From a virus, in the IMG/VR virus record IMGVR_UViG_3300045988_130695, positions 1-43,531 of that record: a DNA stretch of 43,531 nucleotides; one strand, written 5' to 3'. Positions within the stretch are counted from its first letter, which is position 1. The number at the start of each line of letters is the position of its first letter. This document shows positions 1 to 43,531 of the stretch, piece by piece. The notes below the pieces were generated by a model. The model worked only from the letters and a program-made list of their open reading frames with translations. It was not told where the DNA came from and did no database searches. The position numbers and the translations under genes are program-made.

Positions 1-45
1 CCTCCGGAGCCGTGTGCGGTGGTTCGATTCCACTCGGGCGTACCA
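1..45 (+). tRNA. 3' portion of a tRNA gene (T-stem/loop GGTGG-TTCGATT-CCACT, acceptor 3' strand CGGGCGT, discriminator A, encoded CCA); also the attL core. Isotype not determinable; the 5' part lies outside the window
   Basis: Canonical GGTTCGATTCC T-arm followed by 7 nt, then A and CCA. The extra sequence before the T-stem is compatible with a long variable arm. An exact copy is at 43487..43531. Confidence 0.8.
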
Positions 46-55
46 GCAAAAAAGT

Positions 56-101
56 ACCGTCAAAGCCTAGTTTTCAAGGTCTTTGACGGTTTTTATTTTT
101 T
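56..101 (+). terminator. Rho-independent terminator supplied by the phage directly after the reconstituted tRNA 3' end
   Basis: ACCGTCAAAGCCT / AGGTCTTTGACGGT stem of about 13 bp with one bulge, followed by TTTTTATTTTTT. Confidence 0.8.
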
Positions 102-160
102 GTGAATCATATTCTTGATAGTGCCGTAAGAAGTCGTGAAATGGCATTAAAAAACACTAA

Positions 161-181
161 AGTGCGACCAAAACTGCGACC
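161..181 (+). repeat. 21-bp repeat AGTGCGACCAAAACTGCGACC (copy 1), candidate integrase arm-type site on the P' arm
   Basis: Exact second copy at 43416..43436. Internally it is two GCGACC units 12 nt apart. In the circular form the copies flank the att core. Confidence 0.4.
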
Positions 182-193
182 ACTTTTGACATA

Positions 194-649
194 TTAATGA
201 TGATGCTTCCCAGCTCTCCACAGATAAAAAACTTTACCTGCTCCAGCATCAGGATCGTTGATGTATGCCTTGGCAAATTTTACATATTGTGCAACATCTT
301 CTCCCCAGAGATTCGAATAATCGCTATGCAGCATATTCATTAAATAATACCAGTCGTACTTATTGGCATGTACACCGTTCTGATCCATAACACGGGTAGT
401 TTCTTCTACTGTCCAATGTTCTCCGGTAGTACCGTCAACATTTTTCATTTCCGAAACGGCCTTTTTAGCAAGGTGTTCATCAAAGTGCGGACCATAAGCT
501 ATACAATGAATTTTCATCATTATAGCTTCGTAATCTTCCTCGTCGATGACTTTGATTTTTTCTAATGCACAGCAAACAATATCATCAACCTGTTCTTCTT
601 TTAATTTGTCACCGTCAATATGCTCTGCATAATGATCGTACTTATGCAT
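194..649 (-). CDS. Hypothetical cargo protein (151 aa, ends ..AGKHHH)
   Basis: ORF track 194..709. ATG 649 is preceded by GGACGGTGA. The longer start would overlap the 46-aa ORF upstream. Confidence 0.6.
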   Translation of the reverse strand: MHKYDHYAEHIDGDKLKEEQVDDIVCCALEKIKVIDEEDYEAIMMKIHCIAYGPHFDEHLAKKAVSEMKNVDGTTGEHWTVEETTRVMDQNGVHANKYDWYYLMNMLHSDYSNLWGEDVAQYVKFAKAYINDPDAGAGKVFYLWRAGKHHH

Positions 650-782
650 TATCTTCACCGTCCTTCTTTTTAGGTTTTTCCGAAAGATTTTCAAGCACTT
701 TCTTTGCAACCTTTTTAGCTATTTCCTGACCTTCTCTACTTGAAAGAAATGCTATTGTAAAGCCAATCAATAAATTGCCCAT
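642..782 (-). CDS. Small protein (46 aa), YtxH-like N-terminal hydrophobic segment plus Lys-rich tail
   Basis: Not in the ORF track (too short). ATG 782 has GAGG 8 nt upstream. Product: MGNLLIGFTIAFLSSREGQEIAKKVAKKVLENLSEKPKKKDGEDNA. Its stop overlaps the next start (ATGCATAA). Confidence 0.4.
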   Translation of the reverse strand: MGNLLIGFTIAFLSSREGQEIAKKVAKKVLENLSEKPKKKDGEDNA

Positions 783-792
783 TGCCAACGCC

Positions 793-1191
793 TCATTTCT
801 TTAAAGTAACAGACGATGGAGTAACTGTAGGCGGTGTAATTTGTGGCCATACAAAAGCTGTGCAGCAAAGATTATTACTGCGAACCACTGCTAAAGGCGG
901 TTCTGTCATCACACGAAAATTATAAATTTTTCTGCTGCGGATTTGATCTGCTCTTACTCCGTCACCGCAACGGTTAATCATTTGAATTACTGTACCGCCT
1001 GTACCATTTAAAATAACTACCGGCAGTGTATCAGCACCTGCAGGGATTGCCTGGGCAATTAACAAACAAATCTTTTCATTATTATTTATTGTCATCGCCG
1101 GAATTGTAATTTGCAATTCATTAGCAGCAACTGCCACCTCAGTACTGGCAACTAAATTAGGACATACTTTACATCCATTATTTCCACACAT
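793..1191 (-). CDS. Hypothetical Cys-rich cargo protein (132 aa; N-terminal CGNNGCKVC)
   Basis: ORF with AGGAG 9 nt upstream of the ATG. It sits downstream of its own terminator-bounded unit. No family recognised. Confidence 0.6.
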   Translation of the reverse strand: MCGNNGCKVCPNLVASTEVAVAANELQITIPAMTINNNEKICLLIAQAIPAGADTLPVVILNGTGGTVIQMINRCGDGVRADQIRSRKIYNFRVMTEPPLAVVRSNNLCCTAFVWPQITPPTVTPSSVTLKK

Positions 1192-1206
1192 ATTATCATC
1201 TCCTAT

Positions 1207-1234
1207 AAAAAAATAGGGCGGATTTCTCCGCCCT
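1207..1234 (-). terminator. Rho-independent terminator after the 1274..1780 gene
   Basis: On the - strand: AGGGCGGA-GAAA-TCCGCCCT, a perfect 8-bp stem, followed by TATTTTTTT. Confidence 0.75.
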
Positions 1235-1273
1235 GTATCACGTCTTACGACGGAGCCTTACTTTTAAACCCCT

Positions 1274-1780
1274 TTAAACCATGTTGCAACCGCCGTTCAG
1301 GCTATTAATGCCCAAACCATTGATAATGCCGGCATTCGGGCAAACTGCGCCAATACCAGTAACCTCAGGTTTCGGAAGCATACGGCAAGAGATAGAAGCC
1401 AGTTGAGCTTCTACAGCGTTGAATTTAGCATCACTGTATACGCGGTTTTCCAGAACGACATTTTTCGTACGTTCCTGAGCAAGTTGATCACGCAGGTTTT
1501 GATACTCATAAAAGTCAATCTTCGTACCGAGTGCAGAGAAGCCAGCCATAGTTTGCTCTTGGGTTTGACGAGCAGTATTCTCAATCAAATATTGAGTACG
1601 CGCGCTGTCGATGATTCCCTGTTTTTCTACCTGGCAATTAGATACAGCATTGCAACCATATGCAGGAGCAGCACCGTTATTGTTCCAACCACCACGATTG
1701 CCTAAAAAAGCAGCAAACAGGATAATCAAGAAGATAGCAATCCCCCAAGTGTTAAAACCGCCATAATATTTTTCGTCCAT
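1274..1780 (-). CDS. Membrane-anchored hypothetical protein (N-terminal TM, Gly/Asn-rich linker, Cys-containing C-terminus)
   Basis: ORF track 1274..1786 begins with TTG. ATG 1780 lies 10 nt after AAAGGAG. TM segment: WGIAIFLIILFAAFL. Confidence 0.6.
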   Translation of the reverse strand: MDEKYYGGFNTWGIAIFLIILFAAFLGNRGGWNNNGAAPAYGCNAVSNCQVEKQGIIDSARTQYLIENTARQTQEQTMAGFSALGTKIDFYEYQNLRDQLAQERTKNVVLENRVYSDAKFNAVEAQLASISCRMLPKPEVTGIGAVCPNAGIINGLGINSLNGGCNMV

Positions 1781-1818
1781 CTGCAAACAACTCCTTTCTT
1801 GATATTTTATTTATCACA

Positions 1819-2184
1819 TCAGCGTTTAAGCTGTTGTAACCCTGCACGTAACCTTGATAAATTATCATTTGGCTGTTGCCCTTGATTAATATCAGGCTGA
1901 ACAGTTCCGCCGGTTCCCTGTAAATCACCGACTATATTTTTTACTTTGTTAAGATCTACACCAGCAGCCTTAGCAATAAATCCAGCCATAGGATTATTTA
2001 AATATCCATTGACCTTAGTAACAATGTCTGAACTAACACCATTCTTAGCCAAAGCGTTTAGCGCATCACCCTTACTATTAACCTTGTTCGCTACATTCAT
2101 CGCCGTCGCCCATGCTTCCGCAAGGCGGTTCGTGTCCTGCTGGTTTAGTCTCAGCATTTGTGCTACAGCTTGTGGATTGATCAT
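1819..2184 (-). CDS. Hypothetical protein (121 aa from MINPQAVAQ..)
   Basis: ORF track 1819..2205. GAGGTG lies 7 nt before ATG 2184. The gene overlaps the 3' end of the upstream gene by about 107 nt. Confidence 0.55.
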   Translation of the reverse strand: MINPQAVAQMLRLNQQDTNRLAEAWATAMNVANKVNSKGDALNALAKNGVSSDIVTKVNGYLNNPMAGFIAKAAGVDLNKVKNIVGDLQGTGGTVQPDINQGQQPNDNLSRLRAGLQQLKR

Positions 2185-2500
2185 TTTTAAGCACCTCGAT
2201 TTCACGCTTCATATTCTGCATTTCTTTCAGCATATCTGCCATAAGTTCCGTTTGTTCCTGCATCTGCTGTTCTGGTGTTTTAGGTTGGGTAATTACTTTA
2301 AGTTCAACAAGCTTGTTATAATATTCATTACTGATTTTTTCTAACTCATCATACGCATTTTGAGTAACTCCAATCTTCTGCCTGTTCCCATAAAAATCAA
2401 CCTGAATAATATTTGTTCCATCTACAATGCAAGTCATCGTTTGTGGATATGTAGTAAGTACAGAACTGCTTGTAATTCCTAAATTCATATTGCCACTCAT
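2078..2500 (-). CDS. Hypothetical protein (140 aa from MSGNMNLG..)
   Basis: ORF track 2078..2518. GGAGG lies 7 nt before the second ATG (2500). The last ~35 codons overlap the next gene and look low-complexity. Confidence 0.55.
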   Translation of the reverse strand: MSGNMNLGITSSSVLTTYPQTMTCIVDGTNIIQVDFYGNRQKIGVTQNAYDELEKISNEYYNKLVELKVITQPKTPEQQMQEQTELMADMLKEMQNMKREIEVLKNDQSTSCSTNAETKPAGHEPPCGSMGDGDECSEQG

Positions 2501-2618
2501 AGTCTTGCCTCCGTTCATTTATCTTAACTATATTATCCGTTAAATCAGCTCTTATAATCCGTCAACATTCCCTCATAATTCCCTAATATGGGCATAAAAA
2601 ATAAGGCAGCCACAACTA

Positions 2619-2861
2619 TTATGTGACTGCCTTTAATGCTCTCTTAACTGAATTATACGCCTGCTGCAGATCTCTTTCGACCGTTTGCACTGACGTATCT
2701 ATTTTCATTGCTATTTGATAGTTTTTAAGATCGTGAATAAATTTGAGTTCTATAATTTCTATTTGCCGCGGCGTTAGTTTGGCTTCTGAAATGATTGCTT
2801 CAAATTCCTTTCGTGTGGACTGCGAAAGCCAATCTCTTGCCTGCAAACGGCAAGTATCCAT
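2619..2861 (-). CDS. Small HTH regulator resembling sigma-70 region 4 (80 aa)
   Basis: LTPRQIEIIELKFIHDLKNYQIAMKIDTSVQTVERDLQQAYNSV is a typical region-4/LuxR-type HTH layout. AGGTGA SD. Confidence 0.55.
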   Translation of the reverse strand: MDTCRLQARDWLSQSTRKEFEAIISEAKLTPRQIEIIELKFIHDLKNYQIAMKIDTSVQTVERDLQQAYNSVKRALKAVT

Positions 2862-2865
2862 ATAA

Positions 2866-3327
2866 TCACCTGCTCGCTGCTATAGCTCCTACTAATACCC
2901 CTCCTGCAAATCCCCAAAAGGCCTTCTGTCTCTGCTTTAATTCACTTCTGGACTTTTCTTGTTTTATTTGAATGCTCAACGTCTGCAAGGATTTGTTTTG
3001 CTCTGCTATTGTTTTTTTGGAGTTCGACAATGATTCCTGCGCAAGCATTAGCTCGCTCCTTATCTTCTGATAAGATAAACGCTGCTCTTCGATTAGCTTC
3101 TTCAGCTCGTTCGAGTTCATCTGCTGCAGTTCCAACGTGTTCGATAGCCCTATCAACAGATTTTCCTGTCTGTTTATTATCGTCTGCAATTCGTTGAACT
3201 GTTCCCTGGACATCGTTATTGTTTCCGGAACTTCCTCCGCAAAACAATTTAAAGAAAATGATAAGCACAGCAATAAGGGCAAAACTAATAACAAGATACT
3301 TGCTATACCTGATTTGTTTTTCTTCAT
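2866..3327 (-). CDS. ORF A (153 aa): signal-peptide-like N-terminus, Leu-rich coiled coil, Gly-zipper C-terminal TM (GFAGGVLVGAIAA)
   Basis: ATG start. It shares 2942..3327 with ORF B in another frame. It uses ATA/AGG codons that are rare in the capsid gene. Its unique 3' tail (2866..2941) does look coding. Confidence 0.4.
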   Translation of the reverse strand: MKKNKSGIASILLLVLPLLLCLSFSLNCFAEEVPETITMSREQFNELQTIINRQENLLIGLSNTLELQQMNSNELKKLIEEQRLSYQKIRSELMLAQESLSNSKKTIAEQNKSLQTLSIQIKQEKSRSELKQRQKAFWGFAGGVLVGAIAASR

Positions 3328-3349
3328 TCACTTTCCGCCCTTCTTTCAA
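2942..3349 (-). CDS. ORF B (135 aa): N-terminal TM anchor (YLVISFALIAVLIIFF) plus helical charged ectodomain, i-spanin-like topology
   Basis: TTG or GVG-type start. First codon positions are G-rich and Ile codons are ATT/ATC, as in the capsid gene, so this frame looks like the primary coding frame across the overlap. Confidence 0.5.
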   Translation of the reverse strand: MKEGRKVNEEKQIRYSKYLVISFALIAVLIIFFKLFCGGSSGNNNDVQGTVQRIADDNKQTGKSVDRAIEHVGTAADELERAEEANRRAAFILSEDKERANACAGIIVELQKNNSRAKQILADVEHSNKTRKVQK

Positions 3350-3492
3350 GTTGATTTTTATTTCATTATCATTAAGATAGTTCTATTTTCAATATAATCA
3401 ACCTGTGCGCCGTTTTCTATACTCCCACTTATATTTCCTAGTGTTTTGGAGATAAAACAACGCACAGGCTAATTATGTGGCTGGGTTTTATC

Positions 3493-3573
3493 TTACAGAT
3501 TGTAATAAGTAATGCACCCTACCAAAATCGCAAGAGCAATACCAGCCCAAATCAAAATACGCTGTTTTTCCAT
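3493..3573 (-). CDS. 26-aa peptide MEKQRILIWAGIALAILVGCITYYNL with lipobox-like LVGC (tiny lipoprotein or single-TM peptide)
   Basis: Not in the ORF track. Strong AAGGAGGTGA SD 6 nt upstream of ATG 3573. It lies 24 nt downstream of the endolysin stop. Confidence 0.5.
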   Translation of the reverse strand: MEKQRILIWAGIALAILVGCITYYNL

Positions 3574-3597
3574 ATTAGTCACCTCCTTATGCAATCT

Positions 3598-4143
3598 TTA
3601 CCAATTATGATGCCACCAGATAGCCTTACCACGAATAACATCACCGCCTGGTTTCAGTTCTCCGTCGCCTGGCACATCTAGCAATTTCCACAAGTCCCAG
3701 CGTTCAAAAGTAGTTGCCGGGCCGTAGTCATCTAAGTCTGCTGCTTCTGCATGTGTCATTACGGTATCGGCATTAATCTCCAATCCAAGTTCCTCACACA
3801 GTACAGCTACAACTTTCGCCATACTATCTATCTGTAACTCTGTCGGTGGCACGTTGCCAAAGTCGATATGCCCATCAGCATGAGCTACAGCATCTACACA
3901 GCACGCTAAAGCAATCCCAATAGCTCTAGAATTGCGCCGCCATGTATGAGCCTTATATTCAGTTAAATCTTCTGTTGTCGCCATAACAGCGCCGTCGCTA
4001 TCAATGTTTAAGTGATAGTCACTAAAAAACTGGTGATAATAACCAGCTGACCAATGTAGATAGATCTTATCAATATTACCTCTAGCCCTTGCTGCTAACT
4101 GCCGCAGTTCATCTAAAGTGATTCTTTTTGTTACTGCCCCCAT
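3598..4143 (-). CDS. Endolysin, N-acetylmuramoyl-L-alanine amidase (Amidase_2/PGRP-type)
   Basis: Motifs read by eye: IYLHWSAGYYHQFFSDYHLNIDSDGAV .. AHTWRRNSRAIGIAL .. THAEAADLD. AGGAGG lies 9 nt before ATG 4143 (the track start 4197 overlaps the holin). Confidence 0.75.
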   Translation of the reverse strand: MGAVTKRITLDELRQLAARARGNIDKIYLHWSAGYYHQFFSDYHLNIDSDGAVMATTEDLTEYKAHTWRRNSRAIGIALACCVDAVAHADGHIDFGNVPPTELQIDSMAKVVAVLCEELGLEINADTVMTHAEAADLDDYGPATTFERWDLWKLLDVPGDGELKPGGDVIRGKAIWWHHNW

Positions 4144-4456
4144 TTTCATCTGCCTCCTGTTCAAATTTATCAGGGACACCGTCCCCGTCTTTATCAACTA
4201 AACTCGTAGCTATGAAAGTCACAAATGCAACCATAGCCGGTCCTATAACCTCTCTTATCAGTGCTAGAAGATCAGACATAACAATCTTATCCAACCACAA
4301 CCACATATACATCCACGCAGCGTAATAGGTCAGTATCAGTAAAACGACTGCAATAAAATAGCCTACAATGACAGCCATTATTTTTGGCGACATTGAGGCT
4401 ACTTTATTTCTGGCACTCACTATTAAGTTTTTTATTTTCTCAAACATAAATATCAC
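4109..4456 (-). CDS. Putative holin (115 aa, multiple TM segments, acidic/charged C-terminus)
   Basis: Position immediately upstream of the endolysin. Hydrophobic segments IMAVIVGYFIAVVLLILTYYAAWMYMWLWL and GPAMVAFVTFIATSL. ATGA overlap with the upstream gene. Confidence 0.6.
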   Translation of the reverse strand: MIFMFEKIKNLIVSARNKVASMSPKIMAVIVGYFIAVVLLILTYYAAWMYMWLWLDKIVMSDLLALIREVIGPAMVAFVTFIATSLVDKDGDGVPDKFEQEADENGGSNKKNHFR

Positions 4457-4752
4457 TTATCCTTACATGAACAGTTATTACATTTGTTTTCTACCAGTAA
4501 TAGCCGTTCGCCAACTTCATCAATCCTGTTATGTGCAGATTTTGCCCTCTGATCAATCTCAGCAAATTTTATTTTTAAATCTGTTGTACGTTCTTGCTCC
4601 CTATTAATAGTCTTAGCTAAAGCGTCAACAGTCTTTTGGAGGTTCTCTATTGCTGTAGACAAAGGATTTATTATCCAAATCTTAAATACAAAACCTACTA
4701 TGCCAAATAAAAAGCTAAAGATTGTTATTGAGGCCATTGCCATTTCAACCAT
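4453..4752 (-). CDS. Membrane-anchored coiled-coil protein with Cys-rich tail (CNNCSC); lysis-cassette accessory (antiholin or spanin-like candidate)
   Basis: N-terminal TM ITIFSFLFGIVGFVFKIWII, then heptad-like helical region. First gene of the lysis block. Confidence 0.55.
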   Translation of the reverse strand: MVEMAMASITIFSFLFGIVGFVFKIWIINPLSTAIENLQKTVDALAKTINREQERTTDLKIKFAEIDQRAKSAHNRIDEVGERLLLVENKCNNCSCKDK

Positions 4753-4763
4753 CTTTGCACCGC

Positions 4764-5357
4764 CTAATCTAATATAATAGCGTCCAAATCCTCTTTGCTT
4801 AACGCCGCCTCTACTTGTGCCTGTTTAATCCATCCTTGCTGCTTGCAAGCACCTATATGAGACGATAAATCAGCACACCAGGTATATACCTGAGCAGCGT
4901 TAAGATACTGTATTGTTTTTTCAGTTTCCCCTTCTTTATAGCCCCGGACTGGACATCCTAACGGATATTCGTTTGCAAAACGTTCTGTGCTGACATTCAG
5001 TGCAATTCCCTGCATCGTAAGCTGAGTATCTTTATCGCTATCATACCTCACAGGGTTACCGGTACATTGAGAAATAAAACCGCCAGTAATTTTATCTGCT
5101 GTCCATGCGTCAACAAGTTCAAGCTTTTGGGCTTTTAACTCTTCAAATGTATATTCTTCGTTAGGCGGTGGTGCTAAAACAAGCCCTACACCTTCTTTAA
5201 AACTAACTAAATAACCTACTTCGCAGTCTAAGCCTGTTACATCAATCCAATACGTTGATGGATCGAAAATAGTAGGTAACTGCTCCATTGTTAAATTAGT
5301 TTCATAAATATAAATTATCTTACCGTACAATGGCTGTGCGAATCTATTTTTTGCCAT
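4764..5357 (-). CDS. Tail-fibre-associated protein (DUF4376-like C-terminal region)
   Basis: Position after the fibre and Gly-rich genes. The segment KAQKLELVDAWTADKITGGF..YDSDKDTQLTMQG resembles DUF4376 phage proteins (from memory). Confidence 0.5.
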   Translation of the reverse strand: MAKNRFAQPLYGKIIYIYETNLTMEQLPTIFDPSTYWIDVTGLDCEVGYLVSFKEGVGLVLAPPPNEEYTFEELKAQKLELVDAWTADKITGGFISQCTGNPVRYDSDKDTQLTMQGIALNVSTERFANEYPLGCPVRGYKEGETEKTIQYLNAAQVYTWCADLSSHIGACKQQGWIKQAQVEAALSKEDLDAIILD

Positions 5358-6068
5358 TTAAATATCACCACCGTATTCTATAATTACCCAGCCGTTATTA
5401 CCAGTATTACCAGTACCTCCAGTCCCCCCAATAGAAGCACTATTACCACCAGCGCCTCCTGCTCCACCAGAACCATAACTAGTTCCAGTACTACCATTAC
5501 TGCCTGCCGAAGCACCACCACCACCACCACCGCCATTGGCCGTTATCCCTAATGCAGATGACGCATTACCATTAGCCCCTTGGCTTCCTTTGCCAAAAGA
5601 TCCGCTCCCGCCAGCACCTCCTGTACCTCCTGCTCCGACAATAACACTGTAAGGTGTAGAAGAGGTAACTGATTTCACGCCTACAATTAGGTTACCGCTC
5701 CCACCAGTACCTCCTGTACCATTATACGAACCGCCACCTCCACCGCCGCCTCCACCAGCAACAGTTGATTTAGCACTTGTAACTCCAGCAGCAAATGTAA
5801 TAGTATAAGTACCTGGAGTTCTATATTCAACCTTATTGTAGGGAGGCTTTCCACTGTTTAATATAGCGTATGAATCGCCACCACTACCTTTAACCCTACC
5901 GCTTGTCGCTCTGCTGTCTGCTATATCTCCAATAGCAACATAAGCAGGAACGCCGTCTATCTTAGCATTTACCCAATGTTCCCCAACTTCGGCAGTAGTA
6001 GAGTAGGCTTTCGCCGTTTGTTGCACGCCATCTTTTTTAAAATTTAATTTCTTTGCTAATTCTGCCAT
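5358..6068 (-). CDS. Glycine-rich virion/fibre protein (PGTYTITF .. GGGGGGGGG .. VGAGGTGG .. WVIIEY module)
   Basis: Runs of Gly with interspersed beta-like segments. Paralogous to an insert in the 933-aa tail protein. Confidence 0.7.
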   Translation of the reverse strand: MAELAKKLNFKKDGVQQTAKAYSTTAEVGEHWVNAKIDGVPAYVAIGDIADSRATSGRVKGSGGDSYAILNSGKPPYNKVEYRTPGTYTITFAAGVTSAKSTVAGGGGGGGGGSYNGTGGTGGSGNLIVGVKSVTSSTPYSVIVGAGGTGGAGGSGSFGKGSQGANGNASSALGITANGGGGGGGASAGSNGSTGTSYGSGGAGGAGGNSASIGGTGGTGNTGNNGWVIIEYGGDI

Positions 6069-6072
6069 AATA

Positions 6073-7830
6073 TCACCCTATCCAAAATTCAGCACCATTT
6101 GGGAACACCAAGTGTCCTTCTGTATTGTATATGGTTATGTCTTTCGTACCGTCAAATGCTACGCCGTTTATTGTGCGGGCGGTTTCTAGTTTCGTAGCGG
6201 TATTTGCATTACCTAACCACTTCGCAACACCGACATTTGTTATTCGCGCAAATTCAAAGGCATTATGTGAAAGGATTGCTGTTTCACTGTCGTTAGTAGT
6301 TATTGATGTAGACACAGTAGCATTGCCAATTCTGAAATAGTGTCCAGCGTTTTCTGTCGCAATATAGTTTAACGCCCCTGTTGTGCTAGATATAATATTC
6401 GCTTGTACTGTTGCTGATTGGGGTTTGTTGCCTAAAATAATTTGTCCTTGACTGCCTGCTGTTGTGCCACTTGATACAGCAATGTTTGCTCTGAAAGTAT
6501 TTAAAGCTGTAAAAACATTAGCACCTTGCTCTATAGCCTCTTTCGTCTTTAACGGCGTCATTGCTTTAGTATCAACTACACCAGCAATAGCTTCATCTGT
6601 TGTCGCTATACCAGTAATGCCAGCTAAACCTTCTAAGCTGTCAGCAATACCCTGCGCTCTATCTGCCTGTCTTGTAGCTATAGTTGCTGAAGATGCTGCT
6701 GATTCAGCACTGCTTTCTGCACTTGTCTTACTCGCAGAAGCTGAATTTGCTGATGCTGCAGCTAACGTTTTAGATTCTAATGCAGATTCAGCACTACTAG
6801 AAGCCGCACTAGCGGAATCTGAAGCACTTTTTTTACTATTTTCTGCAGCAGTTTCAGCAGCCTTAGCATTTTCTTCACTTTTTGCAGATTTGGTTTCACT
6901 AGCTTTCGCATTATTCTCACTTGTTAATGCTGCATTTTTACTTGCTAATGCTGCATCAGCACTGCTAGAAGCTGATTCTGCCGAAGCCTGGGCTGTTTCC
7001 GCACTGGCAGCAGCAGACGACTGTGATGCAGCCGCAGCATTTTTACTTGCTAATGCTGATTCAGCCGAAGAAACAGCTACACTTTTTGCGTTTTCTGCGG
7101 CAGCCACTTTTTCATCAAGTAACGTTTGAACGTTATTAACAGCATCTTCTGCCGCAGTAGCCGCAGCTTTAACAGCGGTATTTTTAGCAGCAACAGCTTC
7201 GTCCTTTATTTCCGTAGTCTCATTTACTGCAGCATTTTTTATAGCGGTCAGCTCTTCGATTGCAGTATTTTTAATATTTGTTGTTTCGTTAACGGCGCTC
7301 TCTTTGACCTGTTTCGTTTGCTCTAATACATCTTTAGCTAAAGGTAACACTCTCGCAGGGTCCTCCGTCAGCACAAGCCCATCACCAGCATCATTGATTC
7401 TAAAACTCATTCCAGCCTTTACCGGAAAAGTATTATTAAAATTACTTACATCAATACCAGCAGATAATGTTCTATTCAATTTTTCATTTAATTGCTGACA
7501 TATAAAAGTTAGATCGTCAAAAGACAATTCAATATTCTCTGCAAAAAACGGACCTTGATTAACCAGGTTCATTAGCTGATACAATGGCAGCTCACGATAA
7601 ATAGTTATTTTATGACCATCAGGCAGCGGATAGCCATTAGCTGGATAAGTAACTGTTTTAGCTCCAAGATCAACAGAAAAATTCTCCGTTTCTACGGCAA
7701 CGCTATCATCACCTGTAATATATACTTTTATATATTCAGGATGATCCGTCATCTGAAATGTTATTGGGAATTTCGTTGTCGCTCCATTACCAACATAAAT
7801 ATCTTTAACTATCGTATTCTGTACAGTCAT
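6073..7830 (-). CDS. Tail fibre protein (585 aa)
   Basis: Long Ala/Ser-rich helical repeat region typical of phage fibres. The C-terminal NANTATKLETARTINGVAFDGTKDITI matches the phage tail-fibre repeat pattern. Confidence 0.8.
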   Translation of the reverse strand: MTVQNTIVKDIYVGNGATTKFPITFQMTDHPEYIKVYITGDDSVAVETENFSVDLGAKTVTYPANGYPLPDGHKITIYRELPLYQLMNLVNQGPFFAENIELSFDDLTFICQQLNEKLNRTLSAGIDVSNFNNTFPVKAGMSFRINDAGDGLVLTEDPARVLPLAKDVLEQTKQVKESAVNETTNIKNTAIEELTAIKNAAVNETTEIKDEAVAAKNTAVKAAATAAEDAVNNVQTLLDEKVAAAENAKSVAVSSAESALASKNAAAASQSSAAASAETAQASAESASSSADAALASKNAALTSENNAKASETKSAKSEENAKAAETAAENSKKSASDSASAASSSAESALESKTLAAASANSASASKTSAESSAESAASSATIATRQADRAQGIADSLEGLAGITGIATTDEAIAGVVDTKAMTPLKTKEAIEQGANVFTALNTFRANIAVSSGTTAGSQGQIILGNKPQSATVQANIISSTTGALNYIATENAGHYFRIGNATVSTSITTNDSETAILSHNAFEFARITNVGVAKWLGNANTATKLETARTINGVAFDGTKDITIYNTEGHLVFPNGAEFWIG

Positions 7831-7841
7831 ATGCTCACCCC

Positions 7842-8000
7842 CTATATTCTTGCTGAGGCCGGAGCATCTTTAACTACAGTAGCATTTAACATACTGGCTA
7901 TAGTTGATGCTATCTTTAACTTCTCGTCCAAAGATACAGCCTTCTTCTGCTCCTCCAACAGTAAATTTATTTGGTCTTGTATGATAGCCTCTTTATCCAT
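7842..8000 (-). CDS. Small hypothetical protein (52 aa)
   Basis: Not in the track. AGGAGTGA lies 5 nt before ATG 8000. It fills the gap between the Rha/KilAC gene and the fibre gene. Confidence 0.4.
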   Translation of the reverse strand: MDKEAIIQDQINLLLEEQKKAVSLDEKLKIASTIASMLNATVVKDAPASARI

Positions 8001-8004
8001 AATT

Positions 8005-8742
8005 TCACTCCTGTTCTATAACTGGAAGTACGCCTTGGTTCTTCAATAAGTGATAAATAAATAAGCGTCCTTTCTGCGTCCAATAAGTATGAAATCTATT
8101 TTCACCGTCAGCAGTAGGAAAAGTCTTACTTTGGGTATATCCGTCACATTGATATTTTTCATACAGAAACCATATACCGCCTTGTTTATACTGAACACCT
8201 AATTCATGAAGCAGGCTATTCATTTTCTTTGCGCTCATACCATAGTCTTTTGCAATCTGCGTTACCGACATCAGAGTGTTGTTTTGCAGAATCAAATCAT
8301 AATAGCTTGCTTTAGGCTGCATTTCATTTATGATCTGCTTTTGCTGCGTATTTTCAATTTGTAGAGCCTGAGCTTTTTCTGCTATTTCAGCGGCCATTCT
8401 AAGAGCTGCCGGCAAATCTTTTGGAATTACTTCCTGCTCTTTTAACAATTCTTCCATTTTATTGAAAGCAGCAATATATTTTAGCTTCCATTGCAACGCA
8501 TCTTTACCGGTAAACCCCATTGCTAAAAGCGTAAAACCGTCACGGTTCATAAGGTACTCAGGAAATCTTTGCCCGCGATATTCGTGGATACTTTCCTGAT
8601 AAAATTTAGTGGCGGAATTTTCCGCCACTAAAATATTGCGAATATTTCCCAAAACGTCTTTATGTTGTTTACCAAACTTTTCAGCAACCTGCCGACTAGA
8701 AACAACTACCTGCCTATCAATGATTTGCACTAAATTTTCCAT
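8005..8742 (-). CDS. Antirepressor-type protein: Rha-family N-terminal domain plus KilAC/ANT C-terminal domain
   Basis: N-terminus VVSSRQVAEKFGKQHKDVLGNIRNIL (Rha motif). C-terminus SVTQIAKDYGMSAKKMNSLLHELGVQYKQGGIWFL (KilAC-like). Confidence 0.75.
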   Translation of the reverse strand: MENLVQIIDRQVVVSSRQVAEKFGKQHKDVLGNIRNILVAENSATKFYQESIHEYRGQRFPEYLMNRDGFTLLAMGFTGKDALQWKLKYIAAFNKMEELLKEQEVIPKDLPAALRMAAEIAEKAQALQIENTQQKQIINEMQPKASYYDLILQNNTLMSVTQIAKDYGMSAKKMNSLLHELGVQYKQGGIWFLYEKYQCDGYTQSKTFPTADGENRFHTYWTQKGRLFIYHLLKNQGVLPVIEQE

Positions 8743-8760
8743 AAATCGTCTCTCCTTCCA

Positions 8761-8790
8761 AATAAAAAAGCGCCTACCGAAGTAAGCGCT
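8761..8790 (-). terminator. Rho-independent terminator between the repeated motif copies and the Rha/KilAC gene
   Basis: On the - strand: AGCGCTTAC-TTCG-GTAGGCGCT, a 9-bp stem with a TTCG tetraloop, followed by TTTTTTATTT. Confidence 0.7.
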
Positions 8791-8818
8791 TTCTATTAAG
8801 TTCTAACTAACTTTATGA

Positions 8819-8855
8819 TACTATTTTAACTCATTTTTATAGTGGTTTTGTCGGA
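8819..8855 (-). promoter_or_regulatory. Conserved motif copy A: TCCGACA-N16-GAGTTAAAATAGTA with A/T-rich upstream tract (candidate late promoter)
   Basis: One of three copies with identical 16-nt spacing (also 8911..8947 and 31953..31989), all in gene orientation. Confidence 0.5.
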
Positions 8856-8910
8856 TACATTTTTAAATTTTTTTACATCGCCTCTGCTCTCATATCCAAT
8901 AACCTTACAT

Positions 8911-8947
8911 TACTATTTTAACTCTTGTTAAAGGGCATTTTGTCGGA
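8911..8947 (-). promoter_or_regulatory. Conserved motif copy B: TCCGACA-N16-GAGTTAAAATAGTA
   Basis: Same motif and spacing as copies A and C, preceded on the - strand by AAAATTTTAAAAAG. Confidence 0.5.
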
Positions 8948-8989
8948 AACTTTTTAAAATTTTAAATACCCAACAGGAAGGGAGTAGAT

Positions 8990-9880
8990 TTAACCGACAC
9001 CCTCGGCAGGAATTAAACTAAGCTTTGTATTGATTACATCAAGTGCATCACACGATATTTTTATACCTATGTCTTTTATTGTTGTGGCGAAGCATTGCGA
9101 TTTTTCAGGCGTGTTACAGTAGTTATAAAGTTTTAATACTTCATGCAAAGCAATCAGCTTGCCTTCTAAATCCTTTATCTTCTTCTGCAGCTCCATATTC
9201 ATAGGCGCATTAACAAGCATAGGTCTTTGTGGCTCACACGACGATTTTACTGGGAACAATTCAGCAGGTGTAAATTTTCGATTTCTCGCTTCGTATATCT
9301 TTCTAACTCCACTTTCGGTAAGTACTATTAAGGCAGCGATTGTAGACTTGATTTTATTCTCTCTGCGGTACTCGAATAAGTCATGTCCACGCAAAAAGTA
9401 AAAATCTACATTCTCTGTCATAAACCACGGTCTACGAATATAATTTTGAATCGCCGACGCATCAACATTTAAAATCATAGCTACGTCTAACTTAGTTAAC
9501 ACCGGTACGCCTTTCCAATATTTTACCGTAGGCTTATAAGGTTCTTCAATAAGTGTTTGCTGCAAAGGCTTTTTGCTTAGCTGTGCTTCCATTTCGTGAA
9601 AACGGTTGATATAAGATGCGGTAAACGACGATCCTTTGCGACCGGTTTGCTTATGAGCTAAAAACTCACAGCCTTTCTTGGTTATTTGATAGATTTTATA
9701 ACGTCTGCCAGTACCAGCTTTATAAGATGTTTCTTTGAAAAAATCATCAGAACCCAATTTTGGGTTTTGACCTAAATAGCTAATATAAGTATCAATATCT
9801 CTCAATAAATGGTCATGTCTTTTGTTAAGCATTACTGCTACTTCACGGCTGTCTAAAGTTAGTGTTTGCAAATTGTTCAT
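8990..9880 (-). CDS. Rha-family phage regulatory / antirepressor-like protein (296 aa)
   Basis: N-terminus LTLDSREVAVMLNKRHDHLLRDIDTYISYL (Rha motif). The C-terminal domain differs from that of the 8005..8742 paralogue. Confidence 0.7.
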   Translation of the reverse strand: MNNLQTLTLDSREVAVMLNKRHDHLLRDIDTYISYLGQNPKLGSDDFFKETSYKAGTGRRYKIYQITKKGCEFLAHKQTGRKGSSFTASYINRFHEMEAQLSKKPLQQTLIEEPYKPTVKYWKGVPVLTKLDVAMILNVDASAIQNYIRRPWFMTENVDFYFLRGHDLFEYRRENKIKSTIAALIVLTESGVRKIYEARNRKFTPAELFPVKSSCEPQRPMLVNAPMNMELQKKIKDLEGKLIALHEVLKLYNYCNTPEKSQCFATTIKDIGIKISCDALDVINTKLSLIPAEGVG

Positions 9881-9989
9881 TTTTTAACTCCTTTCAATTT
9901 GAAAGAAGTCAGCTTCTATGATACAATATTTCTTAGAAGCTGAAGCTTCTGGTTATAAGACTGGTTTTTGCTTTCGACGGCGGCCAGTC

Positions 9990-10154
9990 TTATTTATTTT
10001 TTAGGCCCTTAATCCCTTTTCGAATTGCCTCTGCGCGTTTTTCTCCAGTTTTTTGGCAATAATTATTTAAAATTTCTATGCTCTCTTGATCTAACCGAAC
10101 AGTAACACGCTCTTCTTTAGGATTATTAGTAGGGCGACCAATTTTTGCAGCCAT
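9990..10154 (-). CDS. Ribbon-helix-helix (CopG/Arc/Mnt-type) DNA-binding protein, 54 aa
   Basis: Not in the track. Product: MAAKIGRPTNNPKEERVTVRLDQESIEILNNYCQKTGEKRAEAIRKGIKGLKNK, with the beta-strand VTVRL followed by two helices. GAGGTGA SD. Confidence 0.65.
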   Translation of the reverse strand: MAAKIGRPTNNPKEERVTVRLDQESIEILNNYCQKTGEKRAEAIRKGIKGLKNK

Positions 10155-10169
10155 TTCTTCACCTCACTT

Positions 10170-10213
10170 TTGTCTGCCATAATCATATTACATTATTGTC
10201 TGCCGAAAGTCAA
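10170..10213 (-). promoter_or_regulatory. Promoter TTGACT-17-TAATAT for the RHH gene, with two direct GGCAGACAA repeats (putative RHH operators)
   Basis: On the - strand: -35 at 10213..10208 and -10 at 10190..10185. The repeats (10204..10196 and 10178..10170) bracket the -10. Confidence 0.5.
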
Positions 10214-10261
10214 GAATAAAAATAAAAGTACCCTAATATTTTTAAAGTACGTCTTATCGAA

Positions 10262-10744
10262 TTAATCATATAACAAACTTTCATCAAATTCTTTATCAAA
10301 AATTTCTAATTTTTTATACATTTTTATTTTATGTTCTTCTATAAACTTTGTCGTCAAGTATTTTTTTCGTTCACCATCATATAAAAAGTAAAAAAAGAAA
10401 AATATCCGTCCTTTTATTCTAATATCTAAGCTCCTATCTATAGCAACTAAATCCCGAAGGATACTATCATATAATTCCTCAACGGATGACATATATATAA
10501 TTGTCATATATTTTTCAAAAGTATACTCTGCATTTTTAGGAAAACGCAATTTTCCTAATTTATTATAAACATTTTCATATATCACAAACATCATTGCTGG
10601 AGTATACGTTGGAGATGTAGCATACATTTTAAAAACTTTATCTGTATAATCTAATAAAGATAAAGTTATTTTATCTTCTATAAACTCTTTTTTCATTTTT
10701 GATGATAAAAATTTTGCATATGAAGTAAATCTATTAAATTCCAT
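10262..10744 (-). CDS. Hypothetical protein (160 aa) in a very AT-rich moron; no family recognised
   Basis: Single long ORF in a segment of roughly 15-28% G+C by eye, versus roughly 40-45% in the neighbouring virion genes. Divergent from the next gene. Confidence 0.6.
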   Translation of the reverse strand: MEFNRFTSYAKFLSSKMKKEFIEDKITLSLLDYTDKVFKMYATSPTYTPAMMFVIYENVYNKLGKLRFPKNAEYTFEKYMTIIYMSSVEELYDSILRDLVAIDRSLDIRIKGRIFFFFYFLYDGERKKYLTTKFIEEHKIKMYKKLEIFDKEFDESLLYD

Positions 10745-10810
10745 ATAAACGACCTCCTAAAAATTGGCTTTTCAGTTTTCAACACGATTATACCATACAA
10801 ATTACAATTA

Positions 10811-10819
10811 TGTTATAAT
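10811..10819 (+). promoter_or_regulatory. Extended -10 element TGTTATAAT for the + strand moron gene
   Basis: TGnTATAAT lies 28 nt upstream of the GTG start. The -35 is poor. Confidence 0.4.
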
Positions 10820-10846
10820 TGTGAAAAAGATGAAAGAAGGGTTATT

Positions 10847-11326
10847 GTGAAAAAAATATTGCTAATGCTATTTATTCTATTCTCTTTTACTAATATCGTT
10901 CTAGCTAATGAATCACTGTATTTTACAAATCAAGACGTTAATACAAGTATAAAAATAGCGTTTAAATCACTCAACTACAATATGGATTCTAAAACGACTT
11001 ATTTTGATAACGAATGGGTCATGCCAATAACATTTTTAGATAATTTACATACAGAGGCATTACTCATGAAAGTAGCTATAAAAAATGCTGAACTTACACC
11101 ATCTACATCTATCAAAGATAAGATATTATGTGAGCATATCCTTCAACAAACTCAAGAATTAGTTTTAGCAAGAGTAAAAGCTAGAATTTTATCTTATTCA
11201 TTAGCCAAATTACCAGCACAATATCCGAACGATGGTTTTACAAATAAAATATTAGAAGATACTGCTAATGATATAGCAAGAATAAAATCAAACCTAGAAA
11301 AAAGTTTAAAAAGTTTGTGCACCTAA
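10847..11326 (+). CDS. Secreted hypothetical protein (159 aa, signal peptide MKKILLMLFILFSFTNIVLA), AT-rich moron on the opposite strand
   Basis: GTG start with GAAGGG SD and a classic signal peptide. Followed directly by a bidirectional terminator. Confidence 0.65.
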   Translation: MKKILLMLFILFSFTNIVLANESLYFTNQDVNTSIKIAFKSLNYNMDSKTTYFDNEWVMPITFLDNLHTEALLMKVAIKNAELTPSTSIKDKILCEHILQQTQELVLARVKARILSYSLAKLPAQYPNDGFTNKILEDTANDIARIKSNLEKSLKSLCT

Positions 11327-11359
11327 AAAAACCCCCTCAAATTTGAGGGGGTTTTTTAT
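11324..11359. terminator. Bidirectional rho-independent terminator
   Basis: Perfect palindrome CCCCCTCAAA/TTTGAGGGGG flanked by an A-run and a T-run. It closes both the moron gene (+) and the 2021-aa gene (-). Confidence 0.8.
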
Positions 11360-11360
11360 T

Positions 11361-14300
11361 TTACCGTTCTTTTTTCGGCCGACGTCTAAAGATGTCGCCA
11401 ACTTCTGGCTCCATACCATTGAACAAGATATCATATCCGTTAAAGAATAATTTGTTTAACTGTGCAGGCACGCCTAATGCTGTTCCAACAAATGTAGCAG
11501 TAGGCTCAACCAATTCGTCATAATCTGCTTTGCCCTGGTAAACCTTTTGTACCTTACCGGCAGCACGTTCCATTTGCTCTATCGTGCCTTGTACTGCAGT
11601 CATTCTATACCCGTAAGTCTGCATGCCTAAAGCCCTGCTCCAGATAGCATTACCAACCTGTCCAACCGGTCCGGCTAAACTCATAGGGTAAGTAAGCATT
11701 TCTTTTGATATCTTTTGATATTCATCCTTATCTTCTTCAAATGGATCTTCGGCCGACAACATCAAGTTTATAAAAGCAAACATTACAAACTTAGCTCCCA
11801 CAAACGAAGTAAGACGCATTATGTCTTTTTCTTTTAAGAAGATATTATACTCTCTGGCCCACTGATTATATTGTGTATTGAAGAAGCCTTGGAAGGTAGT
11901 AAACAGTTTAAGCATAGGTCCGCCACGCAAAAGCGGTGCAACCTCCGTAACTCTGCTGCTGCCAAGTGTACGTCTAATAACCGTATTGGCAAAGTCCACA
12001 GCTTCTGCTTCGCCTGCACCAGCCCTTATTTTTTTGCCATACGCCTGCATCCATACTGGAATAGCAGAAAGATTATCAGTAGCGACCAGCAATCTTGTGC
12101 CAAATTCAACAGCTTTCTTTTCTATAGGATTCAGGCTTTCCATTTCTTTCATATCCCGCAGGGAAATATCAGGAAGCACAGACCTTTCTTTCATCCAAGG
12201 GGATTTGCTGTAAACAAATTCCTTAGCCGATTTATAGCCCTCTGCAAGCTGCATATTCATACTGTAATTACTCACAGCGGCAACGACATCACTATATCCA
12301 AAACCATCTACAGCATTACCATAAAGCAAGGGATTACCCAAGTTCTGAACGGCAGTTTTAAGATTAAGCATAATAGCAGCATTTACAGTACGAGCCCTAA
12401 GCCAGTTAGCAACACTGCCCATCCAGCTTTCACCAACAGAACCGCTGTTAGTACCTTGAGGATTTGCCGCACGTTCAAGATATTCTTTAAAGGCGGAGAA
12501 ATCGGCCAGTCCTAATTTTTCTTTAATCAGAGTATACATTTCCTGATCGTTCATAATTTTGCGGAAATCGCCCATAACCTCACGGAAGCACAGATCATGT
12601 ATCGCATCCATAGCAACATTAAACTCTGCTCCACGTTTTAGATTAACAGGATATTTAGCCTTAACACGTTCTTTTAAATGGCCTCGTCTGGTGCTCATTG
12701 TTCTAATATTGCGGCCTTGTCTGGGGTCAGTATCAGAAATAACTTCTTGCCCAGCGTGTTTAGAACCAGTATCACCGTCACGCATCAGCGGGAAATAACC
12801 GCCACGCATAACAACAGTCTTGCCGTCTGATAACGTCAGCTCTACAGGCGACGCTTCTACTTTCTTAGGACTAAAACCTGTCCAACGAGTTTCAAGAGCT
12901 TCCATTTCAGACCAGTACATCTCTGCAATATCTATCTTAGCCTGTGCATATTTTATATCCGCTTCAGTAAGATTACGCCCTAAGAAGTCAAGCAAATTGA
13001 TTTTAGTCTGTACTATATCGCCATCTACCCACAAAGCAGAACTTTCAAAACCTACCGGTCTAGTGCTGCACAATACTCTGGCACTGCTCTCGTTGCCTAA
13101 ATTCATAAGCATTTTTAATAAAACATGCTTATCTACAGAAGTACCTAGCTCGTCATATTTTTCCTGATAATCGGCCGCCTTTTCTGCAGCTTTATCCGGC
13201 AGCCATTCCCTGTAAGCCTGCGCTGTTTTTTCCTCATATTCTAAAATTTTTCTTGTTTCATTATCGGCCGCTTCTCTAATAGCTGCGCCAAAATGTTTGC
13301 TGAAAAATCCATACTGCCAGTCGTCCATCATTTCAAAAAGATTGTCCGTACTGCGCAAAGATGCTTTTAGCTTCTCCATTACTGTAGGCTGCTGTGCAAC
13401 GCCAACCTGCGGTTTCCAGATAGTTTTCAGCTTATTAAGTGTTTCCTGTGCTTCAGCTTTAAATTCAGCATAGGTAGCACCTTTCTGTAAAGCATTGATA
13501 CTCATTTCCTGTTTAGCGATCGCTTTGATATTTTTAAGCGCATTTACTACATCTTCAAGCTGGCTTGCCGTCATACGTTCACGAGGATTTGTAATGCTAA
13601 CATCCTCATCCATTATCCAATCGGCAACTGCAACATTGTCATAAAGATCATCCATATCATTCAGATAGTCTGATAAAGTTTCTGTCTTTTCAAAATCAGA
13701 ATAATCTTTACGCTTATAACCGAACCTTTCCATAATTGCTGCTGCTTGAATAAAGTTTCTTTCATTACCCCACGTTTCCCTTTTAGCTTTAGCCTGCTTC
13801 CTGAAATAATTCTGCCACTTAGCATACTGATTACGCAGTCTTACGCTTTCAACTACACAAGCATGATTAAACGCCTGGACGTTTTTATATCGGACCGCAG
13901 CAGAATAATCATCATTTTCCAATGCCACAGCAGCTTTAGCCGCAGCGTTTCTTTCGGCAGTAATATACTTTTGGGTATTCAAAGCCTCCTTTAATTTTAC
14001 TCTATTCTGCAGGTCCATTTGCGCCTGGATTTTAGCTGTTTGCCTGCGTGCAACAGCAAGTTTTCTAAGAGTTTCAGCATCACGCTGACCCTTTAACAAG
14101 CCTTGTGCTTTATCCTCAATAAGCTGTGCTTCTGTATTTATCAAAAGACCGCTCTCGTCATTATACATAGCATCACGTGCAGCTTCTTCAGCAAGCCCTC
14201 TCTCTTTGTAAATATCAGGGAAGGCGTCTTGCACCATTTCATCAATATGTCTGTTAACCGCACCATTAAAAGATGGTTCTGACATAATCGTTTTAGCCAG

Positions 14301-17300
14301 CTCGTCACCGGAAGTAAAACCATTAGCTTCAGCTATCATATCAAAAGTTGCCATTTTACTTTCATCAAAATTACCTTCTAAATATCTGTTAGCTACGCCC
14401 TTCGCTGTTTTTAAATCAGATGCAATATCAAGTATCTGCTCCGAAGCCATATATAACGGCTGTTTTGCAATCGCTTCTTTGACCTGCGGCTCTACATCTT
14501 CACGATATTTTTGAATCCGGTCTTTACGCTCCTGATTGAAATTAACAAGGCTTTCTTTTGTTAATAACTGTACTGCCTTATCGTGAGCTTTAGCAGCAAA
14601 ATTACGCAGCATTTGCTTGCGTGGTTCTGAAAGTGTATCTAACACAACATCTGGCAAAGCAGAAAAATAACCGTCAATACGCTCCATTTCTGATATTTGC
14701 TCTTCACTTGCCAGCATCCTGTCAAAAACCTGCCTTACTTCATCGTTGATTGGAACAGCATTTTTACTGCGCTTATCCGAAAAAACGGCGTTATAAATAG
14801 CAAGCAGCCATTTTTTGAACCTGTTAAATACCGGCTGCAGCTCTTTTGAGGGCGCCTTGCCTTCAAGCATATAAGTTTCTGCGGCCTCTGCCCAGCGTTC
14901 ATGTGCTGCTGTTTTTTCTTCCTGCGACAAGCTATCCCAGTCTTTAGTGACACCGGCATAATCAAGCATAGTCTGACGGTCTTTTTTCATCTGCTCTGTA
15001 GCATTAGGGAGAGCCCCTTCACGCATGAGATTCTCAATAAAGTAATGTCCGACAGCTTCATGAATAACAGTGCTCATATCAGCACCTTCAAACAGGCTGA
15101 TAATTGCTTTGCCTTCTTCGTCCCAGGTGATAGCGCCTTTAGTTTTCCCTTCGGCCTGGTAGTATCCCTGCATTTCTTCTCGTCTCTTGCGGAGTGCATT
15201 TTCATCTGGTATACTATTATTAAGAAGACTGTCAAGATCGGTTATTCTGCTAGCGGAATCGCTGCTAGGAGAAGGTAGCCACTTGGCAGTCTTTTCTTTA
15301 TTTATATATGATACTCTACCTTTTTTTAGATTGTGTTCTATAAACCAGTTATAATCTGTACCACTTTCTCCGCCTTTACCGTACGCACTCGTAATTGCAT
15401 TAACTTTATACCAACTACGCTCTACATCAAGTTCTAAAGGAACAATAATGGTAGATCCTTGCTTGTCCTTTAAATCAAGCACTACAATTTTACGACCAGA
15501 ATAAGAATCTAATACCATCATTGGGTCAGCCATTGCGCGAGGAATTTGTTTCAACAGCTCCGGTGTCATACCATCAGAATGTCCGTCAAAAATGTGTTTA
15601 ATCTTACTTCCGTCAATAGTCACAGGCAAAATTTTACCGCCCGCAAGTCCCAATGCAAGAGGTGTCGTCATAACATTATAGGTTTTAGTATCATTTATTT
15701 TCCCAGCAGTATATTCATCTACGATACCAGAAAAGTTATTTTCATCCTCAAGCAATTTTTCGTTAGCACTTTTAGTTTGCATATACCGGCCATTAGGAGT
15801 GCTGATAACTCGTTTGAAGCTTAAAGGGTTATCTCTGAAATACTGCATAGGGTCATCAGGATTAGCAATCATTGCACGGCTGGTTAAAATAGCCAGGACG
15901 TCACCTGTTTCCTTTTGATTTAGTCCCGCTTCGGTCAATTCATTTCTAAAAGTATCAACTGCAGTTCTAAATTCCTCGTCGTTCTCCAACGCTTTTTTAT
16001 AAGCGCTTTGGAGAGCTTTTTTATTTCTGGCGCGTTCTTCTGTATAACCACCCTGTTCAAAAGCTACGTTATTGCTTACAGCCTGGAAAAAGCCAGGATT
16101 TTGAGCCTCTGCCGCACAATACGTACCCATTGGCATTTCAATATCCTCACCACGAACAGCAGCAGCCTGCAGTTCAGAAACCTCTATACCAAAGGTATCT
16201 TTTACATCCAGGTTAGGATTTGCCTGCGCATATGTAAAAAGGGTTTCAGCATCTACATAAGCCTTTTCTTCTGTCGTTTGGTTCAGTACTAGTTTGCTGG
16301 CGGTAATATCTACGTCCTTACTGTTTTTCATCGTTTCCGCAGTACGTACAGCCTGCTCCTGCATAACTCTATTTGCATTACGGTCTACGGCAATGCTTAC
16401 CGAACCTCCAAGACCACCAAACACCGCACCAATAGCACCGGAATAAGCGCCTCTTTTAGTGATTTCTCCAAATTCCTGATAAAATTTAAGTATTTGCTCT
16501 TGAGTGGAAAGATTCGCATTTTTAGCCCATATTTCAGCAGCAGCATCCGGGTATTCCTGAATCCATTCAGTAATGCCTTCTGTCAATGCAGTTTTAAAAA
16601 CTTCTTTGGTCTTACCGCCCATAGTTGCGATTTTAGCGGCTCTTGCTCCTGCTCCCATGACTTTGCCCAAGCCCACTTTTTCAAGAGCAGACTGTGCAAC
16701 AGCGTTTAAAGACGCCGCAGCTCTGGCTCTGTCATTAGATACCCCAGCTTCAGTAAGATCTAAATATTGGCCGCCTGCAATCTGACTGCCCATAAAAGCA
16801 GCAGCACTCCAGCCGCCTGTACTGATTGCAACGCCGACCTGTGCCGCTAATTGTGGTGCATTCTGCAGTAAGTCATAATAAAACTGGCCTGCCGCAGTTT
16901 CAGCCTTTACTTCTTCCGGCTTAAATATTTCACTGCCACCAATGCGTTTAGCTTCAGTACCAATAGTTTTTAGCTTATCTCCACCGACAGCATACAAAAG
17001 CCGTCCTATTGTATCTGCGCTAAAAACCTTGGATTCCGTTGTCAAGTCAACATCTTTTTTATCTGCACCCAAATCAGCAAGCAGTGCAACTGCACCATAA
17101 CCGCTGCGAGCAACATTCTTAAAACCATTTTTCAGCGCTGTAATACTTTTCCAGTTATTTTCTTGCTCGCCCCAAAATTCTGCAGCTTTAGTACCGGTAA
17201 TGCTCATAAGCACAGGGTCTTTTAACGCCTCTGCTGTTCTTGGTGCGATCTTCTCATATTTATTCCAGTCATAATCAAAGTTTTTAGGTAAATAATAATC

Positions 17301-17426
17301 AGGATTACGAGCTGCCATTTGAAGCGATATATTATTTGCATTAGCTCCTTGTAATGCTTTAGTCTTTAAATCGTCTGGTATAAACTTTCCTGCCGCTGCT
17401 ACATCGTACAATACAGACCTTGCCAT
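11361..17426 (-). CDS. Giant virion/ejection protein (2021 aa), polyvalent-protein-like: PBECR-like nuclease-type segment, HExxH segment, C-terminal membrane-active region
   Basis: Uninterrupted 6-kb ORF, last of three internal-protein genes. KIKHIFDGHSDGMTPELLKQIPRAMADP.. lies at about 15380..15620 and IHEAVGH at 15045..15065. Confidence 0.8.
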   Translation of the reverse strand: MARSVLYDVAAAGKFIPDDLKTKALQGANANNISLQMAARNPDYYLPKNFDYDWNKYEKIAPRTAEALKDPVLMSITGTKAAEFWGEQENNWKSITALKNGFKNVARSGYGAVALLADLGADKKDVDLTTESKVFSADTIGRLLYAVGGDKLKTIGTEAKRIGGSEIFKPEEVKAETAAGQFYYDLLQNAPQLAAQVGVAISTGGWSAAAFMGSQIAGGQYLDLTEAGVSNDRARAAASLNAVAQSALEKVGLGKVMGAGARAAKIATMGGKTKEVFKTALTEGITEWIQEYPDAAAEIWAKNANLSTQEQILKFYQEFGEITKRGAYSGAIGAVFGGLGGSVSIAVDRNANRVMQEQAVRTAETMKNSKDVDITASKLVLNQTTEEKAYVDAETLFTYAQANPNLDVKDTFGIEVSELQAAAVRGEDIEMPMGTYCAAEAQNPGFFQAVSNNVAFEQGGYTEERARNKKALQSAYKKALENDEEFRTAVDTFRNELTEAGLNQKETGDVLAILTSRAMIANPDDPMQYFRDNPLSFKRVISTPNGRYMQTKSANEKLLEDENNFSGIVDEYTAGKINDTKTYNVMTTPLALGLAGGKILPVTIDGSKIKHIFDGHSDGMTPELLKQIPRAMADPMMVLDSYSGRKIVVLDLKDKQGSTIIVPLELDVERSWYKVNAITSAYGKGGESGTDYNWFIEHNLKKGRVSYINKEKTAKWLPSPSSDSASRITDLDSLLNNSIPDENALRKRREEMQGYYQAEGKTKGAITWDEEGKAIISLFEGADMSTVIHEAVGHYFIENLMREGALPNATEQMKKDRQTMLDYAGVTKDWDSLSQEEKTAAHERWAEAAETYMLEGKAPSKELQPVFNRFKKWLLAIYNAVFSDKRSKNAVPINDEVRQVFDRMLASEEQISEMERIDGYFSALPDVVLDTLSEPRKQMLRNFAAKAHDKAVQLLTKESLVNFNQERKDRIQKYREDVEPQVKEAIAKQPLYMASEQILDIASDLKTAKGVANRYLEGNFDESKMATFDMIAEANGFTSGDELAKTIMSEPSFNGAVNRHIDEMVQDAFPDIYKERGLAEEAARDAMYNDESGLLINTEAQLIEDKAQGLLKGQRDAETLRKLAVARRQTAKIQAQMDLQNRVKLKEALNTQKYITAERNAAAKAAVALENDDYSAAVRYKNVQAFNHACVVESVRLRNQYAKWQNYFRKQAKAKRETWGNERNFIQAAAIMERFGYKRKDYSDFEKTETLSDYLNDMDDLYDNVAVADWIMDEDVSITNPRERMTASQLEDVVNALKNIKAIAKQEMSINALQKGATYAEFKAEAQETLNKLKTIWKPQVGVAQQPTVMEKLKASLRSTDNLFEMMDDWQYGFFSKHFGAAIREAADNETRKILEYEEKTAQAYREWLPDKAAEKAADYQEKYDELGTSVDKHVLLKMLMNLGNESSARVLCSTRPVGFESSALWVDGDIVQTKINLLDFLGRNLTEADIKYAQAKIDIAEMYWSEMEALETRWTGFSPKKVEASPVELTLSDGKTVVMRGGYFPLMRDGDTGSKHAGQEVISDTDPRQGRNIRTMSTRRGHLKERVKAKYPVNLKRGAEFNVAMDAIHDLCFREVMGDFRKIMNDQEMYTLIKEKLGLADFSAFKEYLERAANPQGTNSGSVGESWMGSVANWLRARTVNAAIMLNLKTAVQNLGNPLLYGNAVDGFGYSDVVAAVSNYSMNMQLAEGYKSAKEFVYSKSPWMKERSVLPDISLRDMKEMESLNPIEKKAVEFGTRLLVATDNLSAIPVWMQAYGKKIRAGAGEAEAVDFANTVIRRTLGSSRVTEVAPLLRGGPMLKLFTTFQGFFNTQYNQWAREYNIFLKEKDIMRLTSFVGAKFVMFAFINLMLSAEDPFEEDKDEYQKISKEMLTYPMSLAGPVGQVGNAIWSRALGMQTYGYRMTAVQGTIEQMERAAGKVQKVYQGKADYDELVEPTATFVGTALGVPAQLNKLFFNGYDILFNGMEPEVGDIFRRRPKKER

Positions 17427-17427
17427 A

Positions 17428-19704
17428 TTACCACTCCTCGTTAATTTCTCCTCTTAATGCCGCTAAGTGACGTTGTTTGATAGATTCAATAGCATCACTG
17501 AAATTCATTGCCGCCAAACCAGTGCGCTCACTGGCTCCCCAATCACTGAACCACGGAGTACTTTCATTTTGCTGTACTGCGGTTTCATTCTGCTGTGGCA
17601 TCTCCAGTAAATGCGGAGCTGCATCTACACCATTGCTCAAAGCTATAGCAGCAATCTGCTTATTGAGCTCCTGGATATCCATAGGCCTATTTTCTTCTGT
17701 AACTTTTTTCAATGCCGATACTTGATATAAATCATTAGGGTTTATAGCTCCAAAAAATGTTTTTGCACTTCCCAAATCAATATTATTGCCGTTACGTTTT
17801 TGATAAATATCTATATAAGGGGAAAGATTAGGTGAAAGGCTACTCTTTAAAGAGCCCCATTCAAGTTGCTTACTGTTGAAGCTTTTATAAATAGCACGAT
17901 TTTTAAACGCCTCTTTTAGAACTTCGTTCCCTGTCGCAAATCTTGCATCAGGGTCAGTAATATCTTGCAATGCATTATCCAGAAAAGCCTGCAAATCTCC
18001 GCGTTCCACTTTATCATCAATAGTTTCATCAATTATAATAGCTAAACGTTTATCAACATCCTTATTTCTTGGATCTTGATTTCTAGCAAAAGCCAATAAC
18101 CTGCTTCTATCTGCTTCACCCAAGACTGTTGCATTTTGGTTGATTAATGATACTGCTTCGGCTGGTGTTACAGTGCTATTCGTAATTGCATCCTTGATCG
18201 ATTTATAAATGCCACTATTAGATACCGCAGCGGCAGCTTTTGTCTGAATGCCTATTAAATCATCACCGAATTTTAATAACGTCCGTTCTACATCTGCATC
18301 TCCACCAGAAGCACTAAAAACCATATTTCTCATATCCTGCGAATCAATAATACCTGTTTTAAAATTATCCCATAATCTTTGTTCTATATTTTTTATGATC
18401 ATATTTTGCTGATTAGTTTTAATGGCATCATTAATATTTTTCTGTTGCACATAATTGTTCCAGGCCTTCTGCCTATCTTCCAACGTAGGCGCATCGCTTA
18501 TCGGATGAGCAAAACCTAAAACTTTATAATGATCTAAATCCAAAGCAGCAACTCCATGCGTACCGCTTTGAATTACTTTTCCTGTAGAAGCATCATAAAC
18601 CCCTACATGATCGCTGTCGTCATTATCTTCCCAATCCCAATAAACAATATCACCATTTCGAAGCTGATTCCGTTGGGTAAAAAATACTCCATTGTCCTTT
18701 GCATCTTCCATATTGGTTGGCGCCCACGTATTTCCTTCTTTAGCTCCAGCAGATCTCAACCATCTATTGATACTAATAGTGCAAGTATTCTCACCATAAT
18801 TATTACCTATATCTGCACTAGCTGCTTTTACAATCGCCTTACCATCAACCTCTGTTTTAAAATTATCGCCAAAGATATAATCACGTGCAGCGCCTTCATC
18901 CTCACCAAAAGTAGCATAAAGGTTCTGTCCCATGTTAAACAGCCGTTCTTCTTGTTTGCGAGCATAAACATTTTTAGCATAGGCACTTGTTACGCCCGGA
19001 TCCATATAAGGACCATATTTTTCAACATAAGCTTCGGCCGTATTTATATCGCCATTAGCATAACTTCTGTCTATCAACGCCTGACCTAATACTCCAGTCC
19101 ATTTTCTATACTCTAAATCAAGCCTTTCTCTTCCATATGTTCCATATCTGGAATTTATGGCGTAATCAATTTCTTTTTGTACATCGGCTATAACTGCAGG
19201 GTCATTAGGAGATAAAACAGCCTTTTGAACAGAACTATTTATAGAATTAGCAAAAGTAGTATTCTGCCAGGCTTCAAACTGCTGCGCTCTGTATTGCCCC
19301 AAAACTCTGCGATTAGCATTATCAGTTTGCTGGGTGCTGTAATCAAATAACATAGCACCTTTGCCGTACTTTACGCTTTGAGGACTTTGAGCCATAAGCT
19401 CGCTGCGTATCTTTCTTTCACCAGCTTCATACTCACCGACAATGTCAAGAGCGCCTTTTTCTTTTTTCTGCATCAACTGCATTCTTAGATCGTTAGTACG
19501 TTTTACATACTCATTATTAGCCTGCAGAACGTCGGTTCTTATGATCTGCTCTCTTACATGCTCAACACCGGCCTGAATAATTCTACCGGTCTGGGATGAT
19601 TCTCTTGCAACAGCCTGCTGACCGCTGTTATCATAGCGGACATTAGATACTTTACTTGCCGGCGCTCCTAACTGCGCACCTACTTGGAAAATGTCGATTG
19701 CCAT
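17428..19704 (-). CDS. Internal virion protein with CHAP/NlpC-P60-type peptidoglycan hydrolase domain (758 aa)
   Basis: GENTCTISINRW (catalytic Cys context) and DSDHVGVYD (His) at about 18560..18800. Position between ejection proteins. Confidence 0.75.
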   Translation of the reverse strand: MAIDIFQVGAQLGAPASKVSNVRYDNSGQQAVARESSQTGRIIQAGVEHVREQIIRTDVLQANNEYVKRTNDLRMQLMQKKEKGALDIVGEYEAGERKIRSELMAQSPQSVKYGKGAMLFDYSTQQTDNANRRVLGQYRAQQFEAWQNTTFANSINSSVQKAVLSPNDPAVIADVQKEIDYAINSRYGTYGRERLDLEYRKWTGVLGQALIDRSYANGDINTAEAYVEKYGPYMDPGVTSAYAKNVYARKQEERLFNMGQNLYATFGEDEGAARDYIFGDNFKTEVDGKAIVKAASADIGNNYGENTCTISINRWLRSAGAKEGNTWAPTNMEDAKDNGVFFTQRNQLRNGDIVYWDWEDNDDSDHVGVYDASTGKVIQSGTHGVAALDLDHYKVLGFAHPISDAPTLEDRQKAWNNYVQQKNINDAIKTNQQNMIIKNIEQRLWDNFKTGIIDSQDMRNMVFSASGGDADVERTLLKFGDDLIGIQTKAAAAVSNSGIYKSIKDAITNSTVTPAEAVSLINQNATVLGEADRSRLLAFARNQDPRNKDVDKRLAIIIDETIDDKVERGDLQAFLDNALQDITDPDARFATGNEVLKEAFKNRAIYKSFNSKQLEWGSLKSSLSPNLSPYIDIYQKRNGNNIDLGSAKTFFGAINPNDLYQVSALKKVTEENRPMDIQELNKQIAAIALSNGVDAAPHLLEMPQQNETAVQQNESTPWFSDWGASERTGLAAMNFSDAIESIKQRHLAALRGEINEEW

Positions 19705-19726
19705 ATTCTAGCCTCCTTTTGGGTAT

Positions 19727-19759
19727 AGAAAAAGCGCTTTAACAAATTGTTAAGCGCTT
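19727..19759 (-). terminator. Rho-independent terminator just upstream of the 758-aa gene RBS
   Basis: On the - strand: AAGCGCTTAAC-AATTT-GTTAAAGCGCTT followed by TTTTCT. It overlaps the -35 of the + strand promoter. Confidence 0.6.
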
Positions 19760-19775
19760 AAAGGTGTGTTATAAT
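19747..19775 (+). promoter_or_regulatory. Promoter TTGTTA-17-TATAAT (TG-extended) for the small + strand ORF
   Basis: -35 at 19747..19752, 17-nt spacer ending in TGT, -10 at 19770..19775. Confidence 0.55.
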
Positions 19776-19836
19776 GTTGTCCGAGATAGTTTAACTATGT
19801 TGGCTTATCAGTCCGTAACTGATTGGTGGTGATCCT

Positions 19837-19914
19837 ATGAGCATATATCAAGCATTATCCCTAATGATAGCGTTTGGTATTCTCGTGGCTACCATTATTC
19901 TTGCCGTAAAATAG
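19837..19914 (+). CDS. 25-aa hydrophobic peptide MSIYQALSLMIAFGILVATIILAVK (type I toxin / holin-like toxin candidate)
   Basis: Not in the track. GGTGGTGA SD 5 nt upstream. Single TM plus terminal Lys. Opposite strand to all surrounding genes. Confidence 0.55.
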   Translation: MSIYQALSLMIAFGILVATIILAVK

Positions 19915-19924
19915 CAAGAAAATA

Positions 19925-20063
19925 AGCCCAACGTAAGGTCGCGGGCTCGTTTTCAATCACATTCTTGTTACGAGATGAGCTAACGCTACCACACGTTAAA
20001 CTATCTCTTTTCACATTTTACAATTATGAGGGAGAGCCAGCGTGCGACCACTGACTATCTCTT
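19925..20063 (-). ncRNA. Candidate antisense/antitoxin sRNA, convergent with the 25-aa ORF transcript
   Basis: It lies downstream of a near-consensus - strand promoter and contains no ORF. It would end at the AGCCC/GGGCT hairpin with T-rich flanks near 19926..19948. Boundaries are estimates. Confidence 0.3.
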
Positions 20064-20069
20064 TTCGTT

Positions 20070-20098
20070 TATTATATAATACATTTCGTACTAATGCA
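20070..20098 (-). promoter_or_regulatory. Promoter TTGCAT-17-TATAAT on the - strand
   Basis: -35 at 20098..20093 and -10 at 20075..20070. Located 34 nt downstream of the 215-aa gene stop. Confidence 0.55.
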
Positions 20099-20131
20099 AC
20101 ACTCTCTTACCACTCTCTTGGTACTCTTTTC

Positions 20132-20779
20132 TTAAATCCAGTTATAACCTGTGCTTGTACCATAAGTAGTTTTCCACTTACTAGAATCATAACCGCCTAA
20201 AGATATATTACCACTATTACCCCATCCATACCCGTCACTTCCTTTTCCATACGAGGAAGCACCTTGCTTTCCTGCGCTCTTAGGACTGTATAAACTACCT
20301 GCAAGAGATAACCCACTCATAAGCATATTATTCATAAGTGCACGCTTACCGGCTTTACGGTAATTGCGTGCATTTTGATTATAGATATCACGTTGATTAA
20401 CAAGGTCAGTAGACTGCTGAAAAATATTCTCAACGCCTTGCCTTGAATTATAGCGTTCAATAGCAAGCTCTGTTTCCATATTATACGCACTGTCAGCTAA
20501 AGCGTTTGCCGCACTGCCTGAAGCTGTTATACCGGAAGCGCCTATATTAGCCCTCTGCTGGCTTAACATAGCGTTCATACGCCGGCGTTTGTTTTCTTCG
20601 TTGATAGTATTTGACTTAGACTGTTCTTCAGCCTGTGCCTGCAGTTTATCTGCGTTCTGATTCGCTATCTGAGCATTTACCTCTGCCTGTTGAGCGGCAG
20701 CGTTATATTGCTGCTGCTGCGCTCTGCCCGAAATAAAGCCACCCAAAAGAGTGGCGCCTATTGCTGCCGCTACGCCCAT
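20132..20779 (-). CDS. Internal virion/ejection protein (215 aa; N-terminal hydrophobic segment, Gln/Ala-rich coiled coil, Gly/Ser/Tyr-rich tail)
   Basis: Composition and position (first of three consecutive internal-protein genes after the nozzle-like protein) resemble T7 gp14 / P22 ejection protein sets. Confidence 0.6.
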   Translation of the reverse strand: MGVAAAIGATLLGGFISGRAQQQQYNAAAQQAEVNAQIANQNADKLQAQAEEQSKSNTINEENKRRRMNAMLSQQRANIGASGITASGSAANALADSAYNMETELAIERYNSRQGVENIFQQSTDLVNQRDIYNQNARNYRKAGKRALMNNMLMSGLSLAGSLYSPKSAGKQGASSYGKGSDGYGWGNSGNISLGGYDSSKWKTTYGTSTGYNWI

Positions 20780-21249
20780 TATTCATCATCCTTTCTAAAC
20801 TCAAAAAAGTGATGCGGCAGATTATAAACTCCATGCGGCGCTGGTTCATGTATTTCTGCGCCAAGCCATTTAAGCCAACGCATTATATTATCATTTCCAA
20901 CATTGACCCAGTTATATAACCTGTCGTATCTCTTTAAAAGCCCTCTTACAGCCTTTTTAGTCTGCCTTCCGACAAATACCTTATGGTTCTCCGTTTCCTT
21001 CGTCATAAGCAGCCATACGCGACCCTCGTCGCTCATTATCGAAGCTTTTCTCACTCCATATACAGCAGCGGGTACGCCGTTGATATGCAGGCAGCCGATT
21101 TCATCACTGTGCTTCAATCCATCTAAAATATCATTAAGAGCGTTAGGGCCAATAGCAGAAAATAGTTCACTGTAATTATCTAGTTTAAGATTAGCCGCTA
21201 TATACTCAGCGTCTGCCCTTGTGGGCTTTACAAATTCATACTTTACCAT
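20779..21249 (-). CDS. Virion-associated hypothetical protein (156 aa)
   Basis: ORF with start/stop coupling to its neighbours, inside the tail/internal protein block. No confident family. Confidence 0.6.
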   Translation of the reverse strand: MVKYEFVKPTRADAEYIAANLKLDNYSELFSAIGPNALNDILDGLKHSDEIGCLHINGVPAAVYGVRKASIMSDEGRVWLLMTKETENHKVFVGRQTKKAVRGLLKRYDRLYNWVNVGNDNIMRWLKWLGAEIHEPAPHGVYNLPHHFFEFRKDDE

Positions 21250-21257
21250 AATACACC

Positions 21258-24059
21258 TTACCCTTCTATTTCCGGAATCAAAGATAATACAGTCATCGGC
21301 AGCGGGTCAGGCTGTTTAATTATTATCTGCTGAGTTTCATCATAAGTGGCAGACTTGATCGTTACTTTAAATTTACCTGTTTGCAAACTAATCGGTTCCC
21401 CATAGGCTTCATTACTGCGCCATTTAAATTCATCTAATTCATTCTCCTTCATTCCAAACAATCCACCACGGCTATCTTTAAGTAATAATGTAACTGTAGC
21501 AATTCGTTTCTTCCGACTTAAATATGTGCCATCTTGAGCTGTAAAATCTATAGGCAGTGTTTTTATTTCCGCATCTATAGGCAGCCCTACATGGACCTTC
21601 TTGTATTTATTTCCAAGAAGAACCTTACCGTTTTCTACAGTTTGCTGAGGAAGTACGTTTCCATCAGCTAATATAGCCACAGTATACCCTTCTAAATGCT
21701 CAAGACCTGATATTTCATCGGTCGGCTCTCCTTCATAGGTTATACCACTGTCTACGAAAAACTGATCCTCTACATTAGTACTTTTATCACGGCTTTCCAT
21801 TATTTCCACATAATACTGCCCGCCACGCTCAATTACTGCATATAACTTATCTTCTGTTGCTCCTCCAATATTACATACACTAACAAACTTCCCGCCTGCC
21901 GTGGTATGCTGGTGCCATGCGTAGATATCCTGTTCCTTGATGTATGTAAGCCCTAACAGCAAACCATCATCACGCACACACCAAACAATACTGTTAGGTA
22001 TCTGCTGATAGGTCATAGATATTATTTTATGCCCTTCAAACAAGTGCGAAGCTAATAAATTTAAATCATCACCGGTATATTTATCAACATCATAGCTGTA
22101 AGCAAGGTCACGTATGATATTGCCCTGGTGCTGCACATAAATAATCCTGCTGCCGATAGTGACAGGATTAACATCTGACACACCCCTATATTCCTGCGGT
22201 TGACTTAAAACATTACTTCCTGTAATGGCTTTGCCTCCGCCGCTTACTTTAAATTCTCCACCGGCTGTTAACAGCAACATTTCACCAAAAGCTATAATTG
22301 CCTTAATGCCATTCATTTGTCCACCGTTTAAAGTAGCCGTAATTCCATCATCATCGGCAGACGGTATGCTTGTTCCAAAGTTATAATAGTCTCCTGTTTT
22401 GCTTGTCCAGAATGTCTGCGGAAATCCTTTACTTCCCGCAAAGACTAACCTGTCTTCATAAAAACCTGTTGCAGAAGGATACCCTTTTTCACCATTCCAA
22501 GCAGCAAAAGCAAAATCGCGGGTTTCATCTGTAGAAGCCAACTGTTTTTTTACAGTCCCTTTCACTACTGTAGGACTGACATATTCAGTGATCAATACAT
22601 GGCCCGTATAATCTCCGCCGATGCTTTGAATGGTTATATAGCCTCTCTGCTTCTCATTTTCACCGCTCCAAACGCCTGTATTAAATTCAGTAGAAGTAAC
22701 TCTGTAACTAGCAATACTTTCAGACGTGTTCTCCTCAGTCAAGCTATAATTCTGGCTTCTGTTCCCACTCTGTGTTCTTACATTTACCCATTGCAAAGAA
22801 ACAGGATCATATTTTTCCAAACTAAAATTACCATCCCAAAAACCAAAACTTTCTACATAGACATTGGATTTCGGTAATACGCTAACCTGCAGATCTCCAC
22901 CTGTACTAATTGGTGTCCCTTTTTTGTAATCTGTTTCTAAAAAGTGAGTTAGAGAAAAAAGGCTCCCTTCATCACCCTTGGAAAAAATAGCCGAAGAAGC
23001 AGTCAGGGTTATATCACCATACACCTCCGAAGCTTTTACTGTTGCATTATTACCAATAGATAAAGTGTATGAAAGCCTAATCCAACCATCATTACCACTC
23101 ATACCACTAACATTACCATAGCCACCATTGCCACCAAGAGCACCGGATCCATAACTTGTGCCATTACCACCATCATCAGCAGCAGTTGCACCTTTTCCAC
23201 CACCGCCACCCAATGCATTGATTCCTAAAGCACTGGAAGTCCCACCACTATTACCATTATCAGCACTACCAGCAATTCCAGTTTGTTTTCCTTGTCCACC
23301 TGTACCTCCTGCACCAACTATTAAAGAAATTGGTTCAGAAGGTATTTCTAATATTTCTTTTGTTATAAAAGCACCTCTTCCACCTGTTCCACCACTAAAT
23401 TTGGTTGAAAGATGTTCAGTTTTTCTTTCTATGCCACCTCCACCGCCGCCACCGCCTCCAGCCATTTCAATATTTATTGACAACGCCGAAGACGGTATTG
23501 TTATATTATATGCACCTGGTTTTCTCCATTCTAATACTTTAGTAATGATGCTATTATTATTATACCTAGTTTCATCAAACGGTCCGCCTGTAATATCCAT
23601 TGCCTCAAAGCGCCAGTCTAAATTGCCATATCTTGTAAGTGTCATTGGTGCATGTGCAGGATGAACAATGAAAAGTACGTCAGCACTCTGTGTATATTTT
23701 ATTTTTGCAGCATCTTCTAAATCTTTATCAGCAAAAAAGTTTTCTATGCTATATGGTGAGCCATCTTCTTTAACAACAATACCACCATCTGTATAAAACT
23801 GGCATCTGCCAGCAGTAATTTCAACAATATAATTTTGATCTGTGCTGTACATAAATGGTATTAGCACAGCCTTTTTATTATTATAAGTCTGCGCTATGAA
23901 CTTAAAGCCTGGTCTATTAGCAGCGCCACCATAACGCAGAACGAAAAAATTTCTTAAAACAGCAGCCCCGCTGTCATATTTAGCAATATCAGTACGTCCA
24001 TACATAGACGGTGACAATTCACCGCCCGCAAAACTTGATTTTAATTGATAGAGTGCCAT
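21258..24059 (-). CDS. Large tail (nozzle / tail tubular B-like) protein, 933 aa, carrying an inserted Gly-rich module (about 23054..23528)
   Basis: N-terminus MALYQLKSSFAGGELSPSMYGRTDIAKYDSGAAVLRNFFVLRYGGAANRPG is typical of podovirus tail proteins (from memory). It follows the adaptor-like gene. Confidence 0.7.
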   Translation of the reverse strand: MALYQLKSSFAGGELSPSMYGRTDIAKYDSGAAVLRNFFVLRYGGAANRPGFKFIAQTYNNKKAVLIPFMYSTDQNYIVEITAGRCQFYTDGGIVVKEDGSPYSIENFFADKDLEDAAKIKYTQSADVLFIVHPAHAPMTLTRYGNLDWRFEAMDITGGPFDETRYNNNSIITKVLEWRKPGAYNITIPSSALSINIEMAGGGGGGGGGIERKTEHLSTKFSGGTGGRGAFITKEILEIPSEPISLIVGAGGTGGQGKQTGIAGSADNGNSGGTSSALGINALGGGGGKGATAADDGGNGTSYGSGALGGNGGYGNVSGMSGNDGWIRLSYTLSIGNNATVKASEVYGDITLTASSAIFSKGDEGSLFSLTHFLETDYKKGTPISTGGDLQVSVLPKSNVYVESFGFWDGNFSLEKYDPVSLQWVNVRTQSGNRSQNYSLTEENTSESIASYRVTSTEFNTGVWSGENEKQRGYITIQSIGGDYTGHVLITEYVSPTVVKGTVKKQLASTDETRDFAFAAWNGEKGYPSATGFYEDRLVFAGSKGFPQTFWTSKTGDYYNFGTSIPSADDDGITATLNGGQMNGIKAIIAFGEMLLLTAGGEFKVSGGGKAITGSNVLSQPQEYRGVSDVNPVTIGSRIIYVQHQGNIIRDLAYSYDVDKYTGDDLNLLASHLFEGHKIISMTYQQIPNSIVWCVRDDGLLLGLTYIKEQDIYAWHQHTTAGGKFVSVCNIGGATEDKLYAVIERGGQYYVEIMESRDKSTNVEDQFFVDSGITYEGEPTDEISGLEHLEGYTVAILADGNVLPQQTVENGKVLLGNKYKKVHVGLPIDAEIKTLPIDFTAQDGTYLSRKKRIATVTLLLKDSRGGLFGMKENELDEFKWRSNEAYGEPISLQTGKFKVTIKSATYDETQQIIIKQPDPLPMTVLSLIPEIEG

Positions 24060-24061
24060 AA

Positions 24062-24652
24062 TTATGCCCCCGTAAATCTTGCTGCCGCTAATCTGTCAAT
24101 GTGCGGATCCAGCAAATGTTCTTCATCAGCGTCAGTAGAGCTGGCTTCTGCAAAATAAGCGTTATAAGCCTGGATACACATCTGCGTTAAATCCAATTTG
24201 CCAGTCAACGCATAAGCAATTTCTGCAGCGAGCTTCCACCCAAATGCCTCTACAAATTGAGCATCATATAAATCTGCGTCGGTAACATCTACAGTGTATT
24301 CAATCCAGGCATTGCCGATATTAGTATAAATAGCTTTCCCCTGCTTATCAGAAACAATTTTGTACTGATTGTCTCTAGGAAGTCCGCAGAACTGCTCATT
24401 GTACATCATTCTCAAGCACACTGCATCAGCAGGATACCGATATGCATATTTCCAGTTAGGCGGAACATCGGCAAGCGCGGCAAGCTGCACGCTTCTTGTT
24501 GCAAATGTCCACGGGAATTTTCTCAAAACCGCCTGCCTGACATAATCATAGCAACGCCGGCACACTCGTGCTGGTTCGCTTGCTTCGTCAAGCCGCTCTA
24601 TTGTAGCTACGCCTATATGATTAAGAGCAATATTACAAATCTCAACTTTATC
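24062..24652 (-). CDS. Head-tail adaptor / tail tubular A-like protein
   Basis: MDKVEICNIALNHIGVATIERLDE.. N-terminal pattern. GGTGGTGA SD before ATG 24652 (the track start is 24691). Confidence 0.6.
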   Translation of the reverse strand, partial: DKVEICNIALNHIGVATIERLDEASEPARVCRRCYDYVRQAVLRKFPWTFATRSVQLAALADVPPNWKYAYRYPADAVCLRMMYNEQFCGLPRDNQYKIVSDKQGKAIYTNIGNAWIEYTVDVTDADLYDAQFVEAFGWKLAAEIAYALTGKLDLTQMCIQAYNAYFAEASSTDADEEHLLDPHIDRLAAARFTGA

Positions 24653-24707
24653 CATACTTTCACCACCTGTTATAGAGAAAGCCGGAGGCATATGCCCCCG
24701 GCTATTC

Positions 24708-24989
24708 TTATTCTTGAGCCAGTGCCACTAATTCACTAATAATAGTTTCCCTGGATTTCTGACTTGTTTTGATTCCCTGTTCTTTGGCCAATTCTTTTAA
24801 ATCATTAAAGTTCATTGCTTCATATTGCAGATAACGCGGATCGTCATTACCGGAAGATACTGCTGCTGGTCTATTAAGTTTCACAAAATGTTCAGGAACC
24901 TTAATATTATCTGCAAGCGTTACAATATCATCACGCCTATACATACGACCCAAAGTAAAACAATTACGCTTTACTTTGTAAGTAGCCAT
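24708..24989 (-). CDS. Small head protein with C-terminal HeH/SAP-like motif (93 aa)
   Basis: FNDLKELAKEQGIKTSQKSRETIISEL helix-extension-helix pattern. Located in the head module. Confidence 0.55.
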   Translation of the reverse strand: MATYKVKRNCFTLGRMYRRDDIVTLADNIKVPEHFVKLNRPAAVSSGNDDPRYLQYEAMNFNDLKELAKEQGIKTSQKSRETIISELVALAQE

Positions 24990-25378
24990 TATAAAGTTAC
25001 CTGGATGCCGTCAGTCATATAAGCAAAGACCTTGCCGCCCACAGCCTCACTAGCGGTGTAAACCAATCTAATATAACGATTACCATATTTGATTGGAGAA
25101 AAGAATTGTGCCACAGTACAAGCCCTTGTTTGAATCAGAGAATCAGGTACACTTACCTCAACCTCATCAGCAGGACTATCAAACCCCTCAGTTGCAGCAG
25201 ATTGTACTTTAACCTTAGTAATCTTGCCGGAAGTCATTGGTGTGGTCAGTTTTACGTCAAAGTACAGCGGATGCATAAACCCGCCTGTACTTCCTAAATC
25301 AATAACATTGCTGTTTGCGCTTGCGCCGGTAACGGCCTGATTCTCAGACAGCAATAATTGAGCATCAATACGTGCCAT
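24989..25378 (-). CDS. Capsid decoration/cement-type protein (129 aa from MARIDAQ..)
   Basis: Immediately downstream of the capsid gene. AAGGAGGA SD before ATG 25378. Beta-rich sequence. Confidence 0.6.
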   Translation of the reverse strand: MARIDAQLLLSENQAVTGASANSNVIDLGSTGGFMHPLYFDVKLTTPMTSGKITKVKVQSAATEGFDSPADEVEVSVPDSLIQTRACTVAQFFSPIKYGNRYIRLVYTASEAVGGKVFAYMTDGIQVTL

Positions 25379-25394
25379 TTTATATTCCTCCTTT

Positions 25395-26375
25395 TTAAAC
25401 AAGCTGAGATTCAGTATTCAGAATAGCTGCGCAACGCTGGAACGGAACGCCCCAGAAATTAACAACAGGTTTTCCTTCAACTGTATCAATAGACAGCATA
25501 GTATTTTTGTCATTACGTGCAGCCTTAGCCATAAAAGCCTCAAACTGCTTATTGCAGAAGATCTGCAAATTGACATTATCAGGATTTTCAATCTGATAAT
25601 AACCCTCGATCAATTTGTCGAAGATTGTAGTAGTAGCAGGATCTTTTAAATCAACATTGGCCAAACGCACAACATAACGAGGATCTTTAACCGCAAGGCC
25701 CATGGACCAATTATATTTATTGGTATGAGCAAAGAATACCTCGCCTTTATCATTTGTTACTTTTTGTTTACCCAAATATTCATGCGTAAAACCTGCTGTA
25801 TCGCCTTCTGGAAACAAGCCGTATACCTGCTGCTCTCCAAAGCCTACAAACCATACAGAAGTCAGATTATCACCTGTGCCGCCGCAATCAATGATTTGGT
25901 CTGCCCAAATATCTTCCTGATTGGTCTTACTGTAAAAATAAGCGCCTAAACCAGTGAATCCTGCAGGGTTGATCTTCTCATCGCCATAGAAAAGCGTAGT
26001 CGCCATTTCTTGGTTCATTGCTTCAAGAAAGGCAGCATTCTCGCTCATCATCCAAGAAGCCTGCATATTATTCTTTCGTGCAAGTTTTTCGTCGATTTCA
26101 GCCAGCGCTTCCATCTCGCCGCAAGTAAAAGATACTTGCTTAGTTTTAGACTTGCTCGGCTTAGTCCCACGGTTAATCATTCTCCACGCTACTTCCGGCA
26201 GAGAATAACGCAATGTAGCTTCCTCATAGTCCTTAGAGTTACACATTTTGAACGGCATAATTTTTAAAATCTTATTTGTTTTGCTTTGCAGTTCAATAAT
26301 TCTTTGATACTTTTTGTCGAACCCTTGACGAGACGCAAAGTCTTGAAGGGTTGCGAAACCTGTCAAATCTGGCAT
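25395..26375 (-). CDS. Major capsid protein (326 aa)
   Basis: Size and position after the scaffold gene. Codon usage looks highly expressed (no ATA, CGT-rich). Confidence 0.75.
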   Translation of the reverse strand: MPDLTGFATLQDFASRQGFDKKYQRIIELQSKTNKILKIMPFKMCNSKDYEEATLRYSLPEVAWRMINRGTKPSKSKTKQVSFTCGEMEALAEIDEKLARKNNMQASWMMSENAAFLEAMNQEMATTLFYGDEKINPAGFTGLGAYFYSKTNQEDIWADQIIDCGGTGDNLTSVWFVGFGEQQVYGLFPEGDTAGFTHEYLGKQKVTNDKGEVFFAHTNKYNWSMGLAVKDPRYVVRLANVDLKDPATTTIFDKLIEGYYQIENPDNVNLQIFCNKQFEAFMAKAARNDKNTMLSIDTVEGKPVVNFWGVPFQRCAAILNTESQLV

Positions 26376-26397
26376 TATTTACCACTCCTTAATATTT

Positions 26398-27036
26398 TTA
26401 TTTGAACCCGCCGCCGGGGAAAAACAACTCGGCGTCGCCCAGTTCCTTAGATTTAGGTGCTTGCCCATCAGGCGGTTGGTCTTCCATAAGCAAGCCTCCA
26501 ATGTTTTGCAGCATTTTTTGTATTGCCGGATGATTGGCTACACCTGTATTTACAAGTACCTGCATAGCCTCACCACCGCCAAAAGTATTAACAGCTAATT
26601 TAGCAGCAGCAATATTCTCACGAGAAATAAGCCCCTGCTTTTGGCATTCAGCAGTCCAACCGTCTACAATTTCCTCCTGCTTATGCATAACGTCTAAAAC
26701 TACTTTGCTATGCAAATCAATCAGCTTAGTAGCCTGCTCCTGAGTAAGCTTTGCGTCTTTAGCAATCGCTGTAAAATCAGCTTCCAGTTCAGGCGAAAGT
26801 TCCAGCCCTTCCTGTAGGTTGAACTCATATTTGTCAGGAACAACAGGCTCTTGCACAGGATCATCAAATACATTTTTAGGTGTAGTTACAGGATCACCGT
26901 CACCTGCAGGCATTGGCTCTCCACTCGGCTCACCTTCAGGAGCAGGTTCCGTTACAAACGGGTCACCGGAAGGAGCAGGTTCACCGCCTCCACCAGCACC
27001 ATCTGCTTCAAAAAACATTTGTGTAAACTTATTCAT
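26398..27036 (-). CDS. Scaffolding protein
   Basis: Acidic, Pro/Gly/Glu-rich N-terminus and helical C-terminus. Lies between the portal and capsid genes. Confidence 0.65.
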   Translation of the reverse strand: MNKFTQMFFEADGAGGGGEPAPSGDPFVTEPAPEGEPSGEPMPAGDGDPVTTPKNVFDDPVQEPVVPDKYEFNLQEGLELSPELEADFTAIAKDAKLTQEQATKLIDLHSKVVLDVMHKQEEIVDGWTAECQKQGLISRENIAAAKLAVNTFGGGEAMQVLVNTGVANHPAIQKMLQNIGGLLMEDQPPDGQAPKSKELGDAELFFPGGGFK

Positions 27037-27367
27037 GTCTTACCTCCGCTATGTCGTTATCTACTTTAAAAAGGTCATCGTCCTCTAAATCAGGAGGGTG
27101 TCTAGCACTCTCTGCTTCATTACGCATCAGCATCTCTAAAGAATGGCCATCATTCAGCATCCGGATATTCTTTAACAAATCAACGCCTACAGCACGTTTA
27201 CCTGATAAGAAAGCATTGAAGTATGGCTCAGCTGAAAAAACCGCTGTTTCGACCTCTGTGCTTTCCAAAATTGCATAAATAAAACGCCGTCCGTTCTCGG
27301 TCCGCATAATAACGTCCAAGTCGTCCAGCGCTTGTTGTGCAAGCATATTCATTTTTTTGTTTTTCAT
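27029..27367 (-). CDS. Hypothetical head-module protein (112 aa)
   Basis: ORF translationally coupled to the portal (shared ATGA-type junction) and overlapping the scaffold start. Confidence 0.55.
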   Translation of the reverse strand: MKNKKMNMLAQQALDDLDVIMRTENGRRFIYAILESTEVETAVFSAEPYFNAFLSGKRAVGVDLLKNIRMLNDGHSLEMLMRNEAESARHPPDLEDDDLFKVDNDIAEVRHE

Positions 27368-29058
27368 TAAATCCCGCCTCCCAGAAGTTGATCTAATGCA
27401 TTGCCACCATTAGCAGGGGTTTCACTCATCAACCTAGCCGCATCAGCATAATCCCTAACAGCAGGCGCAGCAGCAGCCATCTGTTCAGCTTGCATTTGTT
27501 CCTGCTGTGCCTGAGCACGTTGTTTGCGAAGTTCAGCTACTTCGTTTTCATCACGCACTATCTTTTCTTTGACACCGGTAGATTCTGCGAAACCTCGTAC
27601 AGCTGCATCAAGATTGATGATATCAAGCACTTCAGGCTGAGCAGCAGCAAGATTACCAACAAATCCAACCGTACGCTCAATAGCAGGTATTTCAACCATT
27701 TTCTGGGCTTGAGCCAAGATAGAAATGAAGGATACTTTTAATTCGCTTTTGTCAATTTCCTCCGGCATAGGCGGAAACAACCCATGTCTCAAACAAATAT
27801 CAAAAGTGCGAAGCGTCATAGGTTCTAAAACCTCATTGTGCATTTGCTCAAGTACCGGGGACAACATCAGGAGCTTTTCTTCATGTCGCTCTGCAATCTC
27901 ACGCGCAGTCATTTGAGGTCCATCCTGAGAGGTAATCATCATAAACAAATCATTATAGAACGTTTCAGATATCGACTGCCGTTTCTCCTGGGACAATGCT
28001 CCTATACCTTCATAAGCCTTTGCTCTTGGATCTACAAGTGGATAAGCCTGCTGTACAGTTCCATCAGGATAAAAATTTAGTCCTCCTGGCATTCTGTCAA
28101 GCTTCTTCATTGAAGCAGGAAATGCCATCGCCGGATCTGCAGCATTATCAATAGCCCTAAGTTTATTCTTTTCAATCTTCTGTAACTGCATACAGTCACC
28201 TAAAGCATTATGTCCTGGACCTGCTCCATATACACTATTGGCAATCAAAGTCCAGCGCGGCATAAGGAATGGGCATTCTCTAAAACCGGATATCTTTAAA
28301 AACTTATCGTTTGCACCTTTTTCATAGTGATATGAGCGCCACGGGAAATTACCTAAAGCCAATTTATTAGGATCATAATCATCATTGCGCTCTATCAGCA
28401 TTTCAACGTCAAAGTATGTCGTTATATTTCCTTCTTTATAGGCCGACTTCACGCTTTCCGATACATTATCTATCCCATATTCTTTTACAATTTGCTCAGC
28501 ACTCAATCTAAAACGCCTTGCAAATACATAAACCCTGCCTCTTGCATCTACACCGCCTGCATATTCCCCGCAGGTATAAGGCCGCATCCATATGCCGTAG
28601 TTATAATCTTCCAACATCAAAGAGGCGCCTGTGCCGAACTGGGCCATCTCTGCCTCAATCTGCTGCAGCATATTATAAGCATTGCTCTTAGAATAAATGC
28701 TGCTCATAATCTCCTGGCAATCATCTAACCACATCCTTACAGCGTGGTAATTAGCTTTTTCTTCATCTTGCAGACCAAGTTCAAACCAAGGCCTTGACGG
28801 CGATGTCAACCCGCTGTGGATACCAGCTGCACATTTACCAACTGCTTTTTGGGGATGTGGGTCTATAAGGTATTCGTCACGTCTATGCCCTTCTGTGCTT
28901 TGGATATCTTCCTCAAACCTGCCCCTTGTCGGATTTATATACCGACTAAGCATCCTCCACGTTGGCTCATATTGGCTGCGCAATGTATAAAGCTGGGAGA
29001 TAGTATGTTGTTTTCGTGTTAATTTATCGCTGTCACGCAGCATATCTTTGATGTTCAT
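27367..29058 (-). CDS. Portal protein, podovirus (T7 gp8-like head-to-tail connector) type
   Basis: 563 aa. N-terminal pattern KLTRKQHTISQLYTLRSQYEPTWRMLSRYINPTRGRF. GGGAGA SD before ATG 29058. Located downstream of terL. Confidence 0.8.
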   Translation of the reverse strand: MNIKDMLRDSDKLTRKQHTISQLYTLRSQYEPTWRMLSRYINPTRGRFEEDIQSTEGHRRDEYLIDPHPQKAVGKCAAGIHSGLTSPSRPWFELGLQDEEKANYHAVRMWLDDCQEIMSSIYSKSNAYNMLQQIEAEMAQFGTGASLMLEDYNYGIWMRPYTCGEYAGGVDARGRVYVFARRFRLSAEQIVKEYGIDNVSESVKSAYKEGNITTYFDVEMLIERNDDYDPNKLALGNFPWRSYHYEKGANDKFLKISGFRECPFLMPRWTLIANSVYGAGPGHNALGDCMQLQKIEKNKLRAIDNAADPAMAFPASMKKLDRMPGGLNFYPDGTVQQAYPLVDPRAKAYEGIGALSQEKRQSISETFYNDLFMMITSQDGPQMTAREIAERHEEKLLMLSPVLEQMHNEVLEPMTLRTFDICLRHGLFPPMPEEIDKSELKVSFISILAQAQKMVEIPAIERTVGFVGNLAAAQPEVLDIINLDAAVRGFAESTGVKEKIVRDENEVAELRKQRAQAQQEQMQAEQMAAAAPAVRDYADAARLMSETPANGGNALDQLLGGGI

Positions 29059-29060
29059 AA

Positions 29061-29291
29061 TCATTCTCCCAACAACATTTTCTTAACACTATCCGAAGTA
29101 ATCTGACCACCAGTTTTGTTTGTATAATTCCTACCACGGGCTTTAGATAGCTTTTCAAACAGGCTTTGTCGCTCTCCCTCTGTAGCGTTATCAATCGTGG
29201 CAGCAGCCGTGCTTCCAGGTGCGCTTTGTTTGATCGGGTCAACACTGCCGCCACCTCCGCCACCATGTAACTGCATCATAATCTTATGCAT
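29061..29291 (-). CDS. Small protein (76 aa) with HGGGGGGS motif, between terminase and portal
   Basis: GGGAGGTGA SD before ATG 29291. Function unknown. Confidence 0.5.
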   Translation of the reverse strand: MHKIMMQLHGGGGGGSVDPIKQSAPGSTAAATIDNATEGERQSLFEKLSKARGRNYTNKTGGQITSDSVKKMLLGE

Positions 29292-29305
29292 AGTCTCACC
29301 TCCCT

Positions 29306-30787
29306 TCACATACCGGCAAACGGATCATAAACCCTTTGTCTATTATCAAATTGTGCTTCTGTTATCGCCTGTTCTCTGCTTACAACAGATTGCGCAAAAG
29401 TTAAAGCGAGTGCATCCGCTCTATTAGGAGAGGGAACACCTCGCTTTTTCATAGCTTCTTTACTTTCAAGTTGTATTAATCCGCTAGTATTAGGTACTGT
29501 TTCAGGACCCATTAAATCATCCGCTAAAGTCTGGTCATCTTCTGGTATAACCCCGCCTTCTTTCAACCAATCTTTCATATTAGCCCACATCTCAGCACGT
29601 TTATTTTTGCAGTCTGGCCTGTTTGACTTCCCACCAAAAGCAATCAGTGTCCACGATCTGCCCCATGCGTCACCAGCGCTCTTGATTCCTGTACCATAGC
29701 CTAGATCAATAAACACCGCATCAGCCTTGTATTCGTCCTCGAATCTGGCTAATATGCCTGCTATTTCAATGTCGTTATCGTTCTTAGTAGTCGCAAACAG
29801 CTTTTTCGTGAATAGCCCTTGCCTAAGATAAATAACTGTTTCGTCTCCTCCTGTCCATGCAGGATCACAGGCTATAATCACAGGAGCAAATCTAAATTGC
29901 TTTTCTTGTAACGTCCTACGTCTTGCTTCATCAACTAAGGCGGTACTAATAAATTGTTTCTCACTAGCCGAAGGGAATTCGCCCTTCACGCGAATTTTAA
30001 AGAAGTCACTATCCTCGCCGTATTGCACCCGCCAACCCTCAAGTTCGGCCTTGTTACTTATCTTAACAGTTCGGCTATCAATTTGTTTACGGTTCCATAA
30101 ACTTCTGTTTTTATGAAAGCAAGCATGAAAACGTCCACTACTCTGAGTAGGATTTCCAAACACACACCAAATGATTTCGGTATCAGCATCTGTCATTGCA
30201 CCTTCAGCTACTTCCCAAATGATATCCGATATCTCAGAAGCTTCATCGAATATAACCAGAGTTCGCTTGCCTTGGTTATGTAAACCCGCAAACGCTGCAG
30301 GGTTACTATCATTCCATGGTATTGCATCTATACGCCATGTCTTCTCATGACCTTCTTGGTTAGAATAAATGCTTGTTGCAGAATAAGTGAACAAATCTTT
30401 TGCTATAAACAAGTAATACCATTTAGCTAACTCTGCCCAAGTTTTTGTTTTGAGTTGTGTATCTGTATTAGCTGTAACAACACCCTTTGTATCTTCATGT
30501 GTCGATATAGCCCACAGAATAATCCATGCCACCATAGCAGACTTTCCAATACCATGCCCAGATGCAACGGCTTCACGGATAACCTGATCTGGCGTTTTTA
30601 ATCCTTCTTTGATATCGTTCAGCAGTTCTATCTGCCATATATCTGGTCCTTCTTTATCTTCAAGTTGAGTATTTGGTTCTCCCCATGGAAATGCAAGCCG
30701 TACGAATTCCAAAGGATCTTTACTGACACTTCCAAGAAAGTCTGTTAATGCCTTTATATCCTTTTCTGATAAAGCAACTCTAGACAT
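29306..30787 (-). CDS. terL: Terminase large subunit
   Basis: Walker A-like SGHGIGKS, Walker B LVIFDEASE, nuclease-type acidic motifs (IIACDPAWTGGDETV, FIDLGYG). GAAGGGGGA SD before ATG 30787. Confidence 0.9.
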   Translation of the reverse strand: MSRVALSEKDIKALTDFLGSVSKDPLEFVRLAFPWGEPNTQLEDKEGPDIWQIELLNDIKEGLKTPDQVIREAVASGHGIGKSAMVAWIILWAISTHEDTKGVVTANTDTQLKTKTWAELAKWYYLFIAKDLFTYSATSIYSNQEGHEKTWRIDAIPWNDSNPAAFAGLHNQGKRTLVIFDEASEISDIIWEVAEGAMTDADTEIIWCVFGNPTQSSGRFHACFHKNRSLWNRKQIDSRTVKISNKAELEGWRVQYGEDSDFFKIRVKGEFPSASEKQFISTALVDEARRRTLQEKQFRFAPVIIACDPAWTGGDETVIYLRQGLFTKKLFATTKNDNDIEIAGILARFEDEYKADAVFIDLGYGTGIKSAGDAWGRSWTLIAFGGKSNRPDCKNKRAEMWANMKDWLKEGGVIPEDDQTLADDLMGPETVPNTSGLIQLESKEAMKKRGVPSPNRADALALTFAQSVVSREQAITEAQFDNRQRVYDPFAGM

Positions 30788-31208
30788 CGCTATCCCCCTT
30801 CTTGCGACGGCTAGCAATTAAACCAGCAATATCGCCTTCAAGATTTACATCTAGTTGTTCTTTAAACAGCATATAGCGCTTACCCAATAATTCTGCTGCC
30901 TTAGTCCTGTCACTCAAGCTAGCATCTAATCCAAACTGGTCCTTTTCTTCTCCACGCATTACACTTGTTAAATATTCAAGAACATCTTCAGCTGTCGCAA
31001 TCTTATCACTATCAACTGCTGCCATTCGTGCATCTAAATATTGCTTTACCTTGTTATTTCTTAGCAATTTACTAGCACTAGCCGCCGCTGAATTATCATT
31101 CTTACACTTTGGATAAGCCTTTTTATAGGCTTCTGTTTGATTCCCACTCTCTATAAAGTAATCAACAAAATTCTTCTGTGCTTGGCTGATCTCATCCACT
31201 ACTATCAC
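30780..31208 (-). CDS. terS: Terminase small subunit (Terminase_2-like)
   Basis: QKNFVDYFIESGNQTEAYKKAYPKCKNDNSAAASASKLLRNNKVKQYL is the typical N-terminal HTH of this family. Overlaps the terL start. Confidence 0.75.
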   Translation of the reverse strand: MIVVDEISQAQKNFVDYFIESGNQTEAYKKAYPKCKNDNSAAASASKLLRNNKVKQYLDARMAAVDSDKIATAEDVLEYLTSVMRGEEKDQFGLDASLSDRTKAAELLGKRYMLFKEQLDVNLEGDIAGLIASRRKKGDSDV

Positions 31209-31491
31209 CTGCCTTTAATACATTCACCAAATAATACAGAATAGCTATTTCTCTAAATGACCGAGCCATTTCTACCCTAACGCTTACACCCTTATTCTTT
31301 TTTCGCTCTGCCTTATCCGGGAATTTCTTTTTGTATTCTCCCCATGGCATGAGGTAATCTATTCTGTACATAGTACATACCTTAGATAGCTTCTGGCTAT
31401 ATACTTGCTCCCTTGAATATAGGTATATAAAGCCTCTCATTTCTAAGGCTTTTATTATCTTCCTGATCTTGCTGGTTAGGTTCATCTTCAT
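31192..31491 (-). CDS. Hypothetical protein, first gene of the late operon (99 aa from MKMNLTSK..)
   Basis: GGTGGTGA SD before ATG 31491. The track start 31521 would run into the terminator stem. Confidence 0.5.
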   Translation of the reverse strand: MKMNLTSKIRKIIKALEMRGFIYLYSREQVYSQKLSKVCTMYRIDYLMPWGEYKKKFPDKAERKKNKGVSVRVEMARSFREIAILYYLVNVLKAGDSSG

Positions 31492-31507
31492 TCCATCACC
31501 ACCTTGC

Positions 31508-31542
31508 AAATAAAAAAGCAATGTGCAAATTATTCACATTGC
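31508..31542 (-). terminator. Rho-independent terminator 17 nt upstream of the first late-gene RBS
   Basis: On the - strand: GCAATGTG-(9 nt)-CACATTGC followed by TTTTTTATTT. Confidence 0.75.
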
Positions 31543-31950
31543 CAACAGTTTATATTAAGTTATATGCTAAATTCTGATATATATTACCGTGTTTCAACGG
31601 CTTTTTAAGACTAAATTATTTATGTAGATTAAATATGCCGCTGTATCACCCCAACGGTAAGGCTACCCCAAGTCTACAGATATGGTGCTCTGCGTTCTAT
31701 GGGCTTCTTCACGGGCTGCGTACAGTTACCGTCTCTCATGCCGTTGTTTTGAACCTACCAGTGCGACCGCTGCAAGCCGCACGGTAGGAGCTATGGGTAG
31801 TTATCCGCATCATTCATATGATAAATTGCAGCTATCATATGCCATCATACGGCGAACACCATAGCCAAATATATGCACATACGGTTTATAACTTGCTCGG
31901 ATAGTGAGCGGATTACTGCGTATGGCTTTATTGTAAGCCCACTTACTTAC
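31543..31950 (-). ncRNA. Candidate structured leader/ncRNA (about 400 nt, no credible ORF)
   Basis: Bounded by motif copy C upstream and the terminator downstream. The core is about 50% G+C against AT-rich flanks. Several strong local hairpins and long-range complementary segments. Strand and ends are inferred. Confidence 0.35.
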
Positions 31951-31952
31951 AA

Positions 31953-31989
31953 TACTATTTTAACTCATCAAAACAGGTAATATGTCGGA
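31953..31989 (-). promoter_or_regulatory. Conserved motif copy C: TCCGACA-N16-GAGTTAAAATAGTA directly downstream of the late-regulator gene
   Basis: Identical blocks and spacing to copies A and B. An A/T-rich tract lies upstream. Confidence 0.5.
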
Positions 31990-31997
31990 AACTTTTT

Positions 31998-32441
31998 TTA
32001 TTTTATCAAACCTTTTTTCAACGCCAAACCAACAGCATCCCTAAGGAACTCTTTGCGAAATTCATAACAAGTATCTCTATTCACACCGTTTAATTCTGCA
32101 ATTGTTTTCATCGGCTTCCTTTTTTCATATTTTTGATACATAACTTTACCAGTAAGCTGATTCTCATGTATCTTATAGGTTTCTGCGACAACTTCAAGCC
32201 ATAGCTCCGGGTTCATTATTATCGACTGATATGGTCCATATCCAAACGATATCATACGTACTGGCTCAATGTTTTTTAATGCTGCTGTTTCTGTTGGATT
32301 ACTGATAAAAGCATGCCCCCCACCGCCCGTATGCCCTTTCCTTGCAGTACGCTGCTCTTTTTCTTCATCAACAACTTTTTGTATTTGCTTACGATCCCAA
32401 AAGTATCGCTCTACATGCTTAATATACTGTTCTATTAGCAT
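31998..32441 (-). CDS. Late transcriptional regulator, RinA/ArpU-family-like (147 aa)
   Basis: Size, position just before the packaging genes, and C-terminal HTH-like KTIAELNGVNRDTCYEFRKEFLRDAVGLALKKG. Confidence 0.6.
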   Translation of the reverse strand: MLIEQYIKHVERYFWDRKQIQKVVDEEKEQRTARKGHTGGGGHAFISNPTETAALKNIEPVRMISFGYGPYQSIIMNPELWLEVVAETYKIHENQLTGKVMYQKYEKRKPMKTIAELNGVNRDTCYEFRKEFLRDAVGLALKKGLIK

Positions 32442-32453
32442 ATCAGTCTCCTT

Positions 32454-32732
32454 CTAGCTTTTCTTTCTAAATCGCCTAAATAATGCTCCAAAAGGATTTA
32501 TGTTGTCTTCTACAAGTTGGTTCAAAATAGCCTCCTCAAACTCTTCGTGTTTATGTTCTTGTTCGCCCACAACAATCCAATATTCTCGCACCCATTCTCT
32601 CGTACCGTCTGCACTTTCAAGCAAATATAAGATACCTTTAGAATCTAATTTAACACCAAGTACTTTACGTTCTCCCTTAGGCACATGTACATTATCACCT
32701 ATATTAAACTTGCTTTCTATTGTTAATAACAT
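32454..32732 (-). CDS. Hypothetical early protein (92 aa)
   Basis: ORF with AGAAGGG SD. No family recognised. Confidence 0.55.
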   Translation of the reverse strand: MLLTIESKFNIGDNVHVPKGERKVLGVKLDSKGILYLLESADGTREWVREYWIVVGEQEHKHEEFEEAILNQLVEDNINPFGALFRRFRKKS

Positions 32733-32868
32733 TTGTATCGCCCTTCTTATCTGATAGATTTATTGTAAAAATACTAAACCTTCTTAAAACTAATATAAAC
32801 AAAAACGTTAATATCCAATGTTCGTATGTAAATTCAAATATCCATTTTATTAAATCAGGATAATTCAT
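32704..32868 (-). CDS. Small membrane protein (54 aa from MNYPDLIKW..)
   Basis: AGGAG lies 7 nt before ATG 32868. TM segment WILTFLFILVL. The track ORF is 32704..32925. Confidence 0.45.
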   Translation of the reverse strand: MNYPDLIKWIFEFTYEHWILTFLFILVLRRFSIFTINLSDKKGDTNVINNRKQV

Positions 32869-33028
32869 GTCTGTACTCCTTACATTCATCAAATCTAGCC
32901 CACTGCCGGCTGCTACCATCATCATCTATAAGTGGTGCATTAGCTTCGTGCCGGTCGCAGTCGGTGTTAGTACAGCGTTTGTCATAAAACGCATTACTGC
33001 GAATACAATACGCCTTGTCGTTAGTCAT
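32855..33028 (-). CDS. Small Cys-containing hypothetical protein (57 aa)
   Basis: Track ORF 32855..33037 (GTG start). ATG 33028 is preferred. Confidence 0.45.
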   Translation of the reverse strand: MTNDKAYCIRSNAFYDKRCTNTDCDRHEANAPLIDDDGSSRQWARFDECKEYRHELS

Positions 33029-33224
33029 TTTCTTCACCGTCCTTTATCTCAATTAACGGGCAATCCGGCAGCCTAATGTTTGGATCTTCAATTTCACAGA
33101 CAAGAATACAGCAGCCTTTGCTCTTATCAACAGAAAATGGTAGATTCCTATAAAAGCCAACTGGATATGTCAATGGGCATTCACCGCAGTTTGCAGGCAT
33201 ATCCATTCCTTTAATTGCTATCAT
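33021..33224 (-). CDS. Small Cys-rich protein (MP.NCGECPL .. CC..C .. PDCPL pattern)
   Basis: Track ORF 33021..33266. AGAGGGA SD before ATG 33224. The Cys pattern recurs in many phage early proteins (from memory). Confidence 0.5.
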   Translation of the reverse strand: MIAIKGMDMPANCGECPLTYPVGFYRNLPFSVDKSKGCCILVCEIEDPNIRLPDCPLIEIKDGEEND

Positions 33225-33435
33225 GATCTTCATCCCTCTCATAGCCTTGGCAATAAGTTTGTCCATTCATTAATACAAAGCGACAGCAATTACAGCCATA
33301 ACTATCTTTATAAGTGCATTCACCATTACTATAATGCTTGCAATTAACCCACGGACAATATAGTACTCTCTGCCCTGAATATTCATCTCTAACGTGTATC
33401 TGTACTACTACGTTAGCCAATTTAATTGTTTTCAT
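33211..33435 (-). CDS. Small Cys-rich protein (74 aa)
   Basis: ORF with seven Cys residues (CPWVNCKHYSNGECTYKDSYGCNCCRF). Coupled to its neighbours. Confidence 0.5.
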   Translation of the reverse strand: MKTIKLANVVVQIHVRDEYSGQRVLYCPWVNCKHYSNGECTYKDSYGCNCCRFVLMNGQTYCQGYERDEDHDSN

Positions 33436-33601
33436 GTATTTCTAGCTCCGTTCTGTCAGCCCAAGTAATCCTACGCGATTTAAACTTAGTTGGCATAGAT
33501 ATAACAGTAAGCTGAATACAGTTACTACATTCTGGGTTTTCGCTCAACTCACTGGCCTTTCTATTATTAATGCATAAATAACAATAGTCTAAGTATTTCA
33601 T
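33428..33601 (-). CDS. Small Cys-containing protein (57 aa, MKYLDYCYLCINN..)
   Basis: Not in the track. AGGAG SD 6 nt before ATG 33601. Its stop overlaps the next start. Confidence 0.4.
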
Positions 33602-33610
33602 TTTTTACTC

Positions 33611-33811
33611 CTACATTCTTACCCAACGGTTTTGGTCCTTAGGCATAAATTCAGAAGGTCTACCAAAAGGAGATATGATATCTAAGCCAAGGCATAGACG
33701 AGCAAAATTTTTTACGCTTAAATTTTCCCTTTGACAAATACCACAGTGAAAACTACCCAAGTATTTGCACTCATGGCACCAGCCTACGTACTTGATTTCA
33801 GGCTTTTTCAT
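33611..33811 (-). CDS. Small zinc-ribbon-like protein (66 aa, WCHECKYLGSFHCGIC)
   Basis: Track ORF 33611..33844 starts with TTG. ATG 33811 has GGAG upstream. Confidence 0.5.
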   Translation of the reverse strand: MKKPEIKYVGWCHECKYLGSFHCGICQRENLSVKNFARLCLGLDIISPFGRPSEFMPKDQNRWVRM

Positions 33812-33824
33812 CTGCTCCACTTCC

Positions 33825-34247
33825 TTAAACTTCTCTAAAATCAATATCCGGGTACTTATATAGCAGCATCTTCTTTTTGATCATATACACCTGCGTCCTC
33901 ATGCCCTTGGTGTCAACATAATAAACGTGGCCGCTGGCTTCCGTAACTTTGAAATCAGCCTTGTAAATAATCGGCCTTATCTTTTTACCTGCGACCTCAT
34001 AAGCAGGCTGTAAAACAAATTCAGGCTGTAATTCAATGCTTTTTACTGCACCGGTACGCTGCTGCCAAAGTAGGTTCTCATAATATTTTGCTTCTTTCCT
34101 GCTATCAAAGCGAATCCCGTCAACCTCAGTTATTGCATTGCCATATTTCAGCACAGGTACAGCCCCGGGTAAATTCGCAGGCGCCGTTACGCTGTCAGAA
34201 CGAATTTTACTTACAAGGTGTGCCGGCAGTTCATTCCACGTCGTCAT
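33825..34247 (-). CDS. DUF1064-type protein (PD-(D/E)XK fold; putative Holliday-junction resolvase-like)
   Basis: KYGNAITEVDGIRFDSRKEAKYYENL .. IIYKADFKV .. YVDTKG pattern characteristic of DUF1064. Confidence 0.65.
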   Translation of the reverse strand: MTTWNELPAHLVSKIRSDSVTAPANLPGAVPVLKYGNAITEVDGIRFDSRKEAKYYENLLWQQRTGAVKSIELQPEFVLQPAYEVAGKKIRPIIYKADFKVTEASGHVYYVDTKGMRTQVYMIKKKMLLYKYPDIDFREV

Positions 34248-34459
34248 TGGTACATCGCCAAGGCATCTTCAAGCTCTTTCTTCTCTCTCCGATACCGAGC
34301 CACTTTCCCGCCGAGCTGACTATTCTTCCGATGCAGATGTCTAAGTTCCGTCAGTATCTGCATAAGCACTGGTTTCAATACTGGTACATACTGATCGCCT
34401 GGTTCTTTTTCGATTAACGCCATCATAATTTTTATATTTATTGGTTTCATAGTTTCCAA
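34244..34459 (-). CDS. Hypothetical early protein (71 aa)
   Basis: ORF with ATGA coupling to the downstream gene. Confidence 0.5.
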   Translation of the reverse strand: METMKPINIKIMMALIEKEPGDQYVPVLKPVLMQILTELRHLHRKNSQLGGKVARYRREKKELEDALAMYQ

Positions 34460-34559
34460 CTCCTTATATTTAAAAGGCCGCCCCCTACGGGCTAATCACC
34501 TCCGCAGGGGTATACTTCCCTTTATGCTTGTATATAGTTAGTATGCGCGGCCGTTTTAA

Positions 34560-36440
34560 CTAAAATAAATTTATCGGTATCTCGGCTTCTGCTGCTATAC
34601 CTTGCATAACATATAGTGCATTAGGTAGAGCTATTCCATTGCCCCACATCTTGTACTCTGCGCTGTCCGTATGCAATTTGTTATACCAGGTAAGTATTTG
34701 TGCTTTTGTGTAGTCTTTAACGGCTTTGTTGTTGATTTTTGCATAGGCATTACGCACTTCAATCCAAAATTTATATTCTTCATCAGTGAAACTTTCTTTT
34801 TTATTAAGATGTCCCCATAAATCAGGGAAACCTTGAAGTCTTGCGCATTCGGTGGGGGTTAAGCGGCGTACTATGTAACGCGCCTGCACTGCCGCCGGTC
34901 GGTCTATAGTATTCAGCGTGTAGCACTCATTTTCTCGCCAGCCTTTGTCGTTACAGCCTGCCGTATCTGCTCGATCTATGCCGTTACCTTGCAGACAGTA
35001 AACAACACCTGGTACATTATTGCCGCCTGTACCGCATCTTGCGGTTAAGGTAGGCGTTTTTTCTATGTATTCGCTCGGAGTACGTAACCTGGCTTCTCCT
35101 ATGTCATAACAACGTACTGCAGGTTCGACGACTAAACACGTATAATCCGTAATTCGATTGTTATGGTCTCCTGTAATAGTGCTTACGATTTGACCATCAC
35201 CGTTGCCCCTTGCATCGTATACTACGGCTGGGACAGCACCTGCTCTCAGTGTAGGGCTTTGTTCTTCTGCATAGCCTACACCTCTTGTTTTTGCGCTTTC
35301 TTCTGGACAAAAACCAGCGGATACAGTTATACATGGCGGGTTTTTATAATGCGTTGCTTTCAGACAGGGGGCTGTATCGCTCTGCCGTGCGTACTCAGTT
35401 TGACCACCGATATTGTCAACGATAATCGGCTGGAACAGGTATTGATCGTTGTTTGTCGCCAGTGTGGCGGTTTTGTCCTTTTGAACCAGTGCGCCCTTAC
35501 AGCCGCCTTCACAGCCTGAGCGTATTTTTAAGGTGTAAGGGATCATTGCACAGGGATAACCTTGTCCCGCTTGAACTTCAATATTTTCAACAATGAAAGT
35601 TTGCTGTTTCATCCCAGGTTCAGCTTGTATACATCCAGCTTTTTCGCCTAAGTCCCTAATCTCATTTCGTTGATTCTGTGCAAATGCGATTAAAGAGTCG
35701 CTTTCTCCCGCTCGATCATCTGTTCCAACGCAGTTTTGAGCATCGGCGGCAATTCCTTGCCACGGCGTTCTGCCCGCCTCAAAATACCCTCGCAGGCTTT
35801 CGCGCTTAAATAGTATTTCTTGGGCACATTCGCCTCTAAAATCTGCGACAAGGTAGATTCTACGGCGGCGCTGGGGGACTCCCCAATATTGCGCGTCAAA
35901 AACTCGGTATGCAATGCTCCATCCGTCTCCACTGATACAATCTGCATATGCCCAGCCAGCTTGTGGAACCGCAGGCATAACGGCGTTCGGTTCCGTGATT
36001 TTAATAAATTCTTCAAGCACAAGCCGGAAATCTTCTCCCCGATTACTGCTAAATGCTCCTGGTACATTTTCCCAAACAGCGAATCTTGGATAAATTCCAT
36101 TTGTTTTAACCCTCATTTCTTTTATTATTCGGATTGCCTCCATAAACAGCCCGCTTCGTGTTGTTTCTTCGTCGCCGACAGCCGTATGTTTTAAACCAGC
36201 ACGTTTACCAGCTACTGACATGTCTTGACATGGGCTTCCGAAAGTTATAATGTCCACTGGTTCTATCTCTGCACCTTTGATTCTGCTTACATCACCCAAG
36301 TGCTTCATATTTGGAAAACGGCTTTTAGTAACAGCTATTGGATATGGTTCGACTTCCGATGCATAAACAGGCTCTATTCCGCACAAGCTTGCTGCTAAAG
36401 GAAATCCTCCACTGCCATCAAATAAGCTCATTAGTTTCAT
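34560..36440 (-). CDS. DNA (cytosine-5) methyltransferase, large, with several TRD-like modules (probably multispecific, orphan)
   Basis: Motif I LFDGSGGF, IV GSPCQDMS, VI ENVPG, VIII QRRRRIYLV, IX RRLTPTECARLQGFP, X GNGIALP. About 330 aa lie between VIII and IX, with repeated (S/T)xTL-type elements. No restriction endonuclease gene is nearby. Confidence 0.85.
   Translation of the reverse strand: MKLMSLFDGSGGFPLAASLCGIEPVYASEVEPYPIAVTKSRFPNMKHLGDVSRIKGAEIEPVDIITFGSPCQDMSVAGKRAGLKHTAVGDEETTRSGLFMEAIRIIKEMRVKTNGIYPRFAVWENVPGAFSSNRGEDFRLVLEEFIKITEPNAVMPAVPQAGWAYADCISGDGWSIAYRVFDAQYWGVPQRRRRIYLVADFRGECAQEILFKRESLRGYFEAGRTPWQGIAADAQNCVGTDDRAGESDSLIAFAQNQRNEIRDLGEKAGCIQAEPGMKQQTFIVENIEVQAGQGYPCAMIPYTLKIRSGCEGGCKGALVQKDKTATLATNNDQYLFQPIIVDNIGGQTEYARQSDTAPCLKATHYKNPPCITVSAGFCPEESAKTRGVGYAEEQSPTLRAGAVPAVVYDARGNGDGQIVSTITGDHNNRITDYTCLVVEPAVRCYDIGEARLRTPSEYIEKTPTLTARCGTGGNNVPGVVYCLQGNGIDRADTAGCNDKGWRENECYTLNTIDRPAAVQARYIVRRLTPTECARLQGFPDLWGHLNKKESFTDEEYKFWIEVRNAYAKINNKAVKDYTKAQILTWYNKLHTDSAEYKMWGNGIALPNALYVMQGIAAEAEIPINLF
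35690..36100 (-). CDS. Embedded +1-frame ORF (136 aa) inside the methyltransferase gene; candidate overprinted gene
   Basis: ATG 36100 has GAGGG 9 nt upstream. The frame is open through motifs VI-VIII of the host gene. The C-terminal third is protein-like (TLSQILEANVPKKYYLSAKACEGILRRAERRGKELPPMLKTALEQMIE). Confidence 0.35.
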   Translation of the reverse strand: MEFIQDSLFGKMYQEHLAVIGEKISGLCLKNLLKSRNRTPLCLRFHKLAGHMQIVSVETDGALHTEFLTRNIGESPSAAVESTLSQILEANVPKKYYLSAKACEGILRRAERRGKELPPMLKTALEQMIEREKATL

Positions 36441-36636
36441 GTTGATCCTCGCTACTTATGCTAACGCATTCCTTATCCTGCAATCTTTTAAAGTTATTAA
36501 ATATCTCCCGTGCCTTCACGGCCCGTGGATCATCTGACCACATCAAGCAGCTCGGGCAAATATGCACCTCAAAATATCGACCTCTGGTTACATGACTACC
36601 CGCCGTTGTATCCTTATGGCATATATCGCAATTCAT
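36418..36636 (-). CDS. Small zinc-ribbon protein (72 aa, CDIC .. CPSC)
   Basis: Two CxxC pairs. Overlaps the methyltransferase start by 23 nt. Confidence 0.55.
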   Translation of the reverse strand: MNCDICHKDTTAGSHVTRGRYFEVHICPSCLMWSDDPRAVKAREIFNNFKRLQDKECVSISSEDQHETNELI

Positions 36637-36645
36637 GATCTCACC

Positions 36646-37269
36646 TCAAAACGGTTCTGACTTATTAGTGTTCAGATTCTCAAAATGTTCTTCCCCTAAA
36701 ATCTGTAGTTCTGCCATATCTGCAGCAAGGTTATATATTTTTGCATGCTTATTATTTCCATGTGTATCGGAAACCTTAGCTCTAAATTCGGCAATAGTCC
36801 CTAAGAAACAACCACAAGACACTGTTATACCTTTGTCTTTATTTTTGAAAAATGTCGTAAAACTAAATCTACTACCAATGCGACCGATCAATAAATAGTC
36901 AGCGTCGCCGTACACCCTAGCGTTGCCGCACACCCTAGCGTCGTCGCACACCCTAGCGTTGCCGCACACCTCAGCGTCGTCGCACACCCTAGCGTTGCCG
37001 AACACCCTAGCGTTGCCGCACACCCTAGCGTTGCCGAACACCTCAGCGTCGTCGCACACCTCAGCGTCGTCGCACACCCTAGCGTTGCCGAACACCCTAG
37101 CGTTGCCGTGCACCCAAGCGTTGTCGTCTTGCGCTAAGTTGTCCTCTTTTTCTACATATCCTCCAAGTTCACCAGCTTCAACATTTCCAAAGCTAATTAA
37201 AGCCTTAATCCTAAATAATTTCTTGCCCCATTTTTCTATAAACTCTGCTGTTAACTCATACTTTTTCAT
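36646..37269 (-). CDS. Hexapeptide-repeat (left-handed beta-helix-like) phage protein, 207 aa
   Basis: About 13 consecutive 6-aa units (GNARVF/GNARVC/DDAEVC), with conserved N- and C-terminal flanks seen in many Firmicute phages (from memory). AAGGAG SD. Confidence 0.7.
   Translation of the reverse strand: MKKYELTAEFIEKWGKKLFRIKALISFGNVEAGELGGYVEKEDNLAQDDNAWVHGNARVFGNARVCDDAEVCDDAEVFGNARVCGNARVFGNARVCDDAEVCGNARVCDDARVCGNARVYGDADYLLIGRIGSRFSFTTFFKNKDKGITVSCGCFLGTIAEFRAKVSDTHGNNKHAKIYNLAADMAELQILGEEHFENLNTNKSEPF
36896..37128. repeat. Tandem 18-bp DNA repeats (about 13 units, consensus CACCCTAGCGTTGCCGCA) encoding the hexapeptide repeats
   Basis: Read directly. Units differ at only 1-4 positions and fall into two alternating subtypes (..CCTAGCGTTGCCG.. 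and ..CTCAGCGTCGTCG..). Confidence 0.9.
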
Positions 37270-37282
37270 AGTTACCGCTCCT

Positions 37283-37933
37283 TTAAACTTTAGCTAAATC
37301 ACCTTGACGACATGCTGACCGTTTTGGTACTACATCAGGCACTAACGGATGATATTTATAACACCGCTCACGATCAGCAACCACATAAGTAAATCCGCTT
37401 TCTTTGTCTACTCTCAAAAACGGTTGATGTCCGCTGTATGGGCAATCAACAGTGTTAATACATTCAGCGCATTTTCGTTCGACGTCTGCGATAAAGCTGA
37501 TATCGTTGTAATTACGCTTTATAAAGCTATCGTCAGCATCAGGGAAAATCCTCTTTGCTGCAGCTCTAACTTTCTCGCTTATTGGCTGCCGTAGTTCACC
37601 AAATGTTTTACCGGCAGCAAGATCAGCAAATAGCTTCTTCACAAACTCATTCGCCGCTTTAGAATTACGCTCAATCGCTTTCTTTTCTTCGCGAATTTTA
37701 TTCTGCCGGACTATCGACAGCGCTGTATTGATGTCGAACCACGTTGCCCAGCGCGTATTGTTATTAGCCACCCACTCAACAGCTTCTGCCCAATCTTTGA
37801 CCTGTGTATACTTGTATTGCTCCAGCGTTTTAGTCATAAAGTTTTCCCGCTGCACATCATTCATCGGTGGTGGAGTTAAGCCAGCTGCCCGCCATACCAC
37901 AAACGCAGCCTCTATATCGCCGATATCAAGCAT
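37283..37933 (-). CDS. Hypothetical replication-module protein (216 aa, C-terminal Cys cluster)
   Basis: Lies between the replication organizer and the repeat protein. GGTGAGGTGA SD. No NTPase motif seen. Confidence 0.55.
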   Translation of the reverse strand: MLDIGDIEAAFVVWRAAGLTPPPMNDVQRENFMTKTLEQYKYTQVKDWAEAVEWVANNNTRWATWFDINTALSIVRQNKIREEKKAIERNSKAANEFVKKLFADLAAGKTFGELRQPISEKVRAAAKRIFPDADDSFIKRNYNDISFIADVERKCAECINTVDCPYSGHQPFLRVDKESGFTYVVADRERCYKYHPLVPDVVPKRSACRQGDLAKV

Positions 37934-37943
37934 TCAAATCACC

Positions 37944-38648
37944 TCACCATGCCCATTCTTTTTTCTGCTCTGTAACACGTATCTCATCTTCCCAACGCCT
38001 ATCCTGCAAGAAGGTTTCAGGGTATGGAATATAAGCCCCGTTGCTTTCTTTCCAACGGCTTGTTTGCTTATACTGCTCAACAGCAGCTATGATTTTTTCA
38101 TACAGCTCCACACATGGATCAACCAGCTTGTTCCACTCGATTTTAGCTACAGGCTTTTTCACCTTCACTGGGTATGCTTCCCAGAATCGGGCAAAATATT
38201 CTTCCCGTTCACAGTCAGGCGCTTCTTGTTTCTTTTCGTTTTGTTTATTATTAATAATATTATTTATATATACTTTCTTCTCCGCGCGAGATTGTGTTAC
38301 AGGTTGTGTATCAGTTTGTGTTACAAGTTGTGTTACAGGTTGTGTATCAGTTTGTGTTCGGTATACGATACACAAATCAAATATCTGATAAAAACCTGAT
38401 CGACTACCTTTGCCGCCCTGGTATGAAATCAGCCCCATCTGAATTAGAGTATTCCTATGCCTACTTAATTCAGTCCGAGAAATTCCACACACCGATTGCA
38501 GCATCGTGCTGGACACGGTAAACTCTTTTTGCCAGCCGCCTAAATTGTTGAAATGCAATAATGCCATATACAAATCAGCAGCTCGACTATTAAGTTGGTT
38601 GAGTAACCGCCAGCTCCAAAACGCATTCATCTGTGCAACGTAGTTCAT
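37944..38648 (-). CDS. Replication initiation / replisome organizer protein (DnaD-like N-terminal winged HTH)
   Basis: N-terminus NAFWSWRLLNQLNSRAADLYMALLHFNNLGGW .. SRTELSRHRNTLIQMGLISY. It contains iterons and an AT-rich tract internally. Confidence 0.6.
   Translation of the reverse strand: MNYVAQMNAFWSWRLLNQLNSRAADLYMALLHFNNLGGWQKEFTVSSTMLQSVCGISRTELSRHRNTLIQMGLISYQGGKGSRSGFYQIFDLCIVYRTQTDTQPVTQLVTQTDTQPVTQSRAEKKVYINNIINNKQNEKKQEAPDCEREEYFARFWEAYPVKVKKPVAKIEWNKLVDPCVELYEKIIAAVEQYKQTSRWKESNGAYIPYPETFLQDRRWEDEIRVTEQKKEWAW
38293..38364. repeat. Six tandem 12-bp iterons (TGTGTTACAGGT / TGTGTATCAGTT ..) next to an AT-rich tract (38240..38280); candidate origin of replication
   Basis: Read directly. 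They encode the TQTDTQPVTQLV repeat of the organizer protein, an arrangement like lambda ori inside gene O. Confidence 0.6.
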
Positions 38649-38658
38649 GATAATCCTT

Positions 38659-38943
38659 TCAGTCGTCTAAATAATTTCTTCCGATAATCTCCATAAATTC
38701 TTCTCTGCTATGAGTTTCTTCAAACTTACGTTGACATACCCTTTTCAACAGTAAATCTGTTTGCCTATCCTGATGCGGACCATTCTTCCCTCTATGATAT
38801 TCAGGGGTAAGCCAAACTTTAAAGCCGTATCTTTCACTGATTTTGCGTAACGGACCAAAGAAACAATGATGCTCCTCAAGTGGCACATTTTTCGCTCCAG
38901 ATAGGTAACAATATTTTTCTTTCTGTATGATACTCTTAGCCAT
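38659..38943 (-). CDS. Hypothetical Cys/His-containing phage protein (94 aa)
   Basis: CYLSG .. EEHHCFFG .. EYHRGKNGPH pattern suggests a zinc-binding, HNH-like fold. Uncertain. Confidence 0.5.
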   Translation of the reverse strand: MAKSIIQKEKYCYLSGAKNVPLEEHHCFFGPLRKISERYGFKVWLTPEYHRGKNGPHQDRQTDLLLKRVCQRKFEETHSREEFMEIIGRNYLDD

Positions 38944-39487
38944 CTTTAACGCCCCACTCCCTGATCAGGTCATCTAATTCTTCCTGCGGCCTAGTCTCTA
39001 CACCATTCTCTTTTGCCATAGATACTAAACAATCTATAAATCGGCTCATCTCTTTCGTGTCATAAGCGCTGCTGCCATAATATACTCTTACATTGCTATA
39101 GCCTTTAATGTTATGACACTCTCCAACCAATTCAGCTATCCAGCCGACACCATTACTTTGCCAAATTTCAATAGTTCTGTTTACAGCGTCAGTTGGCACT
39201 GGCCATATTCTGCCGTAACCACATTCCCTGATCGCCTTCCTGTAAACATCTTCCTTGCTGTGAAAGCTCTCTTCTGACAGCTTTTCTGCTATTTTTTGAC
39301 ACAATACCCAAGCGTATTTATTAGCGTCGTTAGAACGCCCTTTGCGCCATTGCTTGACCTCTACAACATACTGCTTTTCAGGATCGATTTTATTGATTTC
39401 TTCTTCCTCTGATAAAGGGACAGGTACTACTAAATTTATGTATCCCATCCCTTTTAATCTCTGTAACCCTTTAACCGTGAACTTCAT
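38936..39487 (-). CDS. NinB/Orf-family recombination mediator-like protein
   Basis: RSNDANKYAWVLCQKIAEKL and GSSAYDTKEMSRFIDCLVSMAKENGVET parallel lambda NinB (RSLDQNRKLWACLGDVSRQV .. STSRMRVGEFAELLELIQAFGTERGV). Confidence 0.55.
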   Translation of the reverse strand: MKFTVKGLQRLKGMGYINLVVPVPLSEEEEINKIDPEKQYVVEVKQWRKGRSNDANKYAWVLCQKIAEKLSEESFHSKEDVYRKAIRECGYGRIWPVPTDAVNRTIEIWQSNGVGWIAELVGECHNIKGYSNVRVYYGSSAYDTKEMSRFIDCLVSMAKENGVETRPQEELDDLIREWGVKDG

Positions 39488-40173
39488 TTCATCCCAGCTG
39501 CCTTAGCATTGATCATTGATCTAATAGCATCATAAGCATCAGAATATTTTTCATCTTCAAGAATTTCTTCTAAATTTTTCAGAGTTAAATATTCTACGTC
39601 ATACCATTCGTTATTTCGAGTACTTTTAACTTGACACTGAATACCATTTATAAATCTTACATAACCAGATGCACTGGTAGACGTAATTTGAATTGGGCTT
39701 TCTTCTTGACGTTTCTTTTCTTCACGTTTATCAGCTTGCCGTTTTTCATGTTTTGTTTCATAAAAACCGCGATATACAGAAGCCGCAACACCAACGTACT
39801 TCAAAGCATTTCCGAGTGCATCTGTTAAACACATCTTATAAGCTTCATCATTAGGTTCAATCCCATTCTTATTTTTCTTTACAATCATATCCCCACCATA
39901 ACCAGGGATAGGAGCACTCCAATTTTCACCGTCTTTTATGAACAAATTCACCTGCATAAAAAGCAATATTCTTCCGTCATCCTGCATACAAGTAGTACGT
40001 ATATCAACAATTTCAAATTTCCAACCAATTCCACACATCCCATATTTTTCCGTCATTGCTTCTATTTTCCATTGCGGATTAATATCACTTTTACCACGCA
40101 ATGCACCAAATTCTATTTCTTTTAAAGCATCTTTTGGCGGATTAGATACAGCTGTATATCTATCGTCCATCAT
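39484..40173 (-). CDS. Single-strand annealing protein, Rad52/Sak-like
   Basis: EFGALRGKSDINPQWKIEAMTEKYGMCGIGW and CLTDALGNALKYVGVAASVY motifs. It sits next to the NinB-like gene. Confidence 0.55.
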   Translation of the reverse strand: MMDDRYTAVSNPPKDALKEIEFGALRGKSDINPQWKIEAMTEKYGMCGIGWKFEIVDIRTTCMQDDGRILLFMQVNLFIKDGENWSAPIPGYGGDMIVKKNKNGIEPNDEAYKMCLTDALGNALKYVGVAASVYRGFYETKHEKRQADKREEKKRQEESPIQITSTSASGYVRFINGIQCQVKSTRNNEWYDVEYLTLKNLEEILEDEKYSDAYDAIRSMINAKAAGMK

Positions 40174-40412
40174 AATGCCCTCCCCGGATAGCTTAGTATC
40201 ATCTTGCTACGTAATTCAGCTGTTGTTATTCCCTGGTTAGGTTGATAATCTTCAATTTTATTTTCAATACTATTTGCACTACTTTTGATCCATTTCAGCA
40301 ATGTACTGACTTTAGCTTCATCACCATCCAGATCATCCATTTCCTTCAGATTCTCTAGAATAGCCTCTGCTTCATACCGAAGCGAATATACTAAATCATC
40401 AAATTTATCCAT
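40170..40412 (-). CDS. Hypothetical acidic early protein (80 aa)
   Basis: GGAGGA SD 8 nt before the ATG. ATGA coupling with the downstream gene. Confidence 0.55.
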   Translation of the reverse strand: MDKFDDLVYSLRYEAEAILENLKEMDDLDGDEAKVSTLLKWIKSSANSIENKIEDYQPNQGITTAELRSKMILSYPGRAL

Positions 40413-40531
40413 ACTTGCAATCCTCCAATTCTTTTGCTAAAATGAAGGTGGACGCTAAACTTCGTAAAATTTACATGTCCACCCTGAGCTATCGAAGCTG
40501 CAACTTCGGTAGCTCTTTTTCTTTTGCCTAT

Positions 40532-40627
40532 TCATCTCAACACCCCTACAGTCACTACAGCAGCCATAATAGCAATGTATGTTCCGACAAATATTGCAGT
40601 AGTTGCTACGGTAAAATCTCTAATCAT
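40532..40627 (-). CDS. 31-aa hydrophobic peptide (MIRDFTVATTAIFVGTYIAIMAAVVTVGVLR)
   Basis: Not in the track. Its start overlaps the previous stop (ATGA). Single TM. Confidence 0.3.
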   Translation of the reverse strand: MIRDFTVATTAIFVGTYIAIMAAVVTVGVLR

Positions 40628-40782
40628 AAGCCTGCCACCTGCCCCATAGCGTAACCTATGTCATATATCAGCTTAACTACTGTTGCTATAGCCAAAGCAG
40701 TTAAAGACCATACACAAGGCTGTTCCTTAATACTCTCTTTCATCACTACTGCTGTTCCTGCTACTTTGATTAATGCTTTCAT
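40624..40782 (-). CDS. 52-aa small membrane protein (MKALIKVAGTAVVMKESIKEQPCVWSLTALAIATVVKLIYDIGYAMGQVAGL)
   Basis: Not in the track. AGGAGGTTGA SD 6 nt before ATG 40782. Confidence 0.4.
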   Translation of the reverse strand: MKALIKVAGTAVVMKESIKEQPCVWSLTALAIATVVKLIYDIGYAMGQVAGL

Positions 40783-40793
40783 AATTCAACCTC

Positions 40794-41045
40794 CTATAAA
40801 GCCTTTAACGCTGCTTCAAAATCAAAATTTTTTCTTCGCTTACGACTTCGCTTTATCCCATTAGATCGATATTCCATATTCTCACGCATAACTTGTGTCA
40901 AAGCTTCGTCAACTAACGGAGGATCTAATCTATACACCTTACCAATCCGAAGGTATGGGACAATTCCTTCACGGCAATATCTTCGGATGGTAACCAACGA
41001 TAAGCCTCTGCTTTTCGCATACTCGTCACACGTCACAAGCTCCAT
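40794..41045 (-). CDS. Excisionase-family / MerR-type HTH DNA-binding protein (83 aa)
   Basis: ELVTCDEYAKSRGLSLVTIRRYCREGIVPYLRIGKVYRL is a typical HTH_17/Xis pattern. Second gene of the early leftward operon. Confidence 0.6.
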   Translation of the reverse strand: MELVTCDEYAKSRGLSLVTIRRYCREGIVPYLRIGKVYRLDPPLVDEALTQVMRENMEYRSNGIKRSRKRRKNFDFEAALKAL

Positions 41046-41083
41046 CTTCCTGATCCTCCTTTCTTTCAATTTCATCCATTCCC

Positions 41084-41106
41084 TTCTACTTTAAGTAGAA
41101 CTACTT
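41084..41106. promoter_or_regulatory. Operator-like overlapping palindromes TTCTACTT-T-AAGTAGAA-CTACTT
   Basis: Same half-site (CTACTT/AAGTAG) as the operators in the cI-cro intergenic region. Confidence 0.5.
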
Positions 41107-41107
41107 G

Positions 41108-41296
41108 TTAAAAAAAAATAGTATCATACGGAAAGCCTAAGTTTTTCGAAATAACCTTTGCTTGACCAACGGTAACATTATCTGGGTTTTGTTCAAGTTT
41201 ACGATACGTTTGAACATGGATTCCTAGAAGTTCCGCCATATAATCTTGTGTCTTTTCTCTAAGTAACCTGGCTTGTTTTAACGAAATATCTTCCAT
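41108..41296 (-). CDS. Cro-like XRE-family HTH repressor (62 aa)
   Basis: QARLLREKTQDYMAELLGIHVQTYRKLEQNP HTH. Divergent from the CI-like gene. TAGGAGG SD. Confidence 0.75.
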   Translation of the reverse strand: MEDISLKQARLLREKTQDYMAELLGIHVQTYRKLEQNPDNVTVGQAKVISKNLGFPYDTIFF

Positions 41297-41328
41297 TTTA
41301 TCGCCTCCTATGTGTTGCCTCTGATAAT

Positions 41329-41357
41329 ATTCTAATCTACTTTCAGTAGATTGTCAA
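41329..41357 (-). promoter_or_regulatory. Early lytic promoter TTGACA-17-TAGAAT, with the 19-bp palindromic operator AATCTACTTTCAGTAGATT (41334..41352) filling the spacer
   Basis: Read directly on the - strand: consensus -35, 17-nt spacer, 5/6 match at -10. Confidence 0.7.
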
Positions 41358-41388
41358 CCGCTAAAAGTAGATTTTTCCCATATCATCA

Positions 41389-41417
41389 TTGATTTTCTTC
41401 TACTTTCAGTGTATTAT
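41389..41417 (+). promoter_or_regulatory. Repressor promoter TTGATT-17-TATTAT, with operator half-palindrome TCTACTTTCAGT (41399..41410) in the spacer
   Basis: Read directly. An additional half-site AGTAGATT lies at 41366..41373. Confidence 0.6.
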
Positions 41418-41427
41418 ATAAAAAGAG

Positions 41428-41814
41428 GTGAAATCATTGGGAATAAAAGAGAACATAAAATTACTAAGAGAAAAATATAAACTATCTCAAAAAGATTTGG
41501 CCCTTATCGCGGGAGTTACGGATAAGGCTGTTTCTACATGGGAAAGTGGTGCAAAAGAACCGCGAATGGGTGCCATTCAAAAAATAGCAGATCATTTTGG
41601 ATTAAAAAAAAGTAATCTCATTGAAGATAATGGCCTTACCGAAAAACAGGGTTATTACATTGATCCTGAGGCAGCAAAGATGGCCCAAGAACTTTATGAA
41701 AATCCAGGTATGCGTATATTATTTGATGCGGCCAAAAATGTATCTCCGGAAGATTTAAAAGTAGCTGCAGAACTCATTTCAAGAATGAAAAAGAAAGAAG
41801 AATACGAAGAGTAA
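41428..41814 (+). CDS. CI-like prophage repressor, XRE-family HTH
   Basis: LSQKDLALIAGVTDKAVSTWESGAKEP HTH. The start is GTG 41428 or, fitting the GAGG SD better, TTG 41437. Confidence 0.75.
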   Translation: MKSLGIKENIKLLREKYKLSQKDLALIAGVTDKAVSTWESGAKEPRMGAIQKIADHFGLKKSNLIEDNGLTEKQGYYIDPEAAKMAQELYENPGMRILFDAAKNVSPEDLKVAAELISRMKKKEEYEE

Positions 41815-41828
41815 CAGGAGTGATAACC

Positions 41829-42041
41829 ATGATATCAAGGGTGGTTCTTGCAGACCTTCCTTGCAAAATAGGTGGATATTGCGTTACAAATGCGGATGGA
41901 GAAAAAATATGTGTCTTGAATGCACGTCTTACCTATGAAGCAAACAGAAAAACTCTTCTGCATGAGCAGGAGCATATTATAAATAATGACTTTGATAACT
42001 ATTGTTTTGTTGATGAACTTGAAGCTCAACGTCATAAATGA
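41829..42041 (+). CDS. Mini ImmA/IrrE-like metalloprotease (70 aa, HEQEH)
   Basis: ICVLNARLTYEANRKTLLHEQEHIINND matches the ImmA pattern around HExxH. It lies directly downstream of the repressor, as in ImmR-ImmA pairs. Confidence 0.55.
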   Translation: MISRVVLADLPCKIGGYCVTNADGEKICVLNARLTYEANRKTLLHEQEHIINNDFDNYCFVDELEAQRHK

Positions 42042-42077
42042 ATTTAATAAAAACTATAAGTATAGAGGCACTAAATT

Positions 42078-42296
42078 ATGGATAATAAATTTAAAATTAA
42101 CACTATTAATCTTACTAACATTTTGTTATTAATTATCATATGTATGCTTTGTTTCCAAGCGTATCAAATAAATTTAATATCACAAGAAATTGATAGCCTT
42201 TGGCTTATTCAATCTGGTATAGATGATGTATCTGACGACTTGCGCTACATTCAACGTGAGCTGTCTGATATACAGTCTTACCTTATAAGTTTGTAA
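42078..42296 (+). CDS. Small membrane protein (72 aa, N-terminal TM plus helical tail) expressed from the lysogeny operon
   Basis: TM segment ILLLIIICMLCF. Located between the ImmA-like gene and the integrase. Superinfection-exclusion candidate by position only. Confidence 0.55.
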   Translation: MDNKFKINTINLTNILLLIIICMLCFQAYQINLISQEIDSLWLIQSGIDDVSDDLRYIQRELSDIQSYLISL

Positions 42297-42335
42297 AAAC
42301 ATCCCTAAAAATATAATAAAAAAGGACGTGAAGCA

Positions 42336-43454
42336 ATGTACGGCGACGGAACAATATGGTACGACAAAGCACGAAAAAAATATTGTTACGACTATTGTGA
42401 CAACGACGGTAAACGTCACCGTAAACGCTTTGCCACCGAAAAAGAAGCCAAAGAATTTAAGAAAGAAATACGGGCAGAACGTGATAAAGGAAATCTTACA
42501 TCCTCTTCTATTACCATTGGAGAATGGGTAATAGAATTTTTAGAAACATATCAAAAACCACACCTGCGCAGCAACAGTTTTGCAAGGCAAAAACAAAGTG
42601 CTAATAAGCTTGCTCCTATTGCGCATATACCAATCGACCAACTCAGCGGCAAAGAAATACAAAAGCTGTATAATAGCTATGACGGTGTTTTAAGTACCTC
42701 TTCAATAAGTAAGATACATAAGTTACTTTTCGCCGCTTACAAGAAAGCTGTGGCTCTGAGAATGGTACAATATAATCCAATGCAAGCTGTTGAACCGGTG
42801 AAAATCAAATATAAAGAAATGTCAGTATTTTCTTTTAGTGAACTGCTTCGCATCTTCCGTGTACTACGGACCAATAAATACTATAAAAAATACTACACAT
42901 TATTTTATTTGCTCCTTGTACTTGGCTGCAGGATAGGTGAACTTCTTGCAATAAAATGGGAAGATATTGATTTTGATAAAAGAGAAATTTGTATACAACG
43001 CGCAAAAGACAGTGGTACTGGTCAAGTATTCCATGATCCTAAAACAAAAGCCGGTATACGTTATATTCCGATTGTCTATGATGCATGCATAGAAAGACTA
43101 AAAGCTATGCAGACAAGTGGTAAAATCACTTATATAAACGGCTTCGTATTTTGTACCGAAAGCGGCAAAGCCCTTAACTATGGAAATATCCGACGTGCTT
43201 GGGTAAAGATATGTGAGTTGGCCGGAGTAAATAAAAATATCCACACATTCAGGCATACATTTGCAACAGCAGCACTCACCAAAGATATACCCATCTTAGA
43301 AGTATCAAGGTGTCTTGGACACGCTGATGCAAACACAACACTTAAAATGTATGGACATGCAATGCCAGGATTTAACAGACATATAATAGACCTTTTTCAG
43401 AAGAAAAAAACAAAGAGTGCGACCAAAACTGCGACCGCAAATCAACAAAGCTAG
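42336..43454 (+). CDS. int: Tyrosine integrase
   Basis: Catalytic signature RIGELLA .. K .. HTFRHTF .. LGHAD .. KMYGH. It ends 32 nt before the attR core. Confidence 0.9.
   Translation: MYGDGTIWYDKARKKYCYDYCDNDGKRHRKRFATEKEAKEFKKEIRAERDKGNLTSSSITIGEWVIEFLETYQKPHLRSNSFARQKQSANKLAPIAHIPIDQLSGKEIQKLYNSYDGVLSTSSISKIHKLLFAAYKKAVALRMVQYNPMQAVEPVKIKYKEMSVFSFSELLRIFRVLRTNKYYKKYYTLFYLLLVLGCRIGELLAIKWEDIDFDKREICIQRAKDSGTGQVFHDPKTKAGIRYIPIVYDACIERLKAMQTSGKITYINGFVFCTESGKALNYGNIRRAWVKICELAGVNKNIHTFRHTFATAALTKDIPILEVSRCLGHADANTTLKMYGHAMPGFNRHIIDLFQKKKTKSATKTATANQQS
43416..43436 (+). repeat. 21-bp repeat AGTGCGACCAAAACTGCGACC (copy 2), inside the integrase C-terminal coding region; candidate arm-type site on the P arm
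   Basis: Exact match to 161..181, lying 50 nt upstream of the att core. Confidence 0.4.
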
Positions 43455-43486
43455 TTATACCAATGGTTTTCAAGTTTGCAATAAGC

Positions 43487-43531
43487 CCTCCGGAGCCGTG
43501 TGCGGTGGTTCGATTCCACTCGGGCGTACCA
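43487..43531 (+). repeat. attR core: duplicated 45-bp tRNA 3' end
   Basis: Identical to 1..45. It is preceded by phage (integrase-side) sequence, so this copy joins phage DNA to the host flank outside the window. Confidence 0.85.

Follow-up and report, generated by a model that had tools for sequence, protein, structure and literature searches.

What is encoded in the 427 bp (19705-20131) that separate two virion genes, a 215-aa ORF (20132-20779) and a 758-aa ORF (17428-19704), both on the − strand of the phage whose 43,531-nt sequence is here called the window? The flanking genes are gp14-like and gp15-like members of a T7-like virion operon, in which the order is gp14-like gene, cassette, gp15-like gene. 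The phage is temperate—an integrase, a repressor-like gene and anti-repressors are present—and it infects Phascolarctobacterium faecium, being integrated, with allele C of the cassette, in strain DSM 14760. A first-pass annotation had delimited the gap between the two genes and held that it was not empty; the gap is as described, and nearly all of the elements listed for it can be located within 0-2 nt of their stated positions (Table 1). We consider it probable, at roughly three chances in four, that this temperate T7-like P. faecium phage carries at positions 19712-20099 an opposite-strand moron in the form of a TxpA/BsrG-like (Pfam Hol_Tox) type I toxin-antitoxin cassette. On this reading the cassette is an ordinary phage addiction or defence module, and it is the place and the host that are unusual.

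Table 1. Predicted elements of the cassette, with positions in the window.
Feature	Position	Strand	Remarks
Whole cassette	19712..20099	opposite to virion operon	388 bp; 91-99% identity across divergent phages
Predicted intrinsic terminator	19727..19759	-	hairpin 19732-19759 and T-run 19727-19731; -12 kcal/mol, z -5.1
P(+), predicted toxin promoter, TTGTTA-17-TG-n-TATAAT	19747..19775	+	predicted start about 19782-19783
Toxin 5′ UTR	19782..19836	+	closing-helix 5′ arm 19783-19795; second long-range arm about 19798-19808
Putative toxin ORF, 25 codons, MSIYQALSLMIAFGILVATIILAVK	19837..19914	+	Pfam PF16935, 38 bits (gathering 23.3)
Central hairpin and U-rich tail, putative antisense-RNA terminator	19915..19949	-	foldable on + strand too in this allele
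Putative antisense (antitoxin) RNA	19915..20066	-	~150 nt here, ~95-105 nt in single-box alleles; fold z -3.7
Hairpin GAGAU..AUCUC and UUUU	19966..20012	+	-9.4 kcal/mol, z -2.9
54-bp segment from another (B-type) allele	20013..20066	+	direct repeat D2; identical to allele B sequence
P(-), predicted antisense-RNA promoter, TTGCAT-17-TATAAT	20071..20099	-	TTGCAT 20099-20094, TATAAT 20076-20071, 17-nt spacer; predicted start about 20064

The ORF on the + strand is present as first proposed, and its assignment to the Hol-Tox-like toxins is upheld by the profile search that had been recommended for it: against PF16935 (Hol_Tox) the three alleles A, B and C reach 38.0, 35.5 and 32.2 bits, all above gathering, and in the same family BsrG, a validated type I toxin whose sequence was verified as 100% identical in SPbeta, scores 34.5 bits and TxpA 31.3. 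Allele C and BsrG are identical at 10/17 positions, with the N-terminal motif MTVYE-L--M--FG-L common to both. The family pattern of M-[ST]-x-Y-[EQ]-[AS]-L-x-x-M-x-x-F-[GS], a hydrophobic helix and a basic C-terminus is found in the peptide, with only one basic residue; M1, Y4, A6, L7, S8, L9, M10, F13, L16, A18 and K25 are invariant across alleles, and GRAVY values are 1.2-1.9. At 25 aa the peptide lies at the short end of the family, in which characterised toxins have 27-59 aa. Disruption or absence of the ORF in an otherwise conserved spacer of related phages, which the first-pass annotation had named as evidence against its reading, was not encountered: the ORF is intact in 35/35 distinct cassettes. 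Each of the four divergent alleles has 25 codons, and pS is 0.41-0.86 against a pN of 0.27-0.31 between the main alleles; by these measures the toxin ORF is under purifying selection. An exact-sequence cluster look-up returned WP_412456443.1, already named 'putative holin-like toxin' at NCBI, and tblastn with the peptide gave weak matches only (E at least 0.03), to Brevibacillus, Streptococcus satellite and Listeria phage records. NCBIfam cut-offs were not reached by the peptide for ComI (21.4 bits vs 55) or PepG1 (11.6 vs 70).

Comparison with related phages, advised in the first-pass annotation as a way to learn whether the cassette is an indel, reveals a sharp-edged unit. At five loci (L060, L066, L096, L097, L100) blastn similarity is confined to 19712-20099, the flanking genes being without nucleotide similarity, and at a second genomic site, occupied in L095, L098, L104, L106, L110 and L114, it is confined to 19729-20086. 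In the window nothing is inserted at this second site (about 2518-2600), and no other cassette was found there. The distant T7-like relative L188, the one locus added by a search for remoter gp14 relatives, is without the cassette, and its gp14 and gp15 abut; cultured phages gave no match in a blastn search in 'distant' mode with 19300-20500. This distribution indicates that the cassette moves as a unit with its two convergent promoters. The genes beside the near-invariant cassette are highly mosaic, the gp14 C-terminus and gp15 ranging from 21 to 100% in identity. Placement between gp14 and gp15 recurs in several phage lineages, whose flanking genes are mutually without nucleotide similarity.

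That both sigma-70-type promoters belong to the cassette is indicated by the retention of their hexamers at the second site despite spacer divergence. P(+), with its TG-extended −10, lies exactly where it had been placed; no allele departs from its hexamers, and they recur unchanged at the second site with a spacer of 18 nt that differs at 5-6 positions. P(−) is also present with the hexamers and spacing first described, but its coordinates were one base off and the term 'near-consensus' was an overstatement, since the −35 matches TTGACA at 3/6 positions only. A promoter scanner does not list P(−) in the window and calls its second-site counterpart, TTGCAA-17-TATAAT, in which the spacer length is kept and 8-9/17 spacer bases differ. 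Promoter-like matches in 2 kb number 7 vs 5.0 expected by chance, which is not significant; collectively the elements are non-random, as two-site conservation, covariation and a pS well above pN attest. The proposed − strand terminator at 19727-19759 is likewise present, is part of the cassette and covaries. A 1-nt bulge hid it from a simple scanner, which called the bulge-free version in L095; at the second site the terminator, scanner-called, has compensatory changes (GACGCTTAAC/GTTAAGCGTC) and T6. Its 3′ arm shares bases with the −35 of P(+), and in our model it would insulate the downstream gp15-like gene from antisense transcription arising in the cassette.

The toxin mRNA predicted to start at P(+) would be highly structured. 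In its 5′ UTR the expected hairpin (19807-19823; ATCAGT 19807-19812, ACTGAT 19818-19823) and SD (GGTGGTGA, 19825-19832, 4 nt before the ATG) are both found, and in no allele does the minimum-free-energy fold leave the SD unpaired. The 13-nt inverted repeat GAGATAGTTTAAC has its arms at 19783-19795 and 19995-20007, as reported, with a third copy of 8 nt at 20054-20061 in place of the 20052..20060 first given. This repeat had been thought to link the toxin 5′ UTR to the sRNA region; its 3′ arm does lie in the antisense-complementary region, and the link is now refined to a helix between the two ends of the toxin mRNA. The 13 pairs of this closing helix are 100% paired across alleles, with 5 compensatory changes, against 37-46% in slid controls, and both it and a second long-range helix carry U·G pairs compatible with the + strand only, the folding being largely strand-symmetric and the strand assignment drawing on a handful of G·U pairs from ~4 independent allele lineages. 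By this covariation the inverted repeat is a P1-like 5′-3′ closing helix of the toxin mRNA. Fold z-scores on the + strand are −4.7 and −6.6.

Downstream of the ORF, the toxin mRNA appears to read past the central hairpin to a hairpin and U-tract at the inverted-repeat box, and it is predicted to end after the ACUAUCUC-UUUU box at a length of about 225-290 nt. A counterpart of the 19966-20012 hairpin, with UUUUCGUUU, is found in every single-box allele. The 54-bp segment carried here is missing in L009, L042 and L046, and L019-type cassettes have a C-type version in its place. The segment brings with it a second ACTATCTCTTTTC box (20054-20066) and, just ahead of UUUUCGUUUAUU, a hairpin (20026-20061) that forms a second candidate terminator and would give an mRNA of ~290 nt. 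The + strand candidate terminators are modest, at −9 to −10 kcal/mol, and the second has a z of −0.3. By comparison among alleles, the partial third copy of the repeat is a recombination scar, a 54-bp piece of another allele. The GAGATAGT box was also considered as a phage-specific promoter and rejected: it occurs only 5 times in 43.5 kb, the cassette accounting for 3 copies, and no gene is of the size expected for a phage RNA polymerase.

The AGCCC/GGGCT hairpin on which the two transcripts had been expected to converge is present at 19925-19949, but a simple meeting there is improbable. Its folding energies in kcal/mol (− strand/+ strand) are −16.2/−14.5 in the window, with a z of about −4 for either strand, and in alleles B, C and C2, in that order, −15.1/−9.0, −14.6/−7.6 and −15.4/none, with G·U pairs that only the − strand allows. 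In every allele it lies right behind the stop codon and is stronger on the − strand, where U-rich tails trail it, and three G·U pairs of the C2 hairpin are A·C mismatches on the + strand. In alleles B and C the central hairpin belongs to the − strand. The overlap of the two RNAs at their 3′ ends is predicted at roughly 96-150 nt for an mRNA that ends at the box hairpins, as the helix covariation with its + strand-only U·G pairs suggests; an end at the central hairpin would leave about 25-35 nt. [quoted passage not shown] Complementarity between the predicted antisense RNA and the 3′ UTR of the toxin mRNA is full, and the antisense RNA has a putative 5′ stem-loop at 20061-20032 (−13.8 kcal/mol). 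No Rfam antitoxin RNA family matched, even at E up to 10; at gathering thresholds Rfam had no matches anywhere in the whole window, and ARAGORN found none.

The likeness to bsrG/SR4 and txpA/RatA noted at the outset is supported in that the predicted geometry matches and the known pairs are prophage-borne (PMC6562991, PMC3834814). The type I systems of B. subtilis lie on prophages or prophage-like elements and have 100-140 bp of 3′ complementarity (PMC6562991), and in the bsrG mRNA the 5′ and 3′ ends form a helix (P1) that opens when SR4 binds, the SD lies within double-stranded sequence and SL4 is the terminator (PMC3834814). Beyond the toxin family, the cassette shares with bsrG/SR4 of B. 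subtilis SPbeta its carriage on a prophage, a predicted convergent antisense gene over the toxin 3′ UTR, and a predicted toxin mRNA with a closing helix and a paired SD (PMC3834814); the predicted sizes are about 230-290 nt for the toxin RNA vs 294, and, if the mRNA ends at the box hairpins, about 96-150 for the overlap vs 100-140 (PMC6562991). In contrast, the peptide has 25 aa here vs 38 and one terminal Lys vs a KKK tail, the predicted antisense RNA is about 95-150 nt vs 180, and where an allele has a single box, one sequence serves both as 3′ arm of the closing helix and as terminator arm, whereas in bsrG a separate SL4 follows the helix. The setting differs as well, with a diderm Negativicute host, a site inside a virion operon and an extra insulating terminator. 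The Rfam BsrG model (RF01412) aligns over the ORF and UTRs (19796-19935, +) at 24.5 bits (E 7.5e-4) vs a gathering threshold of 55, which puts the cassette RNA outside the curated bsrG family, although it would act in the same manner.

Fozo et al. (2010) placed 'holin-like toxin' proteins in the TxpA family, to which the 27-aa BH0344 and a homologue of it, EF3263, belong; EF3263 is toxic in E. coli and is accompanied by a ~110-nt antisense RNA over its 3′ UTR (PMC2887945). The cassette has this toxin family in common with txpA/RatA (skin element), EF3263 and BH0344, but those loci are chromosomal or in the skin element and not within a structural operon; TxpA has 59 aa and RatA 222 nt. The par system (fst/RNAII) of pAD1 also has convergent genes round a shared bidirectional terminator, just as the central hairpin of allele A folds on both strands. 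The par toxin belongs to another family, however, and its direct repeats, read oppositely, give 5′ complementarity, whereas the inverted repeats here close the toxin mRNA. Par-like trans-pairing of the antisense RNA with the toxin 5′ UTR was rejected as a candidate, no suitable direct repeats being found; as the repeats are inverted, the two RNAs share that sequence and do not complement it. The toxins of the Clostridioides difficile prophage phiCD630-1 are longer and of another family, and their host is monoderm. One report describes the type I pairs of this prophage (e.g., CD0977.1-RCd11), which resemble the cassette in combining a small hydrophobic toxin with an antisense RNA on a gut-Firmicute prophage, as helping to maintain mobile elements (PMC7699646).

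We propose that in the lysogen P(+) would drive synthesis of a toxin mRNA, about 230-290 nt long and highly folded, whose 5′ end would pair with its own 3′ UTR in the manner of helix P1 of bsrG mRNA; with the SD sequestered, toxin translation would be poor. P(−) would supply about 95-150 nt of antisense RNA able to pair with the toxin 3′ UTR without mismatches, and the duplex would lead to RNase III-type decay and to opening of the closing helix, as SR4 does on bsrG mRNA. Upon loss of the prophage or shut-off of host transcription the antisense RNA would no longer be replenished, and newly synthesised toxin would then harm the membrane, by which the prophage may be stabilised or a competing infection aborted. 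The 19727-19759 terminator would shield gp15/gp16 from antisense transcription in the lysogen.

Two − strand terminators within a late virion operon call for a mechanism of read-through in lytic growth, and this counts against the toxin-antitoxin reading. A bolder idea, which we regard as unlikely, is that the cassette is wired into the virion operon and is more than a passenger addiction module. The two − strand terminators and the convergent promoter, placed exactly between gp14 and gp15, would then make expression of gp15/gp16 reliant on read-through or antitermination. Read-through of the late operon would also give a long antisense RNA that silences the toxin in productive lytic growth, so that the toxin would fire only on prophage loss or aborted late transcription, and the near-invariant cassette would act as a homology anchor for the exchange of gp14 C-terminal and gp15 alleles. 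If true, the cassette would be a built-in checkpoint or abortive-infection switch.

Other accounts dispense with the RNA antitoxin. Immediately downstream of the cassette there is always a − strand gene, whose RBS region is part of the conserved block at the gp14/gp15 site; the cassette might be a solo small-membrane-peptide moron, the peptide made from P(+) serving the lysogen (exclusion, membrane modulation) and P(−) with the − strand hairpins serving the virion operon as internal promoter, attenuator or processing sites for the gp15/gp16 mRNA. The weak −35 of P(−) in the window and the partly strand-symmetric structure signals would suit such an arrangement, which is rather improbable when set against the two − strand terminators that separate P(−) from the downstream gene, the recurrence of the P(−)-to-terminator unit at the second site, where the gene that follows is an unrelated one of 146 aa, and the same geometry in family relatives with tested antisense RNAs (PMC2887945, PMC6562991). 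For P(−) as the promoter of gp15/gp16 in particular, the intervening terminators and the recurrence of the unit at another locus make this candidate unlikely. A part for the peptide in the timing of host lysis (Hol-Tox/Tmp1-type), without any toxin-antitoxin function, is very unlikely in a gene that runs antisense to the late operon from its own sigma-70-type promoter, ~15 kb from the Amidase_2 endolysin gene (3598-4197) and with a convergent promoter and terminator set superfluous to a lysis gene. The idea draws on the Hol-Tox family being named for holin-like activity, on one member reported to complement a lysis-defective phage (as cited in PMC11357604), and on three unrelated viral contigs (L132-L134) in which a Hol-Tox ORF stands between holin-like ORFs and a putative lysozyme-like gene on the same strand.

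The 13-nt inverted repeats that flank the ORF, the 54-bp recombination scar and the mosaic neighbours around an almost invariant cassette might instead recall a non-functional or DNA-level element, be it a MITE-like or invertible segment or a linker that serves as a gp14/gp15 recombination anchor. We hold this to be scarcely credible. Among 55 gp14-anchored loci blastn found no copy in inverted orientation, no target-site duplication is visible by eye at the repeat ends, and the ORF bears the marks of purifying selection, while covariation of the repeat arms from one allele to the next, U·G wobbles included, points to RNA pairing. An invertible switch or MITE at the inverted repeat was rejected on the missing inverted copy, the missing duplication and the RNA-helix covariation, and coding selection together with covariation largely refutes the DNA-level reading as a whole.

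Taken as a type I toxin-antitoxin cassette, the locus embodies no new principle. Gene callers and annotators should be prepared for 25-codon genes with antisense partners in seemingly 'empty' gaps of phage structural modules. A literature search found three papers in which Negativicutes and type I systems are both mentioned, none of which, by its title and abstract, deals with such systems in Negativicutes. The TxpA/BsrG-type design has been characterised to date in monoderm Bacilli and in Enterococcus; the cassette would extend it to a diderm Firmicute from the human gut (Phascolarctobacterium, Negativicutes) and also to temperate T7-like podophages. Its placement in the ejection-protein operon raises the question of how late transcripts pass through two terminators, and its four natural alleles with covarying RNA helices offer a comparative set in which to ask whether the P1-like helix, the sequestration of the SD and the antisense terminator are essential.

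The window is the genome of a temperate phage whose T7-like virion module is encoded on the - strand, with the 427-bp gap coming directly after the gp14-like gene in virion gene order (see the table of features). Lysogeny functions include anti-repressors in addition to the integrase and the repressor-like gene, and no ORF of phage RNA polymerase size was found in the whole window. A 105-kb contig of Phascolarctobacterium faecium DSM 14760 carries a gp14 that is 99% identical to that of the window, which makes the host a human gut Negativicute; blastn with 19300-20500 gave no nucleotide match among cultured phages. With its T7-like head, tail and internal-virion module, integrase, repressor-like gene and anti-repressors, the phage is a temperate T7-like podophage with P. 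faecium as its host. The ejection proteins of this phage of a diderm Firmicute have CHAP-like and MuF_C segments, possibly domains with enzymatic activity or for toxin delivery, and the 159-aa ORF immediately downstream of the gp16-like gene, opposite to the virion genes, may be another opposite-strand moron.

Coordinates of the features discussed, in window numbering
Feature	Position	Strand	Remarks
Second insertion site	2518-2600		Empty in the window
146-aa ORF	2078-2518
Amidase_2 endolysin	3598-4197
159-aa ORF	10847-11326	+	No Pfam match
gp16-position protein	11361-17426		2021 aa; MuF_C domain at residues 616-713
gp15-position protein	17428-19704	-	758 aa; sub-threshold CHAP match; weak CHAP/endolysin-like segment at residues ~301-380
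Gap	19705-20131		427 bp
Cassette	19712-20099
Insulating terminator	19727-19759	-
P(+), toxin promoter	19747-19775	+
13-nt inverted repeat	19783-19795 / 19995-20007
Toxin ORF	19837-19914	+	25 codons
Central hairpin	19925-19949
54-bp segment	20013-20066
P(-), antisense-RNA promoter	20071-20099	-	TTGCAT (20099-20094), 17 nt, TATAAT (20076-20071)
gp14-like gene	20132-20779	-	Pfam T7_gp14, 43.5 bits
gp13-like gene	20779-21249	-
Tail tubular proteins	21258-24059 and 24062-24691	-
626-aa protein	34560-36440		Matches to phage DNA methyltransferase families; weaker primase family match
Repressor-like gene	41428-41814	+	Lysogeny function
Integrase	42336-43454	+	Lysogeny function

The first-pass annotation had placed a type I toxin-antitoxin-like cassette in the gap. 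Its + strand promoter, 5' hairpin, SD, 25-codon ORF, central hairpin, 13-nt inverted repeat with a third copy (8 nt) and - strand terminator were all located with offsets of 0-2 nt. The - strand promoter is present in sequence, but "near-consensus" overstates it, its -35 fitting the consensus at only 3/6 positions, and a promoter scanner did not return it among its matches in the window. Since promoter-like matches in this A+T-rich DNA occur at chance level (7 found, 5.0 expected), the case must be made by comparing relatives.

Among 55 relatives retrieved from IMG/VR by gp14, the gap flanks are nearly invariant and the middle exists as divergent alleles, to which a fourth, A', was subsequently added. 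Every allele has 25 codons with indels confined to outside the ORF, synonymous differences exceed nonsynonymous ones between the main alleles (pS 0.41-0.86 vs pN 0.27-0.31), and the ORF is intact in 35/35 distinct cassette sequences recovered. Alleles A, B and C score 38, 35.5 and 32.2 bits against Pfam Hol_Tox (gathering score 23.3); in the same type of scan BsrG, its sequence 100% encoded in SPbeta, scores 34.5 bits, and TxpA, in its presumed sequence, 31.3 bits. Allele C shares 10 of 17 N-terminal residues with BsrG, and a permissive Rfam scan gave a sub-threshold bsrG-mRNA match on 19796-19935 (+) (24.5 bits, gathering score 55, E 7.5e-4). These comparisons identify the 25-codon ORF as a genuine gene belonging to a known toxin family. 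The TxpA family is the home of "holin-like toxin" annotations; among its members are BH0344, of 27 aa, and the BH0344 homologue EF3263, which shows toxicity in E. coli and whose 3' UTR is covered by a ~110-nt antisense RNA (Fozo et al., 2010; PMC2887945).

Alleles of the cassette (A, window); energies in kcal/mol
Allele	Peptide	Closing helix, 5' arm	Closing helix, 3' arm	Central hairpin, - strand	Central hairpin, + strand
A	MSIYQALSLMIAFGILVATIILAVK	GAGATAGTTTAAC	GTTAAACTATCTC	-16.2	-14.5
A'	MSVYQALSLMIAFGVLVATIILAVK	..TTTGACGG	CCGTCAAG..
B	(L/M)STYEALSLMIAFSTLIAIVILGCK	..TCAGTG	CACTGA..	-15.1	-9.0
C	MTVYEALSLMVTFGTLVAIILSKSK (or ..SNRK)	..TTTGATA	TATCAAG..	-14.6	-7.6
C2				-15.4	none found

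The cassette also occurs apart from its neighbors. In more divergent T7-like phages, whose gp14 and gp15 genes lack nucleotide similarity to the window and whose gp15 has 21-52% amino-acid identity or is undetectable, only 19712-20099 is similar (91-99%). Allele B occupies a different site in six viral contigs (L095, L098, L104, L106, L110 and L114), with similarity spanning 19729-20086, between a homologue of the window's 146-aa ORF and a DnaJ-domain gene; in L095 this insertion is at 2830-3280, upstream of the 146-aa ORF homologue. In L188, a distant T7-like relative, gp14 and gp15 abut and the gap is absent. P(+) at this other site retains the TG and the two hexamers around an altered spacer, now 18 nt; P(-) reads TTGCAA-17-TATAAT, with 8-9 of its 17 spacer bases changed; and the - strand terminator has undergone compensatory changes to a perfect 10-11-bp stem followed by T6. 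All three are called there by the scanner. This conservation indicates that both promoters and the insulating terminator are part of the mobile unit rather than of the host operon, and the cassette is, on this evidence, a discrete module with two promoters. In most relatives (L019-L055) the C-terminal ~39 residues of gp14 (window 20100-20253, the 3' end of the gene) are swapped for unrelated sequence, matches ending at residue 176 and nucleotide similarity breaking at 20253, and beside one and the same cassette the gp15-like gene varies in identity between 21% and 100%. Recombination in the ejection-protein module therefore has a hot spot where the cassette lies.

A central hairpin directly past the stop codon is found in every allele, though the sequences are unrelated, and on the - strand it is followed by U-rich tails; the C2 hairpin, which has 3 G·U pairs, would have A·C mismatches if read on the + strand. 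We read it as the terminator of a predicted - strand RNA starting ~7 nt past the P(-) -10 (~20064), with a predicted length of ~150 nt in the window but only ~95-105 nt in alleles that carry a single box. Just upstream of P(-) (~ window 20100), a 21-nt unit holding the P(-) -35, GTACAGTCCGTA(C/T)TAATGCAA, is repeated 2-3 times in tandem in L029, L033, L034 and L047, and in L047 the whole antisense region (~19906-20099) is duplicated in tandem. The 21-nt repeats may represent extra -35 boxes, an operator or slippage.

The inverted repeat covaries allele by allele. In a six-sequence alignment the closing helix comprises 13 pairs, with 100% of cells paired (37-46% in slid controls) and compensatory changes at 5 pairs. 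A second long-range helix contains several U·G pairs, and the wobbles, with U in the 5' arm and G in the 3' arm, fit + strand RNA only; the toxin mRNA therefore most likely runs beyond the central hairpin up to the box, the 13-nt repeat sequence, at which a hairpin and then UUUUCGUUUAUU are present in all alleles (-9 to -10 kcal/mol). The predicted mRNA would be ~225-290 nt long, closed by the 5'-3' helix. Minimum-free-energy folds pair the SD or start region in all alleles and are far more stable than shuffles (z -4.7 and -6.6). The partial third copy lies within the 54-bp segment, which is identical to allele B; some A cassettes lack this segment, and others have a C-type version in its place. 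It is a scar left by recombination at the 13-nt ACTATCTCTTTTC box.

In silico, the predicted design agrees feature for feature with that of bsrG/SR4 and of the type I systems of B. subtilis. The 296-nt bsrG mRNA is closed by helix P1 (nt 1-35 with nt 232-262), holds its SD in double-stranded form and has SL4 as its terminator, and SR4 binds its 3' part, opening P1, extending SD pairing and triggering RNase III cleavage (PMC3834814). The B. subtilis systems sit on prophages or prophage-like elements, with toxin RNAs of 255-294 nt, antitoxins of 100-222 nt and 3' complementarity of 100-140 bp (PMC6562991), compared with a predicted overlap of ~96-150 nt here if the toxin mRNA runs on to the box. 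As the cassette falls outside the curated bsrG family of Rfam and matches none of its antitoxin families, we claim the same toxin family and working design, not an orthologue of bsrG/SR4.

Three other explanations are disfavoured. Were the peptide a solo moron, with P(-) and the hairpins working for the operon, neither the terminators nor the presence of the cassette at a second site would be expected. A lysis accessory is difficult to reconcile with the orientation of the ORF, its own promoter and an endolysin gene ~15 kb away, while coding selection and covariation of an RNA type both speak against a MITE, an invertible segment or a mere linker; no inverted copies were seen in the loci searched. 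Elsewhere in the family, unrelated viral contigs (L132-L134, at ~2090-4090, L091, L094, L101 and L111) encode Hol-Tox peptides of 27-29 aa with KK at the C-terminus. In L132-L134 the ORF has on one side, on its own strand, small holin-like membrane ORFs and on the other an ORF that we take, from its N-terminal sequence, to be a putative GH25-type lysozyme, a neighborhood which suggests that the family may include true components of lysis cassettes.

For the cassette itself, the comparative evidence supports the toxin-antitoxin interpretation, with refinements, and the finding as real. It shows a peptide gene under selection in a module with two convergent promoters, together with predicted RNA elements: a - strand terminator past the stop codon, a + strand closing helix and an insulating terminator. 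In the lysogen the toxin mRNA would be translationally muted, and the antisense RNA, by pairing with the 3' UTR of that mRNA, would bring about decay and refolding; the terminator at 19727-19759 would keep antisense transcription from entering gp15/gp16. Late transcripts of the virion operon would, in turn, have to get past two - strand terminators. Prophage loss or collapse of host transcription could then release the toxin, serving prophage maintenance or abortive infection; a parallel role is reported for prophage-borne type I systems of C. difficile (PMC7699646). Automatic annotation already labels the peptide a holin-like toxin, NCBI naming exactly these peptides "putative holin-like toxin [Phascolarctobacterium faecium]"; to this the present analysis adds a predicted antisense partner and RNA architecture, a series of alleles, the mobility of the cassette, and a host and location that are unusual.

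What the first reader, a model, noticed from the sequence alone, without database searches (positions are those of the whole stretch)
31508..31997. ORF-free, GC-enriched, helix-rich leader of about 430 nt between the late regulator and the packaging genes, ending in an intrinsic terminator
Between the RinA/ArpU-like gene (stop at 31998) and the first late gene (ATG 31491) lie about 500 bp with no credible ORF. The only track ORF (31682..31864, +) is on the opposite strand and looks like junk.

Read on the - strand, the region starts with motif copy C (31989..31953). It ends with a strong terminator, GCAATGTG..CACATTGC plus a T-run (31542..31508), only 17 nt before the late-gene SD.

The core (about 31640..31900) is about 50% G+C against AT-rich flanks. 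It contains:
- An 11-bp hairpin, CCTACC-GTGCG..CGCAC-T-GGTAGG (plus-strand coordinates about 31755..31789).
- A 9-bp perfect hairpin, CATATGATA..TATCATATG (about 31815..31841), extended by CCGTAT/ATGCGG.
- Long-range complementary pairs: ACGGTAA/TTACCGT, CTACCC/GGGTAG and TATGGTG/CACCATA.

The promoter - long structured RNA - terminator - late operon layout recalls lambda PR'-6S-tR'. It also recalls RNA-mediated processive antitermination (HK022 put). Alternatively it could be a novel phage ncRNA or a packaging (pac/cos) region.
Basis: partly seen in the sequence, partly recalled or inferred. Interest (0 to 1): 0.65.

Follow-up and report, generated by a model that had tools for sequence, protein, structure and literature searches.

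The report
Modular structured RNA in prophage late leader
The gap between the late regulator and the packaging genes of this Phascolarctobacterium gut prophage is a transcribed leader carrying conserved folded RNA modules unknown to Rfam, in the slot where sister phages carry tRNA genes; the RNA looks like optional cargo, not a switch the late genes need.

Summary
Window 31506-31997 (- strand) has no credible ORF, a GC-rich core, the named hairpins and an intrinsic terminator 17 nt before the first late gene.

In about 170 related loci from Phascolarctobacterium phages, the same leader is a collinear mosaic of 283-987 nt. The order is: promoter motif, 5' hairpin, optional RNA modules, universal hairpin D, optional tRNA-Ser pair or small ORFs, element E, terminator F. 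Relatives carry tRNA-Lys(UUU) among the RNA modules.

The window has modules B1a, B1b, B2 and C, then D, E and F, and no tRNA. Rfam matches nothing but the relatives' tRNAs.

Stems B2, D and G' keep pairing through compensatory and G.U changes on the transcribed strand.

B1-B2-C are absent from sister phages that share the promoter, terminator and packaging genes. They also occur behind other regulators. A put-like cis role and a pac/cos role are therefore unlikely.

Best reading: a late-transcribed cargo ncRNA, most like GOLLD/ROOL in context but not a member of either. Both late promoters in the prophage are followed by a terminator, so read-through is needed; how it happens is unexplained.

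The parts
31998..32441 (-). Late regulator gene (147 aa), sigma-region-4-like, in the position of RinA/ArpU-type (Ltr) activators
   Evidence: Weak phrog_248 'transcriptional activator' match, E = 1.7e-3. Weak HTH at residues 105-134. AF2 model pLDDT 81.7; Foldseek top hits are ECF sigma factors and sigma region 4 (3hug_K prob 0.99, TMt 0.80). 97-100% identical in 68 IMG/VR loci.
31953..31991 (-).
   Evidence: Three exact matches to TCCGACA-N16-GAGTTAAAAT in the window (8823-8855, 8915-8947, 31957-31989); 0.08 expected by chance. 64-nt repeat family D3. Kept at DNA level even where the regulator ORF runs over it.
31931..31952 (-). 5' hairpin TTGTAAG-TAAGTGGG-CTTACAA at or near the transcript start
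   Evidence: dG -8.5 kcal/mol. Present in nearly all leaders that follow the 147-aa type of regulator.
31875..31924 (-). Module B1a: stem CATACG/CGTATG enclosing the GCTC/GAGC hairpin
   Evidence: Helices 98-100% paired in 45 distinct sequences. One U-A to C-G double change in the GCTC/GAGC stem, in L071.
31790..31866 (-). Module B1b: long irregular hairpin (GCTATGG/CCATAGC, CCGTAT/ATGCGG, CATATGATA/TATCATATG) with apical loop GCUGCAAUU (31832-31824)
   Evidence: dG -32.2 kcal/mol. 96-100% of cells paired. Nearly all changes are wobble-compatible on the - strand only. The loop is nearly invariant.
31754..31788 (-). Module B2: hairpin CCTACC-GTGCGGC-UUGCAGCG-GTCGCAC-T-GGTAGG; its loop (31775-31768) is complementary to the B1b loop
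   Evidence: dG -22.4 kcal/mol. 6 of 12 pairs show changes on both sides. The inner stem is fully replaced in the L160 type while the loop core UGCAGC is kept. 7-nt loop-loop complementarity has P about 3.4e-4 per loop pair.
31654..31744 (-). Module C, closed by ACGGTAA/TTACCGT. An alternative to module G of relatives. Its 3' end is fused to D by a deletion between repeated CCGTTGGGG(T/C)GA
   Evidence: 12 distinct versions with only 4-5 substitutions, so covariation cannot be tested. L060, L087, L131 and L138 keep a spacer hairpin GGGGCGAAACCC that the window lacks. In the window the closing stem overlaps the 5' arm of D.
31638..31657 (-). Hairpin D: CCGTTG-GGGTGATA-CAGCGG, present in nearly all the complete leaders
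   Evidence: Variants CCGCTG/CAGCGG, CCGTTG/CAACGG, CCGTTG/CGGCGG, GCTGTA/TATAGC, GCTATA/TATAGC and CCCTGTTG/CAGCAGGG all still pair. These include C-G to G-C, G-C to U-A and U.G to G.U changes.
31548..31627 (-). Element E: AT-rich conserved segment (AAACACGGTAATATATATCA..TTTAGCATATAACTTAATA). Cassettes insert just upstream of it in relatives
   Evidence: 84-100% identical in most leaders, whatever the terminase type. No function assigned.
31506..31542 (-). Intrinsic terminator F: GCAATGTG-AATAATTT-CACATTGC plus TTTTTTATTTGC
   Evidence: dG -11.1 kcal/mol. Relatives have an unrelated hairpin (GCACTTAAC-TTCG-GTTAGGTGC) followed by the same T-run and SD. The hairpin type travels with the packaging module.
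31192..31505 (-). SD (AAGGTGGTGA) and first late gene (99 aa, ATG 31491), followed by TerS, TerL and portal
   Evidence: ORF list. TerS PF03592, portal PF12236, TerL phrog_2/5902.
8754..8963 (-). Second late locus: two copies of the promoter motif, then terminator GCGCTTAC-TTCG-GTAGGCGC plus TTTTTTATTTGGAAGG, then SD and ATG 8742 (Ant/Rha-like gene, then tail fibre genes)
   Evidence: (dG -17.1 kcal/mol).

Best explanation
Window 31506-31997 is the transcribed leader of the packaging and structural operon of a temperate Phascolarctobacterium phage. In this phage lineage that leader is a slot for RNA genes and small accessory genes.

**Proposed sequence of events**
1. The sigma-region-4-like late regulator (31998-32441) directs RNA polymerase to TCCGACA-N16-GAGTTAAAAT (inferred).
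2. The transcript starts near 31950 with a 5' hairpin (inferred).
3. It then carries four folded modules: B1a, B1b, B2 and C (31924-31654).
4. Next come hairpin D, which nearly all relatives keep, and element E.
5. It either ends at intrinsic terminator F, giving a discrete RNA of about 440 nt, or reads through into the late genes (inferred).

**What is shown and what is inferred**
- Shown: the modules are evolutionarily maintained RNA structures on this strand.
- Shown: they are optional and portable. They are independent of the regulator type and of the terminase type.
- Shown: they sit exactly where sister phages carry tRNA-Lys(UUU) and tRNA-Ser genes.
- Inferred: they are therefore most likely cargo, that is, a late-expressed structured non-coding RNA that acts in trans.
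- Inferred: the RNA folds into a compact or self-associating particle through a kissing interaction between the B1b loop (GCUGCAA) and the B2 loop (UUGCAGC).
- Unknown: its target.

The closest analogy by context is the class of phage-borne structured RNAs found beside tRNA islands (GOLLD, ROOL).
For: **Transcription context**
- The promoter-like motif occurs three times, each upstream of late genes.
- The regulator is sigma-4-like.
- The leader-plus-terminator layout is kept in all relatives.

**RNA-level selection**
- 98.3% of 2136 cells are paired, against 17-43% in the slid controls.
- 9 pairs show changes on both sides; 0 of 500 shuffles reach this.
- Hairpins D and G' keep pairing through many double changes.
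- The G.U pairs exist only on the - strand.

**Loops**
- The B1b and B2 loops are nearly invariant while their stems change.
- They are complementary over 7 nt (P about 3.4e-4 per loop pair).
- The three loop variants that occur in the 5-bp core or at its G-C end (GCUGUAA, UUGCAGU(A/G)) keep pairing by wobble.

**Optional and portable**
- Module order is collinear, with presence or absence varying across 171 loci.
- The same packaging module occurs with other leaders (L023, L033, L039, L037, L052).
- The same leader occurs with a 47-50% identical terminase (L068).
- B1-B2 occurs behind DUF1492/ArpU-like regulators.

**Same slot as tRNAs**.

**Not a known family**: Rfam gives only tRNA hits.

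**Known parallel**: GOLLD and ROOL are phage or prophage RNAs near tRNA islands that use kissing loops (PMC12286853, PMC5737381).
Against: - There are no expression data. The transcript ends, processing and abundance are all inferred.
- All relatives are close (mostly above 85% identity in the modules), so covariation power is modest. The CM-fitted alignment (A4) leans towards the structure.
- The 5-bp core of the kissing loop never varies, so it is not proven by covariation. In many relatives one of the 7 pairs is an A.A mismatch.
- Module C shows almost no variation and cannot be tested.
- In the window, a deletion makes the closing stem of C and hairpin D mutually exclusive. Deletion derivatives are common, including an internally deleted tRNA-Lys. 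This fits a region under weak constraint.
- The most diverged homolog (L071) can be hand-aligned to give compensatory changes in B1b, but its MFE fold prefers an alternative pairing.
- No trans target is known.
Confidence: 0.5

Rival explanations
1. Cis-acting regulatory leader. The folded RNA acts on the transcribing polymerase or on terminator F (put-like processive antitermination, or an attenuator), or it stabilises the long late mRNA, and so controls late-gene expression.
For: - It lies between the promoter motif and a terminator that sits 17 nt before the SD.
- Both late promoters of the prophage are followed by terminators, so some read-through mechanism is needed.
- The 5' hairpin and hairpin D are near-universal, and D shows strong covariation.
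- No Q-like or other antiterminator protein was recognised among the early genes.
Against: - B1-B2-C are absent from sister phages with the same regulator and promoter, an F-type terminator and a 95-99% identical packaging module.
- The second late locus has a terminator but no such RNA and no D hairpin.
- The F hairpin type changes with the packaging module, with no matching change in the leader, so no antiterminator pairing is evident.
- At most the universal parts (5' hairpin, D, E) could play this role, not the GC-rich core that the finding is about.
Confidence: 0.17
2. Decaying relic. The core is what remains of a larger tRNA and ncRNA island (x-B1-B2-G-G'-tRNA-Lys-H-D) after deletions at short repeats. 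In this prophage it is transcribed but no longer does anything.
For: - The collinear presence-or-absence pattern is what successive deletions from a longer ancestor would give.
- An internally deleted tRNA-Lys occurs in L013, L044 and L064.
- The window's C-D junction is a deletion between repeated CCGTTGGGG(T/C)GA. It removes G' and makes two stems mutually exclusive.
- Sequence conservation could partly reflect recent common ancestry.
Against: - The window-type leader is the commonest form (25 loci) and is 100% identical in at least 10 contigs.
- B1-B2 is kept at over 90% identity next to flanks that are unrelated.
- Stems keep pairing through compensatory changes, and the loops are invariant.
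- These points indicate purifying selection, at least on B1b, B2 and D.
Confidence: 0.2
3. DNA-level element. The inverted repeats are protein-binding or cleavage sites (pac/cos, or a recombination linker at a module boundary) with no RNA role.
For: - The position is just upstream of terS.
- The region is a mosaic boundary between the conserved early module and the exchangeable packaging modules.
- Short direct repeats flank the cassettes.
Against: - Modules do not co-vary with TerS or TerL type: the same leader occurs with a 47-50% identical terminase (L068), and the same terminase occurs with other leaders.
- Stem variation is dominated by G.U-compatible changes on one strand. These would be A.C mismatches in the other strand or in a DNA cruciform.
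- The modules are dispensable in sister phages.
Confidence: 0.05

Closest known systems
GOLLD and ROOL RNAs (large ornate phage or prophage RNAs near tRNA islands)
   Same: - Encoded in a prophage.
- Sits in the very slot where sister phages carry tRNA genes, and in relatives a tRNA lies between the modules.
- Has many hairpins with conserved loops, and a candidate kissing loop.
- Function unknown.
- Distribution is optional.
   Different: - No match to any Rfam model, including at E <= 10 with permissive filters.
- Much smaller: about 290 nt in the window, and about 400-500 nt in the longest relatives including the tRNA.
- Built of separable modules that occur in different combinations.
- Known so far only from Phascolarctobacterium phages.
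Lambda PR'-6S RNA-tR' late leader, and the tRNA/moron slot of Stx phages (from established knowledge)
   Same: A late promoter is followed by a non-coding leader and an intrinsic terminator ahead of the late genes. The same region collects tRNA genes and accessory genes.
   Different: - The regulator is sigma-region-4-like (Ltr/RinA/ArpU type), not a Q protein.
- No pause or QBE element has been shown.
- The tRNAs lie upstream of the terminator here.
- Lambda 6S RNA is not an elaborate conserved fold.
HK022 put RNA (RNA-mediated processive antitermination; from established knowledge)
   Same: Structured RNA immediately downstream of a phage promoter and upstream of terminators.
   Different: - put is a compact two-stem element that is required in cis.
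- Here the GC-rich modules are optional, and they are absent from the second late locus, which has the same terminator design.
Ltr superfamily late activators (RinA, ArpU, LtrA/B/C) and their terS control regions (PMC3152322, PMC3753634)
   Same: - A small regulator gene lies directly upstream of terS.
- The regulator has a sigma-region-4-like DNA-binding part.
- Sister phages use a DUF1492 (LtrB-type) protein at the same place.
   Different: [quoted passage not shown]
- Here the promoter-like motif abuts the regulator's stop codon. The terminator lies 430 nt further on, directly before the SD.
- No long structured leader or tRNA slot is described for those phages.
phi29 pRNA (from established knowledge)
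   Different: - pRNA is essential for packaging and specific to phi29-like phages.
- Here the RNA is dispensable in sister phages with the same packaging genes.
- There is no Rfam match.

Membership tests
ROOL / GOLLD RNA (Rfam families) | Match to the family covariance model | tested here: not met
   cmscan at gathering threshold on the window and 8 relatives, and at E <= 10 on the window leader, L073 and L042, gave only tRNA hits in relatives.
ROOL / GOLLD RNA (Rfam families) | Phage or prophage location next to tRNA genes | tested here: met
   The window is a prophage bounded by att repeats. Relatives have tRNA-Lys and two tRNA-Ser genes in the same leader. The window itself has no tRNA.
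ROOL / GOLLD RNA (Rfam families) | Size above about 500 nt with multistem junctions and pseudoknots | tested here: not met
   The window modules span about 290 nt (31638-31924). They form serial hairpins plus one candidate loop-loop contact.
HK022 put-type antiterminator RNA | Promoter-proximal structured RNA upstream of terminators | tested here: met
HK022 put-type antiterminator RNA | Required in cis, hence present wherever the same promoter and terminator system is used | tested here: not met
   B1-B2-C are absent in L023, L033, L039, L037, L052, L013, L015 and L045, and at the second late locus.
HK022 put-type antiterminator RNA | Direct modification of RNA polymerase to a terminator-resistant form | not testable with these tools
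   Needs in vitro transcription or reporter assays.
Lambda Q-type late antitermination | Terminator between the late promoter and the late genes | tested here: met
   F at 31506-31542 and a second terminator at 8754-8789, each after the promoter motif.
Lambda Q-type late antitermination | Q-family antiterminator protein | tested here: not met
   The regulator has no Pfam or NCBIfam hit to a Q family, and its fold matches sigma region 4. The early ORFs that were scanned (not all of them) gave no antiterminator PHROG.
Ltr (RinA/ArpU/LtrA-C) late activators | HMM match to a family model at its curated threshold | tested here: not met
   The 147-aa protein has only phrog_248 at E = 1.7e-3 and sub-threshold HTH hits. 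The 137-aa protein of sister phages passes the DUF1492 gathering score (35.2 bits against 21.5) and has weak ArpU and RinA hits.
Ltr (RinA/ArpU/LtrA-C) late activators | Gene directly upstream of terS, with a sigma-region-4-like DNA-binding part | tested here: met
   Gene order. Foldseek 3hug_K prob 0.99, TMt 0.80, rmsd 2.2 over 72 columns. E-values are weak (0.25-1).
tRNA / tmRNA | Cloverleaf detected by ARAGORN or the Rfam tRNA model | tested here: not met
   None in the window. They are present only in relatives.
pac/cos packaging site | Co-variation with the terminase that recognises it | tested here: not met
   The same leader occurs with a 47-50% identical TerS and TerL (L068), and other leaders occur with 95-99% identical TerS and TerL.

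The most novel reading that the evidence does not exclude
B1-B2, with or without C and D, is a new small 'ornate' phage RNA. It would be a miniature, modular counterpart of the ROOL and GOLLD cages, travelling with tRNA genes as exchangeable cargo that acts on the host, for example on translation or on an anti-phage defence.
Probability: 0.15. Interest if true: 0.8.

Novelty: new variant of a known kind. Interest (0 to 1): 0.58.

Why it matters
Phage-borne structured RNAs that sit beside tRNA genes (GOLLD, ROOL) are among the largest unexplained bacterial RNAs, and their function is a long-standing open question.

This leader offers a smaller and modular case. It comes from an abundant human-gut bacterium and has many natural deletion and swap variants: with or without tRNA-Lys, tRNA-Ser, B1-B2, C, G and H. 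These variants amount to a ready-made genetic dissection.

It also shows a late-gene design in which both late promoters, apparently served by a sigma-like activator, are followed by a terminator. That design is not explained by the RinA/ArpU paradigm. It points to an unidentified read-through mechanism.

Tried and rejected
**Searches that found nothing useful**
- Rfam at the gathering threshold and at E <= 10, on the window and on relatives, gave nothing except tRNAs. The weak microRNA, snoRNA and sRNA hits are chance or matches to the terminator.
- blastn of the leader against 50,697 GenBank phages gave no match.
- ARAGORN found no tRNA or tmRNA in the window.
- A loose gapped pattern for B1b-B2 in IMG/VR returned only the known phage group plus random coding hits. 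The family is therefore narrow in these collections.
- About ten high-GC hits in the metagenome scan were random.

**Readings rejected**
- Small peptide in module C (21 aa): rejected. There is no SD, and 3 of the 4 substitutions are non-synonymous.
- The + strand ORF 31682-31864: rejected. Relatives have indels in it, and the G.U pattern points to the - strand.
- tRNA-like reading of B1b (7-bp basal stem, plus a T-arm-like insertion in L031, L119, L123 and L128): rejected. The inserted arm is on the wrong side of the long hairpin for a cloverleaf.
- HDV-like or theta-like ribozyme reading of module H next to tRNA-Lys in relatives: no support from Rfam or by eye. H is not present in the window in any case.
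- Antiterminator pairing between the leader and terminator F: rejected. The F hairpin is replaced by an unrelated one with no change in the leader.
- A sigma-70 promoter with its -10 in the loop of F: rejected. It is not conserved in the alternative F.

**Left ambiguous or empty**
- The hand alignment of L071 B1b gives compensatory changes, but the MFE fold of L071 prefers another pairing. This evidence is ambiguous.
- A search for an antiterminator protein among the early genes found none. One batch failed on a bad coordinate, and several early ORFs were never scanned.
Full report
**1. The observation**

The window is a prophage on the - strand. It is bounded by a 45-bp direct repeat that carries a tRNA 3' end.

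Between the stop codon of a 147-aa gene (31998) and the ATG of the first late gene (31491) there is no credible ORF on either strand. G+C rises to 0.47-0.57 in 31650-31850, against 0.26-0.34 in the flanks.

The 501-nt stretch folds better than every one of 100 shuffles on both strands (z = -4.7 and -4.2).

**2. Known families**

Rfam gives nothing for the window, either at the gathering threshold or at E <= 10. ARAGORN finds no tRNA or tmRNA. The leader has no blastn match among GenBank phages.

**3. Relatives and host**

The 147-aa protein is 97-100% identical in 68 IMG/VR contigs from human-gut samples. It is 98% identical in a prophage of Phascolarctobacterium faecium DSM 14760. Homologs at 62-84% identity exist in other assemblies.

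Downstream of this nearly invariant gene, two things vary:
- The leader has 37 distinct versions among these 68 contigs, 283-987 nt long.
- The packaging modules range from 28% to 100% TerL identity.

DNA-pattern scans for the B2 and B1a cores added about 100 further loci. These include phages in which the same RNA follows a different regulator.

**4. Anatomy of the leader**

Across 171 loci the parts are always collinear:
- promoter motif
- 5' hairpin
- [x]
- [B1a-B1b-B2]
- [C or G]
- [G']
- [tRNA-Lys(UUU), or an internally deleted remnant of it, or module Y]
- [H]
- hairpin D
- [tRNA-Ser(UGA) plus tRNA-Ser(GCU), or small ORFs]
- element E
- [ORF]
- terminator F, then the SD

Items in brackets are optional. 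The tRNAs are genuine, at 64-66 bits against the Rfam tRNA model.

The window carries the commonest version: 5' hairpin, B1a, B1b, B2, C, D, E, F. This version is found in 25 loci and is 100% identical in at least 10 contigs.

Its C-D junction is a deletion between repeated CCGTTGGGG(T/C)GA. Relatives L060, L087, L131 and L138 keep a spacer hairpin there, and L019, L011 and L070 keep G'. In the window, the closing stem of C (ACGGTAA/TTACCGT) and the 5' arm of D therefore overlap.

**5. Are the folds selected?**

I counted pairs myself on 44 distinct B1-B2 sequences. I then ran the pair-count tool on a MAFFT alignment (A1) and on a covariance-model alignment of 45 distinct sequences (A4).

On A4:
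- 98.3% of cells are paired, against 17-43% when the partners are slid.
- 9 pairs carry changes on both sides, and 0 of 500 shuffles reach that number.
- Six of those pairs are in B2.

Caveats: the sequences are close relatives, the structure was derived from the window sequence, and A4 is fitted to the model.

Independent support comes from whole-stem replacements:
- **B2.** The inner stem GTGCGGC/GTCGCAC becomes CGGT/ACCG in the L160 type, while the loop core UGCAGC stays. The outer stem CCTACC/GGTAGG becomes CCTATC/GATAG(T)G in the L110 type, and CCACC/GGTGG in L169.
- **D.** CCGTTG/CAGCGG appears as CCGCTG/CAGCGG, CCGTTG/CAACGG, CCGTTG/CGGCGG, GCTGTA/TATAGC, GCTATA/TATAGC and CCCTGTTG/CAGCAGGG.
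- **G'** (absent from the window). It shows C-G to U-A and G-C to U-A changes, and an almost fully rewritten stem in L070.

Most single changes are G.U-compatible on the - strand only. This points to an RNA made from the - strand, not a DNA palindrome or an antisense RNA. Module C hardly varies and cannot be tested.

**6. A new feature: complementary loops**

- The chance of this for one loop pair is about 3.4e-4. Allowing for the 30-45 loop pairs in the leader, that is roughly 0.01.
- The 5-bp core GCUGC/GCAGC is invariant in 44 sequences, while the stems beneath both loops change.
- The variants GCUGUAA (L098, L168) and UUGCAGU(A/G) (L071, L176) keep pairing by wobble.
- In 16 of the 44 sequences one outer pair is an A.A mismatch.

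This is a candidate kissing loop, within one molecule or between molecules. It is not proven.

**7. What the core is not**

- **Not required in cis for late-gene expression.**
  - L023, L033, L039, L037 and L052 have the same regulator and promoter motif, an F-type terminator and a 95-99% identical TerS and TerL. They lack B1-B2-C and carry G'-D-tRNA-Ser instead.
  - L013, L015 and L045 have minimal leaders.
- **Not tied to the terminase.** L068 has the identical leader in front of a TerS and TerL that are 47-50% identical.
- **Not tied to the regulator.** In L080, L081, L084, L098, L133 and L137 the RNA follows a 137-aa DUF1492/ArpU/RinA/sigma-like protein. In L085 and L119 it follows other small proteins. 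It is always ahead of TerS or TerL.

These facts argue against a put-like antiterminator and against a pac/cos site. They fit portable cargo, like the tRNAs and small ORFs that share the slot.

**8. The promoter-terminator design**

The regulator's AF2 model (pLDDT 81.7) matches ECF sigma factors and sigma region 4. The best domain hit is 3hug_K, prob 0.99 and TMt 0.80. The E-values are weak. This agrees with the Ltr superfamily of late activators, which includes RinA, ArpU, LtrA (sigma70_r4) and LtrB (DUF1492) (PMC3753634).

In that paradigm the terminator lies between the regulator gene and the terS promoter. Here the promoter-like motif abuts the regulator's stop codon, and the terminator lies directly before the SD.

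The second late locus repeats the design: motif, motif, terminator (dG -17.1 kcal/mol), then the same TTTTTTATTTG-AAGG tail, then an Ant/Rha-like gene and tail fibre genes.

Three unrelated hairpins followed by the same T-run and SD suggest a conserved terminator function. No Q-like protein was recognised. How late transcription passes these terminators is unexplained. The candidates are partial read-through, an unrecognised factor, or the universal 5' hairpin and D. It does not depend on B1-B2-C.

**9. Best explanation and rivals**

| Reading | Confidence |
|---|---|
| Late-transcribed cargo ncRNA acting in trans | about 0.5 |
| Relic of a larger tRNA/ncRNA island with no present function | 0.2 |
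| Cis-regulatory leader | 0.17 |
| DNA-level site | 0.05 |

Under the best reading, the leader is transcribed from the late promoter. It yields a discrete RNA of about 440 nt ending at F, or processed pieces, plus read-through mRNA. B1a-B1b-B2-C are cargo ncRNA modules that act in trans and may be compacted or oligomerised by the B1b-B2 loop contact.

The closest known analogues by context are GOLLD and ROOL. Both are phage or prophage RNAs near tRNA islands that use kissing loops, and their function is unknown (PMC12286853, PMC5737381). Membership of either is excluded by the Rfam tests and by size.

**10. Novelty**

This is a structured RNA family that Rfam does not hold. So far it is confined to Phascolarctobacterium phages, and it has an unusual modular and collinear architecture. 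It is a new variant of the known kind 'phage-borne structured RNA associated with tRNA genes'.

Noticed in passing
window 1-45 and 43487-43531; 42336-43454 (+): A perfect 45-bp direct repeat at both window ends contains a tRNA T-arm and acceptor 3' end (GGTTCGATTCC...CCA). These are attL and attR of a prophage integrated into a tRNA gene. An integrase-sized ORF lies next to one end.
   Followed up: partly
window 8754-8963 (-): Two further copies of the late promoter motif lie 92 nt apart. A strong terminator (dG -17.1 kcal/mol) and the same TTTTTTATTTG-AAGG tail follow, directly before an Ant/Rha-like gene (8005-8742) and tail fibre genes. A second Ant/Rha-like gene (8990-9880) lies just upstream.
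   Followed up: partly
window 36865-37170: Twelve tandem copies of an 18-nt unit lie inside ORF 36646-37269 (phrog_7964, function unknown). This would be a 6-residue protein repeat.
   Followed up: no
window 38292-38358: Iteron-like 12-nt repeats (TTGTGTTACAGG and variants) lie inside the replication-initiator gene 37944-38648 (phrog_270). This is probably the phage origin.
   Followed up: no
L013, L044 and L064 leaders; L021, L012, L011 and others: Relatives carry tRNA-Lys(UUU) inside the leader. Some carry only an internally deleted remnant (CCCGTGTAGCTCAGACCACGGGTA). Where module H is present it directly follows the tRNA or its remnant.
   Followed up: partly
L031, L119, L123 and L128 (B1b): A 20-nt insertion, GGTCGCAGGTTCAAGTCCTG, which looks like the variable-loop and T-arm part of the phage tRNA-Lys, sits in the 5' strand of the B1b hairpin. 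It may be a recombination scar with a tRNA gene.
   Followed up: no
L080, L081, L085, L098, L166 and L042, just 5' of B1a: A TATAAC or TTTGATATAAC box lies 1 nt upstream of CATACG in phages with other regulators, and is duplicated in L042. It could be an own (extended -10) promoter for the RNA. The window has AATAAAGC there instead.
   Followed up: no
window 31548-31627 (element E): The AT-rich element with core AAACACGGTAATATATATCA..TTTAGCATATAACTTAATA is conserved across phages with unrelated terminases. No hairpin covariation or convincing promoter was found in it. Cassettes are inserted next to TTTAAT repeats at its 5' edge.
   Followed up: partly
L015, L019, L020, L023, L074 and others, between D and E: A pair of tRNA-Ser genes (UGA and GCU) 3 nt apart, or alternatively small ORFs (about 55-aa membrane-like, or about 60-aa), occupy a second cassette site that is empty in the window.
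   Followed up: partly
window 31192-31491 (-): The first late gene (99 aa) has no Pfam, PHROG or NCBIfam match, but it precedes TerS in many of these phages (79-100% identity).
   Followed up: no

Follow-up and report, generated by a model that had tools for sequence, protein, structure and literature searches.

A 136-codon reading frame lying wholly inside the C5 cytosine DNA methyltransferase gene of a virus is very probably a real, translated overlapping gene, a judgement made from sequence in the absence of Ribo-seq, peptides or genetics. The frame is located at 35690..36100 on the minus strand of the window, by which we mean the whole 43,531-nucleotide stretch analysed (IMG/VR record IMGVR_UViG_3300045988_130695). 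Comparison of hundreds of homologues from several bacterial phyla demonstrates, at the sequence level, that the tail of its product is under coding-type purifying selection, that the open frame is selected and that the start codon and Shine–Dalgarno sequence are conserved. The best overall explanation, which we favour with some reserve as both expression and role are inferred, is a genuine second gene contained in the methyltransferase gene and read in frame +1, with a product that serves as an accessory or complementing methyltransferase subunit. Whether the small protein is indeed a subunit or cofactor is, taken by itself, an evenly balanced question, the evidence being association and fusion only, without proof.

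The methyltransferase gene and its nested frame

The frame-0 gene (34560..36440, minus strand) encodes a 626-residue C5 cytosine DNA methyltransferase, with matches to PF00145 (E = 1.6e-38), TIGR00675 and phrog_116. Motifs I (FDGSGG, residues 7–12), IV (SPCQD, 69–73), VI (WENVPG, 123–128) and VIII (QRRRR, 190–194) are followed by a long multi-module variable region and then by motifs IX (RRLTPTECARLQGFPD, residues 525–540) and X (GNGIALP, 600–606). Entirely within this gene, the ORF listing places a 136-codon ORF that starts at an ATG and ends in TAA (35690..36100, minus strand); the offset of 340 nt puts it in frame +1 of the methyltransferase, hereafter the alt frame. An earlier note on this DNA had described such an ORF with GAGGG 9 nt 5′ of its ATG, and the ORF listing and the minus-strand sequence confirm the description. 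The translations given there are also correct: WENVPG reads as ..FGKMYQ.. in the +1 frame, and YWGVPQRRRRIYL as NIGESPSAAVESTL.

Across the entire methyltransferase CDS, the +1 frame contains 38 stops, and the nested ORF is its longest open run (140 codons), the next longest being 75. When the synonymous codons of the methyltransferase were resampled according to the gene’s own codon usage, with the protein held fixed, the 137-codon +1 span was left open in 0.2% of 20,000 resamplings (null P = 0.002), with 4.8 stops expected. No other same-strand ORF of at least 100 aa is fully nested in a longer ORF within the window. A second frame of more than 100 codons, 2942..3349, had been listed alongside it as nested, but this one merely overlaps a neighbour in part.

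The nested frame in homologous phage genes

Homologous ORFs occur in all homologues examined. In 82 of 83 loci, nothing interrupts the alt frame between a conserved TGA and the terminating stop 122–137 codons past WENV, with a null probability of an open frame of 0–0.2 per homologue; the +2 frame over the same full-length spans has 1–15 stops. The expectation that the +1 frame would be stop-free in diverged homologues is thereby met, in sequences that differ widely at synonymous sites. The C-terminal tail of the product, described below, is present in the +1 frame in 79 of 79 methyltransferase-seeded IMG/VR loci, was found by tblastn in 138 GenBank phage records, and, in all 14 annotated phage methyltransferase genes checked, is encoded in frame +1 relative to the CDS; these comprise P1 dmt, those of Vibrio CP-T1, Burkholderia Bcep22, Mycobacterium Omega and Streptococcus Javan105, and nine more. 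The tail is conserved in relatives as far apart as gut Clostridia phages and coliphage P1, and it matches 3680 clusters at 50% identity. Distant phages have 134–180 open alt codons, except for Curvibacter PCA1 (99, with no ATG), and a T4-like Morganella phage of 37% GC retains a 134-codon open alt frame.

The earlier note had also mentioned small Firmicute proteins of similar sequence. These are real, with 1248 database proteins matching at E ≤ 1e-3, mostly 131–145 aa long; in the contexts inspected, the small-protein matches are gene-caller calls of the same nested ORF and not separate genes. A reading of the matches as stand-alone genes or pseudogene fragments was rejected for these contexts, the methyltransferase ORF being intact in L001, L002 and most of 173 loci. 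Nor are the database matches mostly frame-shifted pseudogenes, as 123 of the 173 loci were scored outright as having both the nested ORF and a long, intact methyltransferase ORF. Gene callers mishandle the locus, some of them calling the nested ORF and dropping the N-terminal half of the methyltransferase.

A switch in the frame under selection

The tail comprises alt residues 82–126 (35723..35857, minus strand; STLSQILEANVPKKYYLSAKACEGILRRAERRGKELPPMLKTALE). It extends from STLSQIL to ALEQ, with the consensus STLSQILE..KYYLS.KAC.GILRRA..RGK.LP..L..ALE, and is predicted to form a helix-loop-helix. Over 138 unique sequences, diversity in the tail is 0.21, 0.16 and 0.40 at alt codon positions 1, 2 and 3, respectively, with position 3 exceeding position 2 in 36 codons versus 9. 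In the N-terminal part of the product (alt residues 2–81; 35858..36097, minus strand), which lies over methyltransferase motifs VI–VIII, the corresponding values are 0.24, 0.46 and 0.29, with the variation at methyltransferase third positions. The codon-position contrast between the two parts is strong (Fisher P = 1.9e-9); diversity counts in this overlap analysis carry no correction for phylogeny. Amino acid identity follows the same division, at 0.74–0.76 in the alt frame versus 0.45–0.50 in the methyltransferase frame for the tail, and at 0.46–0.50 versus 0.67–0.73 for the N-terminal part. Between phyla, tail identity is 0.52 in the alt frame versus 0.31 in the methyltransferase frame, the alt value being higher in 45 of 45 pairs, and the same switch in diversity is seen in 13 other phages, an independent set whose hosts are mostly Proteobacteria. 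Purifying selection in the alt frame is thus found for residues 82–126 only and not for residues 2–81.

The last ~50 residues had been singled out in advance as the meaningful part of the product, and rightly so: residues 82–126 are conserved, and variation has moved to alt third positions. A predicted suppression of synonymous variation in the methyltransferase frame holds for the last third of the ORF only (35723..35857), with an approximately threefold drop, and fails for the rest. Similarly, the suggestion that the +1 frame is conserved across this methyltransferase family stands for the open frame and the tail but not for the first ~80 alt residues, which are not conserved as protein.

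Where the two parts meet, seven codons read as alt STLSQIL and methyltransferase IYLVADF (35837..35857, minus strand) are doubly constrained, with diversity near zero at all three positions and identities of 0.905 in the alt frame and 0.80 in the methyltransferase frame. At the other end, alt residues 127–136 and the TAA stop (35690..35722, minus strand) are unconstrained, with a diversity of 0.55–0.61 at all three positions, and the stop shifts by a few codons among homologues. AF2 predicts the N-terminal part to be disordered (pLDDT 42–55); pLDDT is 75 for residues 91–100 and 91–93 for residues 101–130, with predicted helices at 100–113 and 119–135.

In frame 0, the same region (methyltransferase residues 202–249; 35694..35837, minus strand; RGECAQEILFKRESLRGYFEAGRTPWQGIAADAQNCVGTDDRAGESD) forms a linker between motif VIII and the first target-recognition domain (TRD) module. 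As judged from codon comparisons, the sequence of this linker is largely dictated by the +1 frame. Its most variable position is methyltransferase codon position 1; among the window, P1, CP-T1, Bcep22 and Omega, the frame-0 residues of this stretch are unrelated, whereas the alt residues align; and a conserved frame-0 EILFE is, by sequence arithmetic, the −1 reading of alt KYYLS.

These patterns leave little room for a non-functional ORF, that is, a nucleotide-level element such as an RNA structure or DNA site, or the decaying remnant of a split ancestor resembling locus L079, described below. Such a reading can draw on the absence of expression data and on the N-terminal part being unconserved as protein, but it does not account for the strict three-base periodicity at alt third positions in the tail, where substitutions preserve the alt amino acids and methyltransferase-frame residues are unrelated across phyla, a signature of protein coding and not of RNA or DNA. 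A decaying remnant would, moreover, gain stops and lose its start, and the opposite is seen, almost entirely in loci with an intact long methyltransferase ORF. We consider this explanation barely credible and, on the alignments in hand, already largely refuted.

An open leader and its start signals

Although unconserved as protein, the N-terminal part is free of stops in 33 of 34 lineages, defined as below 90% identity, compared with 4.7 expected from a mean null open probability of 0.14 for this part alone. It is puzzling, and was counted as a negative point, that an 80-codon unconstrained leader is kept instead of a start near the tail.

The open frame is limited upstream by a +1-frame TGA (36113..36115, minus strand) 5 codons before the ATG, at the same position in nearly all homologues. 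The Shine–Dalgarno-like GAGGG (36110..36114, minus strand), with a 9-nt spacer to the nested ATG, is built from the methyltransferase codons ATG AGG G.. (Met-Arg), and the ATG itself (36098..36100, minus strand) from AAT|GGA (Asn114-Gly115). Of 70 unique homologue contexts, 64 have AGG as the Arg codon that forms GAGG, whereas AGG makes up only 4 of the 39 Arg codons of the window gene. In the same 70 contexts, the nested start is ATG in 65, GTG in 2 and lost in 3. Over the start, the methyltransferase codon has the form xAT (Asn, Asp or His) in ~150 of 155 loci, with a single AAC; only 59% of the Asn, Asp and His codons of the window gene end in T. P1 and CP-T1 have GGAG 7–8 nt 5′ of the nested ATG despite different methyltransferase residues there; the P1 site equivalent to 36100 is position 2177 of L089 and 66728 of NC_005856. 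When the Arg codon changes, the ATG tends to go with it: it is CGA in L036 and L076, in which the nested ATG is also lost, and AGA in L084, in which the ATG is lost and GAGAGG is still there. In these contexts, the nested frame has conserved initiation signals of its own (ATG and GAGG) that tend to be lost together.

The tail is still conserved in L036, L076 and L084, with L076 also having two stops in the N-terminal part, and therefore another start or expression route must exist at least there. Programmed +1 frameshifting near motif VIII, yielding a truncated methyltransferase (motifs I–VIII plus the tail) with the ATG and the open frame incidental, would suit these three lineages and the stops of L076, as well as the almost invariant nucleotides, at all three codon positions, of the IYLVADF/STLSQIL junction. 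As a general route to the tail, it is contradicted by the excess of lineages in which the upstream 80 codons are open, by the conservation and joint disappearance of ATG/GTG and Shine–Dalgarno sequence, and by the use of the upstream ATG by gene callers and in fused relatives. It would also remove the core strand IYLVADF, and no slippery or hungry-codon motif is conserved, because the QRRRR codons vary freely at third positions (0.55–0.58). Programmed frameshifting was accordingly rejected as the main route, and we regard it as very improbable.

For a nested gene, the reading that we prefer, ribosomes are inferred to initiate independently at the internal GAGGG-N9-ATG, between methyltransferase motifs V and VI. 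They would next read ~80 codons over motifs VI–VIII, a leader that would need only freedom from stops, and then translate the ~45-residue helix-loop-helix tail, the putative selected product, before reaching the stop. Over the tail, the methyltransferase frame would be a passenger linker joining motif VIII and the TRDs. The small protein would act as an accessory or complementing subunit adjoining the TRD/small domain, a step that is inferred only.

Fused and split relatives and the role of the product

The subunit role is inferred from some relatives in which a TRD and motifs IX–X follow the nested ORF within one open frame. L079 has two ORFs, alpha (277 aa) and beta (316 aa), which overlap by ~160 codons; beta is made up of the nested ORF followed by TRD, IX and X. 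Other relatives that are split after motif VIII are L003–L006, L023 and gp127/gp128 of Omega. Approximately 30 of the best 150 representatives of 50%-identity clusters have a fusion-like length and tail position. Of 23 fusion-type sequences read, 22 have motifs IX and X, the exception being P0263, which stops short of them; eight of the 23 start at the same ATG (MEFIQ.SLFGK..). Some of the fused forms could be frameshift mutants or assembly errors. Sequences in which the N-terminal half of the methyltransferase is joined to the alt frame at scattered points, often at G-runs (P0129, P0165, P0191, P0246, P0253 and FP_Toutatis gp14), were not counted as evidence, in the judgement that they are errors, pseudogenes or variants yet to be resolved.

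Searches for known relatives of the product gave little guidance. It has no significant match in Pfam, NCBIfam or PHROGs, save phrog_16143, a 139-position ‘DNA methyltransferase’ family that the nested ORF of Omega matches at 5e-11; this family may itself be made of annotated nested ORFs, its members not having been inspected, and is not independent evidence. A PDB sequence search with two profiles returned chance matches only (antibody light chains and a nucleoprotein), and a Foldseek search of the AF2 model against the PDB returned none at E ≤ 0.001. The earlier note had likened the tail to the element at the opening of the TRD in canonical C5 methyltransferases, which in Dcm/EcoRII-type enzymes reads TL.QLL..V..KY.LT.... 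When two tail profiles were aligned by hhalign with Escherichia coli Dcm, taken singly and as a profile of 20 sequences, E values were 0.027, 0.025 and 0.16, so that the likeness did not reach significance. The alignment always spans Dcm residues 282–292 to 338, the interval between motif VIII and the TRD, in the same register and with 32% identity, at weak E values of 0.025–0.16; the profile gained little, because the Dcm search gave only orthologues of at least 74% identity. NCBIfam PRK10458 was matched by one of 66 tail members (E = 0.21). A full-text literature search, incomplete in coverage, found no report of the nested ORF.

A subunit role is supported by three observations: the tail was never seen outside the family, the ORF of many relatives runs on from the same ATG into TRD, IX and X, and C5 methyltransferases of two polypeptides, encoded by overlapping or nested genes, are known (M.EcoHK31I and M.AquI). 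The need for a partner is not obvious from sequence, because the frame-0 protein has all ten motifs. The product might be translated and yet be independent of methylation chemistry: it could regulate the methyltransferase in its expression or timing, bind DNA, or be an anti-defence protein merely housed in the methyltransferase gene. Overprinted phage genes frequently encode accessory functions (reviewed in PMC8227390), the methyltransferase has all its motifs, and the tail is a small basic helix-loop-helix without detectable similarity to known methyltransferase elements, all of which fit an independent product. The restriction of the tail to the methyltransferase family, in every seeded locus and every annotated phage gene examined, does not, and recurrent in-frame fusion to TRD, IX and X would be unexpected for an unrelated function. 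We hold independence from methylation to be unlikely, without dismissing it.

Returning to a subunit, methyltransferases of the nested-ORF family probably have an unannotated small partner protein, given the conservation of the helical end from gut Clostridia phages to P1, although there is no expression evidence. A stronger form of this proposal is that C5 methyltransferases of phages and mobile elements across phyla, P1 Dmt included, are obligate two-component enzymes, in which a nested protein of ~135–160 aa completes or positions the TRD/small domain through its 45-aa helical hairpin. We advance it tentatively, as a possibility that falls somewhat short of probable.

Comparison with known systems

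One of the two closest precedents is M.EcoHK31I, whose C5 methyltransferase gene contains, in a different frame, the complete gene for a small beta polypeptide translated from internal starts; beta does not require its N-terminal ~42 aa (PMC2836561, PMC3404938). The ORF at 35690..36100 likewise is a small gene wholly within the methyltransferase gene in another frame, and the dispensable N terminus of beta resembles the unconstrained leader. The likeness ends with motif IX, which beta supplies and the large M.EcoHK31I chain lacks: here frame 0 has motif IX (residues 525–540), and the nested product has none. The product carries a different element, overlapping motif VIII and the linker. M.EcoHK31I has been treated in the literature as an exception, whereas the arrangement described here spans a large phage family.

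In M.AquI, the other close precedent, the enzyme is divided after motif VIII, into I–VIII and the distal variable region plus IX–X (PMC3404938). This division matches the split relatives listed above; the window gene itself is unsplit, a single 626-aa ORF with motifs I–X, and does not show the M.AquI-type separation. In E. coli, dcm (2030899..2032317) and vsr (2030448..2030918) overlap by 20 nt, so that there, too, a C5 methyltransferase gene shares nucleotides with a gene of linked function read in a different frame. Unlike in the nested case, the two share no more than these 20 nt, at the 3′ end, and Vsr, a mismatch endonuclease, is not similar to the nested product. The lambda Rz/Rz1 pair follows the logic proposed for the nested ORF: a larger phage gene contains the whole of a small one in its +1 frame, and both are translated and act together. 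The function of these spanins is unrelated, and physical interaction is proven there, whereas it is only inferred for the nested product.

Implications

As a clean, deeply conserved same-strand overlapping gene in double-stranded DNA phages, the nested case should be a useful benchmark for overlapping-gene detection and for the evolution of overprinting, because it combines a sharp frame-of-selection switch with an 80-codon open but unconstrained leader. Should the small product prove to be both made and required, then the phage cytosine methyltransferases of a large family, P1 dmt included, have been mis-annotated as single-gene enzymes, and M.EcoHK31I would be no isolated curiosity but one case of a recurrent C5 methyltransferase design. 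Codon-optimised or tagged constructs of these enzymes may then fail for a hidden reason, and, were the enzymes obligate two-component systems, silent recoding such as codon optimisation would abolish or alter methylation. With P1 and E. coli, the idea is open to a direct test by standard genetics.

The nested reading frame

The C5 cytosine DNA methyltransferase gene (626 aa, 34560..36440, minus strand; PF00145 E 1.6e-38, TIGR00675, phrog_116) holds all ten motifs in a single frame, hereafter frame 0. Motif I lies at methyltransferase residues 7–12, motif IV at 69–73, motif VI (WENVPG) at 123–128, motif VIII (QRRRR) at 190–194, motif IX at 525–540 and motif X at 600–606, with a long variable region of several modules between VIII and IX. 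Inside this gene, the ORF listing places a 136-aa ORF with an ATG start (35690..36100, minus strand), which begins 340 nt from the methyltransferase ATG and is therefore in frame +1. A +1 TGA lies five codons upstream of the nested ATG, and a Shine–Dalgarno sequence, GAGGG (36114..36110, minus strand), is followed by nine bases and then the ATG. Both this signal and the translations of the ORF had been read correctly in an earlier note proposing an overprinted gene. A further ORF of more than 100 codons that it took for nested, a 135-aa TTG ORF at 2942..3349 (minus strand), only partly overlaps a 153-aa ATG ORF at 2866..3327 (minus strand). The upstream neighbour of the methyltransferase, a 207-aa ORF (36646..37269, minus strand), consists almost wholly of GNARV(F/C) and DDAEVC pentapeptide-like repeats.

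The whole methyltransferase CDS contains 38 stops in the +1 frame, and the nested ORF is its longest +1 open run (140 codons, the second being 75). When the synonymous codons of the methyltransferase were resampled at the gene's own codon usage, only 0.2% of trials left the +1 frame open across the 137 codons of the nested ORF, where 4.8 stops are expected.

Conservation and breadth

A methyltransferase-seeded scan of IMG/VR yielded 79 loci with N-domains 50–95% identical to that of the window, all 79 of which carry the conserved C-terminal tail. The suggestion that the frame is conserved in diverged homologues is borne out: 82 of 83 loci keep it open between the shared TGA and a stop 122–137 codons past WENV, with a null probability of 0–0.2 per sequence, and in the remaining locus, L076, the stops are confined to the first part. 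The +2 frame over the same full-length spans has 1–15 stops. Even the first 80 codons alone, with a mean null probability of openness of 0.14, are open in 33 of 34 lineages at <90% identity, as against 4.7 expected.

Small proteins of this type, which the earlier note had put forward, do exist: searching with the 136-aa product gave 1248 protein matches at E<=1e-3, most of 131–145 aa and 60–100% identity, and in the contexts inspected these were gene-caller calls of the same nested ORF. Two NCBI MAG contigs have an intact methyltransferase ORF of 615–620 aa, for which the public annotation (L001 4001..5484, L002 4001..5502) gives the nested ORF but, of the methyltransferase, no more than the C-terminal 302–337 aa, leaving the catalytic N-half unannotated.

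The 64-aa tail, searched against 1.84 billion cluster representatives, matched 3680 clusters at E<=1e-3, of which 826 reached E<=1e-10. By tblastn, 138 GenBank phage records matched, including phages of Ruminococcus, Faecalibacterium, Streptococcus, Vibrio, Mycobacterium, Escherichia, Pseudomonas, Pectobacterium, Burkholderia, Roseobacter and Morganella; the window lineage itself was assigned by a genome scan to gut Clostridia, among them Oscillospiraceae, Acutalibacteraceae and Ruminococcaceae. By frame arithmetic, the tail falls in the +1 frame of the annotated methyltransferase CDS in 14 of 14 records (CP-T1 gp12, Javan105_0033, P1 dmt, Omega gp127, Bcep22 gp25, CRP-821, PSTRCR_117lys, K459, Mecenats66, CobraSix, zjk6, PCA1, PhAER-6 and vB_Mm5). 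Nested ORFs in annotated phage records span 134–180 codons, with a single exception of 99 codons that lacks an ATG; one of 134 codons occurs in a T4-like phage of 37% GC. In some mycobacteriophage records the tail region is annotated as a gene of its own, and such ORFs may be what makes up phrog_16143.

Selection switches frame at the tail

In an alignment of codons that followed the nested product and had no indels in the tail (66 unique sequences, 138 in a second version), diversity at positions 1/2/3 of the nested codons was 0.24/0.46/0.29 over nested residues 2–81. The variable site there is the methyltransferase third position, the pattern expected if the methyltransferase alone were selected. 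Over residues 82–126, the tail, the values were 0.21/0.16/0.40, and variation now sits at the nested third position, equivalent to methyltransferase position 1. Position 3 exceeds position 2 in diversity at 19 codons against 59 over the first part, and at 36 against 9 over the tail (Fisher p 1.9e-9). These counts carry no tree correction, but relatedness cannot alter which codon position varies and so cannot have produced the switch. The suppression of synonymous variation in the methyltransferase frame that the earlier note had looked to across the whole ORF thus holds over the tail, with an approximately three-fold drop in third-position diversity, and fails over residues 2–81.

Amino-acid identity follows the same course, at 0.46–0.50 in the nested frame and 0.67–0.73 in the methyltransferase frame over the first part, and 0.74–0.76 and 0.45–0.50, respectively, over the tail. 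At the junction, seven codons (nested STLSQIL over IYLVADF) are under constraint in the two frames alike, with identities of 0.905 and 0.80, and the final ten nested codons are free at all positions. From the diversity switch, the nested-frame identity and these free last codons, we infer that the selected product is the tail of about 45 residues, STLSQILE..VP.KYYLS.KAC.GILRRA..RGK.LP..L..ALE, and that methyltransferase residues 202–249, read in frame 0, are a passenger linker. The frame-0 'EILFE' known from these enzymes is the −1 reading of nested KYYLS.

The pattern recurs at greater distance. Among ten sequences from four host phyla, tail identity was 0.52 in the nested frame versus 0.31 in the methyltransferase frame, and the nested frame had the higher value in all 45 pairs. 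The switch was seen again in an independent group of 13 phages, most of them infecting Proteobacteria (0.24/0.42/0.29 upstream, 0.33/0.28/0.49 in the tail; 29 codons versus 11). That the nested ORF is a non-coding element or a relic fits these data poorly and is scarcely tenable. As far as sequences alone can tell, the comparisons show that a very large family shares a second coding frame, which has a start of its own and in which an unconstrained yet open leader precedes a strongly selected, predicted helical tail.

An AF2 model of the nested product, built on a 66-sequence alignment, had a pLDDT of 42–55 over residues 1–90, 75 over 91–100 and 91–93 over 101–130; its confident part comprises helices at 100–113 and 119–135, with the GKELP loop between them. 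Foldseek and HMM searches of the PDB returned no match for the product. The tail repeatedly aligned to Dcm from residue 282–292 to 338, between motif VIII and the target-recognition domain (TRD), at 32% identity but, even profile against profile, with E of only 0.025–0.16. This likeness is an unproven lead.

Probable initiation at the nested start

Across 70 unique contexts, the conserved nested start is ATG in 65 and GTG in 2, and the other 3 have lost it. The methyltransferase residue at this site varies (Asn, Asp or His), but about 150 of 155 loci use an xAT codon for it, with AAC seen once; in the window gene, T is the final base of just 59% of Asn, Asp and His codons. GAGG is created by an Arg codon, which is AGG in 64 of the 70 contexts, versus 4 of 39 Arg codons throughout the window gene. 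Two homologous loci in which CGA replaces AGG, L036 and L076, have also lost the nested ATG; a third, L084, has lost it with AGA in place and GAGAGG still present. In P1 and CP-T1, GGAG stands 7–8 nt ahead of an ATG made by the '(N)A' of LxNAID, with different neighbouring methyltransferase residues; the position differs from that of the start in the window's family, so the nested start has been solved more than once.

The joint conservation and loss of start and Shine–Dalgarno, together with a leader selected to stay open, argue for independent initiation at the nested ATG. Ribosomes would start there, read the open leader and then the selected tail. The alternative, that the tail is reached by frameshifting from the methyltransferase frame, fits these features poorly and lacks a conserved slippery motif, since third positions in the QRRRR codons are free to vary; we regard it as very improbable. 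The nested-ATG route leaves one thing unexplained: the tail is still conserved in L036, L076 and L084, where the ATG is gone from the region 20–30 nt before WENV. In L076, two +1 stops fall within the leader, and there is a downstream ATG (MSDTRR...).

Gene architectures in the family

The family shows three arrangements. In T1, the window type, one long frame-0 ORF contains the nested ORF (123 of 173 loci outright, plus most of 36 cases missed by the motif IX pattern). In T2, the N-half and C-half are separate ORFs in the same frame, with the nested ORF (L003–L005, L023, Omega gp127/gp128; L006 also, but cut short). In these four near-identical JGI/ENA contigs (L003–L006) and the IMG/VR locus L023, a stop after the linker splits the methyltransferase, the stop of the nested ORF and the start codon of the C-terminal half overlap in ATGA, and that half has its own GGAGG. 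In T3, exemplified by L079 (alpha 277 aa, beta 316 aa), the N-half is in frame 0 and the nested ORF runs in frame into the TRD and motifs IX and X.

Judged by length and tail position, about a fifth of the best 150 cluster representatives appear to be T3-like proteins, with lengths of 340–480 aa and, in one case, 726 aa. Motifs IX and X are present in 22 of 23 such sequences read (P0263 ends without both), and eight of those read start at the same conserved ATG (MEFIQ.SLFGK..). Pfam found only the IX–X end of PF00145 in the five proteins searched. Three proteins (P0193, P0223, P0256) and the family member of Faecalibacterium phage FP_Toutatis (L087 2099..3510) are circularly permuted, with motifs I–II (SLFDGIGGFPL...) after X.

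Several records depart from these arrangements. FP_Toutatis gp14 is annotated in the nested frame, because motifs IV–VI enter that frame after a change near a G-run. In proteins P0129, P0165, P0191, P0246 and P0253, the methyltransferase N-half enters the nested frame and reads through the tail, at switch points that differ and often lie at G-runs; sequencing error, gene decay to a pseudogene or genuine variation could each account for them. In Mycobacterium phage Schatzie (L091 1327..2850), an HNH endonuclease gene interrupts the methyltransferase gene, and the depositors remark 'coding region not determined; unable to determine intron boundaries'.

A possible role with the methyltransferase

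The small nested protein would act together with the methyltransferase. We infer this from its strict confinement to this methyltransferase family, from its recurrent fusion to the half bearing the TRD and motifs IX and X (an argument of the Rosetta-stone type) and from C5 methyltransferases known to function as assembled fragments. The main rival, a function unrelated to methylation chemistry, we consider unlikely. M.AquI is split in the variable region, and the beta chain of M.EcoHK31I is encoded wholly in another frame of the alpha gene, with its N-terminal 42 aa dispensable (PMC2836561, PMC3404938). The window gene belongs to neither type by its defining features, as its frame 0 is unsplit and contains motif IX, but by analogy the enzyme may work like them all the same. 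Speculatively, a T3-like split enzyme came first; its C-half would then have been fused into the frame of the N-half by way of the unconstrained stretch that follows the tail, stranding the tail on a separate short ORF.

Our incomplete literature coverage found no description of this nested ORF in phage C5 methyltransferases or P1 dmt. C5 methyltransferases with nested or overlapping subunit genes are a known, supposedly exceptional kind; what is new here is that a different element is supplied, from a different position (over motifs VI–VIII and the linker), with a very wide distribution. The idea is open to direct test in phage P1, where a 162-codon nested +1 ORF (L089 2162..2650, NC_005856 66713..67201), unannotated in the reference genome, has GGAG-N7-ATG at record position 66728 and ends in the conserved tail.
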